Part shown: positions 1 to 64,000 of the stretch, one piece after another
How positions within the stretch are numbered: the stretch's first letter is position 1
Layout of the letters: each line of letters begins with the position of its first letter
From: an uncultured Verrucomicrobiae bacterium
Lineage (GTDB): Bacteria; Chlamydiota; Chlamydiia; Chlamydiales; Rhabdochlamydiaceae
Direction of reading: 5' to 3'
NCBI GenBank assembly: GCA_963818965.1
Contig: CAWFUG010000009.1
Coordinates: 98,212 to 162,211, forward strand
Length of the DNA stretch: 64,000 nucleotides
Notes under the pieces: model-generated
Database searches by the model: none
What the model was told of the DNA's origin: nothing
Seen by the model: the letters and a program-made list of their open reading frames with translations, nothing else
Made by a program: the position numbers and the translations under genes

Positions 1-613
1 TGAAGAGCTCGTTAGCCTCTTCGATCAGCATTTCTGTCGTCGCATTCATACTCGCCGTGCGGCAGATCAGCCCCATGTCTTGTGGCATTTCAAACGCGCG
101 GATCAACTTTTTCAGCCGGTCTCGCGAAGCTGGATCTTCGATTTTACGCGAGACACCTCGGTGGAACGTATTGGGTAGCAGGACGAGATAGCGGCCTGCA
201 ATCGAAATATTAGAAGTGAGTCGAGCTCCCTTGGTCCCGATCGGCTCTTTGACGACCTGCACCAAGACGGGTTGATCGAGTTTTAGAATTTTGGCGATGT
301 CGGTCTCTTTCTTTTGCTTCGCTTGGGCTTCTGCCAGATCGTAATCCCAATCGAAGTCCATTTCGAACATCTCTTGGAACTTCTGCGTGTTTTCTAAGAT
401 ATCGGAGATGTGGATAAATCCGTTTTCTCCTTCGTTGATGTCGATAAAAGCCGATTGGATGTTATGGAGGATGTTCGTCACTTTGCCGCGGTAGACATTC
501 CCTGTCATTTGGCGATTTTTTTTCCGTTCGATCACTAAATCGTAGAGAATTCCATTTTTAAGCACTGCATAGCGGATCTCTTTCGATTCGATATTGAGGA
601 GGATTTCTTGCAT
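1..613 (-). CDS. rng: Ribonuclease E/G family protein, N-terminal part (runs off the left edge of the window)
   Basis: My own translation of the minus strand from ATG 613-611 gives MQEILLNIESKEIRYAVLKNGILYDLVIERKKNRQMTGNVYRGKVTNILHNIQSAFIDINEGEN..., the S1-domain N-terminus typical of RNase G/E. The frame is open to position 1. It is absent from the ORF track because it has no stop inside the window. Confidence 0.8.
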   Translation of the reverse strand, partial: MQEILLNIESKEIRYAVLKNGILYDLVIERKKNRQMTGNVYRGKVTNILHNIQSAFIDINEGENGFIHISDILENTQKFQEMFEMDFDWDYDLAEAQAKQKKETDIAKILKLDQPVLVQVVKEPIGTKGARLTSNISIAGRYLVLLPNTFHRGVSRKIEDPASRDRLKKLIRAFEMPQDMGLICRTASMNATTEMLIEEANELF

Positions 614-635
614 GGGATCCTTCTAGTAGGTAGAG

Positions 636-791
636 CCAGTTGCAAAACTCGGGCACCCAGTAAAACCGCGCTTTTGAGCCATTTTGTCATCCCGCTACCG
701 AGCCCTACCCCTTGGGGTATGTGCTCGGTAGCGGGATGACAAAATGGCTCAAAATCATCGATTTTTCTGGGCACTCGAGTTTTGAAACCGG
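636..791. repeat. ~156-bp compound palindrome (perfect 32-nt inner arms, imperfect outer arms)
   Basis: Inner arms 672-703 TTTTGAGCCATTTTGTCATCCCGCTACCGAGC and 723-754 are exact reverse complements. Outer arms 636-658 and 769-791 match at about 18 of 23 positions. The loop contains TACCCCTTGGGGTA. It explains the spurious ORF 535..774. Confidence 0.85.
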
Positions 792-904
792 CTCGGTGGT
801 CTAATTTTGTTGCAAGTCCGTTGGTTGTAAATATTTTTTAACAACACGGTTGCATGTGTCAAAGTGTAGAGGATTTTGCGTTGTTTTTCTAGAAAAAATG
901 GGAT

Positions 905-1300
905 TTATTTTTTCTTCGGAGAGTGGCGTTGTTGGACTTTTCTCTGGGCTTGAGTTTGTTTCTGGAGCACTTTGGTCCAGCGGCCGCCCTCTTTGTGTGG
1001 GTAGGCAGGGGTAGAGTCGTTGGGGACCATACCGGGAGTCGTTCTTTTAGATACCCCTTTCTTCTTGGCAGGCCCCTTTTTGACAACGCCTTTTTTCATT
1101 GAGGCGCGTTGTTCTTCTTCTTTTTTGGCGACCTTTTTAGGGAGTTTTTTGAGTGTCTTCTTAGGTTTTAGCGTAGGGCTCGATTCCTTTATGGGCTTGA
1201 CGGGCACGGGTTTGACGAGATAGGCTTTTTGCGCTTTGTGTACTTCTTTTTTCATTTTTTTCTGGTTCTTCTGCGTCATAGGACGTTTGCCACGGTTCAT
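905..1300 (-). CDS. Lysine-rich, very basic small protein (histone-H1-like composition; possible nucleoid or DNA-binding protein)
   Basis: ORF 905..1480 was trimmed to the ATG at 1300 (MNRGKRPMTQKNQKKMKKEVHKAQKAYLVKPVPVKPIKE...KKLPKKVAKKEEE...KKGPAKKKGVSKR) because the upstream part overlaps the sulP start on the other strand. The function is inferred from composition only. Confidence 0.4.
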   Translation of the reverse strand: MNRGKRPMTQKNQKKMKKEVHKAQKAYLVKPVPVKPIKESSPTLKPKKTLKKLPKKVAKKEEEQRASMKKGVVKKGPAKKKGVSKRTTPGMVPNDSTPAYPHKEGGRWTKVLQKQTQAQRKVQQRHSPKKK

Positions 1301-1402
1301 AGAGCCTCGAGATGTAGTGTTTCTCGTGACTGTATCTGTTAATGATTTTTTTGAAAAGAGAGTACTTTGATTTGTCTTTTTGTTTGTGTATAGTTTGGAC
1401 GT

Positions 1403-3261
1403 ATGCGAAAAAACCCAAACTACCTCGCTTTCGTGCCGAAGCTCTTTACCTGTCTTTTTCAGGAGCCTTACAATTGGCACATGTTGAGAAAAGATCTCCT
1501 TGCGGGGGCTACAGTAGGGGTCGTAGCTCTTCCCTTGGCGATGGCATTCGCGATCGCATCGGGGGTCCCCCCAGAAAAGGGACTCTATACAGCCATCATC
1601 GCGGGATTTTTGATCTCATTATTCGGAGGGAGTCGAGTACAGATTGGAGGGCCGACGGGCGCCTTTGTCGTCATCGTCTATAGCATTGTCCAAAGGCAGG
1701 GGTATGAGGGGCTCCTCCTGGCTACTTTGCTTGCTGGAGTGATCCTTCTCATCGCCGGATTTGCGCGCTTAGGCACGTTGATTAAATACATCCCCTACCC
1801 GTTAGTGACGGGGTTCACCTCCGCGATTGCCCTCATCATCTTCTCCTCTCAGGTCAAAGATTTTTTCGGACTGCGATTAACTGAAGTTCCCGCCGATTTT
1901 CTTTCGAAGTGGAAGGCTTTTTTTCAGGCGGCAGGGACGGGAGATCTGTGGACTTTAGGGGTGAGTGCTTCGACTCTTGCGCTGATTCTCTTCATCCGCC
2001 GATTTTTTCCGAAGATTCCTTGGGGAATCGTCTCCATCGGCGTAATTACTCTTCTCGTCGCTTTGTTCCACATTCCTGTCGAGACGATTCAGAAGCGCTT
2101 TGGAGAGATTCCACACATGTTGCCGACACCCGGGCTTATACCCCACTCGGTCAGAAACTTGGAATTTGGGCTGCGTGAAAGCTCCCGCGATTCCACGATC
2201 GGGGAGGGGGCCAGTATTGAGGAAATACAGGCCCCTGCCCCGATCGTAGAATCCCGGGGGTTTGACGCGCCCAAATTCCAAGTTTCTGACCGAGTGGGGT
2301 ATACCCCTTTTTCTTGGGATTTCGCGAAGTTGCAGCAACTCTTTCCCGATGCGATGACGATCGCTTTACTCGCTGGAATAGAATCGCTCCTCTCTGCGGT
2401 GGTCGCCGATGGGATGATCGGGGGCGCCATCGATCGAACTGCGAACTCATCGCTCAGGGACTTGCTAACATCGGCTCTTGTTTTTTTGGAGGCATCCCTG
2501 CCACAGGGGCGATCGCTCGGACGGCTGTCAACATTAAGTCGGGCGGGAGAACTCCGATTGCTGGGATCGTGCATGCGGCCACGCTGCTTCTGATCATTTT
2601 GATGCTCTCTCCTGTCGTTAGCCTCATTCCCTTGGGCGGTCTGGCCGCTGTGCTCGTCATGATCTCCTGGGATATGAGTGAAATCAAACGATTCCGCCGC
2701 CTGTTTCAGGCGCCAGCAGGAGATATCGCTGTTTTACTGACCACTTTTTTCCTGACTATTTTCATCGATTTATCGGTTGCTGTCGCCATCGGGATGATCC
2801 TCGCAGCCTTTCTCTTCATCAGGAGAATGAGCGAATTATCCAAGGTCGTTCCGATGACCTCCCTGATGAAAGAGGATGAGGAGGAGATAGAAGACCCCGA
2901 TGCGATTTCCAACAAAACAATCCCTGCCTTAGTAGAGGTGTATGAGATCGATGGGCCTTTCTTTTTCGGGGTTGCAGACAGCCTGCAAAACCTGCTATTC
3001 CAGTTGGAAAAGCCTCCCAAAGTCTTCATTTTGCGGATGCGAAAAGTTCCCGTGATCGATGCCTCTGGACTGCATGCCTTAAATGAATTTTACGATCGCT
3101 GTATGAAACGGGATACGCAATTGATCTTATCAGGAGTACGCCGGGAACTCTACAACTCGATCCAGCAATATGGGATTGAGAAAAAAATTGGCCAGAAAAA
3201 TATCGTCTCCCATATCGATGCGGCTCTAAGGCGCGCCGAAGATCTCCTCAAATCTGTTTAG
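1403..3261 (+). pseudogene. SulP-family anion transporter with C-terminal STAS domain. The frame is broken once at a G-run and the gene carries an in-frame palindromic insert (pseudogene or 1-nt assembly error).
   Basis: ORFs 1403..2593 and 2314..3261 together give a full SulP: LRKDLLAGATVGVVALPLAMAFAIASG; AGIESLLSAVVADGMIGG then, in the next frame, RHRSNCELIAQGLANIGSCFFGGIPATGAIARTAVNIKSGGRTP; and a STAS-like tail. Reading the GGGGG at 2420-2424 as six G restores ...DGMIGGRHRSN... Confidence 0.8.
2138..2302. repeat. 165-bp palindromic element lying in frame inside sulP
   Basis: Positions 2138-2170 ATACCCCACTCGGTCAGAAACTTGGAATTTGGG are the exact reverse complement of 2270-2302. The interior is an imperfect palindrome. 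The length is 55 codons with no stop in the sulP frame. Confidence 0.85.
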
Positions 3262-4134
3262 TACTTTCCTGGGTGAGATGAAGTGACGCCACTGGGTGTT
3301 CTTAAATCTCGAAGGGGGAAGCCACCACGGGGGTAGGGCGAGTTGTCCGCGCTTCCAGTCGGGGCGCCACAGACGCATCCGTTTCTCATCGCTCGCGATT
3401 GTCACGGTGGGAAGATCTAGATTTGAGCCTAAATGTCCGAGAAGAGAATCATTTCCGATCACAAACCCCGATTCATAGACAAATGCGGCAAGTGCGCCTA
3501 AATTCGGAAAATCTATACTCTCAAATGCGTCGCATTTCCACTCCAAGCGTTCCTGAGGGCTCATACAAAAGATGGGGGAGAACCCCTTCGCGCACAGTTT
3601 CTTCGCTAGAGAAAAATAAGAAGAGAGCAGCCAGTTCTTCGCCGTCTCTCGGCTAAACGGGTGGAGGATGACCCGTTTTACGTATTTGCGATGTGTTAAA
3701 TGGACGGGGGGAGCGATCCCGTTGTTTTTGGAGGGAAATTTGAGCTGTAATAGGGTACCGATCGATTTACCGATGTTTTCCGCCATCGGTAGATTAGGAT
3801 CGAATACGAAATCATTGGGAGTTAAAGGGGCATGCTTGTGCGGGGAATAGGTCGGATAAAACATGCTGACGATCGGCCTCAGTTCTTTGAGGAATGTAGC
3901 GATCCGAGGAGAATTGTCATTCTCTACGACGATGAGATCAAAAGAAGAGAGGAGGGTCGTTGTCGGGTTTTGAAGAGGGGAGAGGCATTGCCCAGGAAAC
4001 CAAGAGGCGAGTTCGGGCAAGGGGTCGTGGAAGGTCGTGACATGATAGCCTGCCTTTTTCAGATGATGGGAGGCGATCATCATCAAGAGACCATCTCCAA
4101 TGCCCAAAGCGGGTAACACAGCAGCTTTTTTCAC
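3226..4134 (-). CDS. Glycosyltransferase family 9-like protein (heptosyltransferase-like)
   Basis: 302-aa ORF with a GTG start. The N-terminal LPALGIGDGLLMM and C-terminal GFVIGNDSLLGHLGSNLDLPTVTI resemble GT9 signatures. It has a 36-nt convergent overlap with the sulP 3' end. Confidence 0.55.
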   Translation of the reverse strand: MKKAAVLPALGIGDGLLMMIASHHLKKAGYHVTTFHDPLPELASWFPGQCLSPLQNPTTTLLSSFDLIVVENDNSPRIATFLKELRPIVSMFYPTYSPHKHAPLTPNDFVFDPNLPMAENIGKSIGTLLQLKFPSKNNGIAPPVHLTHRKYVKRVILHPFSRETAKNWLLSSYFSLAKKLCAKGFSPIFCMSPQERLEWKCDAFESIDFPNLGALAAFVYESGFVIGNDSLLGHLGSNLDLPTVTIASDEKRMRLWRPDWKRGQLALPPWWLPPSRFKNTQWRHFISPRKVLNRFEEIFGAP

Positions 4135-4144
4135 GGGTGCTCCG

Positions 4145-4250
4145 TTTTGGGTATGAGTCTACAGGGAGTTGCCTTAAGATTTCGAGAAAATTTTAGTGGG
4201 ACGCATCCTGCGCGGCCCTACGGGCAACTTTTGAGTCTACTTGGCTATAA
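4145..4250. repeat. Degenerate copy of palindromic repeat family A
   Basis: Positions 4207-4249 CCTGCGCGGCCCTACGGGCAACTTTTGAGTCTACTTGGCTATA match the loop plus one arm of the 7751-7813 element. The partner arm (about 4145-4173, TTTTGGGTATGAGTCTAC...) is decayed. Confidence 0.5.
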
Positions 4251-4263
4251 GCGCGCGGGGTAT

Positions 4264-4299
4264 ATAAAAAAAGCCTGTTGGGGAGACCCCAACAGGCTT
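4264..4299 (-). terminator. Rho-independent terminator of the groEL paralogue
   Basis: On the minus strand: AAGCCTGTTGGGG-TCT-CCCCAACAGGCTT followed by TTTTT, about 34 nt after the groEL stop. Confidence 0.7.
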
Positions 4300-4332
4300 A
4301 AGAAGCATTGCGAAGAAGCGCTCTTATTTGCG

Positions 4333-5916
4333 CTATTCTTGCTCAGGGGCGTTGCCGATTAGCGCCTCAGAGAGAATGACGACGCCAGCAGTAGAGGCTG
4401 CGTACCGCAGAGAGTTTTTGATCATCTTTGCGGGGTCGATGATACCTGCCAGCAAGAGATCTTCCACCTTTTCTGATACGGCATTGAATCCGAAGGAAAG
4501 GCCTTTAGAGAGGACTTCATCCAAGATGACAAAAGCATCGAGACCTGTATTGAGGACGATCTGTTTCAGGGGCGCTTCACATGCCTTGAAGACGATCTCA
4601 GCACCGAGTGCCTCATCTCCCTTCAAATCGAGAGTGCAGTTTTTGCTTGCGCGTAAGAGTGCGACGCCGCCTCCGATGACGATCCCCTCTTCGATCGCAG
4701 CGCGCGTCGAATTGAGGCTATCTTCAAAGAGTTGCTTTTTCTGTTTGAGCTCAGGTTCTGTCGCAGCGCCGATGCGAAGGACGGCGACGCCTCCAGAGAG
4801 TTTCGCTTTCCGCTCATCGAGTTTTTCCTTATCATAAGGGCTCGTCGTGCGGGCGATTTCAGCTTCGATGTGAGCGACGCGCTCGTGGATTTCTTTAGAA
4901 CTTCCTCGGCCATTGACGATGGTCGTTTTGTCTTTAGTGATCTGGATTTTTTCAGCAGATCCTAAGGACTCTACAGTGGCATCTTTGAGAGAAAGGCCTC
5001 TTTCCTCAGAGATAACGACGGCTCCCGTCAAAATCGCGAGGTCTTCTAGGAGCGCTTTACGGCGATCGCCAAAGCCAGGCGATTTTACGGCGCAAACTTT
5101 GAGGGTTCCGCGTAGTCGGTTGACGACGAGAGTTGAGAGAGCATCCCCTTCGATCTCATCTGCGATGATGAGCAGTTCCGTCGCTGTCGAGGCGATGACT
5201 TGGAGGATGGGGAGGATCTCTTGGATAGAGGAGATCTTCTTATCTGTAATCAAGATTTTAGGGTTGTTCATCTCGACGCTTAACAGCTCTGCATTTGTGC
5301 AGAAATAGGCGCTGACGTACCCGCGATCGAACTGCATCCCTTCGACCATTTCGATGGAGGTCTCTGTGCTCTTTCCCTCTTCGATCGTAATGACGCCCGC
5401 CTTACCGACTTTTGCAAGTGCATCAGCGATCAGCGAACCGATCTCCTCAGTTCCAGAAGCGGAGGCCACGGCGATATTGCGCACTTGGGTGTCACTTTCG
5501 ATCGCAATCGCCATTTTTTCCAATTCGAGGATGATCGCATCGACCGCTTTATCCATTCCTCTCTTTAAACCAATCGGAGAAGAGCCTGAGGCGATGTTCT
5601 TAACCGCAGCTTTTACGAGCCCGCGCAAGATGACAATACTCGAAGTCGTCCCATCTCCACAATTTTCCTTCATCTTGCTCGCCGTCTCTTTTCCCAAAGC
5701 AACCCCCATATTCGCATATTGGTCTTTGAGTTCGACTTCTTTGGCGATGCTGTTGCCATCGTTTGTAATTCTGGGAGCACCCCAAGAGGCTTGCAGACCG
5801 ACATTTTTGCCTTTAGGGCCGAGCGTCACGGAGACGACATCTGCCAGCATATCGATCCCTTCGCTCAACTTAGCGCGCGCTTCTTCTTCGAAAATGAGTT
5901 CTTTAGCTTGGGACAT
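4333..5916 (-). CDS. groEL: Chaperonin GroEL (Cpn60) paralogue with no adjacent groES and no GGM tail
   Basis: 527 aa. AKELIFEEEARAKL..VTLGPKGKNV.., GDGTTS (canonical GDGTTT), ..VKSPGFGDRRKA... The position next to murF matches chlamydial groEL3 as I recall. Confidence 0.85.
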   Translation of the reverse strand: MSQAKELIFEEEARAKLSEGIDMLADVVSVTLGPKGKNVGLQASWGAPRITNDGNSIAKEVELKDQYANMGVALGKETASKMKENCGDGTTSSIVILRGLVKAAVKNIASGSSPIGLKRGMDKAVDAIILELEKMAIAIESDTQVRNIAVASASGTEEIGSLIADALAKVGKAGVITIEEGKSTETSIEMVEGMQFDRGYVSAYFCTNAELLSVEMNNPKILITDKKISSIQEILPILQVIASTATELLIIADEIEGDALSTLVVNRLRGTLKVCAVKSPGFGDRRKALLEDLAILTGAVVISEERGLSLKDATVESLGSAEKIQITKDKTTIVNGRGSSKEIHERVAHIEAEIARTTSPYDKEKLDERKAKLSGGVAVLRIGAATEPELKQKKQLFEDSLNSTRAAIEEGIVIGGGVALLRASKNCTLDLKGDEALGAEIVFKACEAPLKQIVLNTGLDAFVILDEVLSKGLSFGFNAVSEKVEDLLLAGIIDPAKMIKNSLRYAASTAGVVILSEALIGNAPEQE

Positions 5917-5954
5917 GGCTTAAATCTCCTTAGGTATAGATTGATGTGTCCACG

Positions 5955-5983
5955 AGTATAGGAAAAATTGAGTTATCTCGCAA
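5955..5983 (-). promoter_or_regulatory. Candidate sigma70-type promoter of the groEL paralogue
   Basis: The minus strand reads TTGCGA-17 nt-TATACT, about 39 nt upstream of the ATG. AAGGAG lies 8 nt before the ATG. Confidence 0.35.
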
Positions 5984-6058
5984 TGGCTATACCCTTAAGT
6001 GGGCGAAAAGGTAGAGGGTAAAAATTTTGCTTGGCCGAATAATGGTTTCAAGAAAGTT

Positions 6059-6877
6059 TTAAGCGTCATTTAAAAGTTTATTGTATACTTCTCGCTTAGG
6101 GAGGCCGACGATCTCTGCAGCGAGCTTGATGGCCTCTGTCTTGTGAAGGGAAAATTCATTTTGCAGGTAGGCGACGAATTCTTTTAACGGGAGGTCACTT
6201 GTCTCTTTTTCCTCTCCGCAACCAGAGATGAGAAGGACCATTTCTCCCCGGGCAGGATGGGTTTTAAAATGGGTAAGGAGCTCTGTCGCATTGCCAAAAA
6301 GACACTCTTCATGCCGTTTGGTCAACTCGCGCGCCACGCAGAGCTTTCTTTGGGGAGCGAGCTCTTCTAGTCTTTCTAAAGTGTCAGAGATTCGGTGGGG
6401 CGCCTCGTAGCTGACCGTGGTCCCTTTGTAGAGAAGGGCGTGGAGTAACGCGTGGCGCATGTCTTGGTGGGTCTTGGGCAAAAATCCTAAGAACTGAAAA
6501 GGGATGGGTGGAAATCCCGAAAGGGTGAGAGCCGTCACGAGAGCGCAAGCTCCGGGGATGGCAGAGACGGGGATCCCCCGTTCATGGCAGCGGGCGACGA
6601 GCGATTCTCCAGGGTCTGCGATGAGGGGAGTGCCGGCATCGGAGATCAGCGCGATCGTCTTTCCCATTTCGAGATCTTCGAGGATCCGCTCTTCGCTCGC
6701 TTGCTCTTTGAACTTATGAAAAGATTTAAGAGGGGTTTCGATCTGGTAATGATTGGTCAGGATACGGCTGTGCCGCGTGTCTTCGCAGAGGATGTAATCG
6801 CACCCCTTTAGGGTGCTGACCGCCCTAAACGTGAGATCTTCGAGATTTCCAATGGGTGTGGCGACGAGGTATAGCAC
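6059..6877 (-). CDS. rsmI: 16S rRNA (cytidine1402-2'-O)-methyltransferase RsmI
   Basis: LYLVATPIGNLEDLTFRAV, ILCEDTRHSRIL, ISDAGTPLIADPG. The ORF-track N-terminus (to 6979) runs through tRNA-Cys, so it was trimmed to the GTG at 6877. An out-of-frame ATG at 6890 lies across an A7 run. Confidence 0.8.
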   Translation of the reverse strand: MLYLVATPIGNLEDLTFRAVSTLKGCDYILCEDTRHSRILTNHYQIETPLKSFHKFKEQASEERILEDLEMGKTIALISDAGTPLIADPGESLVARCHERGIPVSAIPGACALVTALTLSGFPPIPFQFLGFLPKTHQDMRHALLHALLYKGTTVSYEAPHRISDTLERLEELAPQRKLCVARELTKRHEECLFGNATELLTHFKTHPARGEMVLLISGCGEEKETSDLPLKEFVAYLQNEFSLHKTEAIKLAAEIVGLPKREVYNKLLNDA

Positions 6878-6909
6878 TTTTTTTGGACATTTTTTTGGGG
6901 AACAAAAAA

Positions 6910-6980
6910 GGTGGCACCCAGATTCGAACTGGGGAATGGAAGCTTTGCAGGCTTCTGCCTTACCACTTGGCGATGCCACC
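6910..6980 (-). tRNA. tRNA-Cys (anticodon GCA)
   Basis: Folded by hand from GGTGGCA TC GCCA AGTGGTA AGGC A GAAGC CTGCAAA GCTTC CATTC CCCAG TTCGAAT CTGGG TGCCACC. It is 71 nt, CCA is not encoded, and a T-run follows. Confidence 0.9.
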
Positions 6981-7063
6981 GAAAAGAACCCAAAAATCGA
7001 TTGAAATTTTTTACTGAGATGGGTTCAATAACCGTAAATTATGCGCGAGAGATGCAAAACTCG

Positions 7064-7735
7064 TCAATTGAATTCCGCTTTGCGGATCCATTTTGTAGCA
7101 ATCCACTTAGTCCCTTTGAGAACTGGAGCTCCTCCATGCAACGTCATAGGGTCTTCCACCCCTTCAGGGGTGCAATTATAAAATAAGACGGCATTCCCTT
7201 TGACAGGCTGGACTTTGATCCCAGCTCTTGGAAAGACAGTCTCGCCGCCCTCTTCCGTATCGGCCAAATACATGATCATAGTGGCGATGCGCTGTCCACC
7301 CCGGTTGAAGCAGAGAGCACCACCCGGTGTACTGCGATCGAAGTAGTCGAAATGCGGCTTATACTCCTCTCCTATTCCATAATTTAACACTTGAATCGCT
7401 TCTCCATTTTCTAGGGGGAGCATTGTGAATTCGGCGATTCTCTTCTCGATCTCGTGGAGAACGGGATCGTTCGATCTGGTTTGAAAGAACATCCCCTTAC
7501 TCGTGCGATCGGGGTTGACGACTCCATTCGCATCGCTCAAGGAAACGACCGTAGAGCGTTTCAACTCAGGCTTTGATTTCTCGATCAAATAGTCGCACTC
7601 ATAAGCCGAAAGAAAGTTCTCAACGAGAAAGACACGCGGAGCCCAGCTCAACACCTTCAGTTGTTGCGAAGAGTTCTCTGCGAAGACGAAAACGGGAAGC
7701 AAAAGGGCGAAGAGACAGGATAAAGCTCTAGACAT
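7064..7735 (-). CDS. Prolyl 4-hydroxylase-like 2OG-Fe(II) oxygenase with signal peptide
   Basis: MSRALSCLFALLLPVFVFAENS (signal); LSWAPRVFLVENFLSAYECDYLI; KPHFDYFD (HxD); MTLHGGAPVLKGTKWIATKW (distal His and Lys). The ORF-track N-terminus 7736..7852 is the palindromic element and was trimmed to the ATG at 7735. Confidence 0.75.
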   Translation of the reverse strand: MSRALSCLFALLLPVFVFAENSSQQLKVLSWAPRVFLVENFLSAYECDYLIEKSKPELKRSTVVSLSDANGVVNPDRTSKGMFFQTRSNDPVLHEIEKRIAEFTMLPLENGEAIQVLNYGIGEEYKPHFDYFDRSTPGGALCFNRGGQRIATMIMYLADTEEGGETVFPRAGIKVQPVKGNAVLFYNCTPEGVEDPMTLHGGAPVLKGTKWIATKWIRKAEFN

Positions 7736-7750
7736 ACAACACCTCCTAGT

Positions 7751-7813
7751 ATACCCAAGTGGACTCAAAATTTGGCCGTAGGGCCGCGCCAAATTTTGAG
7801 TCCACTTGGGTAT
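7751..7813. repeat. Palindromic repeat family A (best copy)
   Basis: ATACCCAAGTGGACTCAAAATTTGG (7751-7775), loop CCGTAGGGCCGCG, then CCAAATTTTGAGTCCACTTGGGTAT (7789-7813). The 25-nt arms are perfect. Confidence 0.9.
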
Positions 7814-7886
7814 GAAATAAAAAAACTTAAAACTTGCTCCTTTTTCTTTCAATGGGTATTTTTCTCATTTTCATAGGCGGGTAGGG

Positions 7887-9203
7887 ATGACAGAACGTAC
7901 TTTAAATCAACTCCTCGAAGGGAGATTTTCAGGATTTCAGGTCGATAGTAGACTGATCACTCCAGGAGATCTTTTTTTCGCCCTCAAGGGGGAAAAAGTA
8001 GATGGGCACGCATTCTTAGCTGCTATTAAGCAGAAAGGGGCTGCAGCAGCTGTCATCTCCAAAACTTACCGAGGGGAGCTCTACGGATTGAACTGCATCG
8101 CCGTAGACGATGTCTTAGCGACCCTCCAGAGCCTCGCTCAAAGAGTTCATGCGATCCGGTCTCCACGCGTAATCGCCGTAACGGGATCTGTAGGAAAGAC
8201 CACGACCAAAGAGTTCATCGCGACGCTCTTGGAAAAAAAATACAAACTCGCCAAGACACCGGGAAACGCCAACTCCCAAACGGGCTTACCTTTGAGCATA
8301 CTCAATGCAAAAGGGGATGCAGAGCTCTGGGTTCTAGAAATGGGGATGAGCGAGCCGCAAGAGATCACACGCCTCATCGCAATAGCGCCCCCAGAAATCG
8401 CTCTTCTAACGCGGATTGCTTTGGCCCACGCGGAATCTTTTCCCGACGGACTCGAAGGGATCGCAGCTGCAAAAGCGGAAATCTTTTCCCACCCTCTTAC
8501 GCGCCTAGGAATTTTGAGCGCTCAAGCCGCCTCCTATAAAGCGCCTCGGGAGAGGGGTGCCTTTCCCAAAATCTGCTATGCACTAGAAGAAGAGCACACC
8601 GACGCAGATGTCCTTCTTTTCAAAGAGGGACAATCCCTTCGCATCCGCGAAGAAGGAAAAGAGTCGCCACTTTTCACTCTGCCTTTTATAGCCTCTCATC
8701 TCTCTGAAAATTTTCTGGGTGCCTCTATCGTCGCGCGCAAAATGGGAATGGAATGGGAAGAGATTTTCGAGCGGGCTAAAGAGTTGAAACTGGAGAAGAA
8801 CCGCTTCCAGTTCTTGGAAAAAAATGGGGTGATCTTCCTCAATGACTCCTACAACGCCAATCCCGCATCGATGCAAGCCGCGCTCTTCAATCTCCCCACT
8901 CCCGCCAAAGGAGGAAGGAAGATCGGCGTTTTAGGCGCCATGAGGCCGCTCGGTACTTTCGCAGAGGAGAGCCACCGCCAACTCGGCAGCATGGCCCTCG
9001 AATGCGTCGATCATCTTCTCTGTCTGGGGGAAGAATGTGCCCCGATGATAGAGCTCTTCGAAAGGGCGGGACGCCCTGCAGAGCTCCATGAGAGTGTAGA
9101 AGCCCTTAAAACACGCGTCCACGCCCTAGCGCTACCAGGGGATGTCGTCCTCATCAAGGGCTCCAATTCGAACCAGCTGTGGAAGATCCTCGAAGAGGTC
9201 TAG
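7887..9203 (+). CDS. murF: UDP-N-acetylmuramoyl-tripeptide--D-alanyl-D-alanine ligase
   Basis: 438 aa; VIAVTGSVGKTTTKEF, LNDSYNANPASM; located in the dcw context. Confidence 0.9.
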   Translation: MTERTLNQLLEGRFSGFQVDSRLITPGDLFFALKGEKVDGHAFLAAIKQKGAAAAVISKTYRGELYGLNCIAVDDVLATLQSLAQRVHAIRSPRVIAVTGSVGKTTTKEFIATLLEKKYKLAKTPGNANSQTGLPLSILNAKGDAELWVLEMGMSEPQEITRLIAIAPPEIALLTRIALAHAESFPDGLEGIAAAKAEIFSHPLTRLGILSAQAASYKAPRERGAFPKICYALEEEHTDADVLLFKEGQSLRIREEGKESPLFTLPFIASHLSENFLGASIVARKMGMEWEEIFERAKELKLEKNRFQFLEKNGVIFLNDSYNANPASMQAALFNLPTPAKGGRKIGVLGAMRPLGTFAEESHRQLGSMALECVDHLLCLGEECAPMIELFERAGRPAELHESVEALKTRVHALALPGDVVLIKGSNSNQLWKILEEV

Positions 9204-10582
9204 GATCCAAATGACTCTCTCCATTTTGCCATATAAGCCAAAAGGAACCAGTACTTTATTTTGAGGTTTTCTGCGGCTGTGCGTTTCAAAGCATGCACTT
9301 CATACATTCCTTTGAGTCTTTCAGCAACGCCGGCAGGTAGCTTGTCATCCTCTATGCTAATTGCACATGAGGGGGCAAGTTCCAAGATTTCAGCAGGTAC
9401 GGCTGTGAGTTGATGAAGGTAATAGAGCGTGAGCTCTGTCAATGCCGTTAAACGCCCCAGTTCAGTGGGTAGTGTGATAAAGCTGTTGTTTGAAAGGTCG
9501 AGCTCTCTCAATCCGGTTAAAGAGGTCATTTCAGTAGGGAGTACCGCGAGGTTGTTATCTGAGAGGTTGAGCTTTTGCAAGTCCGTTAAACGCCCGATTT
9601 GGGTGGGTACGGCTGTGAATTTGTTTCCTGAGAGGTTAAGGGATTGCAATCCTGTTAGACACCCAATTTGGGTGGGTATTTCTGTGAATTTATTTCCCCT
9701 GAGATTGAGCTGTTGTAATGCAGTTAAACACCCAATTTGAGTGGGTAGGATGAGTCCCTCATAGTGGAGATGAAATGTCTTCAATCTTTGGACGAGCGCG
9801 GAAATTTGAAATAAACGAGAGGGAAGTGGTGGAGGTGACTGGTGGGATGCATCCAAGCGTAAACGTAGTGTCTTTTCATTACGATCTTTTACGAATGTGT
9901 AAATGGCACGCTCGAATTGGTCACACTGTTCTCCTTTTTCCGGCCAGAGGGAGATGTCTTTGGACCAAGGCTTGAGAATAATGGGTAATTTATCATCAGG
10001 GATGCAGTTAGGAGAGTAGGATTGAGCCGTTAATGCCTGCCCTCCGAAGTTATCCCTCTCTCGGGCTCCCCTGTGTTTTTGATCTCTTTGTGTGGGGACT
10101 TGAGGGCTCTGACTCTGTATTGCAAGGATTTTTAAGTTACATCTTTCTAAAATCCGATCGGGTTGTCGTTTCAGAGTCTCTTCTACTTTCGAGAAAAAAC
10201 TCAATTTTTTGCGGATATTGAGATGTTGGATCTTTTGGGCGATCCTCTGTAGAGTGGCGATGTCTTCTGTAGTATTTGTTCGATAAAATAGTTCTTCGAG
10301 CTTTGTGATATCTCGATCGATTTTTCTTTGCGCTCGTTCGATGGTGTCTTTGACTTTAGTCTCAACGCCGTAGAACTGTAATTGATCGAGCTCTTCGGGT
10401 GTGCTCTCTTGGGCGATTGTTCTCAATGTACGGCGGGCCAACTGATTGATTTCTTTGGCCATTGCATAAAAGGAGAGATCATCTTGAGGAAGGGCTGCCT
10501 GATCACAAAGCTCTTCCAAGTGTCTAAGGGCTGCAGCTCTTCTTTCTAGAGATTGAAAGGTATTTCTGAAACTAACAGACAT
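9200..10582 (-). CDS. Leucine-rich-repeat protein with coiled-coil N-terminus (eukaryote-like, effector candidate)
   Basis: 460 aa. Six 23-aa LRRs, such as LTALQQLNLRGNKFTEIPTQIGC, LTGLQSLNLSGNKFTAVPTQIGR and LTDLQKLNLSDNNLAVLPTEMTS, encoded around 9355-9781. Confidence 0.8.
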   Translation of the reverse strand: MSVSFRNTFQSLERRAAALRHLEELCDQAALPQDDLSFYAMAKEINQLARRTLRTIAQESTPEELDQLQFYGVETKVKDTIERAQRKIDRDITKLEELFYRTNTTEDIATLQRIAQKIQHLNIRKKLSFFSKVEETLKRQPDRILERCNLKILAIQSQSPQVPTQRDQKHRGARERDNFGGQALTAQSYSPNCIPDDKLPIILKPWSKDISLWPEKGEQCDQFERAIYTFVKDRNEKTLRLRLDASHQSPPPLPSRLFQISALVQRLKTFHLHYEGLILPTQIGCLTALQQLNLRGNKFTEIPTQIGCLTGLQSLNLSGNKFTAVPTQIGRLTDLQKLNLSDNNLAVLPTEMTSLTGLRELDLSNNSFITLPTELGRLTALTELTLYYLHQLTAVPAEILELAPSCAISIEDDKLPAGVAERLKGMYEVHALKRTAAENLKIKYWFLLAYMAKWRESFGS

Positions 10583-10909
10583 GAAAACCTGTTTTTATTG
10601 TATTTAAATATAAATAGATTGTACACAGATTCACGTTAAAAGTAAATTGCGCAATTAAGTTTTTAAATTACGCGTAATTTGTGGTCATTTTGAGGGTTAA
10701 AAAATTTAATTACAATTAGCTCTGGATCTCGCTTGAGTGTCGTTTGAGACCCAACGTAGGTTTTAGATTTTTTTGCGAAAAAAGCGATTTTTTGGTGTTG
10801 CAATTTTTAGCATCTCTGTAAGCTCAGGAGCAGTCTAGACTGTCTGTTTTGCATTCCTCTTTGGGAAAGATAAAACGGACGGCTCTGAAAAAAAACTCCA
10901 CACATTCTT

Positions 10910-12115
10910 ATGATTTTGCTGATCAATCAACTCCTTTTTCGTCTGTTTGGGATGGCAGTCCCGACGGTTTTTACTTACTCATCGTCGCGGATGCTCTTGG
11001 CGGCGCTCACTGCTTTTTTGCTGACGCTTTTCTTGGGGCCGCGGGTGATCCGCAAGCTGTATCAGATGAAGACGGGGCAATCGAGGTGGGTCGAGCATTC
11101 TCCTCTTTTGGATCAGTTGCACGAGAAGAAAAAAGAGACGCCGACGATGGGGGGAATTCTCATCTTGTCTGCGATGCTCGTTTCGCTTTTGTTGTGGATG
11201 GATTTAAAGAGTTGCTTCACTCTCATTTTGGTCATTACTACGGTGTTTTTGGGATGTCTAGGAGGGATCGACGATTACCTCAAGTTAAAGCATAAAAATG
11301 CGAAAGGGCTGCGCGCAAAGCGTAAGTTTTTGTTGCAGAATGTGCTGGGATTTTGCGTGGCGCTCTATCTCTTCGTCCCTGCTTGTTCTGAATTCTTTCA
11401 TGTGGGGGATTGGTTTGAGCCTCCTGTCGCTAAGGAGTATGTCGTTGGGGAGAAAAAAGAGAGCACACTCTCGATGCAGCAGTACATGGATCGGTATTTT
11501 GTCCCTGGCTTTAAGGATCCTATCTTCATTTTGAAAGGAGCGGGAATTATCTTTGGGATTTTGGCAACGCTATTTATCATCACAGGGACTTCCAATGCGG
11601 TTAATCTGACGGATGGGTTGGATGGTTTAGCGGCTGGGTGTGCGATGATGGTGGCGGGAGTATTGGCTCTTTTCGCTTTTTTATCGAATAACAGTGAAAT
11701 GGCGCGTTACTTGAATATTTTATACATCGAGCAGAGCGGAGAGATCGCGATTTATCTCTTTGCTCTGATCGGTGCGTGTCTGGGATTTCTCTGGTTCAAC
11801 GGACCTCCGGCTCAAGTGTTCATGGGAGATACGGGGTCTTTGGCTCTCGGAGGCGTCTTGGGTGTTTCTGCTGTGCTGCTCCGCAGAGAAGTGTTACTCG
11901 GAGTCGTCGGGGGGATCTTCGTCGCAGAGACGCTCTCTGTGATCTTGCAAGTGGGCAGTTATAAGTTGCGCAATTGTAAGCGGATTTTCCTCTGCACCCC
12001 TTTGCACCACCATTTTGAATATAAGGGATGGCCAGAGACGAAGGTGGTCTTGCGTTTTTGGATCATCGGCTTGATTTTGGCAATTATCGGGATCGCTTCG
12101 TTGAAATTTCAGTGA
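10910..12115 (+). CDS. mraY: Phospho-N-acetylmuramoyl-pentapeptide transferase
   Basis: 401 aa, polytopic; NAVNLTDGLDGLAAG, FMGDTGSLALGG, PLHHHFE. Confidence 0.9.
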   Translation: MILLINQLLFRLFGMAVPTVFTYSSSRMLLAALTAFLLTLFLGPRVIRKLYQMKTGQSRWVEHSPLLDQLHEKKKETPTMGGILILSAMLVSLLLWMDLKSCFTLILVITTVFLGCLGGIDDYLKLKHKNAKGLRAKRKFLLQNVLGFCVALYLFVPACSEFFHVGDWFEPPVAKEYVVGEKKESTLSMQQYMDRYFVPGFKDPIFILKGAGIIFGILATLFIITGTSNAVNLTDGLDGLAAGCAMMVAGVLALFAFLSNNSEMARYLNILYIEQSGEIAIYLFALIGACLGFLWFNGPPAQVFMGDTGSLALGGVLGVSAVLLRREVLLGVVGGIFVAETLSVILQVGSYKLRNCKRIFLCTPLHHHFEYKGWPETKVVLRFWIIGLILAIIGIASLKFQ

Positions 12116-12120
12116 GAGTT

Positions 12121-13437
12121 ATGAAGACGTTTGTGTTAGGCCTTGGAGTGAGTGGAAAAGCGGCTGCAGAATTTTTGTTGCGACAAAAGAGGGCAGTGCT
12201 CGGCTGTGATGCTCAGTTGGAAGGGGTGGAGGATTTGAGAAAACAGGGGATGACGACCTGTTTGGATACAGAGGCTGTAAACTGGGCTGAGATCGAACAG
12301 TGCGTGGTCTCGCCGGGTATTTCGCCAAAACACCCTCTTTATGCTCAGGCACTCGAGCGGGGCATTCCTCTTATGGGGGAGATGGAGTTAGGGCTATCCC
12401 ACCTAAAAGGGCCTCTTTTGGGCGTCACGGGCACGAACGGGAAGACGACGGTGACGCTTCTTATCGAGCATATCCTCAACGCCAATGGGATTCGGGCTAA
12501 AGCGCTCGGGAATGTGGGAACCTCTGTGTGCGCTTATCTCAATGAGGCACGAGAAACACACGACGCTTACGTCATCGAATTGAGCTCTTACCAACTCGAG
12601 ACGCTTTCCTCAAAGGTGTTTGATGCGGCGGTTCTTCTCAATATCACGCCTGACCATCTCGATCGCTACGAGACAATGCGCGCTTACGCAGAAGCGAAGT
12701 GTAGATTAGCGCATTGTATGAAGGAAACAGAGAAACTGTTTGTCTATGAAAGGGTTTTAGCGGAGTGGAAAGATCTTCTCGCACCAGAGAGACTAGGCGT
12801 ATTCGGCGAACGAGAAGGGCTCGATTTTTGGACGGATGGAGCGCGATTTTTTGGAAAGAATTCTAATGAATACTTATTGCCAGTCAGCTATAGAGGAAAG
12901 GGGAAACATGAGATCGAAAATACTTTGGCAGCTTGGATCCTCTCTCGCTCTTTTTCGATCACTGACGAGGGGTTTTCTTCTGCCTTGCAGACATTTCAGA
13001 AGCCAGCGCATCGGATTGAATTTGTCAAAAAGGTGCGGGGAGTGTCTTATTTCGATGACAGTAAGGGAACGAACATCGATGCTGTGATCCGAGCAGTCGA
13101 AGCGATGCGGGGACAGGTGGTCTTGATCGCAGGAGGAGTGGATAAAGGTGCTTCCTATTTGCCTTGGAAGGAGCACTTCAAAGGCAAGGTCAAATCGATC
13201 GTAGCGATCGGTCAGGCAGCGCCGAAAATCGTAAGCGAGCTCAGTCCTTATTTTGAAATTAAACGGGCAGATTCGTTATCCTCATCGGTTCAGATCGCAA
13301 GCGCTCTTGCCATCGAGGGAGATTCTGTGCTTCTCTCTCCTGGGTGCTCGAGTTTTGATATGTTTTGCGATTATGCGCACCGGGGTAGGGAATTTCAAAA
13401 GTTGGTTGATACATTAGAGCAAGGGGAAAAATCATGA
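12121..13437 (+). CDS. murD: UDP-N-acetylmuramoylalanine--D-glutamate ligase
   Basis: Trimmed to the ATG at 12121 (MKTFVLGLGVSGKAAA); GVTGTNGKTTVT, YFDDSKGTN. Confidence 0.9.
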   Translation: MKTFVLGLGVSGKAAAEFLLRQKRAVLGCDAQLEGVEDLRKQGMTTCLDTEAVNWAEIEQCVVSPGISPKHPLYAQALERGIPLMGEMELGLSHLKGPLLGVTGTNGKTTVTLLIEHILNANGIRAKALGNVGTSVCAYLNEARETHDAYVIELSSYQLETLSSKVFDAAVLLNITPDHLDRYETMRAYAEAKCRLAHCMKETEKLFVYERVLAEWKDLLAPERLGVFGEREGLDFWTDGARFFGKNSNEYLLPVSYRGKGKHEIENTLAAWILSRSFSITDEGFSSALQTFQKPAHRIEFVKKVRGVSYFDDSKGTNIDAVIRAVEAMRGQVVLIAGGVDKGASYLPWKEHFKGKVKSIVAIGQAAPKIVSELSPYFEIKRADSLSSSVQIASALAIEGDSVLLSPGCSSFDMFCDYAHRGREFQKLVDTLEQGEKS

Positions 13438-14213
13438 GTCGAAGGGATACCATTATCGTCGCCGTCTTAGTCAATGCGGGATTACTGATCGTCTTGTTCG
13501 CAAGCGCTCTTAAATCCACTATCGAGACTCCCGTGGTCTCAGTACCTGCCTCTACTTCTTTTGTAGAGCCGCAGCAGCAAGTCTTTGCTAAAAAAGAGAC
13601 ACCAGTCGCTCCATTTACCCAGGCCTCACCTGCTCCCTCGACTACTTTGGGAGACGAGGTAGACCACGCGCTGCAGCAGCACCTATACGCTTCTCAATCG
13701 ACCCCAGCCATTCCTGCACCTGTCTCTGCTCAGAAGAGTTTTGCAGACGATTTGCGCTCTTTTTCTCTTGTAGATCCTTCATCAGTTGCCCCTGTACTTC
13801 ATTCTGAGGCTCCAAAGCAAGAAGCGGTTGCAGAATTTATTGAGATCAAGGTCAAGCAAGGGGATGTCTTGGAAAAGCTCGCGCGGCATAATCAGACGAC
13901 TGTCGCTGAAATCATGCAGATCAATCACTTGAACAACACCAATTTGAAAATCGGACAGATCTTAAAAGTCGCCAATCCCGCCTTGAAAAAATCAGATATC
14001 ATCTCTCAATCCCCCTCCCATGTGACAACAGTGACTCCAGAGGCGAAAAAGAATGAACCGGGTATCAAGTACTACACGGTTAAAAAAGGGGATAACCCGT
14101 GGACGATCGCTGTGAAAAATCACATGAAGGTGGAAGATTTACTCAAATTAAACAACCTCTCTGAAGACCAGGCGCGCCGGCTGAAACCGGGAGATCAATT
14201 GCGGATTCAATGA
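13434..14213 (+). CDS. Membrane-anchored protein with two LysM peptidoglycan-binding domains
   Basis: N-terminal TM segment (IIVAVLVNAGLLIVLFA). LysM-like IKVKQGDVLEKLARHNQTTVAEIMQINHLNNTNLKIGQILKV and YTVKKGDNPWTIAVKNHMKVEDLLKLNNL...LKPGDQLRI. I saw no peptidase motif. Confidence 0.75.
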   Translation: MSRRDTIIVAVLVNAGLLIVLFASALKSTIETPVVSVPASTSFVEPQQQVFAKKETPVAPFTQASPAPSTTLGDEVDHALQQHLYASQSTPAIPAPVSAQKSFADDLRSFSLVDPSSVAPVLHSEAPKQEAVAEFIEIKVKQGDVLEKLARHNQTTVAEIMQINHLNNTNLKIGQILKVANPALKKSDIISQSPSHVTTVTPEAKKNEPGIKYYTVKKGDNPWTIAVKNHMKVEDLLKLNNLSEDQARRLKPGDQLRIQ

Positions 14214-15328
14214 GCCGATTCTCCTGTTTGTTTCTCATTTCAGTGATTGTCTTGTTTGCGCTCGGGCTCGTCATGATTTTCAATACGAGTTCGGCGGAGG
14301 TTCTCGATCGCTTTCTCGATAAGAGCACCCATCACGCTCTGATCAAGCAGATGCTCTACTCTCTTGTAGGGGGAGTGGGGGCGATCGGAATCTGGTTCAT
14401 CGGGTATCAAAACCTCCTGAAGCTCAGCGGTCCCTTGCTCGTTTTAGGCACCCTTTTACTCATCTCAGTATTCGTTCCTGGAATCGGTCAGCAGATCAAT
14501 GGGGCACATCGCTGGATCAGTCTCTTCGGCAATTCCTTACAGCCCTCAGAATTCGTGAAATTTCTCGTGCCGCTCTATTACATCCACTGCGTGACGTGCG
14601 TGCAAGGTCCTCTACCTCTAAAGTCTTTACTCAAGCTTTTAGGGAAACTCACTATCCCGCTGGGATTAATCCTCATCGAGCCCGATAATGGGACTGTCTT
14701 TATCGTATTGATGACGATGCTCATGCTGTTCATTTTGACGCGAATGAGAATTCTCTATTGGGCGGTTCCTCTCTTTGTCCTTTGCTTAGGCGGAGGGATC
14801 GTCTCTCTGCGCATGCCGCATGTCTCTGATCGGATCCATATCTATTTGCATCCAGAGTCTGATTTAAAGGGAAAAGGACATCAACCTTATCAGGCTAAAA
14901 TTGCGACAGGTTCAGGCGGTTTATTTGGAAAAGGGTTAGGGGAGAGTTTGCAGAAGCTCGAATACCTGCCCGAGGCGCGCAGTGATTACATCGCCGCTAT
15001 CTTTGCAGAGGAATGCGGCTTTGTAGGGATGTGCGGTTTGATCTGTCTTTACCTGTTGATCGCCTATGCGGGATTTTCGATTGCGCAGCGCGCTTCTTCT
15101 GTTGAGGGATTTTATACCGCAGCTACGGTGACTTTTTTGATCTGTTTTCAGGCATTTTTAAATCTCGGCGTCGTCTCTGGCTTATTGCCGAGTAAGGGGA
15201 CGAATCTCCCTTTTTTCAGCCAAGGGGGATCTTCGTTACTCGCTAACCTCTTAGCCTGTGCTCTGATTCTCAATATTGCAAAACCTTCATACGCACTGAA
15301 AGTTCAAGGGAAAACTTATGGAGATTAA
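14210..15328 (+). CDS. ftsW: FtsW/RodA (SEDS) family peptidoglycan polymerase
   Basis: 372 aa, polytopic; LQPSEFVKF, YQAKIATGSGGLFGKGLGES, SDYIAAIFAEECGFVG, NLPFFSQGGSS. ATGA overlap with the upstream gene. Confidence 0.85.
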   Translation: MSRFSCLFLISVIVLFALGLVMIFNTSSAEVLDRFLDKSTHHALIKQMLYSLVGGVGAIGIWFIGYQNLLKLSGPLLVLGTLLLISVFVPGIGQQINGAHRWISLFGNSLQPSEFVKFLVPLYYIHCVTCVQGPLPLKSLLKLLGKLTIPLGLILIEPDNGTVFIVLMTMLMLFILTRMRILYWAVPLFVLCLGGGIVSLRMPHVSDRIHIYLHPESDLKGKGHQPYQAKIATGSGGLFGKGLGESLQKLEYLPEARSDYIAAIFAEECGFVGMCGLICLYLLIAYAGFSIAQRASSVEGFYTAATVTFLICFQAFLNLGVVSGLLPSKGTNLPFFSQGGSSLLANLLACALILNIAKPSYALKVQGKTYGD

Positions 15329-17780
15329 AATTCTTTTTGCCGCAGGAGGGACAGGAGGTCATCTCTTTCCCGCACAAGCGCTCGCTCAACAGTTAGAAGA
15401 GGCGGGACTTCACGTTTTTTTTGCTGGGGTCGGACTAGATAAGACGGAGTATTTCAATCGCTTGCAGTTCTCTTACCAGGCAGTAGAGGGAGGAACACCG
15501 GCGCGTGGGAGTTTTTGGAAGAGGCTCTCTGGGATCGCTCAGTTGGTAAGAGGGGTCAGGCGGAGTCTAAAAATCCTCTCCAAAGAGCGGCCCAAACTCG
15601 TGATCGGCTTTGGGAGTTTTCACGCCTTCCCTGTCTTATGCGCCGCATTTTTCAAACGGGTCCCTATCGTCTTATTCGAATCGAATGCCGTCCCTGGCAA
15701 GGTCGTGCGCCTCTTTTCTCGATTTGCAAAAGTGACAGCTCTCTATTTTCCCGAAGCAAAGCGCTTTCTTGGAAGCAAGACCATCTCCACGCAGATCCCC
15801 TCTACAAAGGTCTATTCTCAATTAGCAGCAGAAGCAGCGCGCCAAAAACTGGGATTACACCCTGATCCCTTTACGTTGCTCGTCTTCGGCGGCTCCCAAG
15901 GGGCTAAAGCGCTCAATGACCTGATCCTCTCCCTTTTGCCACAACTGAAACAAAAGGGATTAGAACTTCAGCTGATCCACTTTACGGGCAATGAAGAGAG
16001 GGCAGAGGAGATCCGGCTCCTGTGCCAAACTTTAGGCATTCCGGCCTATGTGAAAAAATTCGAAACGCATATGGACGTCGCCTGGAGCGCTGCAGATCTC
16101 GTCCTTTGTCGTTCAGGTGCTGCAACCCTATCAGAGATGATTCACTACGCGGTTCCGGGAATCCTCATTCCTTATCCTTACGCTGCCGATCGACACCAGA
16201 CAAAAAATGCGGAGGTCATCGCTAACCTAGTGGGTGGAGCGAAAATCGTAGAGGAGGGGACTGCGTTTACAGAGCGCGTTTTAGAAAAGATCGAGCCGCT
16301 AGTGGCTCTCGCGTCTCTCGAGCGCAAACAGATGCAAAGAGCCCTACAGATTTATCCACTTAAAGAGAAAAGAGAAAGCCTTGCCTCTCTTGTGCTTAAA
16401 TCCCTGGATCTCACTCCGCCAACGCACCTCTCTGTACCAGAGACCTATCACTTCATCGGCATTGGGGGAATCGGAATGAGCGCCCTCGCACAGATCCTCT
16501 TGCAAAAAGGGGAACCAGTCAGCGGAACAGATCTCAATCCTTCTCCCTTGACAGAAGTGCTCAAAGCACAAGGTGCCTTGGTAGCATCGACCCACGCTAA
16601 AGAGCACGTCCCGAGAAGAGGCTCTATCATCTACAGCACAGATATCAAGGAAGGCAACCCCGAGATCGAACAAGCAAAAGTTTACGATCTAAAAATACTC
16701 CACCGCTCAGAGCTCCTTCGAGAGCTCATGCGCGCTTATCGGCCCCTGTTGGTTTCAGGGACGCATGGGAAGACGACCACCTCTGCCCTCTTGAGTCATC
16801 TGCTCGTTGTAACGGGCAGGGAGCCTAGTTTTGCCGTCGGAGGGATCGTCAAGAGCTTGAAGAGTAACGGGGGGTATGGCAAGGGAGATTATTTCGTCGC
16901 AGAGGCGGATGAGAGCGACGGATCTTTTCTCAACTACTCTCCCTTTGGCGCCATCGTGACCAATTGCGACGGTGATCACCTCGATCACTGGAAAACAGAG
17001 GAAGCCTTGCACCAAGGCTTTGCTCAATTCGCTCAAAAGGTCCACTCTTCAGAGCACCTCTTTTGGTGTGGCGATGACCCTGCTTTATGCGCGTTGGGGC
17101 TCAAAGGCACAGCTTATGGGTGGGGAGAAAATAACGGATTACGCATCCTCTCCGCGCGCCAGGAAGGATGGAAAAATCTCTTTTCTGTATCGTTCGAAGG
17201 TAAATCCTATGAATCGATCGAACTTCCCCTCATCGGTGCCCACAATGTCCTCAACGGAGCCGCTGTCTTTGGGATGGGGCTACGCCTCGGGTTGTCAGAA
17301 GACTTAATCCGTGAAGCCTTCCTCACATTTCAAGGAATTGCGCGTCGGGCGGAGTACAAGGGAAATGTGGGGACTGTCCCCATCTTCGACGATTACGCGC
17401 ATCATCCTACAGAAATTGAGACGACATTAAACGGCTTGAAGCGGGCAATCGATAACCAGCGGCTCGTCGTCGTCTTTCAACCCCATCGCTACACACGCAC
17501 GCGCGACTGCTTTGAAGCGTTCGGCCCAGCCTTGCAAGGAGCAGATCTCTTAGTATTAACCGATATCTACGCAGCACGCGAAGCCCCCATCGAAAACATC
17601 ACCATCGAAACGCTCATTCAAAAGATCCAAGAGCAAACGGGTAAACAGGTCCACTACGCCCCGCGCTCTTTTTTAAGTCGCTTTGTCAGCGGAAAATTGA
17701 CCCCAGAAGATGTCGTCGTCACTCTCGGGGCCGGAGACATCACAAAATTGGGCAGTGAGCTGCAAAATGAAGAGATCTAA
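15318..17780 (+). CDS. murG/murC: Fusion protein: MurG glycosyltransferase (N-terminal) plus MurC UDP-MurNAc--L-alanine ligase (C-terminal)
   Basis: Single 820-aa ORF. MurG part: ILFAAGGTGGHLFPAQALA, VFGGSQGA. MurC part from about 16440: HFIGIGGIGMSALAQILL, VSGTHGKTTTSALL, DDYAHHPTEI. Confidence 0.85.
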   Translation: MEIKILFAAGGTGGHLFPAQALAQQLEEAGLHVFFAGVGLDKTEYFNRLQFSYQAVEGGTPARGSFWKRLSGIAQLVRGVRRSLKILSKERPKLVIGFGSFHAFPVLCAAFFKRVPIVLFESNAVPGKVVRLFSRFAKVTALYFPEAKRFLGSKTISTQIPSTKVYSQLAAEAARQKLGLHPDPFTLLVFGGSQGAKALNDLILSLLPQLKQKGLELQLIHFTGNEERAEEIRLLCQTLGIPAYVKKFETHMDVAWSAADLVLCRSGAATLSEMIHYAVPGILIPYPYAADRHQTKNAEVIANLVGGAKIVEEGTAFTERVLEKIEPLVALASLERKQMQRALQIYPLKEKRESLASLVLKSLDLTPPTHLSVPETYHFIGIGGIGMSALAQILLQKGEPVSGTDLNPSPLTEVLKAQGALVASTHAKEHVPRRGSIIYSTDIKEGNPEIEQAKVYDLKILHRSELLRELMRAYRPLLVSGTHGKTTTSALLSHLLVVTGREPSFAVGGIVKSLKSNGGYGKGDYFVAEADESDGSFLNYSPFGAIVTNCDGDHLDHWKTEEALHQGFAQFAQKVHSSEHLFWCGDDPALCALGLKGTAYGWGENNGLRILSARQEGWKNLFSVSFEGKSYESIELPLIGAHNVLNGAAVFGMGLRLGLSEDLIREAFLTFQGIARRAEYKGNVGTVPIFDDYAHHPTEIETTLNGLKRAIDNQRLVVVFQPHRYTRTRDCFEAFGPALQGADLLVLTDIYAAREAPIENITIETLIQKIQEQTGKQVHYAPRSFLSRFVSGKLTPEDVVVTLGAGDITKLGSELQNEEI

Positions 17781-18672
17781 ATCCCCCCTATTGCCCCTGT
17801 GGCAATCCCTTGCGTGGATCATCGCCTCGATCTTCTTCGTGACAGGGCCGAGTTATTTAGGATTCAAATGGACCCTTGAAAAGAGAAGAGAGGCCTTGCG
17901 CAACCCTCAATTTGCGATCCGCTGGATCATCCAAACAGGTCCCCAGAGACAGGCCTTAACGACAGAGTGCCTCGCAGAAATCCTCCAGCTCTCAGCAGAC
18001 CATCCTGAAAGCTCGAAAAACTTCGATCTCAAACGCGCAGAGCAGCGCTTAGAAACCTGCCCTCTCATCGCCTCCTCTCAATGCAAAGTCGTCGCACCCG
18101 ATGCGGTTTTCGTCGACTACACCGTGCGCCAACCGATCGCCTTCTTAGAGGATTTTGAAAATGTCGCCATCGATAAGGAGGGGTATCCCTTTCCCTTTGC
18201 CCCATTTTTTTCTCCCAAAAATCTCCCCTCGCTCTACTTGGGAGTCCACGATGCAGCGGTTGAAGGAGAGCGCCCCCAAGTACAGTGGAATACCCCCCTC
18301 TTTGGGAAATCGTTCGCCCTAGGCGATGCCCTTCTCAAGATCGTCACCGCACCAGAATATAGGGACCAATTCCACGTCCGCCGCATCGATGTCTCGAATG
18401 CCTTTGCAGAGAGCTATGGGACGCGCGCCATCGTGCTTCTCACCGAGGATTTTCTCATCCAAGGGCAAACTCACTACATTTTACCGCGGATTTTGCGTTT
18501 GAGCACCAAGAACTACGCCCAAGAGCTCGCCAACTACCTACAATTGCGCACAGAGTGGCTCGAACGGGAGCGCCAGAGCCTTCCCCGTTCTTCATTAGAG
18601 AAGGGAGAGATCACTCTCAAAGAAAAAATCATCGACCTGCGCATCGAGCAGCTCGCCTTCGTCGAAGGATGA
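17767..18672 (+). CDS. ftsQ: FtsQ-like cell-division protein (single N-terminal TM segment)
   Basis: Trimmed to the ATG at 17767 (MKRSKSPLLPLWQSLAWIIASIFFVTG). The position directly after murC is as in dcw clusters. The assignment rests on position and architecture only. Confidence 0.5.
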   Translation: MKRSKSPLLPLWQSLAWIIASIFFVTGPSYLGFKWTLEKRREALRNPQFAIRWIIQTGPQRQALTTECLAEILQLSADHPESSKNFDLKRAEQRLETCPLIASSQCKVVAPDAVFVDYTVRQPIAFLEDFENVAIDKEGYPFPFAPFFSPKNLPSLYLGVHDAAVEGERPQVQWNTPLFGKSFALGDALLKIVTAPEYRDQFHVRRIDVSNAFAESYGTRAIVLLTEDFLIQGQTHYILPRILRLSTKNYAQELANYLQLRTEWLERERQSLPRSSLEKGEITLKEKIIDLRIEQLAFVEG

Positions 18673-18841
18673 GAGGCTAGCTCATTGGAAGGGTCATCTC
18701 ATTGCGATACTTTTTGGGTCGCCCAACTGATATTTGTAATGCTGTCCCGTAACGAGATCTTGTAAGGTCGTATCCGTTATTGAACCGCACGCTGAACGTA
18801 GGTAGTGAATGCAGATATCATCTCCGTAAACTTGCCATTGC

Positions 18842-18929
18842 AATTTCACCACAGAGATGGAAAACCACAGAGAGGAAATTCATATTAAAAAATTTCCTCT
18901 CTGTGGTTTTCCATCTCTGTGGTGAAATT
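18842..18929. repeat. Palindromic repeat family B (CCACAGAG element), complete copy
   Basis: AATTTCACCACAGAGATGGAAAACCACAGAGAGGAAATT, loop CATATTAAAA, then the exact reverse complement. The 39-nt arms are perfect. Confidence 0.9.
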
Positions 18930-18960
18930 CAGCTATTTATGCAACAACGCCTGTTGCTAG

Positions 18961-21900
18961 TCAAAAGAGGGCGATTTCTAAATTCACCTTTGGGTAATCT
19001 TTATTCTCAACTTTATCTGATTTTATATGAAAAGAGCGCTCTTCAGCCAATTTTTCATTGGTGCCTTTCATTCTGAGGGATAAAGTGGGATTTCCGTATC
19101 TAATTTCCTGGAATTGTTTTACGAAATTCGGGCTTTCCTTTTTTAATTCAAAACAACTTAGGTCAATAGAGATGTTACAATTTTTTAGGTGTCGAGATCC
19201 GAGAAGGAGCGTCTCTAAGAGCCTGATTGAAGGGAGGTATTCGTAGTAAGAAAGATTTAAAGTTTTTAACTGATCCATTTCAGAGATCGTGCTTATCAAT
19301 TCACCCATACAATCGCACTTCAGTAGCCGGATGCTAAGTTCTGTACACTGTCTCAGGCGAGGAAAACGGATCTTTGTAGGATGCATCTCTACAGGAGCTT
19401 CTAGAAGATTCTGTGAAAAATGGCGCCTTGGAGGTTGTTGCGGAGTACTGCGCTTTAATTCTAGCGTGACGCCTGTAGGGGGTAATCGATCGAAAAATTC
19501 ATAGGGGGTGGTTCTCTCAATGTGAGTCATGTCAGTAAGTATGCAGATTTTAGATAGCGTTGGGGGGATCTTCAAGGAGCGTACCGCCTCCCAGCTTTCC
19601 ATGTCTTTTAGAGCAATCAGTAAATGCTGCAATTCTGGGAGCTCAGATAAAGCAAAAGTCTCAAGAGGAGGAGCCTTTCCTGAGATGTAGAGAGAAAGAA
19701 AGTGAAGGCGTGGACAGGCTTGGACTATTTTTGACCAGGCTCCCTCTGCAACGTGGGGATCTGTCTGAGTGAAGAGAGTGAGGTAACGAATATTTTGTCC
19801 GATTGCTTTCAGAAACTCTAGGGGTTTTGATTGTATAGAAAAGAGCTCGATTTCATTGAATCCTTTGAATTTTTTCAGTTTGCCTTCTTTACAGTAGACA
19901 GAAGAGCATTCATTCAGGAGAGGATGACAATTGATGGAGGCTGCCCATCGGGCAGCGGCGAGAAGGGTATCTTCCTGTAATAGCGACATTAGAAAAGCGA
20001 TTCTTGCAGCCTGGGTTCTAAGGGGGGTTAAGTCAGAGCCAAATACTCCTTTTTGAATTTCTTCCAGTGCCAGAAAGAAAGAGGGGGACAGCCTTCCCGC
20101 CTCTTGAAGCCGAATCAAAGGGACCTCGTTCTCACGGATGACATTTTCTAGGAACTCGACAGCTCTTTTAGCACTTCTAAAGGGAATCCCTTCAAAGGCT
20201 CTTCCCATTTTGCCCTCTTTGAAGATTTGAGGAGAGATTTCCATCCGTAGGAGCAATTGTAGAGATAGGGGTATAGATTGCGCCTGAGGGTACTCAATTC
20301 CGATTTCCAGAGTGTTTACGAAATCTGCATGTTCAGGATAGAACGTTTGGCAATCTTGCAGTGCTTTTTTAAGGACTTCAAAATCCAGGCTCCCTTCTTT
20401 GATCTGTCTGCCGATTGTCAGAGCGAGGTTGCTTAGAAAAAGCGTTGGTTCTTCTAAGGGCGTTTCGTTTTCTCTTTGCACAAGAAAGTAAAGAAACCGG
20501 GGGAGTTGTGCTGCGGATAACGCATGAGTCAGGGTACCACTTTTATCGGATGCGATCTTTTCAAAATATGCAGTTTCTCCTTTTAACGGCGCAGCACCTT
20601 GAGAGAGCACTGAGGCTTGAACGGATTTCCAGAAGCTCTCACATACCTCCTCTTTTCTAAGCGTGTTAAGGAAATGAGAGGCAGCTTCTTCTTTTACAGT
20701 TCCAAGGATAAAAAAAACATCAGAAGGACTCCAGGAATTAAGCGATTCTTTATTAACGGAATACGCTATGAAGTAGAGGTCCTCTATCTTTTTTTCTAGG
20801 AGCTTTTTTTCTGCTATGAGTCCTAATTCATGGCAACAATAGACATCGCAAAGAAGAAGGAGTGTTTTCTGCTGCGGCCTTGAGTAGTTGATTTGTTTCC
20901 AGTGAATCGTCGATAAAGATCGGTTGTTTTGCAAGCTTTTCAACACTCGAGTGGCGTATTTCAAAGTGGCAAATGAGGGAAGAGTGGTGATTGCAATCGT
21001 AACTGCGTATTTATTTCCTTTTTTTTGAATTAAAAAAAGGGAGCTTTTTTCTAACCAGAGCAGCACATATTCTTGTAATTCGGGACAGGGGATTGCTCCT
21101 AGGTTATCCGCAAGTGCAGCTATGTTTTCCATGGAATCGCCGCTTTTTCTAATGATCTCTTGTGCGATTAGGCTTCTTTCTGTCTCGAAGTCACTGAGGG
21201 CAAAGAACTGGATTCCCTCTAAAATTGCCCACAATTGCTCGAGAGTTTGGGCGTTGATCTTCTGTTCTCTAAACAGGTTATGGAAAAAGCCTTTCCTCTT
21301 CGCCTTGAGCAGGTCATAGAGAAAATAGAAACTTTTTGCCACATCGCCGGTTAAAACGATTTGGCTCAGTGGCTTCATGCCAGGTTTCAAGAGAGTTTGA
21401 AAATACTCGCTCTGAGAGAACATATTCCACGGGCAGATCGATAACGTTCCGATCTCTTCTAGAACGACGATCAAATGATCTTCTTTTAAGCGTTTCTGCA
21501 AATCGAAGGAATTTTCTGCGGCTTTTATAAGCTCGTTGCAATATTTGGGGTCGAGTTTCCCAATTTTAAGAAGGGTGAGTAGGTGATCGAAGAGCTCATT
21601 GCGCAGGCGAGAACTTTTCGCATCGCCATGGACAAAATGAAAGAGGCGGTACAAAGCTTCGGGAGAAAGTGCTTGCCATTCTTCGTCTATACCCTTTGCA
21701 GCAATTTTGCTGAAAAGAGCGCACTCAGCAGCGACCGTTTCAAGTGTTACTAGGTGTGGCGAGGATTCCTGTAAAGTGGGGGGCAGTGTCGCAAATAGCT
21801 GTAAAAAATCTTTTTCCTCTGAGGATGGCCAAACGGAAGCCAGGCAATAAATTGTCCTCATGCTCAATTTAGGTGACCTTCGATTTATTCTGGGAAGTTG

Positions 21901-22419
21901 ATATTCGAGAGACTGGGTGTAGAATTCTTCCAGATCGGGAATTTCAACAAGGGAGGTGAAGCATTTGAGTTCCACGAGCGTTTCGAGAGAGGCAGAGTTT
22001 ATGATTTTTGGGTCGATCAAAAGCGCAAAGGCTTCGTTGCTCAGCGATTCTATGAGATGAGATTCATAAGGGTGGGACTCTGGATGAAAGAGGAATTGCC
22101 AAAGTTTTGGTGAGATGAACAGAATCGATGTAGGTTTGATTCGCAAAGAGCGGAATCGTGGATCTTTCAAGATTGTTCGGAAGTTGTTTTTAGATAAAAC
22201 TTCTAAAATCCGCATTCGAAATTCCAGAGGAATTTCCCCTTTCTTGGCGTAATCTTTCAAAACCTTTTTGCTCTCTTTGTAGGCCAGGGCGCCTTCAAGG
22301 TTTGTGCGGTATGTTGAATAATACGCATCTTGATTTGAAGTGAGAATTGCCAACTTATCTTCCAAAATCTGAAAAAAAGAAGGGGCGGATATGCTTGTTG
22401 TGGTTGTGGCTGAGCTCAT
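18961..22419 (-). CDS. Large (1152 aa) hypothetical protein with a possible BTB/POZ-like segment and C-terminal leucine-rich (RNI/F-box-LRR-like) region
   Basis: Long uninterrupted ORF, trimmed to the ATG at 22419 because the TTG at 22518 lies inside a palindrome. DHLIVVLEEIGTLSICPWNMFSQSEYFQTLLKPGMK..IVLTGDVAKSFYFLYDLL looks BTB-like. The C-terminal IRYLTLF..CPRLHFLSLYISG..LPELQHLLIAL..LKTLNLSYY is leucine-rich. Confidence 0.6.
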   Translation of the reverse strand: MSSATTTTSISAPSFFQILEDKLAILTSNQDAYYSTYRTNLEGALAYKESKKVLKDYAKKGEIPLEFRMRILEVLSKNNFRTILKDPRFRSLRIKPTSILFISPKLWQFLFHPESHPYESHLIESLSNEAFALLIDPKIINSASLETLVELKCFTSLVEIPDLEEFYTQSLEYQLPRINRRSPKLSMRTIYCLASVWPSSEEKDFLQLFATLPPTLQESSPHLVTLETVAAECALFSKIAAKGIDEEWQALSPEALYRLFHFVHGDAKSSRLRNELFDHLLTLLKIGKLDPKYCNELIKAAENSFDLQKRLKEDHLIVVLEEIGTLSICPWNMFSQSEYFQTLLKPGMKPLSQIVLTGDVAKSFYFLYDLLKAKRKGFFHNLFREQKINAQTLEQLWAILEGIQFFALSDFETERSLIAQEIIRKSGDSMENIAALADNLGAIPCPELQEYVLLWLEKSSLFLIQKKGNKYAVTIAITTLPSFATLKYATRVLKSLQNNRSLSTIHWKQINYSRPQQKTLLLLCDVYCCHELGLIAEKKLLEKKIEDLYFIAYSVNKESLNSWSPSDVFFILGTVKEEAASHFLNTLRKEEVCESFWKSVQASVLSQGAAPLKGETAYFEKIASDKSGTLTHALSAAQLPRFLYFLVQRENETPLEEPTLFLSNLALTIGRQIKEGSLDFEVLKKALQDCQTFYPEHADFVNTLEIGIEYPQAQSIPLSLQLLLRMEISPQIFKEGKMGRAFEGIPFRSAKRAVEFLENVIRENEVPLIRLQEAGRLSPSFFLALEEIQKGVFGSDLTPLRTQAARIAFLMSLLQEDTLLAAARWAASINCHPLLNECSSVYCKEGKLKKFKGFNEIELFSIQSKPLEFLKAIGQNIRYLTLFTQTDPHVAEGAWSKIVQACPRLHFLSLYISGKAPPLETFALSELPELQHLLIALKDMESWEAVRSLKIPPTLSKICILTDMTHIERTTPYEFFDRLPPTGVTLELKRSTPQQPPRRHFSQNLLEAPVEMHPTKIRFPRLRQCTELSIRLLKCDCMGELISTISEMDQLKTLNLSYYEYLPSIRLLETLLLGSRHLKNCNISIDLSCFELKKESPNFVKQFQEIRYGNPTLSLRMKGTNEKLAEERSFHIKSDKVENKDYPKVNLEIALF

Positions 22420-22448
22420 GAGAAAATCCTTAAAAGATAAAATACGGT

Positions 22449-22628
22449 GGGTATATAGCCCTTCCACCTCAATCGTAACCACAAGCAAACCGATTAAAAG
22501 CCTCAAAATTCGAATCAAAGGTCGGGGTCAATATTGAATTTAATATTGACCCCGACCTTTGATTCGAATTTTGAGAACTTTTCATTCGGTTTTCTTGGGT
22601 ACGATTGAGGTGGAAGGGGTATATGCCC
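22449..22628. repeat. ~180-bp long palindrome (perfect 34-nt core arms, imperfect outer arms)
   Basis: Core 22502-22535 CTCAAAATTCGAATCAAAGGTCGGGGTCAATATT, loop GAATTT, then the exact reverse complement at 22542-22575. Outer arms 22449-22500 and 22576-22628 pair with a few mismatches and one indel. Confidence 0.85.
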
Positions 22629-22680
22629 AAGTGGACTCAAAAGTTGGCCCTACGGCCCACTTTTGAGTCCACTTGAGTAT
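22620..22680. repeat. Palindromic repeat family A copy, abutting the long palindrome
   Basis: TATATGCCCAAGTGGACTCAAAAGTTGGCCCTACGGCCCACTTTTGAGTCCACTTGAGTAT. Confidence 0.85.
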
Positions 22681-22770
22681 AGACTCAAATTCTCGGTAGA
22701 TGCTATACCAGAGTCGTTTTTGACATTTAGGAATTGTCCCAGGATCAACTCTAAACTTAAATTTTGAACT

Positions 22771-23001
22771 ATGAAAGACTTTATCGCTTATCTGATTAAA
22801 AATCTCGTGGATCAGCCTGACTCTGTCGATGTACAGATCATCGATGGGAACCAAGGGACTATTGTGGAAGTGCGCGTCTCTGCAGAGGACGTCGCCAAGG
22901 TCGTGGGAAAACAGGGAAGAACCATCAAGTCGTTGCGCACGATTGCAATGACAGTCGGCGCTAGGTTTGGTCGGCGCGTCCGCTTAGAGCTCGTCCATTA
23001 A
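22771..23001 (+). CDS. KH-domain RNA-binding protein (YlqC/UPF0109-like)
   Basis: 76 aa; VVGKQGRTIKSLRTI (GxxG KH motif); typical size. Confidence 0.8.
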   Translation: MKDFIAYLIKNLVDQPDSVDVQIIDGNQGTIVEVRVSAEDVAKVVGKQGRTIKSLRTIAMTVGARFGRRVRLELVH

Positions 23002-23018
23002 CAACCCTCTTCTTTTTC

Positions 23019-23096
23019 CTTCCCCTCTGTGGTTTCCCATCTCTGTGGTAAACACATTATCACCACAGAGGTGGGAAACCACAGAGGGGAGGGAAG
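23019..23096. repeat. Palindromic repeat family B copy (arms in permuted order)
   Basis: CTTCCCCTCTGTGGTTTCCCATCTCTGTGGT, loop, then ACCACAGAGGTGGGAAACCACAGAGGGGAGGGAAG. It starts 18 nt after the KH-gene stop. Confidence 0.85.
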
Positions 23097-23115
23097 CTCA
23101 GGTTAAGGAGTACGC

Positions 23116-24144
23116 GTGTCAGGTCTTGCGTTCGAAGATAAAGAGTTAAAGCTTCTCCTTCAGCATTTTGCACTCTCTCAAAAAGATCCCCTTTCCCCAC
23201 ATGCCAAAAAGAAAAAAGTGATCGTGATTGCAGGGCCAACAGCTGTCGGTAAGACGCAGTTGTCGCTCATCATCGCACGGGCAATTGGCGGGCATGTCAT
23301 CTCCGCAGACTCGATGCAGGTCTATCGGGGGATGGATATTGGGACAGCCAAAGCTTTACCCCAAGAGCGAGGGAAAATCCCCCACCACCTGATCGACAGT
23401 CGAGAAATCGATGAGACTTACAATGTCGTCGCCTTTTATAAAGAAGCGCATCAGGCAATCCAGGAAACGCTCGATAAAGGAGCCGTTCCGATCGTCGTCG
23501 GAGGAACCGGGTTCTATATCCATGCGCTCATTTACGGCCCCCCTCATGGCCCTCCCTCCGACTCAGAAGTGCGTACAGCCCTCGAGGAAGAGATGAAAGA
23601 GCTCGGCCCCGAACCGCTCTTTCAGCGTTTAAAGGAATTAGACCCTGAATACGCTCAGACGATCACCTCAGGGGATCGCCATAAGATCATCCGAGGGTTA
23701 GAGATCATCGCGCTGACGAAGATGAAGGTCTCTGAGTTGAAGACGACGACATCAGAAGCCTTAAACACTTACGATTTTCGGTGCTGGTTCATGTACTACC
23801 CCCGGGAGATCCTCTACCCGCGGATCGAGATGCGCTGCGATCAGATGATCCAGCAGGGATTTTTAGAAGAGGTCAAGCGGTTGGAAGGGGAGGGGCTCAT
23901 GAATAATCTCACGGCGTCTCAAGCGATCGGCTACCGGCAGTGCTTGGAGTACCTGCACTCTTCGCGTAGCCAGGAAGATTGGGATCGTTTTGTGACTACC
24001 TTCAAACAGGCGTCGCGCCGGTATGCGAAGCGGCAGTTCACTTGGTACCGGAAAGAGCCCCTGTTTCGTTGGGTCAATCTCGAGAAAATTCCCCTGGAGC
24101 TCTCTGCTGAGCTCATCATTCAAGACTACGAATTGAGTTTCTGA
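23116..24144 (+). CDS. miaA: tRNA dimethylallyltransferase
   Basis: GTG start; VIAGPTAVGKTQLS, SADSMQVYRGMDIGTAK. Confidence 0.9.
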   Translation: MSGLAFEDKELKLLLQHFALSQKDPLSPHAKKKKVIVIAGPTAVGKTQLSLIIARAIGGHVISADSMQVYRGMDIGTAKALPQERGKIPHHLIDSREIDETYNVVAFYKEAHQAIQETLDKGAVPIVVGGTGFYIHALIYGPPHGPPSDSEVRTALEEEMKELGPEPLFQRLKELDPEYAQTITSGDRHKIIRGLEIIALTKMKVSELKTTTSEALNTYDFRCWFMYYPREILYPRIEMRCDQMIQQGFLEEVKRLEGEGLMNNLTASQAIGYRQCLEYLHSSRSQEDWDRFVTTFKQASRRYAKRQFTWYRKEPLFRWVNLEKIPLELSAELIIQDYELSF

Positions 24145-24177
24145 CTTCACTAAAAATCATTATTTCTCTAATATGTC

Positions 24178-25926
24178 ATGTTCAGATGTCTTTTATCCAG
24201 TGGCAAAATGACTTTAGATCATGAATTAGGTAGTGAATCAGAAGAGTTCCTCATTGAGGGATTAGGGGATCTCGCTGCTCCCGAAGAAAGTTTAGAGAGC
24301 CTCCCTCCCTTCGAAGAAAATATAGGGAGCCCCCCTCCCCTCGAAGAAAATGTAGAGGTGCTCCCTCCTCCCGAAGAAGCGAAAAAATCAGAACTCCTCC
24401 CCTTTTCAGAGTTCCTACAGCGCTTTAATGAAGAGAATAGTAGTGAGCGAAAAATCTCTTTAAGCCTTGAGTTTATGCGAGGTGCCCTTGCGAGTGGTGG
24501 AACCCCTCGTTTCAAAGATTTTTGGGAAGGGCGTAAGTTGTGCCTCCCTCTTTTTAAGGAAAGTATCCCCGCAAAAAGCCGCTCCCAGCTGTGGAGTGAG
24601 TATATCGAACTGTCGACCGAGGCAAAACGTCTAAAAGAAATTTTAGATGAACAATCCGCTTTTGCGATTGAACAGATCGAGCTCGCCATCCAAGCATTGG
24701 AGAGAGATTTGGAGCACTTTGCTCTTTTGCTCCAGTCTATACCAGCGCTCATCCCCAAGGAGTGTTTTTCTCTACGGCAAAAAGCTGCGAGTTATAGCGA
24801 AATCCAAAATGAGCTGAACTTACTCAATACTCTCGCGACGCGGATCAATGGATTGCGTAAAGAGATCGTGAAAACAGAGATGCGGATCCGGATCAAAAAT
24901 CGCCTGTTGGAGCGTCTCTCTCATTGCGGAGATCAGATCTTTCCCAAAAGAAAAGAATTGATCAAAAAGCTCTCTCGAGAATTCATAGAGGATGTGCAGA
25001 ATTTTCTCGACAGTCATTTTCGAGAAGAGGAACTCAAAGGACTTCCTCTCTATGCCCTGCGTGAAGAGATTAAGCACCTGCAATCGATCGCTAAGATTTT
25101 GACGCTCAATACGCAAGCCTTTACAGAGACGCGGCAGCTCTTGAGTCGCTGCTGGGATCGCATCCGGAACGAGGAGAGAGAGAAGAAAAGAGAATTCCAA
25201 GAAAAGCGCCAGCTATTTAAGCAAAATTTCGATAGCGTCTTAGAAAAAATCAAGGGATTTAAAGAGAAATGTGAATCTGGGCTTTCTATGGAAGAGTGTG
25301 ACATAGAATCCTCTGAGATCCTCCAGTTTATGAAGACGATCGAGCTCGGCCGAGAAGAGGTGCGAGCCCTCAGAGATGAACTCTTTAAGGCAAAAAGCGG
25401 CCCATTGGAGCGTGCGCGAGAACTAGAAGAGGAAAAGCGGCGTCAGGAAAAGCAAGCGGAGATTCAGCGCAGAGAGAAAATTGAGACATTTAAGCACTCT
25501 TTACAAGAGCTCGCGCGTGGAGCTGTTTCCTTAGATGTTGCCGATCTGATCGCCCAAAAAGGACAACTCTTAGAGGCGTTAGCAGAGATCTCCTTGACCA
25601 AAGGAGAGCGGCATCTCGTCGACCGGCTGTTCAAGCAGATTAAAGACGTGATCGATGAAAAGCGGCAAAAAGCCCTTCTCAATTTGTCAGATGTCGATTT
25701 ACAGGCTCTCGATCAATTAAAAAGCGCTCTAGAAGAGAAACGCGGTGCACGCGCAGAACTGAAAAACCAGTTGGAACAGTACCGGAAAATCCTCGGAGGA
25801 TCGGGCTTTGATTTTGAAAAGGCGATGCTCTATCGCGAGATGATCGAAGAGGAAAAGGGGCGTCTGGATAAATTAGACTCTGCAATCGGGGAAATAGAGG
25901 AGAAGATAGACGAAATTGAAGGGTAG
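24178..25926 (+). CDS. Glu/Lys/Arg-rich coiled-coil protein of unknown function with an N-terminal 10-aa tandem repeat
   Basis: 582-aa ORF. 30-nt units at about 24271-24390 encode AAPEESLES / LPPFEENIGS / PPPLEENVEV / LPPPEEAKKS. Confidence 0.6.
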   Translation: MFRCLLSSGKMTLDHELGSESEEFLIEGLGDLAAPEESLESLPPFEENIGSPPPLEENVEVLPPPEEAKKSELLPFSEFLQRFNEENSSERKISLSLEFMRGALASGGTPRFKDFWEGRKLCLPLFKESIPAKSRSQLWSEYIELSTEAKRLKEILDEQSAFAIEQIELAIQALERDLEHFALLLQSIPALIPKECFSLRQKAASYSEIQNELNLLNTLATRINGLRKEIVKTEMRIRIKNRLLERLSHCGDQIFPKRKELIKKLSREFIEDVQNFLDSHFREEELKGLPLYALREEIKHLQSIAKILTLNTQAFTETRQLLSRCWDRIRNEEREKKREFQEKRQLFKQNFDSVLEKIKGFKEKCESGLSMEECDIESSEILQFMKTIELGREEVRALRDELFKAKSGPLERARELEEEKRRQEKQAEIQRREKIETFKHSLQELARGAVSLDVADLIAQKGQLLEALAEISLTKGERHLVDRLFKQIKDVIDEKRQKALLNLSDVDLQALDQLKSALEEKRGARAELKNQLEQYRKILGGSGFDFEKAMLYREMIEEEKGRLDKLDSAIGEIEEKIDEIEG

Positions 25927-26575
25927 GCGTATTTTTCGCTTAGCTGTCTTTGATCTCGACCGAACGATTGTCGTAGACAATTGCAGTTTTGCTTTTTGTA
26001 GATATTTGGTATCGAAAAAAGTCTTGTCTCCCTTTTCTATACTCTATTCCCTTTTCTGTTATGTGAAGCTCTCAATTTTTGGGATGAGACTCAGTGATTT
26101 ACACGTCAACGTCTTTGCTCGCTTTTTGAAAGGGCGTTCCTTAACAGGCTTAGAAGAGCACATAGGTCCTTTTTTGGAGGAGTATTTTTTTGCCTCGATG
26201 TATCCTCCAGCGCTCGTCCGCCTGCGGTTGGCCCAGCAACTCGGAGACTACACAGTAATCCTCTCAAGCTCTCCTAGTTTTCTCGTGAAGCGGATCGCAG
26301 AGCTCTTAGGTGTAGATGAGTGGGCTGCCTCTGAGTACGGCGTCGATGAAAAGAACCGCTTGTCTCATATTCGCTCGATCATGCAAGGGGAGGAGAAGGC
26401 TGCGTACGTCGAAGCACTTAGCAGAGAATTAAGGATTGCAAAAGATCACACGACCGCTTATACCGATAGTTTTTTAGACTTAAAGCTGCTCGCATCGGTG
26501 GGAACTCCTGTAGCAGTTAACCCCGACCGGAGTCTGAAGGAAATAGCGAATCAAAATCAGTGGGAAATTCTGTGA
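25916..26575 (+). CDS. HAD-superfamily hydrolase (subfamily IB, SerB-like)
   Basis: LAVFDLDRTIV (DxDxT motif I); TTG start in the ORF track. Confidence 0.7.
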   Translation: MKGRRIFRLAVFDLDRTIVVDNCSFAFCRYLVSKKVLSPFSILYSLFCYVKLSIFGMRLSDLHVNVFARFLKGRSLTGLEEHIGPFLEEYFFASMYPPALVRLRLAQQLGDYTVILSSSPSFLVKRIAELLGVDEWAASEYGVDEKNRLSHIRSIMQGEEKAAYVEALSRELRIAKDHTTAYTDSFLDLKLLASVGTPVAVNPDRSLKEIANQNQWEIL

Positions 26576-27153
26576 AAAAGAAGAGGATAGGCCTTTTCGG
26601 AGGCAGCTTTGACCCGATCCACTTGGGACATCTGAATTTAGCGATCAACCTCTTAGAGCAGTGCTCACTCGATCAAGTCTTATTTTGTCCGACGACCCTC
26701 TCTCCCTTTAAAACAGAGACTCCCGCCATTGCTGCAATCGAGCATCGCCTCGAAATGATCCGGCGCACCATCGACCCCATCGATGCTTTTGCCCTATTAG
26801 ATTGGGAAGCGAAAAGCGGCGATGGGGGGCCAACCTACACCATCGATACGGTGCGCGCCCTGGCCCAAGATCCCTCCCAAGAGGTTTACCTGCTCATCGG
26901 CGAGGACCATCTCGATGCGCTCCACCGTTGGAAGGACTCTGCCGAGCTGATCCGCCTGGCGCCACCCCTCGTCGCCTCTCGAGAAGTCTCAAAACCCGCA
27001 GCTTCTCCTCTTGAAGTGACTCAAATTAAAATTCCACTATACGAGATCAGTAGCACAGAGATCCGCGAGCGTCTTTTGGAAAAAAAATATTGTGGCCACC
27101 TCGTCCCTGCTTTGGCACTAGACTATATTTACCAGAATCAACTATATTGTTAG
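26560..27153 (+). CDS. nadD: Nicotinate-nucleotide adenylyltransferase
   Basis: LFGGSFDPIHLGHL, ISSTEIR. A GTG start at 26560 or 26572 is possible. Confidence 0.85.
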   Translation: MGNSVKKKRIGLFGGSFDPIHLGHLNLAINLLEQCSLDQVLFCPTTLSPFKTETPAIAAIEHRLEMIRRTIDPIDAFALLDWEAKSGDGGPTYTIDTVRALAQDPSQEVYLLIGEDHLDALHRWKDSAELIRLAPPLVASREVSKPAASPLEVTQIKIPLYEISSTEIRERLLEKKYCGHLVPALALDYIYQNQLYC

Positions 27154-27156
27154 CCT

Positions 27157-27546
27157 ATGCAATATAGTAAAAATCCCAAAGATTATTTAGACGTCATCGC
27201 TCAGGCGATTTTCGATAAGAAAGGCGTCAATATCCTCTGCTTGGATGTTCACGAGATCTCCTCGTTGACCGACTACGTCCTAATCGCAGAAGGAAACGTC
27301 GACAAACACGTCACTGCCATTGCTCATTCTATTATGGATGCGATGCGAGAGCTCGGGGTAAGGCCGATCTACGTCGAAGGACTGAAGCACGGGGACTGGG
27401 TGGTCATCGACTACCTGCACATCATGGTCCACCTCTTCATGCCAGGCTTCAGAGAAAAATACCAACTCGAGCAATTGTGGCGAGAAGGGAAGATCGTCGA
27501 TGTCAAGATCGATGTGCTTAAAGGCTCTGCTGCTTCTTTAGCTTAA
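27157..27546 (+). CDS. rsfS: Ribosome silencing factor RsfS (iojap family)
   Basis: 129 aa; TDYVLIAEGNVDKHVTAIA, DWVVIDYLHIMVHLFMPGFREKYQLEQLW. It follows nadD, as is common. Confidence 0.85.
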   Translation: MQYSKNPKDYLDVIAQAIFDKKGVNILCLDVHEISSLTDYVLIAEGNVDKHVTAIAHSIMDAMRELGVRPIYVEGLKHGDWVVIDYLHIMVHLFMPGFREKYQLEQLWREGKIVDVKIDVLKGSAASLA

Positions 27547-27947
27547 GCGTTTTTGTCTGTGTTGTCTTAGCGCCATTTCTTTTCTTTCCGTCAAATAGGC
27601 GTAATCCCTCCGAAACGGCTCTTAATTGGGGCGTGATTACCCCCAGTAAGGCGCTTTGTACCGCAAGCAAACCATACCCTAATGAAAAAGTTTCTATCAT
27701 TGCTTTTTTTGAGTTCAAAAGTAGTGGCACATTTTTTGAGTTTCTTGGATTTGAAGCAAGCGAATATTTTTGTACTGGGATAGGTTCAAGGATTGCGGAG
27801 GAGAGGAAGCATTTTCCTAAAGAGTATGATGTAAATTTAAATATTTTACTCGCACTTGCTGAACCACCTCACCGACTAGATCCATTGCAAAATTAATCGA
27901 TTTACTGTACTCTTGGCTTCGATTTAAGGCCTTCAGTAGGAAATTTT

Positions 27948-29213
27948 ATGCAGCAGAAAAAACGCGTTGTTGTAACGGGAATGGGGCTCGTCTCCTGTTT
28001 TGGGACAGACATCGATCATTTTTTTGATCAACTCCTCGCTGGAAAGAGCGGAATTACCCAAATCGATAGCTTCCCTTGTCAAGATTTTCCGACTCGGTTT
28101 GCCGGTGTGGTCCGCGACTTTGACGTCGGCGATTATCTCGATAAGAAGCAGGCGAGACGGGTCGATCCTTTCATTCGTTACACTGTTGTCGCGGGGAAGA
28201 AAGCCCTGGAAAATGCACAACTGACAGGAGAGGCTCTCGATCGGCTCGACAAATCCCGCTGTGGTATCCTCATCGGCTCAGGGATGGGCGGGATGAACGT
28301 CTTTTCTGAAGGGGTAGAGGCCCTTTTAACGAAAGGATTTAAGAGAATTACGCCCTTTTTCGTGCCCTTTATCATTACGAATATGGGAGGAGCCCTTCTC
28401 GCCATCGACATCGGATTCATGGGGCCGAATTACTCGATCTCCACCGCCTGTGCAACGTCGAATTTCTCCATTTACTCTGCGGCGCAGCATATCATGCGTG
28501 GCGAAGCAGATCTCATGCTCTGTGGCGGTGCCGAAGCTTCGATTAACCCTATTGGGGTAGCGGGATTCGTCGCTTGTCGCGCGCTTTCTGAGCGCAATGA
28601 AGACCCTCAAAAAGCTTCTCGCCCTTGGGACAAGAACCGGGATGGTTTTGTCATAGGAGAGGGTGCAGGAGTCTTAGTTCTAGAGAGCCTGGAACACGCC
28701 TTAGCGCGTGGCGCACCGATTATCGCCGAATACCTCGGCGGAGGCATTTCGTGTGATGCGCATCATATGACAGATCCTAGAGCTGATGGATTAGGCGTCA
28801 GTCTCTGCATCGAAAATGCGATTAAAGAGGCGGGAATTGAAAAAGAACAAATCAATTACATCAATGCGCATGCGACGTCCACTCTCGTAGGGGATTTGTG
28901 TGAGGTGCGCGCCGTGAAGAAGATATTCGGTCCCCATGTTTCTAATCTTAAGATGAATGCGACGAAGTCGATGATCGGGCACTGTTTAGGGGCAGCGGGT
29001 GCAATCGAAGCAATTGCGGCGATCAAATCAATTGAAAGAGGCCAAGTTCACCCGACGATCAATCTCGATCATCCAGAAGAAGAGTTAGAGGGAATCGATG
29101 TTGTGGCTCATGTGGCTCAACCGCACAAAATCACAGCGGCACTGAGCAACTCCTTTGGATTTGGTGGACATAACTCAGCGCTGATTTTTGCTCCCTATGA
29201 GAGCAATCAATGA
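27948..29213 (+). CDS. fabF: 3-oxoacyl-ACP synthase II
   Basis: 421 aa; ISTACATS (active-site Cys), NAHATST, GHCLGAAG, NSFGFGGHN. Confidence 0.9.
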   Translation: MQQKKRVVVTGMGLVSCFGTDIDHFFDQLLAGKSGITQIDSFPCQDFPTRFAGVVRDFDVGDYLDKKQARRVDPFIRYTVVAGKKALENAQLTGEALDRLDKSRCGILIGSGMGGMNVFSEGVEALLTKGFKRITPFFVPFIITNMGGALLAIDIGFMGPNYSISTACATSNFSIYSAAQHIMRGEADLMLCGGAEASINPIGVAGFVACRALSERNEDPQKASRPWDKNRDGFVIGEGAGVLVLESLEHALARGAPIIAEYLGGGISCDAHHMTDPRADGLGVSLCIENAIKEAGIEKEQINYINAHATSTLVGDLCEVRAVKKIFGPHVSNLKMNATKSMIGHCLGAAGAIEAIAAIKSIERGQVHPTINLDHPEEELEGIDVVAHVAQPHKITAALSNSFGFGGHNSALIFAPYESNQ

Positions 29214-29644
29214 TTACAATCACTTCCTATGGAGTCATCCCGTTTATCAAAGAAGAGGAAGAGTGGAAGGTCCTTTTAATTCTCCATCGAGAGGGGAATC
29301 ATTGGGGCTTTCCCAAGGGAAAGGCAGAAGAAGGGGAATCCCCTGAGCAGGCTGCGCGTAGGGAGTTAAAAGAGGAAACAGGGTTAGATGTCGCGGAACT
29401 GTTCCCTGTAGAATCCTATACCGAAAACTACCGCTTTCGCAGAAAAGGGGAAACTGTCGTTAAAACAGTCGTTTATTTCGCAGCACGCGTCAGCGGGCAA
29501 CTAGCACTTCAAGAAGAAGAGATACGCGATGCGAAATGGCTCAGCATCGATGAGGCTTTGGCGCAGCTGAGCTTTAAGCAAGCCCGAGAGATTTTGATCT
29601 ACTACGCCAATCACTTAAACATCCCTTTTAACCATCCTAATTGA
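29210..29644 (+). CDS. NUDIX hydrolase
   Basis: Nudix box GFPKGKAEEGESPEQAARRELKEETGL. Confidence 0.85.
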   Translation: MITITSYGVIPFIKEEEEWKVLLILHREGNHWGFPKGKAEEGESPEQAARRELKEETGLDVAELFPVESYTENYRFRRKGETVVKTVVYFAARVSGQLALQEEEIRDAKWLSIDEALAQLSFKQAREILIYYANHLNIPFNHPN

Positions 29645-30414
29645 GTATGCTCCAATCGATTTTCGAAAAAATCACCTCCTTTGCCAAACAGTTTATAGGC
29701 AAAAAGGAGCTCCCCATCGAAGTCTTTGTAAGGCACTGTCACTATTCCTCGGCAAGCGCCCATAAGACCCGTTTCCCAGAGTTCAGTAAAGAGAAGTGTT
29801 TTCAAAATCTGCTCTCAACGATCGATCAAACTCAAGTACATGTGACTTTTTTTCTCGATACCTTCCATCCGGGGACCGATCCCCACTTTTTGCAGCGACA
29901 GAACGATTTTCCCGTTGTCGAGATGAAGGCGGGAACAGAAGCGGCCTCTTTTCTTTTTCTATTGGATTATGTGATGCAGAAGAAATGGGATCCTGAGACG
30001 ATCTTCTATTTTCTAGAGGATGATTACATCCATCGCCCCCATTGGACGCAAGTCTTAAAAGAAGCGTTTGCCTTGCCCGGGGTCGACTATGTTACACTCT
30101 ATGACCACAAGGATAAATATTTTCTGCCGCAATATGAGCCACTCGCCTCGAAGATCTTTTGCACGCCCTCTTGTCACTGGCGCACCACCCCTTCGACGAC
30201 GAACACCTACGCGATGCGCTTTAAGACGCTTAAAAAACACCTCGAGATCCACCGCCTCTTTTCGATCGGCCGCTCGATCACTGCCGACCACGACAAGTTC
30301 TCCCGCCTAAGGGAAGAGGGCGCAACCCTCATCTCTGCCATCCCCGGCTTTTCCACCCATGCAGAGCCAGAGTTCGCCTCTCCCTGCGTCGATTGGGAAA
30401 CCTTTCTGAGATAA
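29641..30414 (+). CDS. Hypothetical protein, possibly GT-A-fold glycosyltransferase-like
   Basis: 257-aa ORF, translationally coupled to the NUDIX gene. IFYFLEDDYIHRPHW resembles a DxD segment. The functional evidence is weak. Confidence 0.35.
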   Translation: MSMLQSIFEKITSFAKQFIGKKELPIEVFVRHCHYSSASAHKTRFPEFSKEKCFQNLLSTIDQTQVHVTFFLDTFHPGTDPHFLQRQNDFPVVEMKAGTEAASFLFLLDYVMQKKWDPETIFYFLEDDYIHRPHWTQVLKEAFALPGVDYVTLYDHKDKYFLPQYEPLASKIFCTPSCHWRTTPSTTNTYAMRFKTLKKHLEIHRLFSIGRSITADHDKFSRLREEGATLISAIPGFSTHAEPEFASPCVDWETFLR

Positions 30415-30423
30415 ATTTTTTAC

Positions 30424-30486
30424 ATACCCACAAGTGAGCTCAAAAGTTCGCGCGGTCCTACGGCCAACTTTTGAGCTCACGTGGCT
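30424..30486. repeat. Palindromic repeat family A copy
   Basis: ATACCCACAAGTGAGCTCAAAAGTTCGCGCGGTCCTACGGCCAACTTTTGAGCTCACGTGG, 10 nt after the upstream stop codon. Confidence 0.8.
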
Positions 30487-30553
30487 CAAATTCGCAATTC
30501 CTGACCGGGCGCAGTATATCTGGTTGTTAGGAACTTGCCTTGTTCTCCGGTTT

Positions 30554-30654
30554 AACAAAAACACTCAGATGAAATGACTGAGCGTTTTTGTTAAACTCCC
30601 TCCTACAAACTTCGCATTTGGCGCGGCCAAATGCGAAGTTTGTAGGAGGGAGTT
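30554..30654. repeat. Twin hairpins upstream of bioY
   Basis: 30554-30592: AACAAAAACACTCAG...CTGAGCGTTTTTGTT (one mismatch). 30594-30654: perfect 29-nt arms AACTCCCTCCTACAAACTTCGCATTTGGC, loop GCG, then the reverse complement. Confidence 0.8.
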
Positions 30655-30754
30655 AGATATGCTCCTTAAAATTTGGACTTAAGTGATTTCAAAAGTTTCC
30701 GTATAAATCCCAGAACTGCTAAGATCGTCGTTTTCTACCTACCTAGGAGGTATT

Positions 30755-31315
30755 ATGGCAACGAATTATTCCTACTCTTTGACGACAAACGTGGCGGTGG
30801 AGCGCACGTGGTTAAAGGACGCGATGGTCGTGTTGGGAGCAAGCGTGATTATCGCTCTTTTTGCCCCGGTCTCGATTCCATTGCCCTTTACCCCCATCCC
30901 CATTTCTACCCAAGCGCATGTCATCTTGCTCTTGGCAGCGTGGTTGGGCAGTAAACGTGCGACGATGGCCGTCTTGCTCCATCTTTCCTACGGGGCGATG
31001 GGTTTGCCAGTGTTCGCTGGAGGGGCGACGGGTATTCTAACGCTCGCGGGCCCAAGAGGAGGGTACCTCCTCGGCTTTTTGGTGGCGGCGTTCATTACGG
31101 GCTACATTGTCGAAAGACTTAAAAATCGCTCTTCTGCGCGGGTATTCGCGGCGATGGGTGTGGGCAACCTCGTGATCTATTTCTTCGGTATTCCTTGGCT
31201 TGCTCGCTTTGTCGGTTGGCAAGGAGCCTTCCTTCTCGGAATGGCCCCTTTCGTGATCGGAGATCTCTTCAAGCTGCTCGTCGCTTCTAAAGTGTTTAAA
31301 AGCGTACGCGCCTAA
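30755..31315 (+). CDS. bioY: Biotin transporter BioY
   Basis: 186 aa; PLPFTPIPISTQAHVILLLAAWLG, GLPVFAGGATGILTLAGPRGGYLLGF. Confidence 0.85.
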   Translation: MATNYSYSLTTNVAVERTWLKDAMVVLGASVIIALFAPVSIPLPFTPIPISTQAHVILLLAAWLGSKRATMAVLLHLSYGAMGLPVFAGGATGILTLAGPRGGYLLGFLVAAFITGYIVERLKNRSSARVFAAMGVGNLVIYFFGIPWLARFVGWQGAFLLGMAPFVIGDLFKLLVASKVFKSVRA

Positions 31316-31353
31316 AGGTTCTTGGAGTGAAAAGGGTCCTGCGTGGGCCCTTC

Positions 31354-31620
31354 TTACATAGCTTTTGTTTGCTGATGTCCGTGGGTCGGCTTGTGGTGCC
31401 CGTTCAGTTTTGGCTGTACCGCATTGCTGACTACTTCAGTGTTGGCTGGTTTTTGCTTAGAATAGATAGGCATTATGTTTGTGATCCGGCCCTCGACGAA
31501 TCCGGACACCTTTTCGCTGAGCGCTTTCAGCCCTTTTGAGACTTTTTTTGAAGTTTCGTGCGCCTTGTGTGCAGCGTCTGTGGCGTGGGTATGTGCTGTT
31601 CTGCCGACTTCTCTTACCAT
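31354..31620 (-). CDS. Small His/Lys-rich hypothetical protein
   Basis: 88-aa ORF with AGGAGG 7 nt before the ATG. I recognised no motif. Confidence 0.4.
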   Translation of the reverse strand: MVREVGRTAHTHATDAAHKAHETSKKVSKGLKALSEKVSGFVEGRITNIMPIYSKQKPANTEVVSNAVQPKLNGHHKPTHGHQQTKAM

Positions 31621-31711
31621 GTTTTCCTCCTGACCCTAATAGGGATTTTCTTCTGAATCAATTACCAGAGACAGCTAATTTTGGGAACTGTTTTTTTGAG
31701 AGCCGGCTCTA

Positions 31712-31960
31712 TTACTTTTTGTCTTGCGCACGGATTTGGGAACGGAGCAGCTTGGCTACTTGCTCCAGGGAATTATGGAAGGTGGTAGTAAGGGGGGAGG
31801 TGGAGAGGATTTTTGTGGAGCGCGTTTTGTGTTTTAGCGTTTTGTCGACTTGCCTGACTTGCACTCTGATGAGCTGAGCGATTTTTTTGATCGCTGTTTC
31901 CAGAGATTCGTTGGAGTTCGAATTGTTCTGCGAATTAGAATACTTCTTGCTGCGTTTCAT
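31712..31960 (-). CDS. Small basic hypothetical protein
   Basis: 82-aa ORF upstream of 31354..31620 on the same strand. It has a weak SD and no recognised motif. Confidence 0.3.
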   Translation of the reverse strand: MKRSKKYSNSQNNSNSNESLETAIKKIAQLIRVQVRQVDKTLKHKTRSTKILSTSPLTTTFHNSLEQVAKLLRSQIRAQDKK

Positions 31961-32105
31961 CGTTCTTTGTTTTCTTTAGTTAAAATTTGAAATTATAATA
32001 GATGTGGTTTTTTTGTCTATTTTGTTTTTGTGGGTCGAGTTGTGGGCGTATTCAAGAATCCTTCAACTTGCTAGCATCTGAAGAGCACGGAAGAAACAAT
32101 TTGGC

Positions 32106-32186
32106 AAGAGGCCGTCTGCGATTTAAGCTTCTGTCGATTTTCGGGTTCTTTTGAGCCGACAAGACTTAATTCGCAGACGGCCTCTT
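32106..32186. repeat. Long inverted repeat immediately upstream of aas
   Basis: AAGAGGCCGTCTGCGATTTAAG (32106-32127) pairs with CTTAATTCGCAGACGGCCTCTT (32165-32186) with one mismatch. It ends 12 nt before the aas ATG. Confidence 0.75.
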
Positions 32187-32198
32187 AAGGAATAGGGC

Positions 32199-34907
32199 AT
32201 GGAGAGATCCAAGTGGGTGGATCATTGCATTTCTGCGATGGTCGTTGTGTTTCGGTGGTTGGCTACGCTGCGTTACCGGATCGAGGTGAGGGGGTTGGAG
32301 AACATCCGGCCGGAGCACTTACGCGCTTCTGCGGGGATGCTCTTTTTGCCGAACCATCCGGCGGAGATTGATCCCGTTCTTTTAGAGCTCATTCTGTGGC
32401 CGAAATTTCATACGCGGCCTCTCGTCGTCGAGCACTTCTATTACTTGAAGGGATTTCGCGTCTTTCTCGATGCGGTCGGAGCACTTCCTTTGCCGTCGAT
32501 GGATCGGATGGTCAATAAGTGGGTCGGGAAGAAAATCGAGAGACAATTCGGAGCGATTGCTACAGAGTTGCGAAAAGGGGGGAACTTCTTGATCTACCCC
32601 TCAGGGCGACTTAAGACCACTGGACTCGAGGTGATCGGAGGGGCTTCTTTGGTGCATCAACTCGTGCAGAGAGTGCCCGATGTGAACATCGTATTAGTGA
32701 GGACGACGGGATTGTGGGGAAGCCAGTTTTCCAAGGCGCTGACGGGCATTTCTCCTGATTTTGGCAAGACTTTTTGGAAGGGGATTAAGATCTTGCTCAA
32801 GAATGGGATTTTCTTTGCCCCGCGTCGCAAAGTCTTGATCGAATTGGAGCTCAATCCGAAGGATTTACCTGCTAAGGGCACGCGTCTAGAATTCAATAAG
32901 TACCTGGAAAATTGGTACAATCGCCATCCCGAGCCAGGCTTTGAGCCTTTAACACTCGTCTCTTACGCTTTTTGGAAGCAAGAGCTGCCTTCTGTCGCAG
33001 CGCCACAAGAGAGGGAGCAGCCTTCAGAAGAGAGACCTGTTTCCCCGAAAATTCAAGAAGAAATCTCCGCACATCTCTCTAAGATGTCTGGGATCGCAGC
33101 GGAAAAGATCGATCGAAAAATGAATCTCGCTCAGGATTTGGGATTGGATTCTCTCGATGTCGCGCAGCTCTATATCTTTTTGGAGCAGCAGTATGGAACG
33201 AGCGAGTTGGTTCCAGGAGATCTTCTCTCGGTCGAGGATGTCTTACAGGCCGCGGCGGGATACAAGAGGGAGAGGGAGGATGATTTTTCTTTCGCACCTC
33301 GGAAGCAGCGCTCTTGGCCCGAGGAGTCGAATCGATTAAAGCCCCAGATCCCAGAAGGAACCACCCTCCAGGAGGTTTTTTTAAAGAGCATGGACCGAAA
33401 TGGTTCTCACATCGCCTGTGCCGATGGGATTTCTTCCTGGATGCGTTACCGTCGTCTTAAAATGGGAGCGCTGCTCCTCTCGCGGGTTTTTAAGAGTCTC
33501 GATGGAGAGAAGGTCGGAGTAATGCTCCCCGCTTCTGTCGGTGCGTACCTCGTTATTCTAGCGATTCTCTTGGCAAAAAAGGTGCCTGTAATGCTCAACT
33601 GGACAGTGGGAGTGCGCTCTCTCGACCATGCAGTCGATCTCACAGGACTCAAGGTGGTGATCACTTCTTCTAAGTTTTTGGATCGGCTCGAAGAGGCAGA
33701 CCTGGGAAAAGTCGAAGAACACCTTCTCTTTCTCGAGGATGTGAAGGAGAATTTGGGCTGGAAGGAGAAGGCCTCCGCCTTTTTGTCTCAATGGCTTTCT
33801 GCGAAGACTTTGATGCGCAGGCTTCATCTCGATACGATAAAAGCTTCCGATCCTGCAGTCATTCTGTTTACGAGTGGTTCAGAATCCCTTCCAAAGGGAG
33901 TGCCTCTTTCTCATGAGAATCTCTTAAGCAATCAGCGCGCCTGTCTCGAAGTGGCACGGCTTGAATCGACAGATATCTTCTACGGCGTATTGCCCCCTTT
34001 TCACTCGTTTGGGTTTTCCGTGACGGGGATTTTGCCGCTGCTCGCTGGTCTCAAGATTTGTTACGCTCCCGATCCGACCGACTCTCACGCGATGGCCAAA
34101 GACATCGCCGAATGGAAACCCACTTTGTGGTGCTGTGCGCCGAGTTTCATCCGCGGCCTCTTCCGCGTGGCACTTCCAGAAGAACTCCACTCTTTGCGGT
34201 TCGTCGTCTCTGGAGCGGAAAAGACCCCTCAGGATCTCTTTGACTTTGTACGTCACCACATGCCTCAAGCAGAGCTCTTAGAAGGGTATGGGATCACGGA
34301 GTGCGGTCCTGTAGTCAGCATAGACTACCCAGGCGAGCCCCACCGAGGCGTGGGAAAACCCCTTCCCAATGTAGCGCTTAAGATCGTCGATTCTGCCACG
34401 CATCAGATCCTCAGCGAAGGAGAGGAGGGGGAGGTGTGCATCGCGGGGCCTAGCGTCTTTTCAGGGTATCTCGGTAGCCAGCGTAACCCTTTCATCACGC
34501 TCGAGGGAAAAGAGTGGTACTTATCGGGAGATCGAGGTTCGATCTCTCCAGAAGGGCATTTGATTTTATCGGGAAGGCTCAAACGATTTGCAAAAATCGG
34601 TGGGGAGATGATCAGTCTAGGAGGGGTGGAAGAAGAGCTCTTGCGGCTGGCTCGAGAGAAGCTGTGGCTAAGTGGTCAGGAGGAAGGGCCCTGTCTTGCC
34701 CTAATCGCCCAAGAGCCGGAAGGGGATAAGCCTTTATTAATTTTATTTACCACTTTAAACCTCTCCAAGGAGGGAGTAAACGCAGCTCTTCGGGAGACGG
34801 GGTGGGGGCGGATCGTTAAAATTGCGGAAATTCGCCGAGTTGAGGAGATTCCCTTGACGGGGACAGGTAAAACCCATTATCGTCTCCTGGACGAAATGAG
34901 AATTTAA
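32199..34907 (+). CDS. aas: Aas-type tri-domain protein: PlsC-like acyltransferase, carrier-protein domain and acyl-AMP ligase (acyl-ACP synthetase)
   Basis: 902 aa; LPNHPAEIDP (HX4D), LGLDSLDVAQL (phosphopantetheine site), ILFTSGSESLPKGVPLSHENL, EGYGITECGP, GTGKTHY. Confidence 0.85.
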   Translation: MERSKWVDHCISAMVVVFRWLATLRYRIEVRGLENIRPEHLRASAGMLFLPNHPAEIDPVLLELILWPKFHTRPLVVEHFYYLKGFRVFLDAVGALPLPSMDRMVNKWVGKKIERQFGAIATELRKGGNFLIYPSGRLKTTGLEVIGGASLVHQLVQRVPDVNIVLVRTTGLWGSQFSKALTGISPDFGKTFWKGIKILLKNGIFFAPRRKVLIELELNPKDLPAKGTRLEFNKYLENWYNRHPEPGFEPLTLVSYAFWKQELPSVAAPQEREQPSEERPVSPKIQEEISAHLSKMSGIAAEKIDRKMNLAQDLGLDSLDVAQLYIFLEQQYGTSELVPGDLLSVEDVLQAAAGYKREREDDFSFAPRKQRSWPEESNRLKPQIPEGTTLQEVFLKSMDRNGSHIACADGISSWMRYRRLKMGALLLSRVFKSLDGEKVGVMLPASVGAYLVILAILLAKKVPVMLNWTVGVRSLDHAVDLTGLKVVITSSKFLDRLEEADLGKVEEHLLFLEDVKENLGWKEKASAFLSQWLSAKTLMRRLHLDTIKASDPAVILFTSGSESLPKGVPLSHENLLSNQRACLEVARLESTDIFYGVLPPFHSFGFSVTGILPLLAGLKICYAPDPTDSHAMAKDIAEWKPTLWCCAPSFIRGLFRVALPEELHSLRFVVSGAEKTPQDLFDFVRHHMPQAELLEGYGITECGPVVSIDYPGEPHRGVGKPLPNVALKIVDSATHQILSEGEEGEVCIAGPSVFSGYLGSQRNPFITLEGKEWYLSGDRGSISPEGHLILSGRLKRFAKIGGEMISLGGVEEELLRLAREKLWLSGQEEGPCLALIAQEPEGDKPLLILFTTLNLSKEGVNAALRETGWGRIVKIAEIRRVEEIPLTGTGKTHYRLLDEMRI

Positions 34908-34913
34908 GAGTTT

Positions 34914-36779
34914 ATGTCAAAAGTAAGATTAAAAATTTACAATACAGAGACGCGGGAAAAGGAAGAGGTCATCGCGAAAGAGGGCAATCTGATCCGGATG
35001 TACACCTGCGGGCCTACGGTCTATAACTTTGCCCATATCGGCAATTTCCGCACCTATGTCTTTGAAGATCTTTTGCGCCGGACGTTGCAAATTCTTCGGA
35101 TTTGAAGTCATCCAGGCGATGAATCTAACGGATGTCGATGACAAGACGATCAAAGGTGCTCTTGAAGAGAAAGATCTCCCTCGAAGCGTTTACAGAGCCG
35201 CTTCAAGAGAGCTTTTTTCGAAGATCTTCAGACCTTGAACATCGAGCCGTGGAACACTATCCGGCAGCGACCGATTATATTCCCGAAATGATCGAGATCA
35301 TCGAAAAACTCGTGAAAGAAGGAACCGCTTACAAGGCGGCGGATGGCAGCATCTATTTTGCAATCCGCAATTTCCCTCCTATGGCCGACTTATCCCATCT
35401 GCATCTGAGTGAGCTCAAAGAAGGCGCCTCTGAGCGTCTCATCCGATGAGTATGACAAAGAGAATGCGAGCGATTTTGTCCTCTGGAAGGCTTACGATCG
35501 AGAGCGAGACGGGGAGATCTTCTGGGAGAGCCCCTTTGGCACGGGGCCGCCCGGGCTGGCATATCGAATGTTCTGCAATGGCGATGAAGCTCCTCGGCGA
35601 GACAATCGATATCCATGTCGGCGGGGTCGATAACATGTTTCCCCACCATGAAAATGAGATCGCCCAATCGGAAGCTTGCACTTGCTGCCGCTTTGTGCGG
35701 TACTGGATGCATGCAGAGCATCTCCTCGTCGACCACAAAAAAATGTCCAAGAGCCTGGGCAATTTCTTTACCTTGCGCGATCTGCTCGAAAAAGGGTACA
35801 GCGGTAAAGAGGTGCGCTATATGCTCTTACAAACCCACTACCGCACCCAGCTCAATTTCACTTTTACAGGCTTAAGCAGTGTACGCGCCACTTTGGAGCG
35901 GTTGAGCGATTTCATCCGCCGTTTGCAGGCAATTCGGCATGAAAAGATGCATAAAGCGCTCGACATCATTCTAGAGAAAGCCCTCCCTGAGGGCTCGGAC
36001 AAAAACAGATCAGAGAAAGGATCCTCTTTGACATGCAGGCAGAGAAAGCTAAAGATATCTTGGATCCCGCTCTTTTGGAGCCGATCTTAGAGCGCTCTCT
36101 TGCCAAAGTAGAAAAAAAGGGAAGTGTCTTGCAGCGCATTTTAGCAGAAACCAAAGAAGTGAAGGAAAAAGCAGCGTTAAAGGCTGTTTTGGATCGCTCC
36201 CTACTCGATCCTGCAGTCGCCCAAAAAGTCATCAGTCAAGTCGTCCACAAGGTACGCGATGAAAAAAATCGAGACCTACTCGATCCCCTCATCGTAGCGC
36301 CCATCTTGCAAAAGATGCTGTATGAACAACGCACTGAAGACCAAAAAGTCGTCGAAAAAGTCACACGCGATCTCAAGGTAAAAAGAGACCACGGATTCGT
36401 CTTACCGATCATCGAAAAGACGATCCAGGAGTTTGCAATGGCTCTTGGCGATGATTTGAATATCTCTGCTGCTTTAGCAGCCCTTTTCGATATGGTCCGA
36501 GAGGTAAATACCCTGTGCGATCAAGACAAGATCGGGATATCAGAGTCGGAAGATGTTCTCGATTGTCTCAAAAAAATCGATCAGGTCTTAGGCGTGTTGC
36601 CTTTGGAAGCACAAGAAGAGGAGATCCCTATAGAGCTGGTGAATGCGCTGCATCGCCGAGAGGTCGCTCGCGCGGAAAAGAATTGGCAGGTAGCAGATGA
36701 GTGCCGCGCCCTCATTGAGAAGGCCGGATATTTCATCGAAGACACCCCACAGGGTGCAAGACTAAAGAGGCGAGAATGA
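34914..36779 (+). pseudogene. cysS: Cysteinyl-tRNA synthetase interrupted by about 7 single-nucleotide frame shifts (pseudogene or poor local sequence quality)
   Basis: Pieces are spread over three frames: [27 protein letters not shown] | [28 protein letters not shown] | ISLEAFTEPLQESFF | EDLQTLNIEP | VEHYPAATDYIPEMI... | [18 protein letters not shown]...FG | [12 protein letters not shown]...[11 protein letters not shown]...KMSKSLGN... | C-terminal ...DDLNISAALAALFDMVREVN. Confidence 0.85.
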
Positions 36780-37018
36780 CAAAAGATGAATCTTTTCTAT
36801 TAAAACTCTACGAACTCGCTTCTGCACAGGGAGACCTGTCGTTTGCGATCGATCGGTTTGCCATCGGGCGTGCCATCGGCCAGAATGATAAAGGGGCCAA
36901 CGTGATCGCGCGCGACCTAGCGCAGGCCAACTTCGTCAAGAAAGGAGAGGGGGACGCTGTCTACCTCACCGATCATGGCCTCTGGCTCGTCAATAAGCTC
37001 CAAGAAGAATATACTTAG
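36776..37018 (+). CDS. Small hypothetical protein (80 aa)
   Basis: Intact ORF with an ATGA overlap onto the cysS 3' end. I recognised no motif. Confidence 0.45.
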   Translation: MTKDESFLLKLYELASAQGDLSFAIDRFAIGRAIGQNDKGANVIARDLAQANFVKKGEGDAVYLTDHGLWLVNKLQEEYT

Positions 37019-37032
37019 GCTGTTACCGTTGT

Positions 37033-37101
37033 AATTTCACCACAGAGATGGGAAACCACAGAGAGGAAATTTTTAATCTGAATTTCCTCTCTGTGGTGAA
37101 A
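37033..37101. repeat. Palindromic repeat family B copy (right arm lacks one octamer unit)
   Basis: AATTTCACCACAGAGATGGGAAACCACAGAGAGGAAATT...AATTTCCTCTCTGTGGTGAAA, lying between two convergent stop codons with 15 nt on each side. Confidence 0.85.
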
Positions 37102-37115
37102 CGTGCTGTGGTTAT

Positions 37116-38694
<1,579 letters not shown>

Positions 38695-38871
38695 AATGTC
38701 TCAATAATGTAGAATATTGGGGTCATTTTAGGCTCTTTTTCTCAATTGCGCAAGGGGGAAAATTGTCGAGCTTCAGAGTACAGGGGATGGGACAATTTTT
38801 TGAAAGACAGTCATTACTAAATTATATCGATACAAGCTTTGTCGGGGGTTTATCACCCCCTGCTCCCCCGT

Positions 38872-38938
38872 GCCGCATTGCCGGCCCATTTTTTCACCCG
38901 TGCTACGCATCGGATGCAAAAATGGACCGGCAATGCGG
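38872..38938. repeat. Inverted repeat in the lysS upstream region
   Basis: CCGCATTGCCGGCCCATTTTT pairs with AAAAATGGACCGGCAATGCGG (one mismatch). It explains the spurious ORFs 38763..39002 and 38773..38955. Confidence 0.7.
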
Positions 38939-39092
38939 GCGCTTTTGCTGCACATCCACTTCGCAGTTTATGGCCGAGTGCGGAGTGCGGCGTATTCAAT
39001 AAATAGTTAAATATTAGGGTCTTGCGAACAAACGGGGAGTCGGGCTTGATGAGAAAATGCTTTTAGTGGCATAATTGGAGGTTACCATAGGA

Positions 39093-39476
39093 ATGACGAT
39101 GGGAAGTCAAGATCGACAATTGGTATACATTGGTTCCTCTAGGAGAGATGTTTCGAAGTTTCCTCAGGATGTACAGGATCTTTTTTCAGATGCTTTGATG
39201 CTAGCTCTCATTGGGAAAACTCATAGGGATGCAAAACCCTTTAAGCATCATGGAAGCGGTGTATTTGAGGTAACAGGGGATTATCGAAGTAGTACTTTTA
39301 GAGAGATCTACACCGTGCGATATCCTGAGGTTGTTTATGTTATTCATATTTTTCAGAAAAAAAGCAAAAAGGGGAAAGAAACCCCTAAAGAAGACATAGA
39401 GTTAATTGAGAAAAGGCTCAAGTGGGCTGAACAGCTCTACAAGGAGACATATGGCAAAAAAAGTAAGAAAAAGTAA
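39093..39476 (+). CDS. higB: Type II toxin, RelE/HigB superfamily (Gp49/DUF891-like)
   Basis: VYIGSSRRDVSKFPQDVQDLF...KPFKHHGSGVFEV...FREIYTVRYPEVVYVIHIFQKKSKKGKETPKEDIELIEKRLK. The ATG at 39093 is preceded by GGAG. Confidence 0.75.
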   Translation: MTMGSQDRQLVYIGSSRRDVSKFPQDVQDLFSDALMLALIGKTHRDAKPFKHHGSGVFEVTGDYRSSTFREIYTVRYPEVVYVIHIFQKKSKKGKETPKEDIELIEKRLKWAEQLYKETYGKKSKKK

Positions 39477-39825
39477 AAAGTTCGAAGAAATCGAATACGA
39501 GGTTAGCTCTGGGAACGTCTTCCAAGATTTTGGTTATGCAAATCCAGAGGAAGCTAAAGCAAAATGGGATCTTGCCTTTCTAATCAGATCAGTCATAGAG
39601 GATAAAGAGTTAACTCAGGATATGGCTGCTGAATTGATGGGAATAGACCAGCCAAAAGTATCGAAGATCACAAGAGGGATTCTTTCTGAATTTACTATTG
39701 AGCGATTGATGCGCTATTTAGTTGCGTTGGGGATAGACATTGAAATTAAGCCAAAAGAGAAAAAGACTGTAGTCCCTTCAATTCACGTTGGACAAAGCAA
39801 TTTAAGAAGATCCATCAGAGCCTGA
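39451..39825 (+). CDS. higA: XRE-family HTH antitoxin (HigA-like)
   Basis: SSGNVFQDFGYANPEEAKAKWDLAFLIRSVIEDKELTQDMAAELMGIDQPKVSKITRGILSEFTIERLMRYLVALG. It overlaps the toxin 3' end by 26 nt. Confidence 0.75.
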   Translation: MAKKVRKSKKFEEIEYEVSSGNVFQDFGYANPEEAKAKWDLAFLIRSVIEDKELTQDMAAELMGIDQPKVSKITRGILSEFTIERLMRYLVALGIDIEIKPKEKKTVVPSIHVGQSNLRRSIRA

Positions 39826-39863
39826 GCGCAGCTCGGCAGCTCCGTGTCTTTCTCCCCTTTTTG

Positions 39864-39912
39864 TGTGTAATCCAGGCACTCATTGGCTCCCAATGAGTGC
39901 CTGGATTACACA
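39864..39912. terminator. Bidirectional hairpin terminator between convergent genes
   Basis: TGTGTAATCCAGGCACTCATTGG, loop CTC, then CCAATGAGTGCCTGGATTACACA. The 23-bp stem is perfect and lies between the higA stop (39825) and the oxidoreductase stop (39937). Confidence 0.65.
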
Positions 39913-39936
39913 ATTTAGTTGCGTTGGGGTGGGCAG

Positions 39937-40968
39937 CTATGAGGGGAGGCGGAACAGAAAGGCGCTGTCGGCGATGAGCGCGTCCGTTGCCTCTTGCATA
40001 GACTGGTTGAACTGATCGTAGGCAGCTTCTGGATCTTTTTGGACCTCACCCAGGAAGTGTCCGGCGATGGCAGCGCCTGTAAGGGCTGTGTTTGCGCCCA
40101 TGCCTTGGAAAAAACTCGCTGAAGCGGCAGCTTCACCGATGAGAAGAGCAGAGTGGTCTGTGTGGGAAAATGTCTTGGTTTGGGAGAGTTGAATCGGCAC
40201 TTCGGGGAGGATAAAGCAATCGCGTTGTTCTAGGGCGTCAGCTTCTCCATGCCACCCTTGGGAGCGCAGAGCTTCTTGGAGGGGAACCTTTGTCGCGGAA
40301 TCGGGGAACTGGGTAAAGACGACGCTGACGGAGGGGGTTTTGATTCTGCGCACGAATCCACTACCGAGAGAGACAGGGTCGGTGACGTCGATTGCAGGGG
40401 AAGTAGGGTCTTCAGAGCAGTGCACCACGGCGCCTTCTCCTATTGCTGTGCCGAAGATCTGTTTTTCAACTCCTAAGCACTCTCGGACGCGGCTATGGGT
40501 GCCATCGGCTCCGACGATGATGTCGTAAGAAAAATGCTTTGGCCCTTGTGCAGTGGAAATGAGGGCTGTGTGCTCAGGACCAAAATCGACAAATTCCCCT
40601 TGGATCTTTTTGATTCCTAGAGCTTGGACTTTTTGATCGAGTGCGGTTTCTAAGGCGTTGATGGGGATAAGACCGACAGAGAAATCTTCAGTAAGGGACA
40701 TGGTATGGAGGGACGGGGACTCGACCTGCCATTTTTTAAGCAGTTTTAGAGAGCTATCGAGTAGAAGCAGTGTCTGTTCCCTCGAGTAGGCATCCCGTTT
40801 TTCGATGAGCGTGACGTCATAGCCTCTTTCCTTGGCTTCCAAGGCAACGCCGAGACCAGCGGGTCCTCCACCGATGATCAGAAGCGAGGGAGGCAATTGC
40901 TGATCCTGGGCAAATAGAAAGACACAAAGAGAAAGGGAAAGGAGGGTGCCGATGATGCTTCGTTTCAT
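39937..40968 (-). CDS. FAD-dependent oxidoreductase/monooxygenase with signal peptide
   Basis: MKRSIIGTLLSLSLCVFLFAQ (signal); LLIIGGGPAGLGVALEAKERGYDVTLIEKR (dinucleotide-binding GxGxxG plus acidic residue); GADGTHSRVR. Confidence 0.75.
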   Translation of the reverse strand: MKRSIIGTLLSLSLCVFLFAQDQQLPPSLLIIGGGPAGLGVALEAKERGYDVTLIEKRDAYSREQTLLLLDSSLKLLKKWQVESPSLHTMSLTEDFSVGLIPINALETALDQKVQALGIKKIQGEFVDFGPEHTALISTAQGPKHFSYDIIVGADGTHSRVRECLGVEKQIFGTAIGEGAVVHCSEDPTSPAIDVTDPVSLGSGFVRRIKTPSVSVVFTQFPDSATKVPLQEALRSQGWHGEADALEQRDCFILPEVPIQLSQTKTFSHTDHSALLIGEAAASASFFQGMGANTALTGAAIAGHFLGEVQKDPEAAYDQFNQSMQEATDALIADSAFLFRLPS

Positions 40969-41065
40969 TGATGACCTTTTGTTTTAAGGCAAAAAGTCTA
41001 TGACAGAAAGCGCTTTTTCTCATAGAGAAAAAGCGTTTTTAGTGTTAAGTAAAAATTTTCCAAGC

Positions 41066-41932
41066 TTAGATTTTTAAATTTTTGGCAAATGCGTAACTAA
41101 TAAGGGCCATAGATTCGCTATTTTTATAGGCAGTTTCTTGGTGAGAGAGTTCTAATAATTTTTTGCCGCCATCTGTTTTGGTTTTATTCGCTATAAGTTC
41201 TAAAACTTTTTTTTCAGAGTCGCTGAAAATGCTTAAATCTGCGGGTTTGCTCGTTTTAAGAGTGTGCCCTTTTGCTCGAATTAACTCCCCTTCATGAATC
41301 ATGAAATAGATGAGATTTTCATATTGTTGAGGACAAGGACCATACTCTAAATGAGCATATCTCGCACCAGTAATGCTAGTGCCGTATGATTTATAATGCA
41401 AAAAGTCTGCATAAAACAATGCTTTGTTTAAAAACAGGGGGCTAGTGGTGTATTTTATAAGATATCGAACTGCTTGTTTAAAAAGTTCCCAGCTAAAACG
41501 TCGATTCCCACTGTATATGTCGGGAGGATGACTTTTCCAATGAACATTGATAGCACTTAATTCTGCATAGCCTTCATCGCATTTTAGTCTGATGTGTTCA
41601 TCTTGGCCTACATCTTGTACGAAATAAGTTTCCCAACGTTTGATGCTGGCTTCGCCCACCTTTAAATAATTGGCAAATGCTGCTTGTGACATCCCAAATG
41701 AGTTGCGAAAATGGATGATTTCCTCAGAGGTTAACAATCCCTGTTTTTTCCGGTATGCATCTGCGGCAGCCTTTCTCAGTTCGCTCATCTGTTCATCATT
41801 CATAAGATGAGTATGACACTGCATGCAGACCATCGCTGATACGATGACCTCGACTTCCTCTCCTTTAATTTCAGGAGTGAAGCGGCATTTTTTTTCTTCA
41901 AATTTATCCCCGTCGCAATTGAGACACCTCAT
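41066..41932 (-). CDS. Antitoxin candidate: MqsA-like zinc-ribbon and HTH domains fused to a C-terminal Panacea (DUF4065/SocA-like) domain
   Basis: MRCLNCDG...VCMQCHTHLM (CxxC...CxxC), LTSEEIIHFRNSFGMSQAAFANYLKVGEASIKRWE (HTH), then LFLNKALFYADFLHYKSYGTSITGARYAHLEYGPCP (Panacea-like core). Confidence 0.65.
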   Translation of the reverse strand: MRCLNCDGDKFEEKKCRFTPEIKGEEVEVIVSAMVCMQCHTHLMNDEQMSELRKAAADAYRKKQGLLTSEEIIHFRNSFGMSQAAFANYLKVGEASIKRWETYFVQDVGQDEHIRLKCDEGYAELSAINVHWKSHPPDIYSGNRRFSWELFKQAVRYLIKYTTSPLFLNKALFYADFLHYKSYGTSITGARYAHLEYGPCPQQYENLIYFMIHEGELIRAKGHTLKTSKPADLSIFSDSEKKVLELIANKTKTDGGKKLLELSHQETAYKNSESMALISYAFAKNLKI

Positions 41933-42303
41933 GACGACTCCTTACTTTTGTGTAGAGATACGTAATAGTATCTGTTTTCTCTGAGAGCAAATTTAATGTA
42001 CATTTTCTTCCTTAGTTTTTTACTGTCCCAGCAGAAGGCAAAAAGTTCTCGGTTTTCGATGGTTTTCTCGTAGGACTTTTGAGGAGGCTTTCCCCCGGCA
42101 TAATCCCCAGGGCAAATTTCGTCCAAGAGCTCTAGGATTAATTCCCAAACCTGGTTAGGAGATTCTATTTCTAAGTCGTAGAGTTCTCCTGTTGCCTTAT
42201 TGAGATTTGCGTATAAACCATTCTGCTTGATCAAAGCGGCCTTTGCTGCCTTAATCTGTCTATCCAGCTCTCTATCTGTCGGACGGTTACAGATCATTCG
42301 CAT
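41929..42303 (-). CDS. Toxin candidate, MqsR-like
   Basis: 124-aa ORF immediately upstream with an ATGA overlap onto the antitoxin gene. The C-terminal KKMYIKFALRENRYYYVSLHKSK resembles the MqsR C-terminus (QVYLKITVIHDVLIVSFKEK). Toxin-first gene order matches mqsRA. Confidence 0.5.
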   Translation of the reverse strand: MRMICNRPTDRELDRQIKAAKAALIKQNGLYANLNKATGELYDLEIESPNQVWELILELLDEICPGDYAGGKPPQKSYEKTIENRELFAFCWDSKKLRKKMYIKFALRENRYYYVSLHKSKESS

Positions 42304-42312
42304 CCCAGCTCA

Positions 42313-42343
42313 ATTAATAGTATCAAATGATACCGCAAGTCAA
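42313..42343 (-). promoter_or_regulatory. Candidate promoter with an embedded operator-like palindrome for the MqsR-like/PanA operon
   Basis: The minus strand reads TTGACT-18 nt-TATTAA. The spacer contains GTATCATTTGATAC (42320-42333), a 5-bp inverted repeat. Confidence 0.35.
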
Positions 42344-42398
42344 TAGAAATCGGCAAGGTGTATTGTAACACATTGGTAGTTAATTGGTTAATGCAGGT

Positions 42399-44639
42399 CT
42401 AGAAGAAAGTGGTGGTGGGGTCGACGTCGATCAGTGCCCTTAAGCTATTGGCTGAAGTGCCCAGTTCCCTGAGTAGGGGGAGGAGTTGCCCTAAGCCTTC
42501 TGCCTTGATGAGGAATTGAAACCGGTATTCCTCTTTCACTTTGGCGTGGCCGCAGGGGACGACGGGCAGGAGTTCATAGTGAGGGGGGAGGCGCTGGATG
42601 AGGGTGTTCCTCAGGGCTTGAGCGGCCTCGAGGGGGTGGCGAGGGTCCTTGCCCTTGAAGGTAATTTTAACCAGGCGGGTAAAAGGGGGGTAGTGGAAGA
42701 GCTCTCGCGTCTCGATTTCTTGGGCGTAAAACGCTTCGTAATTTTGTTCTTGGGCGAGCGTGATGATCGGATGGTCGGGGAGGTGGGTTTGAAGGAGGAC
42801 CTCTCCTCTGAGTGCGCCTCGGCCCGATCTGCCGGCGACCTGGGTCAGGAGTTGAAAGACGGTTTCACTCGCGCGGAAATCGGGGACTTGTAGGCTGCTG
42901 TCGGCATTGAGGACGCCGACGAGGGTGACCATGGGGAAGTGCAGCCCTTTGGCGATCATCTGGGTACCGATGAGCACGTCGGCTTTTCCTGCGCGAAATT
43001 GCTTGAAGAGGAGCTCATGGCTGCCTTTGTGGCGGGTCGTATCGGCATCGAGTCTTAAAGTGCGGATCTCGGGAAAGATGGCGTGGAGTGCACGTTCGAC
43101 CATCTCCGTTCCTGCTCCCTTAAATTTGATGCTTTCCGTGTGGCATTTAGGGCAACTTTTGGGAGGAGGAGAGAGCCTATAGTCACAGAGGTGGCAGGCG
43201 AGGATGTTTTCTCCGAGATGGAAGGTCAGGTTGGTAGAGCACAGGGGGCACTGGATCGCCTCGCTGCACTTGGGACAAAAGAGAGCAGTGTGGTAACCGC
43301 GCCGGTTCAAGAAGAGGAGAACCTGTTCTCCGACAGCGACTCTCTTTTTTATTCCCTCGAGAAGGAGTTCAGAAAAGAGGGTAAAACCCTTTGATCTCTC
43401 CCATTCTCGCTGCATATCGACGATGCGGATGTCGGGGAGGTGAGCATGATCTGCGCGTGAGTGGAGGGTGCTGAGGGTGTATTTTCCCGTGGAGGCATTT
43501 TTGTAGCTTTCGAGACTCGGCGTCGCACTGCCGAGCAAAACCGTCGCGTGGGCGATTTTTCCACGCATAATCGCGACATCGCGCGCGTGGTAAAGGGGGG
43601 GATCGTCTGATTGTTTGTAAGAGGATTCATGCTCTTCGTCGACGATGATAAGACCTAAGTTCGCGACAGGGCTAAAGACAGAAGAGCGCGCTCCGATGAC
43701 GATCGGCGCGAGTCCATCGCGTAAGCGATGCCAGGCATCGTGCCGCTCTCCTAGAGAGAGACGGTGGTGGAGGATGGCGATCTTCTCAGAAAACCGCCCT
43801 TTGAGCTTTTCAATCATCTGAGAGGTGAGAGCGATCTCCGGGACGAGGAACAACACTCCCTTCTGGCGTTTGAGCGCGTGATCGATCGCTTGAAGGTAAA
43901 CTTCTGTCTTGCCGCTGCCTGTTACGCCGTGGATGAGGCGCACTTCAAAGCGCTCCGCATCGAGAGACTCTTGGATCGCCTGGAGAGCTTTTGCTTGTTC
44001 CTCATTTAAGGTCTTAGGTTTTGTGGGGAAGTACTCCGCGTGGATTAAAAGGGAACGATCGATTTTGCCCTTCTGACAGCAGAGGATTTTTTTCTCGATG
44101 AGAGAGTGAACAGGGCTTTCCGAGCCTTGGGTCAGTTCGATCAATTTGGAAAATAAGAGACCCTTGGGAAATTTGAGCAGGACATCTAACACCTCTGCCT
44201 GAGCGGGGGCTGTTTTTCTGAGCGCGACACACAGCTCACTTAAAGCTTGGGGAGAGAGCGTCGCTTGGATAAATCGCTGCTCTTTCGGTTTTGCTTTCCC
44301 TCGGACACTCGCAGGGAGCATGATTTGGATCACTTTATCCAGTGGTGTGCAGTAGTAATGGGAGATTGCTTTTGCGAGTTGAAAGAGATCGGGTGGTAGA
44401 AAGACCTTTTCTGAGAGAACTTCTCGAATCTTTACCAATTTGGGAAAGGGGCTCGTCTCTTTCAGCTCGATGACGGTCCCTTGCCGCACCGTAGTCCTGA
44501 CGGGCACCTTCACGCGCATACCGACGTGCAGTTTTCCCCTCCAAATATCTGGGATCTCGTAGTCGAAAACGTGTTGGATCGCATCATCGAGGGCGACCAC
44601 GGCGACAGAGAGAGGTGCTATTTCTTGAGTCGTTGACAT
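42399..44639 (-). CDS. priA: Primosomal protein N' (replication restart helicase PriA)
   Basis: Trimmed to the ATG at 44639. GVTGSGKTEVY (Walker A), IIVDEEHESSYKQ (DEEH), and a Cys-rich zinc-binding region CPKCSEAIQCPLCSTNLTFH...CHLCDY...CPKC. Confidence 0.9.
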   Translation of the reverse strand: MSTTQEIAPLSVAVVALDDAIQHVFDYEIPDIWRGKLHVGMRVKVPVRTTVRQGTVIELKETSPFPKLVKIREVLSEKVFLPPDLFQLAKAISHYYCTPLDKVIQIMLPASVRGKAKPKEQRFIQATLSPQALSELCVALRKTAPAQAEVLDVLLKFPKGLLFSKLIELTQGSESPVHSLIEKKILCCQKGKIDRSLLIHAEYFPTKPKTLNEEQAKALQAIQESLDAERFEVRLIHGVTGSGKTEVYLQAIDHALKRQKGVLFLVPEIALTSQMIEKLKGRFSEKIAILHHRLSLGERHDAWHRLRDGLAPIVIGARSSVFSPVANLGLIIVDEEHESSYKQSDDPPLYHARDVAIMRGKIAHATVLLGSATPSLESYKNASTGKYTLSTLHSRADHAHLPDIRIVDMQREWERSKGFTLFSELLLEGIKKRVAVGEQVLLFLNRRGYHTALFCPKCSEAIQCPLCSTNLTFHLGENILACHLCDYRLSPPPKSCPKCHTESIKFKGAGTEMVERALHAIFPEIRTLRLDADTTRHKGSHELLFKQFRAGKADVLIGTQMIAKGLHFPMVTLVGVLNADSSLQVPDFRASETVFQLLTQVAGRSGRGALRGEVLLQTHLPDHPIITLAQEQNYEAFYAQEIETRELFHYPPFTRLVKITFKGKDPRHPLEAAQALRNTLIQRLPPHYELLPVVPCGHAKVKEEYRFQFLIKAEGLGQLLPLLRELGTSANSLRALIDVDPTTTFF

Positions 44640-45277
44640 ACTGATTTCCAGAGCAGGCTCTTTTGCATCGCATCTTCGTAATGAGAAACAGGGGAGAGGA
44701 GGATGAAGGGGGTCTCGGGTAAAGGGGGAAAAGAGGAGATTTGATCGGTTGCGAGAATGAGTTCGAACCGATTCTTTTGAAAAAACAGATCCCATTGCTC
44801 CTCTTTCTCGAGTTTTAGCGCTGAGAGAATTTTGACCGGTCTCAATCTCTCATCGATGGCCCTGGCTAAGTTCTTGACAAAGTCCAAGGTCTCCGTACTC
44901 GCATCACACAGTAAGATGAGCACTTGAGAGTTGAGGGACTTGTCTTCTAGAACGGTGTCGTGCAGAGCGAGGTGGGGGGCGATTTTTTGGAGCTTCTTTC
45001 TGATGAGGGGGTCTTCGAGGTTTTTAGGAGCGGGGGAGGGTTCTAGTGGTTCTTGTGCCTTAACGGATGTAGGAGGGATGGGTTTGAAGGTCTGGGGTCT
45101 TGGCAGAGAGGGAAAGGGTTTTTGGGGAAGCGCTTCTTGTGGCGCCACGTTTTCTTTCTGAGCCGATAGAAAAAAAGCGGTTTCTTCCTCTGTACAGAGG
45201 TAAGGGGCGTTGGGGGTAAGCGGATCCCTCGCATACTTTAATGTGTCTCGAATGAGTTGAAAAACTGCTGCGCGCAT
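44618..45277 (-). CDS. Hypothetical protein (219 aa)
   Basis: Intact ORF. Its stop overlaps the priA start region and its start overlaps the upstream stop (TAATG). I recognised no motif. Confidence 0.5.
   Translation of the reverse strand: MRAAVFQLIRDTLKYARDPLTPNAPYLCTEEETAFFLSAQKENVAPQEALPQKPFPSLPRPQTFKPIPPTSVKAQEPLEPSPAPKNLEDPLIRKKLQKIAPHLALHDTVLEDKSLNSQVLILLCDASTETLDFVKNLARAIDERLRPVKILSALKLEKEEQWDLFFQKNRFELILATDQISSFPPLPETPFILLSPVSHYEDAMQKSLLWKSVCQRLKK

Positions 45278-64000: not shown

Follow-up and report, generated by a model that had tools for sequence, protein, structure and literature searches.

A TA-flanked palindromic element inserted in frame in a sulP gene: probably one copy of a mobile family with RPE-like behaviour

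A sulP gene in the 64,000-nt stretch of DNA analysed here (the window) contains 55 codons that form one long palindrome at the DNA level, which raises the question of how such a block came to lie in frame inside a transporter gene. An initial annotation had proposed that a palindromic element was inserted into the coding sequence, in the manner of the Rickettsia RPEs. We find this reading probable (about 0.85): the block would be one copy of a non-autonomous, TA-flanked palindromic mobile family, a MITE in the broad sense, with RPE-like behaviour. The features of the window are as follows.

1403-3261, plus strand: host gene sulP (SLC26/SulP family, Sulfate_transp and STAS), 619 aa after frameshift repair; from ORFs, homologues and structure.
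2137-2303, plus strand: the whole palindromic element with its two terminal TA dinucleotides, 167 nt; matches the family model at E = 1e-51 (nhmmer).
2137-2171, plus strand: left arm, 35 nt, TATACCCCACTCGGTCAGAAACTTGGAATTTGGGC, 100% complementary to the right arm.
2269-2303, plus strand: right arm, 35 nt, exact reverse complement of the left arm; from repeat search and an independent Logan contig.
2179-2263, plus strand: inner imperfect palindrome with loop GAGGA; from repeat search and family comparison.
2137-2138, no strand: left TA, one copy of a putative 2-bp target-site duplication.
2302-2303, no strand: right TA, second copy of the putative duplication.
2138-2302, plus strand: 55 codons in the sulP frame, IPHSVRNLEFGLRESSRDSTIGEGASIEEIQAPAPIVESRGFDAPKFQVSDRVGY; from translation.
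2420-2424, plus strand: G5 run at which sulP goes out of frame and a sixth G restores the frame; from ORFs and homology, with the G5 also in Logan contig L006.
30484-30518, plus strand: solo right arm, intergenic, fused to a small family-A hairpin and matching the right arm in recC at 35/35 positions.

The host gene product belongs to the SLC26 family, as it combines a Sulfate_transp transmembrane domain with a C-terminal STAS domain. Its homologues carry PF00916 and PF01740, and its PDB matches are SLC26Dg, BicA, prestin and STAS domains. The net gain of the gene from the element is exactly 165 nt (55 codons). When the 119 best homologues (53-60% identity, 529-632 aa versus 619 aa for the SulP of the window) were aligned, none of them (0/119) had any residue opposite query positions 246-300. 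The alignment of SLC26Dg extends up to residue 241 and resumes at 306. Deletion of the 165 nt leaves a single TA, ...PTPGLTPFSWDF..., and results in a gapless alignment with the homologues. The initial claim that the flanks are contiguous in other SulP proteins and that the insert is not native was thus borne out. The 55 residues were also considered as a native, lineage-specific SulP loop, as the length of the TM7-TM8 loop varies somewhat among SLC26 proteins. This origin was ruled out as practically inconceivable, since not one homologue carries the segment, its DNA is a near-perfect 167-nt palindrome and the same sequence is present in unrelated proteins and in intergenic DNA. An intein or intron was also dropped, the block being a simple palindrome that is translated in the gene models and, by inspection, devoid of catalytic motifs.

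In the repeat search, the arms at 2137-2171 and 2269-2303 were separated by 97 nt and paired at 35/35 positions, so that each extends one base further on either side than the reverse complements first described (2138-2170 and 2270-2302). The interior is itself an imperfect palindrome, as had been stated (83% over 2179-2263), and its asymmetry gives the element an orientation. The arm was absent from dinucleotide-preserving shuffles of the window (expected 0.00). The RNA fold of 2131-2309 was -143.8 kcal/mol, versus -62.5 +/- 4.0 kcal/mol for shuffled sequences (z = -20.2). With perfect terminal inverted repeats of 35 nt, the 167-nt element has the make-up of small (<~300 bp) inverted-repeat elements, and its length leaves no room for a transposase-sized ORF. 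The ends read TATAC(C/T). A similarity of the termini to the intergenic family-A elements, which had been suggested, holds for the TATACCC termini and a loosely similar arm, and goes no further.

A palindrome of this kind could also be an assembly artefact, for instance a fold-back chimera, considering that chimeric long reads can produce palindromes and that the assembly shows indel noise. However, a k-mer-based, independent Logan contig that starts at 2274 has the right junction as well; it ends 30 nt into the arm, where an inverted repeat would be expected to interrupt a k=31 graph. Homologous copies occur in several contigs of two other assemblies in differing gene contexts, and the exact 3n length and the conservation of the asymmetric interior between copies also speak against an artefact, which is very improbable.

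Translation of 2138-2302 confirmed a 165-bp unit of 55 codons, stop-free in the sulP frame and giving the peptide originally quoted. The opposite strand is open as well, in agreement with the initial annotation: frames +1, -1 and -2 are open and the other three closed, and the same pattern was observed in three of the five other full-length copies. The peptide of the sulP frame is acidic (pI 4.9) and contains ...ESSRDSTIGEGASIEEIQAPAPIVESR..., and that of frame -1 is basic (pI about 10).

In the AlphaFold model of SulP (mean pLDDT 80.2), residues 248-301 are coil with pLDDT < 50, flanked by helices 207-222/229-233 on one side and 307-339 on the other. Superposition of the transmembrane domain on SLC26Dg (5iof_A) gives a TM-score of 0.91 and an rmsd of 3.6 A. 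On this model the insert forms a disordered TM7-TM8 loop in a transporter that is otherwise well folded and of SLC26 type, which agrees with the surface loop expected beforehand. We take the TM7-TM8 linker to join the two 7-helix inverted repeats of the SLC26 fold and, from the known topology, to be extracytoplasmic. In a second host, the MenC-like protein P0123, the module directly follows a PLPxF motif, at a point where the connection in E. coli OSBS is short (12 aa, versus 76 in P0123). The insertion is therefore at a fold-compatible position in both hosts looked at, and the proteins presumably tolerate it.

The sulP frame is lost, however, in the G5 run 117 nt downstream of the element. 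This frameshift, overlooked in the initial annotation, splits the gene into ORFs 1403-2593 and 2314-3261, and one added G brings back the conserved ...VVADGMIGGRHRSNCELIAQG... motif. It may be either an assembly error or real decay; the element copy may therefore lie in a dead gene, and its translation in sulP is not certain. The same mobile element could accordingly reside in a decaying pseudogene, its in-frame status being due to chance or a relic from before inactivation. Apart from the frameshift, it speaks for such decay that only a 396-aa fragment (P0044) is annotated, that the G5 run recurs in a second assembly (L006) and that other genes of the window are fragmented, with cysS (34.9-36.8 kb) in at least five pieces and a class II aaRS also affected. 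On the other hand, these broken genes encode essential aminoacyl-tRNA synthetases, which indicates assembly error, and a gene that one assembly shows intact (P0139) is interrupted in two others (P0122, P0138), at a site rich in runs. Contig names like 'contig_1137' also suggest a long-read assembler prone to homopolymer errors. Besides the one indel, the 619-aa frame is open, keeps the above identity to its homologues and has its conserved motifs intact, and the same open frame is found in five other genic copies, for which chance is no explanation. Decay of sulP is thus possible, at somewhat less than even odds, and we consider that the copy is probably translated.

The expectation that further copies would be found, and in frame where they lie in genes, came true for both proteins and DNA. 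The search with the family model gave at least five full-length DNA copies besides that of sulP, plus several fragments, including the following.

L002, 10085-10251: full-length copy.
L004, 8516-8682: full-length copy.
L005, 8327-8493 and 16361-16528: two full-length copies.
L003, 8099-8263: full-length copy.
L001, 3239-3349: truncated copy.

With that of sulP, six full-length copies are thus dispersed over five loci with different flanking genes. At the protein level, five further unrelated proteins carry the 55-aa module, with frame and orientation unchanged, namely P0121, P0122/P0139, P0123 (the MenC-like enzyme), P0140 (RecC) and P0126, the remaining three hosts being uncharacterised. It is bounded by I...Y in all of these proteins and is also present in many small ORFs, among them P0124, P0125, P0127 and P0128. 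A word-index profile search with a four-module alignment yielded two candidates only, and an exhaustive HMMER search had to be run. In the GTDB representative genomes, a collection that thus lacks the source genome and its close relatives, neither a 20-mer from the arm nor a 22-mer from the conserved loop had an exact match, and a metagenome scan with the 22-mer was negative as well. The sole metagenome match to a 21-mer of the inner stem, L007, is a high-GC contig without palindrome and was discarded as a chance match. The module peptides in three frames matched nothing in Pfam (E <= 1) or in NCBIfam (E <= 10), a collection that includes RPE domain models. In Rfam no family reached the gathering threshold, weak generic hairpin matches to miRNA precursor models lying far below gathering scores.

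The junctions are consistent among copies. All four genic copies with DNA available share the phase NNT/ATA...TAT/ANN, and four of the five full-length copies other than sulP are flanked as TA/TA...TA/TA. Counting sulP, a TA is found on both sides in five of six, with L005_b lacking the right one. At sulP, the net 165 nt and the single TA left upon deletion fit a TA duplication as far as the sequence tells, and the TA flanks of the family fit MITEs of the IS630/Tc1-mariner type. No transposase was detected among the 40 window ORFs scanned, nor one with matching ends; the ORF at 23116-24144, which adjoins a palindrome cluster, is MiaA. As no transposase was seen in these ORFs and no empty site at the DNA level, we infer mobility, probably in trans through a transposase, and the TA duplication from the copies and their flanks.

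Under the mobile-element reading, the element would have entered a TA straddling two sulP codons (CTT/ACC) and duplicated it. As the net 165 nt are a multiple of three and stop-free in the orientation found, the gene would read through the insertion and gain 55 residues, which would form an acidic unstructured loop in the TM7-TM8 linker, where extra length may be tolerable on the extracytoplasmic side. Insertions adding a stop or disturbing the fold would presumably be lost, leaving all genic copies in the same frame. The element itself would persist as a hairpin, its nearly perfect arms being kept by compensatory changes.

The inner stem (AGCTCCCGCGATTCCACGATCG ... CGATCGTnGAATCCCGGGG) is the best-conserved part of the family and is kept in remote relatives across several metagenomes. 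The peptide core is also kept in remote relatives, and conservation at the peptide level is seen in RESSRDSTI / IVESRGFDA. That the inner stem and not the termini should be most conserved is unusual for a classical MITE. Among the copies, 95.7% of cells were paired and compensatory double changes affected 20 of 71 pairs, a number reached in 0/500 shuffles, while slid controls gave 0-3. Copies differing by 20-25% keep nearly perfect arms via paired Watson-Crick changes with few G-U intermediates, a pattern suggesting that the constraint acts at the DNA level (hairpin or terminal repeats required by mobilisation) and not at the RNA level.

These data invite comparison with REPIN- or IS200/IS605-type hairpins, which would move as single-stranded DNA by means of a tyrosine (HUH) transposase and not as a DDE cut-and-paste MITE. 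The whole length forms a hairpin and not the termini alone, with the inner stem as its most conserved part. The arms stay perfect through Watson-Crick changes, and hairpin halves that co-vary and many small hairpin families in one genome are shared with REP/REPIN systems. REPs are nevertheless recognised by a GTAG or CGTC tag ending a 20-40 bp palindrome and are extragenic (PMC3733652), whereas the sulP element is larger, lacks either tag at its TATAC(C/T) ends, is TA-flanked and has genic copies. Moreover, HUH elements do not generate 2-bp duplications, with which the TA/TA flanks and the net 165 nt are compatible, and no RAYT-like gene was found among the scanned window ORFs. An orientation tied to replication, also considered, received no support from GC skew, which is positive at the sulP and L004 copies and negative around the recC copy. 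An HUH-type hairpin is on this evidence unlikely.

All six genic copies, that of SulP included, are in frame +1. Frames -1 and -2 are open yet were never seen among these six, so an open frame alone cannot explain the single-frame pattern. The module might have been co-opted and serve a function, through either its acidic 55-aa peptide or its mRNA hairpin (RNase III regulation or a shared interaction loop), and hence be confined to one frame and orientation. The 6/6 use of +1, although -1 has the same target phase and is open, gives a two-sided binomial p = 0.03 (n = 6), and the acidic nature of the +1 peptide, the basic one of -1 and the peptide core conserved in remote relatives are in line with co-option. 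In Neisseria, the hairpins of Correia elements, likewise MITEs, are known to be processed by RNase III (PMC2229807). However, amino-acid identity among copies (65-76%) is no higher than nucleotide identity (about 80%), giving no sign of protein selection; AlphaFold sees no structure in the insert, the host proteins share nothing, and the frame bias of this small sample is explicable by counter-selection of a basic, aromatic-rich insert. Co-option is thus quite unlikely. A wider proposal, speculative and fairly unlikely, is that the family is a mobile 'protein-loop cassette' of Chlamydiota, its arms actively kept identical by hairpin-templated repair or single-strand hairpin transposition and its acidic +1 peptide or mRNA hairpin selected. 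If true, it would account for the use of one among three open frames and for the conservation of the inner stem in remote relatives.

In-frame palindromic repeats are known above all from Rickettsia; Coxiella, enterobacteria and Neisseria provide scattered cases. For Chlamydiota, no report of in-frame gene colonisation by palindromic repeats was found in the literature searched, and this phylum is absent from a 2024 review of prokaryotic MITEs. If a second intracellular lineage harbours an independent, unrelated family that behaves alike, this would suggest that 'coding palindromes' recur via selfish-DNA spread. With perfect arms, covariation and a single preferred frame, the elements would offer a clean test case for loop tolerance or recruitment and for hairpin maintenance. 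They also break k-mer assemblies and give rise to small ORFs that are spurious and to overextended gene models (P0124, P0125, P0128, P0141). Masking them is advisable when chlamydial MAGs are annotated.

The Correia elements (NEMIS) of Neisseria and the pneumococcal RUP are TA-flanked MITEs attributed to IS630-type mobilisation. The sulP element resembles them in size (100-160 bp), in the terminal inverted repeats with TA at both ends and in the long stable hairpins of the transcripts. It differs in showing no sequence similarity to them, in being entirely palindromic and in having the inner stem as its conserved core. Open frames and fusions with genes are known from the 107-bp form of the Correia elements (PMC2229807). 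Coxiella burnetii QMITEs, enterobacterial ERIC and YPAL are small palindromic repeats that form in-frame fusions with host ORFs (PMC5896051, PMC2229807, PMC10969869), but they are other sequence families in other hosts. Yersinia YPAL is almost the same size (168 bp encoding 56 aa), while its peptide is hydrophobic and that of the sulP element acidic and hydrophilic.

The closest parallel is provided by the RPEs, in-frame hairpin repeats of unrelated conserved genes that are also intergenic (Ogata et al. 2000, 2002, as outlined in PMC10969869 and PMC2229807). The likeness first proposed holds, the same palindrome-encoded peptide being in frame in SulP and the five unrelated proteins named above. 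In both cases, the bacterium is (apparently) intracellular, and its hairpin repeats, about 100-170 bp long, lie between genes and in frame within them, always with the same peptide and where the host fold tolerates them. In contrast to RPEs, the sulP module has no sequence relation to any Pfam or NCBIfam family at the thresholds used, is found in a Chlamydiota-like context (a plausible though indirect assignment) and not in Alphaproteobacteria, has far more perfect arms (35/35) with clear compensatory covariation, and shows consistent TA flanks, which are variable in RPEs. In-frame palindromes being already known elsewhere, the element would belong to an independent family that has RPE-like behaviour and no detectable sequence relation to the RPEs.

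The sulP gene was found to contain a palindrome of 167 nt, TA/TACCCC...GGGGTA/TA, whose 35-nt arms (2137-2171 and 2269-2303) are 100% complementary and spaced by 97 nt in the repeat search. It encloses an imperfect palindrome (2179-2218 / 2224-2263, 83%), and 2138-2302 read as 55 sense codons in the sulP frame. Frames +1, -1 and -2 are open, and the other three contain stops. The initial annotation had described this palindrome, at slightly smaller size, together with its inner palindrome, the stop-free sulP frame and an open opposite strand, all of which were recovered here. The arm had no match elsewhere in the window at up to 3 mismatches and was absent from all shuffled sequences. When folded as RNA, the region formed a single long hairpin (-143.8 kcal/mol, z = -20.2). 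The copies retain an asymmetry in the inner stem and loop, indicating that the element has a defined orientation.

After the addition of one G to mend a downstream frameshift, the sulP product has 619 aa. The 119 best homologues share 53-60% identity with it, and nearly all of them measure 555-590 aa. When aligned with MAFFT, none of the 119 carried residues opposite positions 246-300, so the segment is missing from these SulP homologues, as its reading as an insert had implied. Removal of 165 nt gives ...MLPTPGLTPFSWDF..., which aligns without gaps to the ...LPxPSLPxFxxxF... of the homologues, and the alignment of SLC26Dg to SulP stops at query residue 241 and restarts at 306. That the element is an insertion is not in doubt, whether or not the frameshift is an assembly error. 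In the AlphaFold model of SulP (42 homologues, mean pLDDT 80.2), residues 248-301 are coil with pLDDT below 50, and the insert lies between helices 207-222/229-233 (TM7) and 307-339 (TM8). The modelled transmembrane domain matched SLC26Dg with a TM-score of 0.91 (rmsd 3.6 A). SLC26 proteins have a 7+7 inverted repeat with both termini cytoplasmic; from this topology, the TM7-TM8 linker of SulP would face the outside.

The frameshift, missed in the initial annotation, splits sulP in a G5 run at 2420-2424. A Logan contig (L006) corresponds to window 2274-6933 with no gaps and one mismatch (C2419T) directly before the G5 run, and has the same G5. It terminates exactly 30 nt into the right arm, the behaviour expected of a k=31 graph that meets an inverted repeat. 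The right junction and the frameshift were thus reproduced, although both sequences may derive from the same reads. The gene could be a real pseudogene, but an assembly error is somewhat the likelier explanation, for three reasons. Elsewhere, sulP is fully conserved. Other window genes are damaged too: cysS (34914-36779, +) is split over at least five overlapping frame pieces, and the gene for a class II aminoacyl-tRNA synthetase (37116-37643, -) is likewise fragmentary. Lastly, one hydrolase-like gene is whole in one assembly (protein P0139) but disrupted, at a single site, in two others (P0122, P0138). The synthetase, of Asp/Lys/Asn type, is represented by a C-terminal 175-aa ORF only, and from 37.6 to 39.9 kb there is no ORF of at least 150 aa. 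The state of the cysS/synthetase region could be due to decay or to an assembly that is poor at this place. The sucD gene (53850-54620) lacks the first ~40 profile positions.

When the open frames of the element were joined end to end as a query, a protein search retrieved three further proteins from apparently the same assembly (P0121, P0122 and the MenC-like P0123; contigs of 506,074, 415,400 and 66,786 bp). An exhaustive HMMER search with four modules, as the encoded peptides are called here, yielded 16 proteins at E <= 1e-3, and cluster look-ups added P0139 (full-length form of P0122), P0140 (RecC) and P0141 (PlsX). In every normal-length protein (SulP, P0121, P0122/P0139, P0123, P0140 and P0126) the module comprises 55 aa, from I to Y, in the +1 reading (I[PL]RPVRNCEFE..SSRDSTIEKGASIEEIQAPFSIVESRGFDALKF.IPDR..Y). 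In P0123, 76 residues separate PLPGFS from LAW, compared with 12 in E. coli o-succinylbenzoate synthase. Frame +1 was used in 6/6 genic cases (two-sided p = 0.03, from a small sample). The +1 peptide has an acidic pI of 4.9; the -1 reading would give a basic one (pI about 10) with more aromatic residues, a plausible reason for the use of +1 alone. The PlsX gene model, on a JGI contig, starts 6 codons upstream of a diverged module copy, at the annotated N-terminus; here the gene caller more likely ran its extended ORF through an upstream element, an N-terminal extension supplied by the element being the less likely case.

Among the loci for which DNA was available, six copies of full length, window copy included, were found, along with a truncated one and several fragments. 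Three loci were as follows.

Solo arms and a diverged copy
Window 30484-30518: solo right arm, 35/35 identical to the arm of the recC copy
Contig L002, 12312-12351: solo arm inside a recB fragment, 92% identity to the arm of the window copy
Contig L003, 8099-8263: diverged copy, 165 nt, TATA ends, ~76% identity, in a contig of 3.9 Mb from another organism

The recB solo arm is flanked by two conserved motifs, ...QRLF and LVGDPKQSIY, and is read through, with ~13 extra residues; on its sequence context, it is a fossil of the element in a coding region. The L003 contig encodes cadherin/Big_9 and HEAT-repeat giant proteins, and its copy indicates that the family is not restricted to one genome. 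Weaker relatives were found in other metagenomes. The further copies that the initial annotation had proposed to look for occur in frame in unrelated proteins and as DNA at several loci.

Although the copies diverge by 20-25%, near-perfect arms are kept in each. In the six-copy alignment 95.7% of cells were paired and 20/71 pairs showed compensatory double changes, values matched by 0/500 shuffles; sliding the partner by 1-3 columns left 0-3 compensatory pairs. Most changes replaced one Watson-Crick pair by another, and G-U pairs were few, which argues for a constraint acting on DNA (on terminal repeats, or on a hairpin required for propagation) as opposed to RNA. The inner core persists in the remotest relatives (RESSRGSTI...IVEPRGFDA).

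TATA is present at both ends in five of the six full-length copies, L005_b lacking the right-hand one, and the phase NNT/ATA...TAT/ANN is common to all four genic copies with DNA. Since the host frame is restored by removing 165 nt, not 167, one TA belongs to the target; judging from this restoration, a 2-bp TA target duplication would fit the ends. The TA flanks suggest a mobilising enzyme of the cut-and-paste DDE type, IS630-like; no transposase was found among the window ORFs scanned. Movement by a single-strand, HUH-type route, with which the full-length hairpin and the conserved inner stem would agree, is considered unlikely.

Other hairpins were observed in the window.

Further hairpin families
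18842-18929: second family, built on ...CCACAGAGATGG / CCATCTCTGTGG...
23016-23095: second family
55764-55843: second family
62522-62593: second family
7749-7815: family-A, ~60 nt, TATACCCAAGTGGACTCAAAATTTGGC-loop-reverse complement, intergenic
22619-22684: family-A, intergenic
30427-30483: family-A, intergenic

Each hairpin of the second family lies just beyond a gene end, like REP elements or terminators. Of the proposed likeness to family-A, the TATACCC terminus is indeed shared with the 167-nt element, while the arm is similar only loosely. The stretch 30427-30518 is chimeric, a family-A hairpin on the left with its right terminus replaced by the solo right arm, which suggests that hairpin families recombine or insert into one another. 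At 22448-22684, an outer inverted repeat (22448-22481 / 22596-22629) adjoins a family-A hairpin and encloses a 74-nt perfect-stem hairpin (22502-22575); this nesting suggests that hairpin elements may insert into each other. An intergenic palindrome of ~150 nt at 640-790, upstream of the sulP region, has a perfect 32-nt inner stem (672-703 / 723-754) and complementary outer ends.

The window has a G+C content of about 48% and carries a murF-mraY-murD-x-ftsW-murG/murC cluster without ftsQAZ after it, an order known from Chlamydia. The cluster is interrupted by an opposite-strand leucine-rich-repeat, effector-like gene (9200-10582). An 820-aa single ORF (15318-17780, +) carries both a MurG (Glyco_transf_28) and a MurC (Mur ligase) domain, which may reflect a genuine fusion or an indel. 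Tandem ankyrin-repeat proteins, typical of intracellular symbionts, are also encoded:

45849-51468, -: three ankyrin-repeat paralogues in tandem, of 623, 634 and 601 aa

On a sister contig with the element (L005) lies the gene for a protein related to TIGR03076, the 'chlamydial GcvH-like upstream region protein' (E = 4e-55, a match that does not reach the curated cut-off), and the SulP relatives include Rhabdochlamydiaceae and Chlamydiota MAGs. Taken together, the mur cluster, the ankyrin and leucine-rich-repeat proteins, the TIGR03076 relative and the SulP relatives make a Chlamydiota host likely. The RsmI-like ORF 6059-6979 overlaps, at its 5' end, a tRNA gene (6909-6980, -; 62.6 bits in Rfam); the true start of the RsmI-like gene therefore lies downstream of the listed one.

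By anatomy and behaviour, the element is a non-autonomous palindromic repeat. No Rfam family matched it, and an incomplete literature search found no earlier report of such an element in this lineage. REPs are defined by a GTAG/CGTC tag (PMC3733652), which the element lacks. The module had no match in Pfam or NCBIfam, so the element is not a member of the RPE families (Rickettsia palindromic elements) by sequence. It resembles RPEs in its in-frame persistence inside genes, a behaviour described for palindromic repeats in Rickettsia (PMC2229807, PMC10969869); the RPE-like behaviour proposed in the initial annotation is supported by the in-frame module in several unrelated proteins. Such persistence is possible because its length is 3n and some of its frames are free of stops. 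Sporadic cases of the same behaviour are reported for Coxiella QMITEs, the 107-bp Correia form, YPAL and ERIC (PMC2229807, PMC10969869, PMC5896051). The finding is real; the element is of a known kind and represents a new family.

Follow-up and report, generated by a model that had tools for sequence, protein, structure and literature searches.

The CACAGAG-rich hairpins of this stretch of chlamydial DNA (family B) are, on balance, best explained as REP/REPIN-like, non-autonomous foldback repeats, a locally expanded and gene-less population of an element family that extends across phyla. Because the same arms bracket a nuclease gene in bacteria of several phyla, the hairpins are probably the gene-less offspring of a nuclease element and not purpose-built terminators. 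A second, independent route of spread was shown directly, in which hairpins are carried as cargo of an IS5-family MITE, driven by a DDE transposase and leaving 9-bp duplications. About 140 such elements have thus invaded the intergenic regions of this genome, together with an IS5-type MITE and no fewer than two further palindromic families, and CACAGAG hairpins should not be annotated by default as terminators or regulatory sites. Neither the cross-phylum distribution of the family nor its link to GxxExxY nuclease genes formed part of the original prediction, which had described a palindromic repeat sitting after stop codons.

Anatomy and number of the hairpins

The window is the whole stretch of 64,000 nt that was analysed. 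Five copies of the repeat had been claimed in it, and all five were found at the positions given for them (Table 1). The window contains 19 occurrences of the octamer CCACAGAG, where 1.35 are expected by chance, and 17 of the 19 fall inside the five copies. The other two (at 28518 and 54899) are isolated matches in coding sequence, and therefore the window contains exactly five elements; a search of the window with the double-octamer pattern, allowing up to three mismatches, matched just these five loci.

Table 1. Family-B hairpins and attached transposon sequence in the window
Feature	Position	Strand	Description
Copy 1	18842-18929		X-loop-X', perfect 39-nt arms, 10-nt loop
MITE end attached to copy 1	18930-18951	-	terminal repeat GGCGTTGTTGC; IS5-type shell
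Copy 2	23016-23095		X'-AT-rich spacer-X; stand-alone; outer stem copy-specific
Copy 3	37033-37101		X-loop-X', right arm one 16-nt unit short
Copy 4	55763-55844		X'-spacer-X, left arm one unit short
Copy 5	62500-62644	+	IS5-type MITE, right terminal repeat lost; family-B hairpin core 62522-62593

In the arm, X, T-N-A is followed by two CCACAGAG octamers separated by an 8-nt spacer, and then by a purine-rich tail. Two arrangements of the inverted arms occur, X-loop-X' and the other order, X'-AT spacer-X, in which the arm ends are abutted. The perfect arms and short loop claimed for copy 1, each arm of which holds two CCACAGAG octamers 8 nt apart, were borne out by the sequence and by the predicted RNA fold (-68.4 kcal/mol, z -15), and the folds of the window copies as a whole lie between -33 and -69 kcal/mol (z-scores -6 to -15). 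The claimed loss of one octamer unit from the right arm was recognised in copies 3 and 5, and the opposite arm order in copies 2 and 4. Such gain and loss of arm units would fit slippage between direct octamers. The outer stem of copy 4 (55760-55844), 18-20 nt long and specific to this copy, contains the TAA with which the M50 protease gene ends. For copies 1 and 5 the description held in part: their hairpins are real, but both are parts of a larger IS5-type MITE, a shell that had been overlooked. In copy 1 the second half of the MITE is absent.

The genome is a 2.24-Mb metagenome assembly (MAG) of 12 contigs, 88% complete, and the census of the family over it was made with a crude longest-ORF gene map. 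It gave 621 octamers, grouped into 261 clusters, and 137 palindromic copies, including 48 perfect elements of the X-loop-X' form and 18 of the X'-spacer-X form, with many others one unit short. On the crude gene map 148 of the 154 multi-octamer clusters (about 96%) are intergenic. The layout of a CRISPR array was not encountered, the copies being dispersed singly as inverted pairs, and Rfam at its gathering score recognised only a tRNA in the window and nothing in ten loci of other phyla. HIP1, considered as a possible sign of cyanobacterial origin, is not markedly enriched. A tandem array of whole hairpin units with a 131-nt period is present at C9:1597-1859.

Stop codons and transcript ends

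The claim that the copies lie close to stop codons is confirmed by the ORF coordinates, which give distances of 1-31 nt for all five. Copy 1 lies 31 nt from the stop of a 1185-aa gene, copy 2 lies 17 nt past that of a KhpA-type KH gene, copy 3 is 14 nt from the stop of an 80-aa ORF and 14 nt from that of a lysS fragment (a convergent pair), and copy 4 is 1 nt past the M50 protease gene; the hairpin of copy 5 lies 24 nt past the stop of the FkbM gene, its MITE starting 2 nt past this stop. As stated in the original prediction, three copies (1, 3 and 5) sit between convergent genes. The KH, M50 and FkbM (methyltransferase) assignments of the neighbouring genes were confirmed by Pfam, in which the 1185-aa and 80-aa proteins matched no family. 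The MITE end, which carries stops in three frames, was also considered as the supplier of the gene stops and was rejected for the window copies because their stop codons lie 2-10 nt outside the element.

The bias towards the 3' ends of genes was found beyond the window as well, when the 137 copies obtained by the genome-wide pattern search were considered. They are distributed over 48 convergent, 67 tandem and 22 divergent spacers, the convergent ones being over-represented about twofold (chi-square p about 1e-7). The median distance between the end of the palindrome and the incoming stop codon is 23 nt, and 15 nt for the stand-alone copies; between tandem genes, 55 of 67 copies are closer to the stop than to the next start.

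Stop distances with medians of 15-23 nt, the stop-proximal position of those 55 tandem copies, the twofold excess of convergent spacers and very stable folds (-33 to -69 kcal/mol) all favour a reading in which the hairpins mainly serve the host as RNA elements, that is, as bidirectional terminators or 3'-end stabilisers under selection, whose repetitiveness would be incidental. The genome of the same genus, which has a canonical terminator (a hairpin, then a T-run) at the site orthologous to copy 2, also speaks for it. This explanation is nevertheless improbable. A U-tract, taken as at least 5 T in the 8 nt following the stem, was found in 15 of 126 copies on one strand and in 19 of 126 on the other (12-15%) against a background of 8.6%, and 75% of the copies have it on neither side. 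Since the U-tract is confined to 12-15% of the copies and 22 copies lie between divergent genes, the hairpins are not classical terminators; a consensus terminator scan of window positions 18000-24000 flagged none of the elements located there. The conservation of the arm sequence across phyla, where it brackets a nuclease gene, also counts against the terminator because a terminator does not require it, and so do the lack of any copy in the same-genus genome and the presence of some copies inside an IS5-type MITE. Rho-independent terminators resemble family B in having a stable hairpin just past a stop codon, often between convergent genes; the family differs from them in that it mostly lacks the U-tract, has stems of 30-40 bp and is conserved in sequence and not in structure alone. 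Of the earlier proposal of REP/BIME-like elements or bidirectional terminators, the dispersed, REP/BIME-like palindromic family with a 3' bias is retained, and the terminator as the main explanation is abandoned.

A terminator-like side effect of mobile hairpins at transcript 3' ends is plausible, given the canonical terminator at the orthologous site of copy 2. The very stable 3' hairpin that would be placed on transcripts may cause RNA polymerase to pause or to stop, or may bar the way to exonucleases, and in this manner family B may affect the 3' ends of transcripts.

The same-genus genome shares 65-80% coding identity with the present one and holds a different gene at the site of copy 2. 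After its KH gene there is an extra gene of about 110 aa, missing at the site in this genome, the translation of which appears STAS-like. In a comparison with window 18586-22762, the region of the 1185-aa gene proved to be absent from it altogether.

GxxExxY genes between the same arms

The double-octamer pattern gives 202 matches in this genome and none in the same-genus genome; among 39 other relatives, 38 had no match and one, from another genus of the family, had 7. A comparison with related genomes had been proposed in the original prediction as a test of lineage specificity, and the absence from the same-genus genome points to a lineage-specific burst. Of 201 chlamydial genomes searched with a looser hairpin pattern, 30 contained it, the present one with 146 matches and the next highest of the 200 chlamydial genomes with 47; the X'-spacer-X form is present in four other chlamydial genomes.

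When one genome per prokaryotic species was scanned with a 24-base pattern, at least 107 loci were found, compared with a computed chance expectation of about 0.1. Among the matches listed there are loci of Acidobacteriota, Verrucomicrobiota, Burkholderiales, Planctomycetota, Bacteroidota, Chloroflexota and others, and most of those listed contain three tandem (N)CACAGAG units per arm with the T-N-A flank seen here. The arms of family B fit this cross-phylum type, as they consist of at least two CACAGAG heptamers, the terminal one forming CCACAGAG by T-N-A, and a purine-rich tail. At one verrucomicrobial locus (L082:580-1100) the hairpin occurs as a tandem array of at least six units with an 84-nt period, in a genome in which PF13366 was not detected.

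In chlamydiae, in Pelomonas/Roseateles and in an acidobacterium the arms bracket a gene for an uncharacterised PD-(D/E)XK protein of about 120-135 aa, termed GxxExxY (PF13366/TIGR04256). The acidobacterial locus (L088) is composed of three CACAGAG units, the PF13366 gene and three CTCTGTG units. Twenty near-full-length PF13366 genes were examined, 19 from chlamydial relatives and the one at this acidobacterial locus, and 8 or 9 of the 20 are bracketed by CACAGAG arms, with X always to the left of the gene and X' to its right. Other PF13366 genes (L153, L155 and L141) are bracketed by GGAT-type octamer arrays, e.g., CGCGGATG; in the protein tree the GGAT-armed genes form a separate clade (99/96 support) and the CACAGAG-armed genes belong to the other. 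The earlier suggestion that the octamers are recognised by a protein would fit these heptamer arrays on either side of a nuclease gene.

Among 200 chlamydial genomes, PF13366 was detected in 24 of 30 hairpin-positive and in 38 of 170 hairpin-negative ones. The odds ratio of this co-occurrence is 13.9 (p 2e-9), or 10.9 when a family of small genomes is left out, related genomes not being independent observations. In Pelomonas caseinilytica the PF13366 gene is single-copy, and its arms also form the gene-less hairpins of that genome. The unit separates the stop codon of one gene from the start codon of its neighbour; three relatives have an empty site there, with spacers of 2-5 nt, and a fourth has the insertion too. 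From the empty sites in three relatives it follows that the unit is a true insertion, and no duplication is visible at the site. With one arm-bracketed gene and many gene-less hairpins, the cultured Pelomonas/Roseateles make the question open to experiment.

The present genome has one PF13366 match, an intact gene for 136 aa outside the window (C9:277031-277375). The protein matches TIGR04256 at 3.9e-36, retains the invariant G-x-G-x-x-E-x-x-Y motif, D67 and E77-x-K79, and falls in the CACAGAG-armed clade of the tree. Its AF2 model (pLDDT 90) is a minimal PD-(D/E)XK core; in a fold search it was weakly nearest to Cas4, RecB-type domains, lambda exonuclease and Hjc, with TM up to 0.54, as is generic for PD-(D/E)XK, and a sequence search of the PDB gave no match. 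The gene adjoins a copy of a different, GC-rich palindromic family.

On the preferred reading the heptamer arrays would be cis sites for the GxxExxY nuclease, of which this genome has kept one intact gene, and the enzyme would recognise them and mobilise gene-less copies. Cutting would take place at the arm ends or close to them, and the copies would spread without target-site duplication, as REPINs depend on RAYT. The position close to stops may then reflect either tolerance or targeting; under tolerance the copies would survive where harm is least, a few nt past stop codons.

Several observations count against this role of the nuclease. No arms were found around this genome's own GxxExxY gene, the only such gene in an 88%-complete genome. 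PF13366 was not detected in 6 of the 30 hairpin-positive chlamydial genomes, nor in a 2.3-Mb verrucomicrobial genome with hairpin arrays, and the sole gene detected in one acidobacterial MAG, which has many CACAGAG hairpins, is GGAT-armed.

The closest described system is REP/REPIN with its RAYT transposase genes (PMC3116915, PMC2817692, PMC3733652). Both are inverted doublets of short palindromic units, head-to-head and tail-to-tail, in at least 100 copies, intergenic, biased to 3' ends and lacking target-site duplication; both have, in other genomes in the case of family B, a single-copy nuclease gene flanked by inverted units, and enzyme clades that track the repeat types. In contrast, the arms of family B are made of two or three CACAGAG heptamers and not of one GC-rich palindrome of 20-40 nt, and the associated enzyme is the PD-(D/E)XK protein of about 120-135 aa (PF13366/TIGR04256). 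REP units carry a GTAG or CGTC tag at one end (PMC3733652). Two defining features of that system fail here: a search for the Y1/HUH RAYT gene (PF01797) in the genome, which is 88% complete, gave no match, and the listed copies, the arms of which begin with T-N-A-CCACAGAG, lack the tag. Enterobacterial BIMEs likewise show mosaic combination of units, alternating orientation and occasional tandem arrays, and differ in the unit sequence and the associated enzyme.

PF13366 has been described as a family of unknown function with a mixed-clade phylogeny (PMC3424549). Full-text literature on GxxExxY, PDDEXK_3 and PF13366 described neither repeats nor mobility, a full-text search with the octamer strings returned primers only, and a search on chlamydial palindromic repeats and PDDEXK mobile elements gave nothing relevant; no published account of CACAGAG repeats or of their link to PF13366 was found in the literature search. 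As a wider reading, which we regard as possible rather than probable, GxxExxY (PF13366) proteins may be the enzymes that mobilise a new class of foldback transposable elements spread over several phyla, with clade-specific ends of inverted heptamer or octamer arrays (CACAGAG- and GGAT-type) and insertion without target duplication, preferentially just past stops; family B would be its largest gene-less progeny seen in Chlamydiota. Such a class, if real, would be a functional analogue of REP/RAYT in which a PD-(D/E)XK nuclease takes the place of the HUH enzyme. Should the link hold, a testable role would be gained for the widespread family PF13366/TIGR04256 and an origin for a kind of intergenic hairpin that is common in genomes from soil and freshwater and in those of chlamydiae.

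The regular spacing and exactness of the octamers, while the spacers vary, may also be read as the mark of binding sites for a host protein acting in chromosome organisation or regulation, as REP binds gyrase or IHF, the arrays then not being mobile. This reading must be considered highly improbable in view of the patchy distribution (30 positive genomes among 201 chlamydial ones, the same-genus genome being without it), the proven insertion with empty sites elsewhere and the copies nested in transposons.

The IS5-type shell and the stand-alone copies

Many X-loop-X' copies have conserved flanks in common. These belong to a shell element of 147-178 bp with 15-nt terminal repeats beginning GGCGTTGTTGC, and about 10 of 26 shell copies are surrounded by perfect 8-9-bp target duplications. 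The 16 full MITE copies show pairwise identities of 81-97% (median 88.5%). Outside the window, at C9:266874-268009, a complete 1136-bp IS5-family element has the same ends as the MITE and encodes a 330-aa transposase (PF13737 + PF01609; NF033579, 300 bits); it is accompanied by a target duplication matching at 8 of 9 bp and is likely to be the autonomous partner of the MITE. IS903 has similar ends and 9-bp duplications. From the shared flanks, the terminal repeats and the matching autonomous element it is concluded that the IS5-type MITE carries 54 of the 137 hairpins (40%) as cargo, copies 5 and 1 of the window among them, the latter with a partial shell.

The shell thus agrees with IS-derived MITEs of the IS5 family in its terminal repeats, target duplications and matching autonomous IS. 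The hairpin, on the other hand, is cargo only, and the stand-alone copies have no such ends or duplications. The flanks of these copies, which include copies 2 and 4 of the window, are unique and their outer stems copy-specific; a target duplication (a direct repeat of at least 2 nt) was sought around 41 of the copies and was absent at 38.

A good part of the amplification here and in another chlamydial genome, G034, can be put down to DDE-type shells, which counts against the nuclease as the driving force. G034 has 67 PF13366 matches, mostly an identical derivative of about 260 bp in which CACAGAG arms and the gene's 3' third are retained. The truncated copies were considered as proof of nuclease-driven amplification and rejected as such, because they lie inside a larger element with its own terminal repeats.

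It could be supposed that the GxxExxY gene is a homing-type parasite which inserts into the loops of pre-existing hairpins, and that the hairpins themselves spread by hitch-hiking on DDE-type MITEs, by recombination or by slippage. The gene always lies between X and X', the loop position of the gene-less hairpin; the 54 cargo copies and the G034 derivative are situated inside elements with terminal repeats of their own, hairpins occur in genomes in which the gene was not detected, and tandem arrays show that copies can multiply without transposition. We consider this explanation unlikely, since neither IS5-type ends nor a duplication accompany the 18 perfect X'-spacer-X copies and other stand-alone ones, whose flanks are unique, so that a mobilising activity of their own is needed. 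Moreover, the Pelomonas empty sites, with their 2-5-nt spacers, hold no hairpin, so that arms and gene arrived together, and nuclease clade and arm type co-vary. Family B as gene-less offspring of a nuclease element, partly carried further by the MITE, is accordingly preferred.

The repeat families of this genome insert into one another. At C1:251337 a MITE lies inside a family-B hairpin with a 9-bp duplication, and a third palindromic family, the arms of which start with TATACCCCGCGCGC, is nested in some MITEs (C2:40367, C7:27759, C9:475545 and C9:330553). In the window, a 50-bp mini-palindrome at 57879-57928 consists of an unrelated 20-nt core set between the two IS5-type terminal repeats; it has no CCACAGAG and may be a minimal MITE shell.

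Follow-up and report, generated by a model that had tools for sequence, protein, structure and literature searches.

A predicted MqsR–MqsA-type toxin-antitoxin operon with a C-terminal Panacea domain and a conserved candidate operator in environmental Chlamydiota

Two overlapping ORFs on the minus strand of the 64-kb window (the whole stretch of DNA analysed) encode a small protein followed by one of 288 aa (Table 1), raising the question of whether they form a toxin-antitoxin (TA) pair and, if so, which part of a multidomain antitoxin would hold the toxin. Read from its first ATG, the small ORF spans positions 41929-42303 (-) and encodes 124 aa, as in the original prediction; its homologues begin at the second ATG (42297) and not at the upstream alternative at 42303, favouring a protein of 122 aa. 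Gene positions, toxin-first order and the ATGA overlap were otherwise as predicted, and the two peptides quoted in support, LNKALFYADFLHYKSYGTSITGARYAHLEYGPCP and MYIKFALRENRYYYVSLHKSK, were both found. Each of the two proteins had more than 300 homologue clusters. Rfam and tRNA scans identified no non-coding RNA within or near the locus, and PADLOC matched the locus to no known defence system. The locus is an intact two-gene module, headed by a strongly conserved promoter and candidate operator, and is a predicted TA system.

Table 1. Features of the predicted TA locus, in window coordinates.
Feature	Position	Strand	Basis
-35 box TTGACT	42338..42343	-	TTG kept at the same spacing in related loci; TTGACA in the distant clade
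Palindrome GTATCATTTGATAC (GTATC-ATTT-GATAC), candidate operator	42320..42333	.	Lies in the promoter spacer and abuts the -10 box
-10 box TATTAA	42314..42319	-	TATAAT in most relatives
Toxin gene, 122-aa divergent MqsR-like protein (predicted)	41929..42297	-	Homologue start, family profile, predicted fold
Antitoxin gene, 288 aa (predicted)	41066..41932	-	ATGA overlap with the toxin stop codon
Antitoxin residues 1-63, MqsA-type zinc ribbon (C3, C6, C36, C39) and connecting helix	41744..41932	-	Cys conservation, Foldseek
Antitoxin residues 66-120, XRE-type HTH (GMSQAAFANYLKVGEASIKRWETY)	41573..41737	-	Inside the TIGR03830 match
Antitoxin residues 148-288, Panacea/SocA-like domain	41069..41491	-	PF13274 match at residues 168-270 (nucleotides 41123-41431)
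Terminator-like hairpin with T-rich tail	41011..41035	-	31 nt past the antitoxin stop codon

The larger protein had been described as an MqsA architecture continued into a Panacea/DUF4065 domain, and profile searches bore out both halves of that description. It matched the MqsA family model TIGR03830 at 75.3 bits, above the cutoff of 61.8, over residues 3-105, and hhalign aligned it colinearly with E. coli MqsA over residues 1-107 (probability 84%, E 7e-6). The Pfam model PF15731 scored 20.7 bits, below its cutoff of 30, and was matched at E<=0.001 by 53 of the 56 members of the antitoxin family. MqsA structures were the top Foldseek matches of the antitoxin model (3GN5 at E 1e-4, 3GA8 and 3HI2_A), with the zinc-ribbon part matching the MqsA N-domain of 3GA8 and 3HI2_A at a TM(target) of 0.55-0.59. 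In the family alignment C3, C6, C36 and C39 were invariant across the chlamydial clade, and the zinc ligands were conserved throughout. The HTH was the most conserved block of the antitoxin, with A95, S96, K98, R99, W100 and E101 invariant even in the distant clade. Beyond a linker of low pLDDT (residues 121-133), the Panacea model PF13274 was matched along its full length (model positions 1-113 of 113) at 64.5 bits (cutoff 25.7), with very strong conservation in the N-terminal half of this domain.

PF13274 is the SocA family domain, and the antitoxin also weakly matched the NCBIfam model SocA_antitoxin (NF047745 equivalog) over residues 160-267. Both observations would fit a type VI-like system in which Panacea acts as a SocA-style proteolytic adaptor, handing the toxin to ClpXP with no stable inhibitory binding. 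We regard this as very improbable, because the SocA_antitoxin match reached only 15.3 bits where 190 are required, which places the protein outside the SocA equivalogs, and because the toxin is MqsR-like and not SocB-like. A tight, autoregulated operon also suits type II logic, and the PanAT pairs tested by Kurata et al. are complex-forming type II systems (PMC8832971).

The predicted MqsR likeness of the small protein held in profile-profile and fold comparisons, with no direct model match. Searched on its own, the window protein had no match at E<=1 in Pfam or NCBIfam, and the cutoff of the MqsR family (PF15723) was not reached; among 73 relatives, PF15723 appeared below threshold in 11 (best E 0.0042) and was the sole recurrent weak Pfam match. 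Alignment of the toxin family with an MqsR-family alignment in hhalign gave a probability of 85%, which is not above 95%, with E 6e-6 over 90 columns (MqsR residues 8-97). Two profiles were needed to bring out this signal: comparison with the single E. coli MqsR sequence was negative or weak, and the toxin profile did not find MqsR among PDB sequences. The best PDB matches of the AF2 toxin model (pLDDT 83.6) were the MqsR chains 3HI2_B/D, with a Foldseek probability of 0.99-1.0 and a TM(target) of 0.63-0.70 at an E of only 0.02-0.04, and the next were the RelE-type toxins HigB2, YafQ and HP0894. A resemblance to eukaryotic ETS (winged-helix) proteins (LWxxLLELL...RYYY; phmmer E 0.11, profile E 0.028) was rejected as chance, since the match vanished with a broader family profile and the predicted fold is MqsR-like.

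Four toxin residues were near-invariant: Y100, K102, S114 and H116. The catalytic pair of MqsR is Lys56 and Tyr81 (PMC9636575). Y100, the equivalent of Tyr81, was kept in 68 of 73 sequences, K102 is the equivalent of MqsR K83, and the position of MqsR Lys96 was occupied by H116 (His in 69/73). Lys56 aligned with G68 (Gly in 70/73) in a region where the alignment is uncertain around a loop insertion; position 70, near the Lys56 site, was Arg or Lys in 46 of 73 sequences (63%). We infer that the small protein is a divergent MqsR-fold endoribonuclease and, because Lys56 has no conserved equivalent, this applies equally to its catalytic chemistry and even to its RNase activity.

Upstream of the toxin gene, the TTGACT and TATTAA hexamers, 18 nt apart, and the GTATC-N4-GATAC palindrome in their spacer lay where they had been predicted. 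A generic promoter scan, whose sites were no more numerous than chance, passed over the hexamers because TATTAA does not end in T, and the promoter call rests on cross-locus conservation and not on consensus score. The 14-nt motif occurred once in the window, where 0.28 occurrences would be expected even with one mismatch allowed. A palindrome with the family consensus GTATCAwwTGATRC (elsewhere written GTATCAwwTGATAC) stood at this point of the promoter in 54 of the 58 related, non-identical loci of the chlamydial clade, and was found in at least 60, and probably 75, of 76 loci of the distant metagenome clade. It was kept across about 130 loci in two clades, where protein identity is down to about 30-50%, and the HTH recognition residues were invariant in both. 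Such conservation strongly supports the palindrome as the candidate autoregulatory operator, a role that we consider very likely on these sequence grounds. An HTH dimer on the palindrome, which fills the -35/-10 spacer, would repress the operon's own promoter; the case for autoregulation is made by the very strong conservation of the cis-element together with the precedent of MqsA. The element itself is unlike that of E. coli, where the mqsRA operator palindrome is ACCT-N-AGGT. Asn97 and Arg101 of E. coli MqsA have contact roles in the MqsA-DNA structure, with Asn97 contacting bases; in the window antitoxin Asn97 is replaced by Ala95, and Arg101 is kept as Arg99.

The two genes travelled together. 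In about 75 of 84 loci a toxin homologue lay immediately upstream of the antitoxin and was tightly coupled to it, and every complete metagenomic partner sampled (55/55) was an MqsA-Panacea fusion beside the toxin (56/56 partners scanned carried Panacea). Members of this MqsR-like toxin family normally have the fusion as their partner, and the claim that the combination is unusual and undescribed in Chlamydiae did not survive, since a Parachlamydiaceae member is also listed in Dataset S1 of Kurata et al. (PMC8832971). Two loci departed from the pattern. One (L087) paired a toxin-family member with a plain 148-aa MqsA; in the other (L092) the partner had an MqsA core 40% identical to the window antitoxin over residues 1-118 and an unrelated C-terminus, and was followed by a SecB-like gene. 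The MqsA core was the sole module always present in partners of this toxin family.

Relatives occurred in 128 species-representative genomes, and the family is widespread in environmental Chlamydiota; none was found among records titled as Chlamydiaceae. The GC content of the module was 35-42% against 50-59% in the flanks, and one contig carried two copies (L006 and L020). Neither priA nor an FAD-enzyme gene was a neighbour in any of 84 loci, and the module therefore did not sit beside priA ancestrally. Scanning viral contigs with the antitoxin found no relative, and PHROGs returned generic HTH or unknown families only. Across 76 genome loci the toxin was intact in 61, broken in 12 (by in-frame deletions, a nonsense codon, frameshifts or an insertion) and absent in 2-3; the 288-aa antitoxin was intact at nearly all 76, with the match at one locus (L061) cut at residue 233.

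These patterns bear on whether the pair is a TA system at all. The small protein might instead lack toxicity and serve a three-domain transcription factor as co-regulator or accessory subunit, a reading that would account for its lack of a direct toxin-family match, the missing equivalent of the catalytic Lys56, the unusually good conservation of the pair across environmental Chlamydiota and the persistence of the antitoxin alone in several genomes. We consider it improbable nonetheless: fold and profile tie the small protein to MqsR, and gene order, overlap, autoregulatory layout, foreign composition, lack of synteny and multiple copies are all TA-like. Decay was also asymmetric, with broken toxins beside intact antitoxins, and the family was predicted as a PanAT pair by Kurata et al. 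(PMC8832971).

The best explanation, to which we assign a probability of about 0.6, is a horizontally mobile, autoregulated type II TA operon in which the MqsA zinc ribbon is the likely primary toxin contact. Its first gene would encode an MqsR-fold endoribonuclease with Y100, K102 and, in place of Lys96, the near-invariant H116; the second, translationally coupled through the ATGA, would supply an MqsA zinc ribbon, an XRE HTH and a C-terminal Panacea domain. Direct binding of antitoxin to toxin would be expected from MqsRA and from validated PanAT pairs: the PanA antitoxins tested form complexes with their toxins (PMC8832971), and the N-domain of MqsA blocks the substrate site of MqsR (PMC9636575). 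As in E. coli MqsR:MqsA, the zinc ribbon would most likely be the primary contact, favoured here because the MqsA core is the constant partner module of the toxin family, and Panacea could provide a second contact or control the stability of the antitoxin. This split of roles between zinc ribbon and Panacea is the weakest step of the proposed mechanism. Counting against the explanation as a whole, the only MqsR-type PanAT tested by Kurata et al., from Herbaspirillum, was toxic but was not neutralised in E. coli (PMC8832971).

Within the same operon, Panacea could be the sole neutraliser, with the MqsA-like part confined to DNA binding and dimerisation and the zinc ribbon merely structural. Panacea is the neutralising domain in tested PanAT pairs, and the N-terminal HTH regions of many PanAs have been assigned to transcriptional control (PMC8832971). 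It was present in all 56 partners scanned here, its N-terminal half is very strongly conserved, and its occurrence in all 55 complete metagenomic partners speaks against its being an optional extra and for a possible role as the actual neutraliser. Against this stand the partners without Panacea, namely the plain MqsA of L087 and the L092 protein with its non-Panacea C-terminus and SecB-like neighbour, in which neutralisation cannot depend on Panacea, as well as the conservation of the zinc ligands throughout and the fact that the MqsR-binding module in E. coli is the zinc-ribbon domain (3HI2; PMC9636575). We therefore hold neutralisation by Panacea alone to be doubtful, if well worth weighing, and keep the zinc ribbon as the likely primary contact.

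A further division of labour can be put forward only tentatively, and we think it rather unlikely: Panacea may be a regulator and not a neutraliser, a stability or trigger-sensing module that times the release of a toxin held by the zinc ribbon. Equally tentative is the idea of a C-terminal "control slot", which would be occupied by Panacea in the fusion, by a chaperone-addiction tail with SecB in L092, and by nothing in L087. An analogy with CapRel for sensing by Panacea was set aside, as the CapRel paper clusters Panacea proteins apart from the C-terminal sensor of CapRel.

How new is this family? Dataset S1 of Kurata et al. 2022 (PNAS, PMC8832971) contains PanAT cluster T50 (pT61), a set of predicted pairs with three members that includes Parachlamydiaceae bacterium HS-T3 (PanA WP_042103486.1 and toxin WP_042103485.1). 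One T50 toxin had an HHpred match of 99.83% to a 'ygiT' PDB entry (PMC8832971), which we read as the MqsA-N:MqsR complex 3HI2. T50 resembles the window locus in organism group, an N-terminal 'HTH' region joined to Panacea, toxin-first order and a 4-nt overlap. Both window proteins have homologues in the HS-T3 assembly (locus L050), at 63% and 55% identity, whose genes likewise show the -4 overlap; identification of L050 with the catalogued WP_042103486.1 pair is circumstantial, resting on assembly, architecture and gap. Dataset S1 labels the N-terminus only 'HTH' and not a full MqsA zinc ribbon and HTH, and says nothing of the operator or of how broad the family is. Novelty is nevertheless limited, since the family, including a chlamydial member, is already catalogued as a predicted PanAT pair, and the window locus is a further copy of that known predicted kind.

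Nor is the pairing of an MqsR-like toxin with an HTH-GepA/Panacea antitoxin new in itself, having been described in 2009, when Makarova et al. reported YgiU/MqsR-like toxins adjoining HTH-GepA antitoxins (PMC2701414), the cluster T2 of Kurata et al. 2022. These systems likewise place an MqsR-like toxin beside an N-terminal HTH fused to GepA/Panacea. Their antitoxins, however, are described as lacking the YgiT zinc finger, whereas the window family joins a YgiT-type zinc finger to GepA; their toxins match the MqsR superfamily model directly, unlike the window toxin, and the systems are known for the most part from Firmicutes phages and prophages, whereas the window family was not found in the viral contig collection. 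E. coli MqsR/MqsA (b3022/b3021; PDB 3HI2, 3GN5) shares with the window locus a toxin-first operon, a palindrome in the operon's own promoter (a candidate operator in the window), the MqsR fold (predicted for the window toxin) with the Tyr conserved, and an antitoxin that begins with a zinc ribbon and continues into an XRE HTH. E. coli MqsA has 131 aa and lacks the added Panacea domain of the window antitoxin, and the window toxin differs from E. coli MqsR in a longer N-terminal helix, a G-x-R-P-P-Q-K-S-Y-E loop insertion and the changes at Lys56 and Lys96. A parallel for an MqsA core with an extra C-terminal controlling module is the MqsRA-type TAC (toxin-antitoxin-chaperone), in which MqsA bears a C-terminal chaperone-addiction tail (Bordes et al. 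2016, PMC5105189). L092 has exactly the TAC layout, with its SecB-like third gene, whereas the window antitoxin has a folded Panacea domain where those systems have a ChAD tail, and its gene is not followed by one for a chaperone.

In itself, the locus is one more copy of a catalogued, predicted PanAT family. Its interest lies in an antitoxin that holds two modules, each an established neutraliser in some other system, in a family whose natural relatives lack or replace the second, so that the neutralising domain can be addressed by simple truncations. The fusion, L092 and L087 offer a ready-made comparison of three natural architectures for the control-slot reading, and a regulatory role of Panacea, if true, would differ from direct neutralisation, the role described to date. 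GTATCAwwTGATAC, conserved far more deeply than the proteins, yields a precise and falsifiable prediction of the DNA site bound by a new MqsA subfamily, and the recurrent loss of the toxin cleanly illustrates how TA systems decay in an intracellular lineage.

The 288-aa antitoxin encoded in the window matched the NCBIfam MqsA-family model TIGR03830 (75.3 bits, cutoff 61.8; residues 3-105) and the full length of the Pfam SocA_Panacea model PF13274 (64.5 bits, cutoff 25.7; residues 168-270), and a profile of 30 homologues was colinear with E. coli MqsA (sequence taken from NC_000913) across residues 1-107 (hhalign probability 84%, E 7e-6). Besides a beta-ribbon, its AlphaFold model (pLDDT 78) contained two helical parts, the HTH region and the C-terminal domain, and a linker modelled at low confidence (residues 121-133). 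Its top PDB match was full-length MqsA (3GN5; E 1e-4, probability 1.0), and 3GA8 and 3HI2_A, entries for the MqsA N-domain, were further best matches. Both the MqsA and the Panacea assignments of the original prediction were thus borne out, and all peptides and DNA strings it had quoted were found in the window. Identity with SocA itself was rejected, the match to the SocA equivalog model being weak (15 bits against 190). The four zinc-ligand cysteines were invariant among chlamydial-clade antitoxins; in the distant metagenome clade (L098-L177), the first 12 residues of the partner proteins mostly carried C-P-x-G-H where the chlamydial clade has its first zinc knuckle, CxxC, which implies a putative Cys/His/Cys/Cys ligand set.

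Features of the module and neighbouring genes in the window
Feature	Coordinates	Strand	Remark
Toxin ORF from first ATG	41929-42303	minus	overlaps the 288-aa ORF by ATGA
Antitoxin ORF, 288 aa	41066-41932	minus	ATGA overlap with the small ORF
-35 box TTGACT	42343-42338	minus	read upstream of the small ORF
Palindrome GTATCATTTGATAC	42333-42320		within the 18-nt spacer between TTGACT and TATTAA
-10 box TATTAA	42319-42314	minus	read upstream of the small ORF
Hairpin and T-rich tail	41035-41011	minus	3' of the antitoxin gene
FAD-enzyme gene	39937-40968		host-like; between the second TA-like pair and the module
Second TA-like pair	39075-39825	plus	1.2 kb off; own GC trough (~39%)
lysS	37116-38694	minus	at least three ORFs in different frames; model positions 2-95, 235-336, 345-487
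cysS	35132-36779	plus	at least three ORFs in different frames; model positions 81-168, 194-330, 341-465

Recognition by domain models did not extend to the small protein. Since its homologues begin four residues ahead of a conserved Arg-Pro, we placed its start at the second ATG (42297), and the resulting 122-aa protein had no matches in Pfam, NCBIfam or PADLOC. In phmmer and profile searches against PDB sequences, residues 48-116 showed only a marginal resemblance to an ETS DNA-binding domain of eukaryotes (E 0.03-0.1), which was lost with a broader profile and was judged to be due to chance. Four links to MqsR agreed with the MqsR-like toxin originally proposed. The AlphaFold model (pLDDT 83.6), a four-stranded sheet with three helices, best matched chains B and D of MqsR 3HI2 (probability 0.99-1.0, TM(target) 0.63-0.70), with HigB2, YafQ and HP0894, toxins of the RelE type, coming next; the E-values were modest (0.02-0.04). 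A toxin-family profile (n=73) aligned with an MqsR-family profile (n=38) over 90 columns covering MqsR residues 8-97 (hhalign probability 85%, E 6e-6), and MqsR_toxin (PF15723) was the only Pfam family matched repeatedly, by 11 of the 73 members (best E 0.0042; two for the next family). The fourth link was the partner protein, MqsA. An exhaustive profile search returned 365 representatives at 50% clustering, and the toxin family is therefore large.

The essential catalytic residues of MqsR are Lys56 and Tyr81 (PMC9636575). MqsR Y81-L-K83 aligned with toxin Y100-I-K102, and V-S94-F-K96 with V-S114-L-H116, so that the catalytic tyrosine was retained, and Y100, K102, S114 and H116 were each near-invariant in the family. 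The Lys56 position held a near-invariant Gly beside a loop specific to the family (G-x-R-P-P-Q-K-S-Y-E), and position 70 next to it was Arg or Lys in 63% only. As the tyrosine is kept, Lys56 aligns with Gly and the 122-aa protein lacks a Pfam match, we call the toxin a putative divergent MqsR-fold protein and do not assign it to PF15723. His116 probably serves where MqsR has lysine, and we infer RNase activity.

We compared 80 genome loci found with the antitoxin as seed, four from one protein look-up, and 80 metagenome loci found with the toxin loop motif as seed. A generic promoter scan of the window did not list TTGACT/TATTAA, because TATTAA lacks the final T, and found promoter-like sites to be no more numerous than in shuffled sequence; the promoter call therefore rests on comparison between loci. 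The element GGTATCATaTGATGC-TAtAAT lay 33-39 nt ahead of the start codon in 54 of 58 non-identical chlamydial-clade upstream regions, with a TTG ~18 nt 5' of the -10 box, and information content peaked exactly at the palindrome and the -10 box. For the distant clade (proteins ~30-45% identical to those of the window), TTGACA-aa-GTATCAATTGATAC-TATAAT matched as a regular expression in 60 of 76 loci, and 15 of the 16 missed regions ended in GTATCAATTG, where start-codon picking had halted at the TTG internal to the palindrome. HTH residues A95, S96, K98, R99, W100 and E101 were invariant in both clades, and the motif occurred once in the 64-kb window. Because this non-coding 14-mer is conserved more deeply than the proteins and at a fixed promoter position, there is strong evidence for it as the predicted operator of the antitoxin HTH, a role first proposed for the palindrome from the window sequence. 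The distant-clade TATAAT ended 2-4 nt before the apparent ATG (e.g., ...GATACTATAATAAATG), against 16-20 nt in the chlamydial clade, suggesting that the toxin start there is either leaderless or mis-called.

Among 76 genome loci with sufficient upstream DNA, the toxin was intact in 61, frameshifted in seven (L008, L042, L044, L045, L053, L061, L082), internally deleted in frame in three (L027, L077, L085), interrupted by a nonsense codon in one (L057) or an insertion in another (L024), and without trace in two to three (L054, L069; the apparent loss in L071 probably arose from slicing of the sequence). The neighbouring 288-aa antitoxin gene was full length in nearly all of them (the L061 match stops at residue 233). 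Assembly errors may account for some of the frameshifts, but not for the in-frame deletions. These three remnants, ~150 nt upstream of position 4001, kept ~25-55 codons with only the N- and C-terminal motifs, beside a retained operator and full-length antitoxin genes. Such asymmetry is predicted for a toxin with a protective partner.

The original prediction had considered the fusion unusual. This did not hold: among the metagenome loci found with the toxin seed, each of the 55 complete partners (267-300 aa) carried Panacea and 53 also matched MqsA_antitoxin, making the fusion the rule for a family already catalogued. Two loci were exceptions. L087 encoded a toxin relative followed by a plain 148-aa MqsA, and L092 a toxin relative, a 275-aa protein and a SecB-like gene. 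The first 118 residues of the 275-aa protein were 40% identical to the window antitoxin (hhalign probability 99.3%) and its C-terminal half was unrelated. L092 thus has the layout of MqsRA-type toxin-antitoxin-chaperone systems, where chaperone dependence comes from a tail at the antitoxin C-terminus (PMC5105189). A PglZ-domain (BREX-type) gene lay directly downstream of this TAC-like set (L092 642-3519). Given these exceptions, the MqsA core is the constant partner of the toxin and the C-terminal module is variable, which favours the zinc ribbon as primary toxin binder, as in E. coli; Panacea, retained nearly everywhere, probably matters too.

Antitoxin relatives occurred in 128 species-representative genomes, mostly environmental Chlamydiota (Parachlamydiales, Anoxychlamydiales, Rhabdochlamydiaceae, Simkaniaceae and Waddliaceae), with a few in Bdellovibrionota and other MAGs and none in records titled Chlamydiaceae. 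Near-identical chlamydial-type modules (L030-type) in several MAGs titled Verrucomicrobiae, Melainabacteria, Dependentiae or Acidobacteria may stem from wrongly labelled bins or contaminating contigs, in which case the titles would not name the true hosts. Neither priA nor the FAD-enzyme gene neighboured the module in any of 84 loci, one 488-kb contig (CAVOSF010000005.1) carried two diverged copies (L006 and L020; antitoxins 84% and 67% identical to that of the window), the window module lay in a GC trough (35-42% against 50-59% in the flanks), and a search of viral contigs found no relatives; together these fit a mobile module. The second TA-like pair comprised a 133-aa Gp49/DUF891 (HigB/RelE-type) protein overlapping an HTH_37/XRE protein. 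The essential tRNA synthetase genes lysS and cysS were split, through either assembly indel errors or pseudogenisation, and the TA genes of the window were intact.

Domain models, fold, profiles and operator conservation uphold the observation and support its functional reading, and we put the probability that the module has a TA function of some kind at about 85%. Most likely, an MqsR-fold RNase toxin and autoregulation by the antitoxin would constitute a type II TA system; the version with the zinc ribbon as primary binder is somewhat favoured.

Makarova et al. (2009) linked one YgiU/MqsR subfamily to YgiT (zinc finger plus HTH) and another to HTH-GepA fusions (PMC2701414). The name Panacea for the GepA/DUF4065 domain comes from Kurata et al. 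(2022), in whose survey MqsR-like domains were the most frequent of the recognised PanTs (n=90) and 343 PanAs had an HTH region at the N-terminus; their sole assayed MqsR-type PanAT (Herbaspirillum) was toxic without rescue (PMC8832971). Cluster pT61/T50 of their Dataset S1 comprises Parachlamydiaceae bacterium HS-T3, Desulfacinum and Desulfonatronospira, all three toxin-first with an "HTH" N-terminal region, two (HS-T3 included) with a gap of -4, and none among the pairs assayed; one T50 toxin had an HHpred score of 99.83% to a "ygiT" structure entry (PMC8832971). L050, from the HS-T3 assembly, carries the pair described here with the same -4 overlap, although searching for the catalogued HS-T3 accession by exact match gave no result. 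The window module is therefore a further member of this catalogued, predicted PanAT family. Added here are that the "HTH" region amounts to a full MqsA, that an operator can be predicted from conservation, that the family is broad with the MqsA-Panacea fusion as its norm, that lineages differ in the antitoxin C-terminal module, and that the antitoxin persists where the toxin decays.
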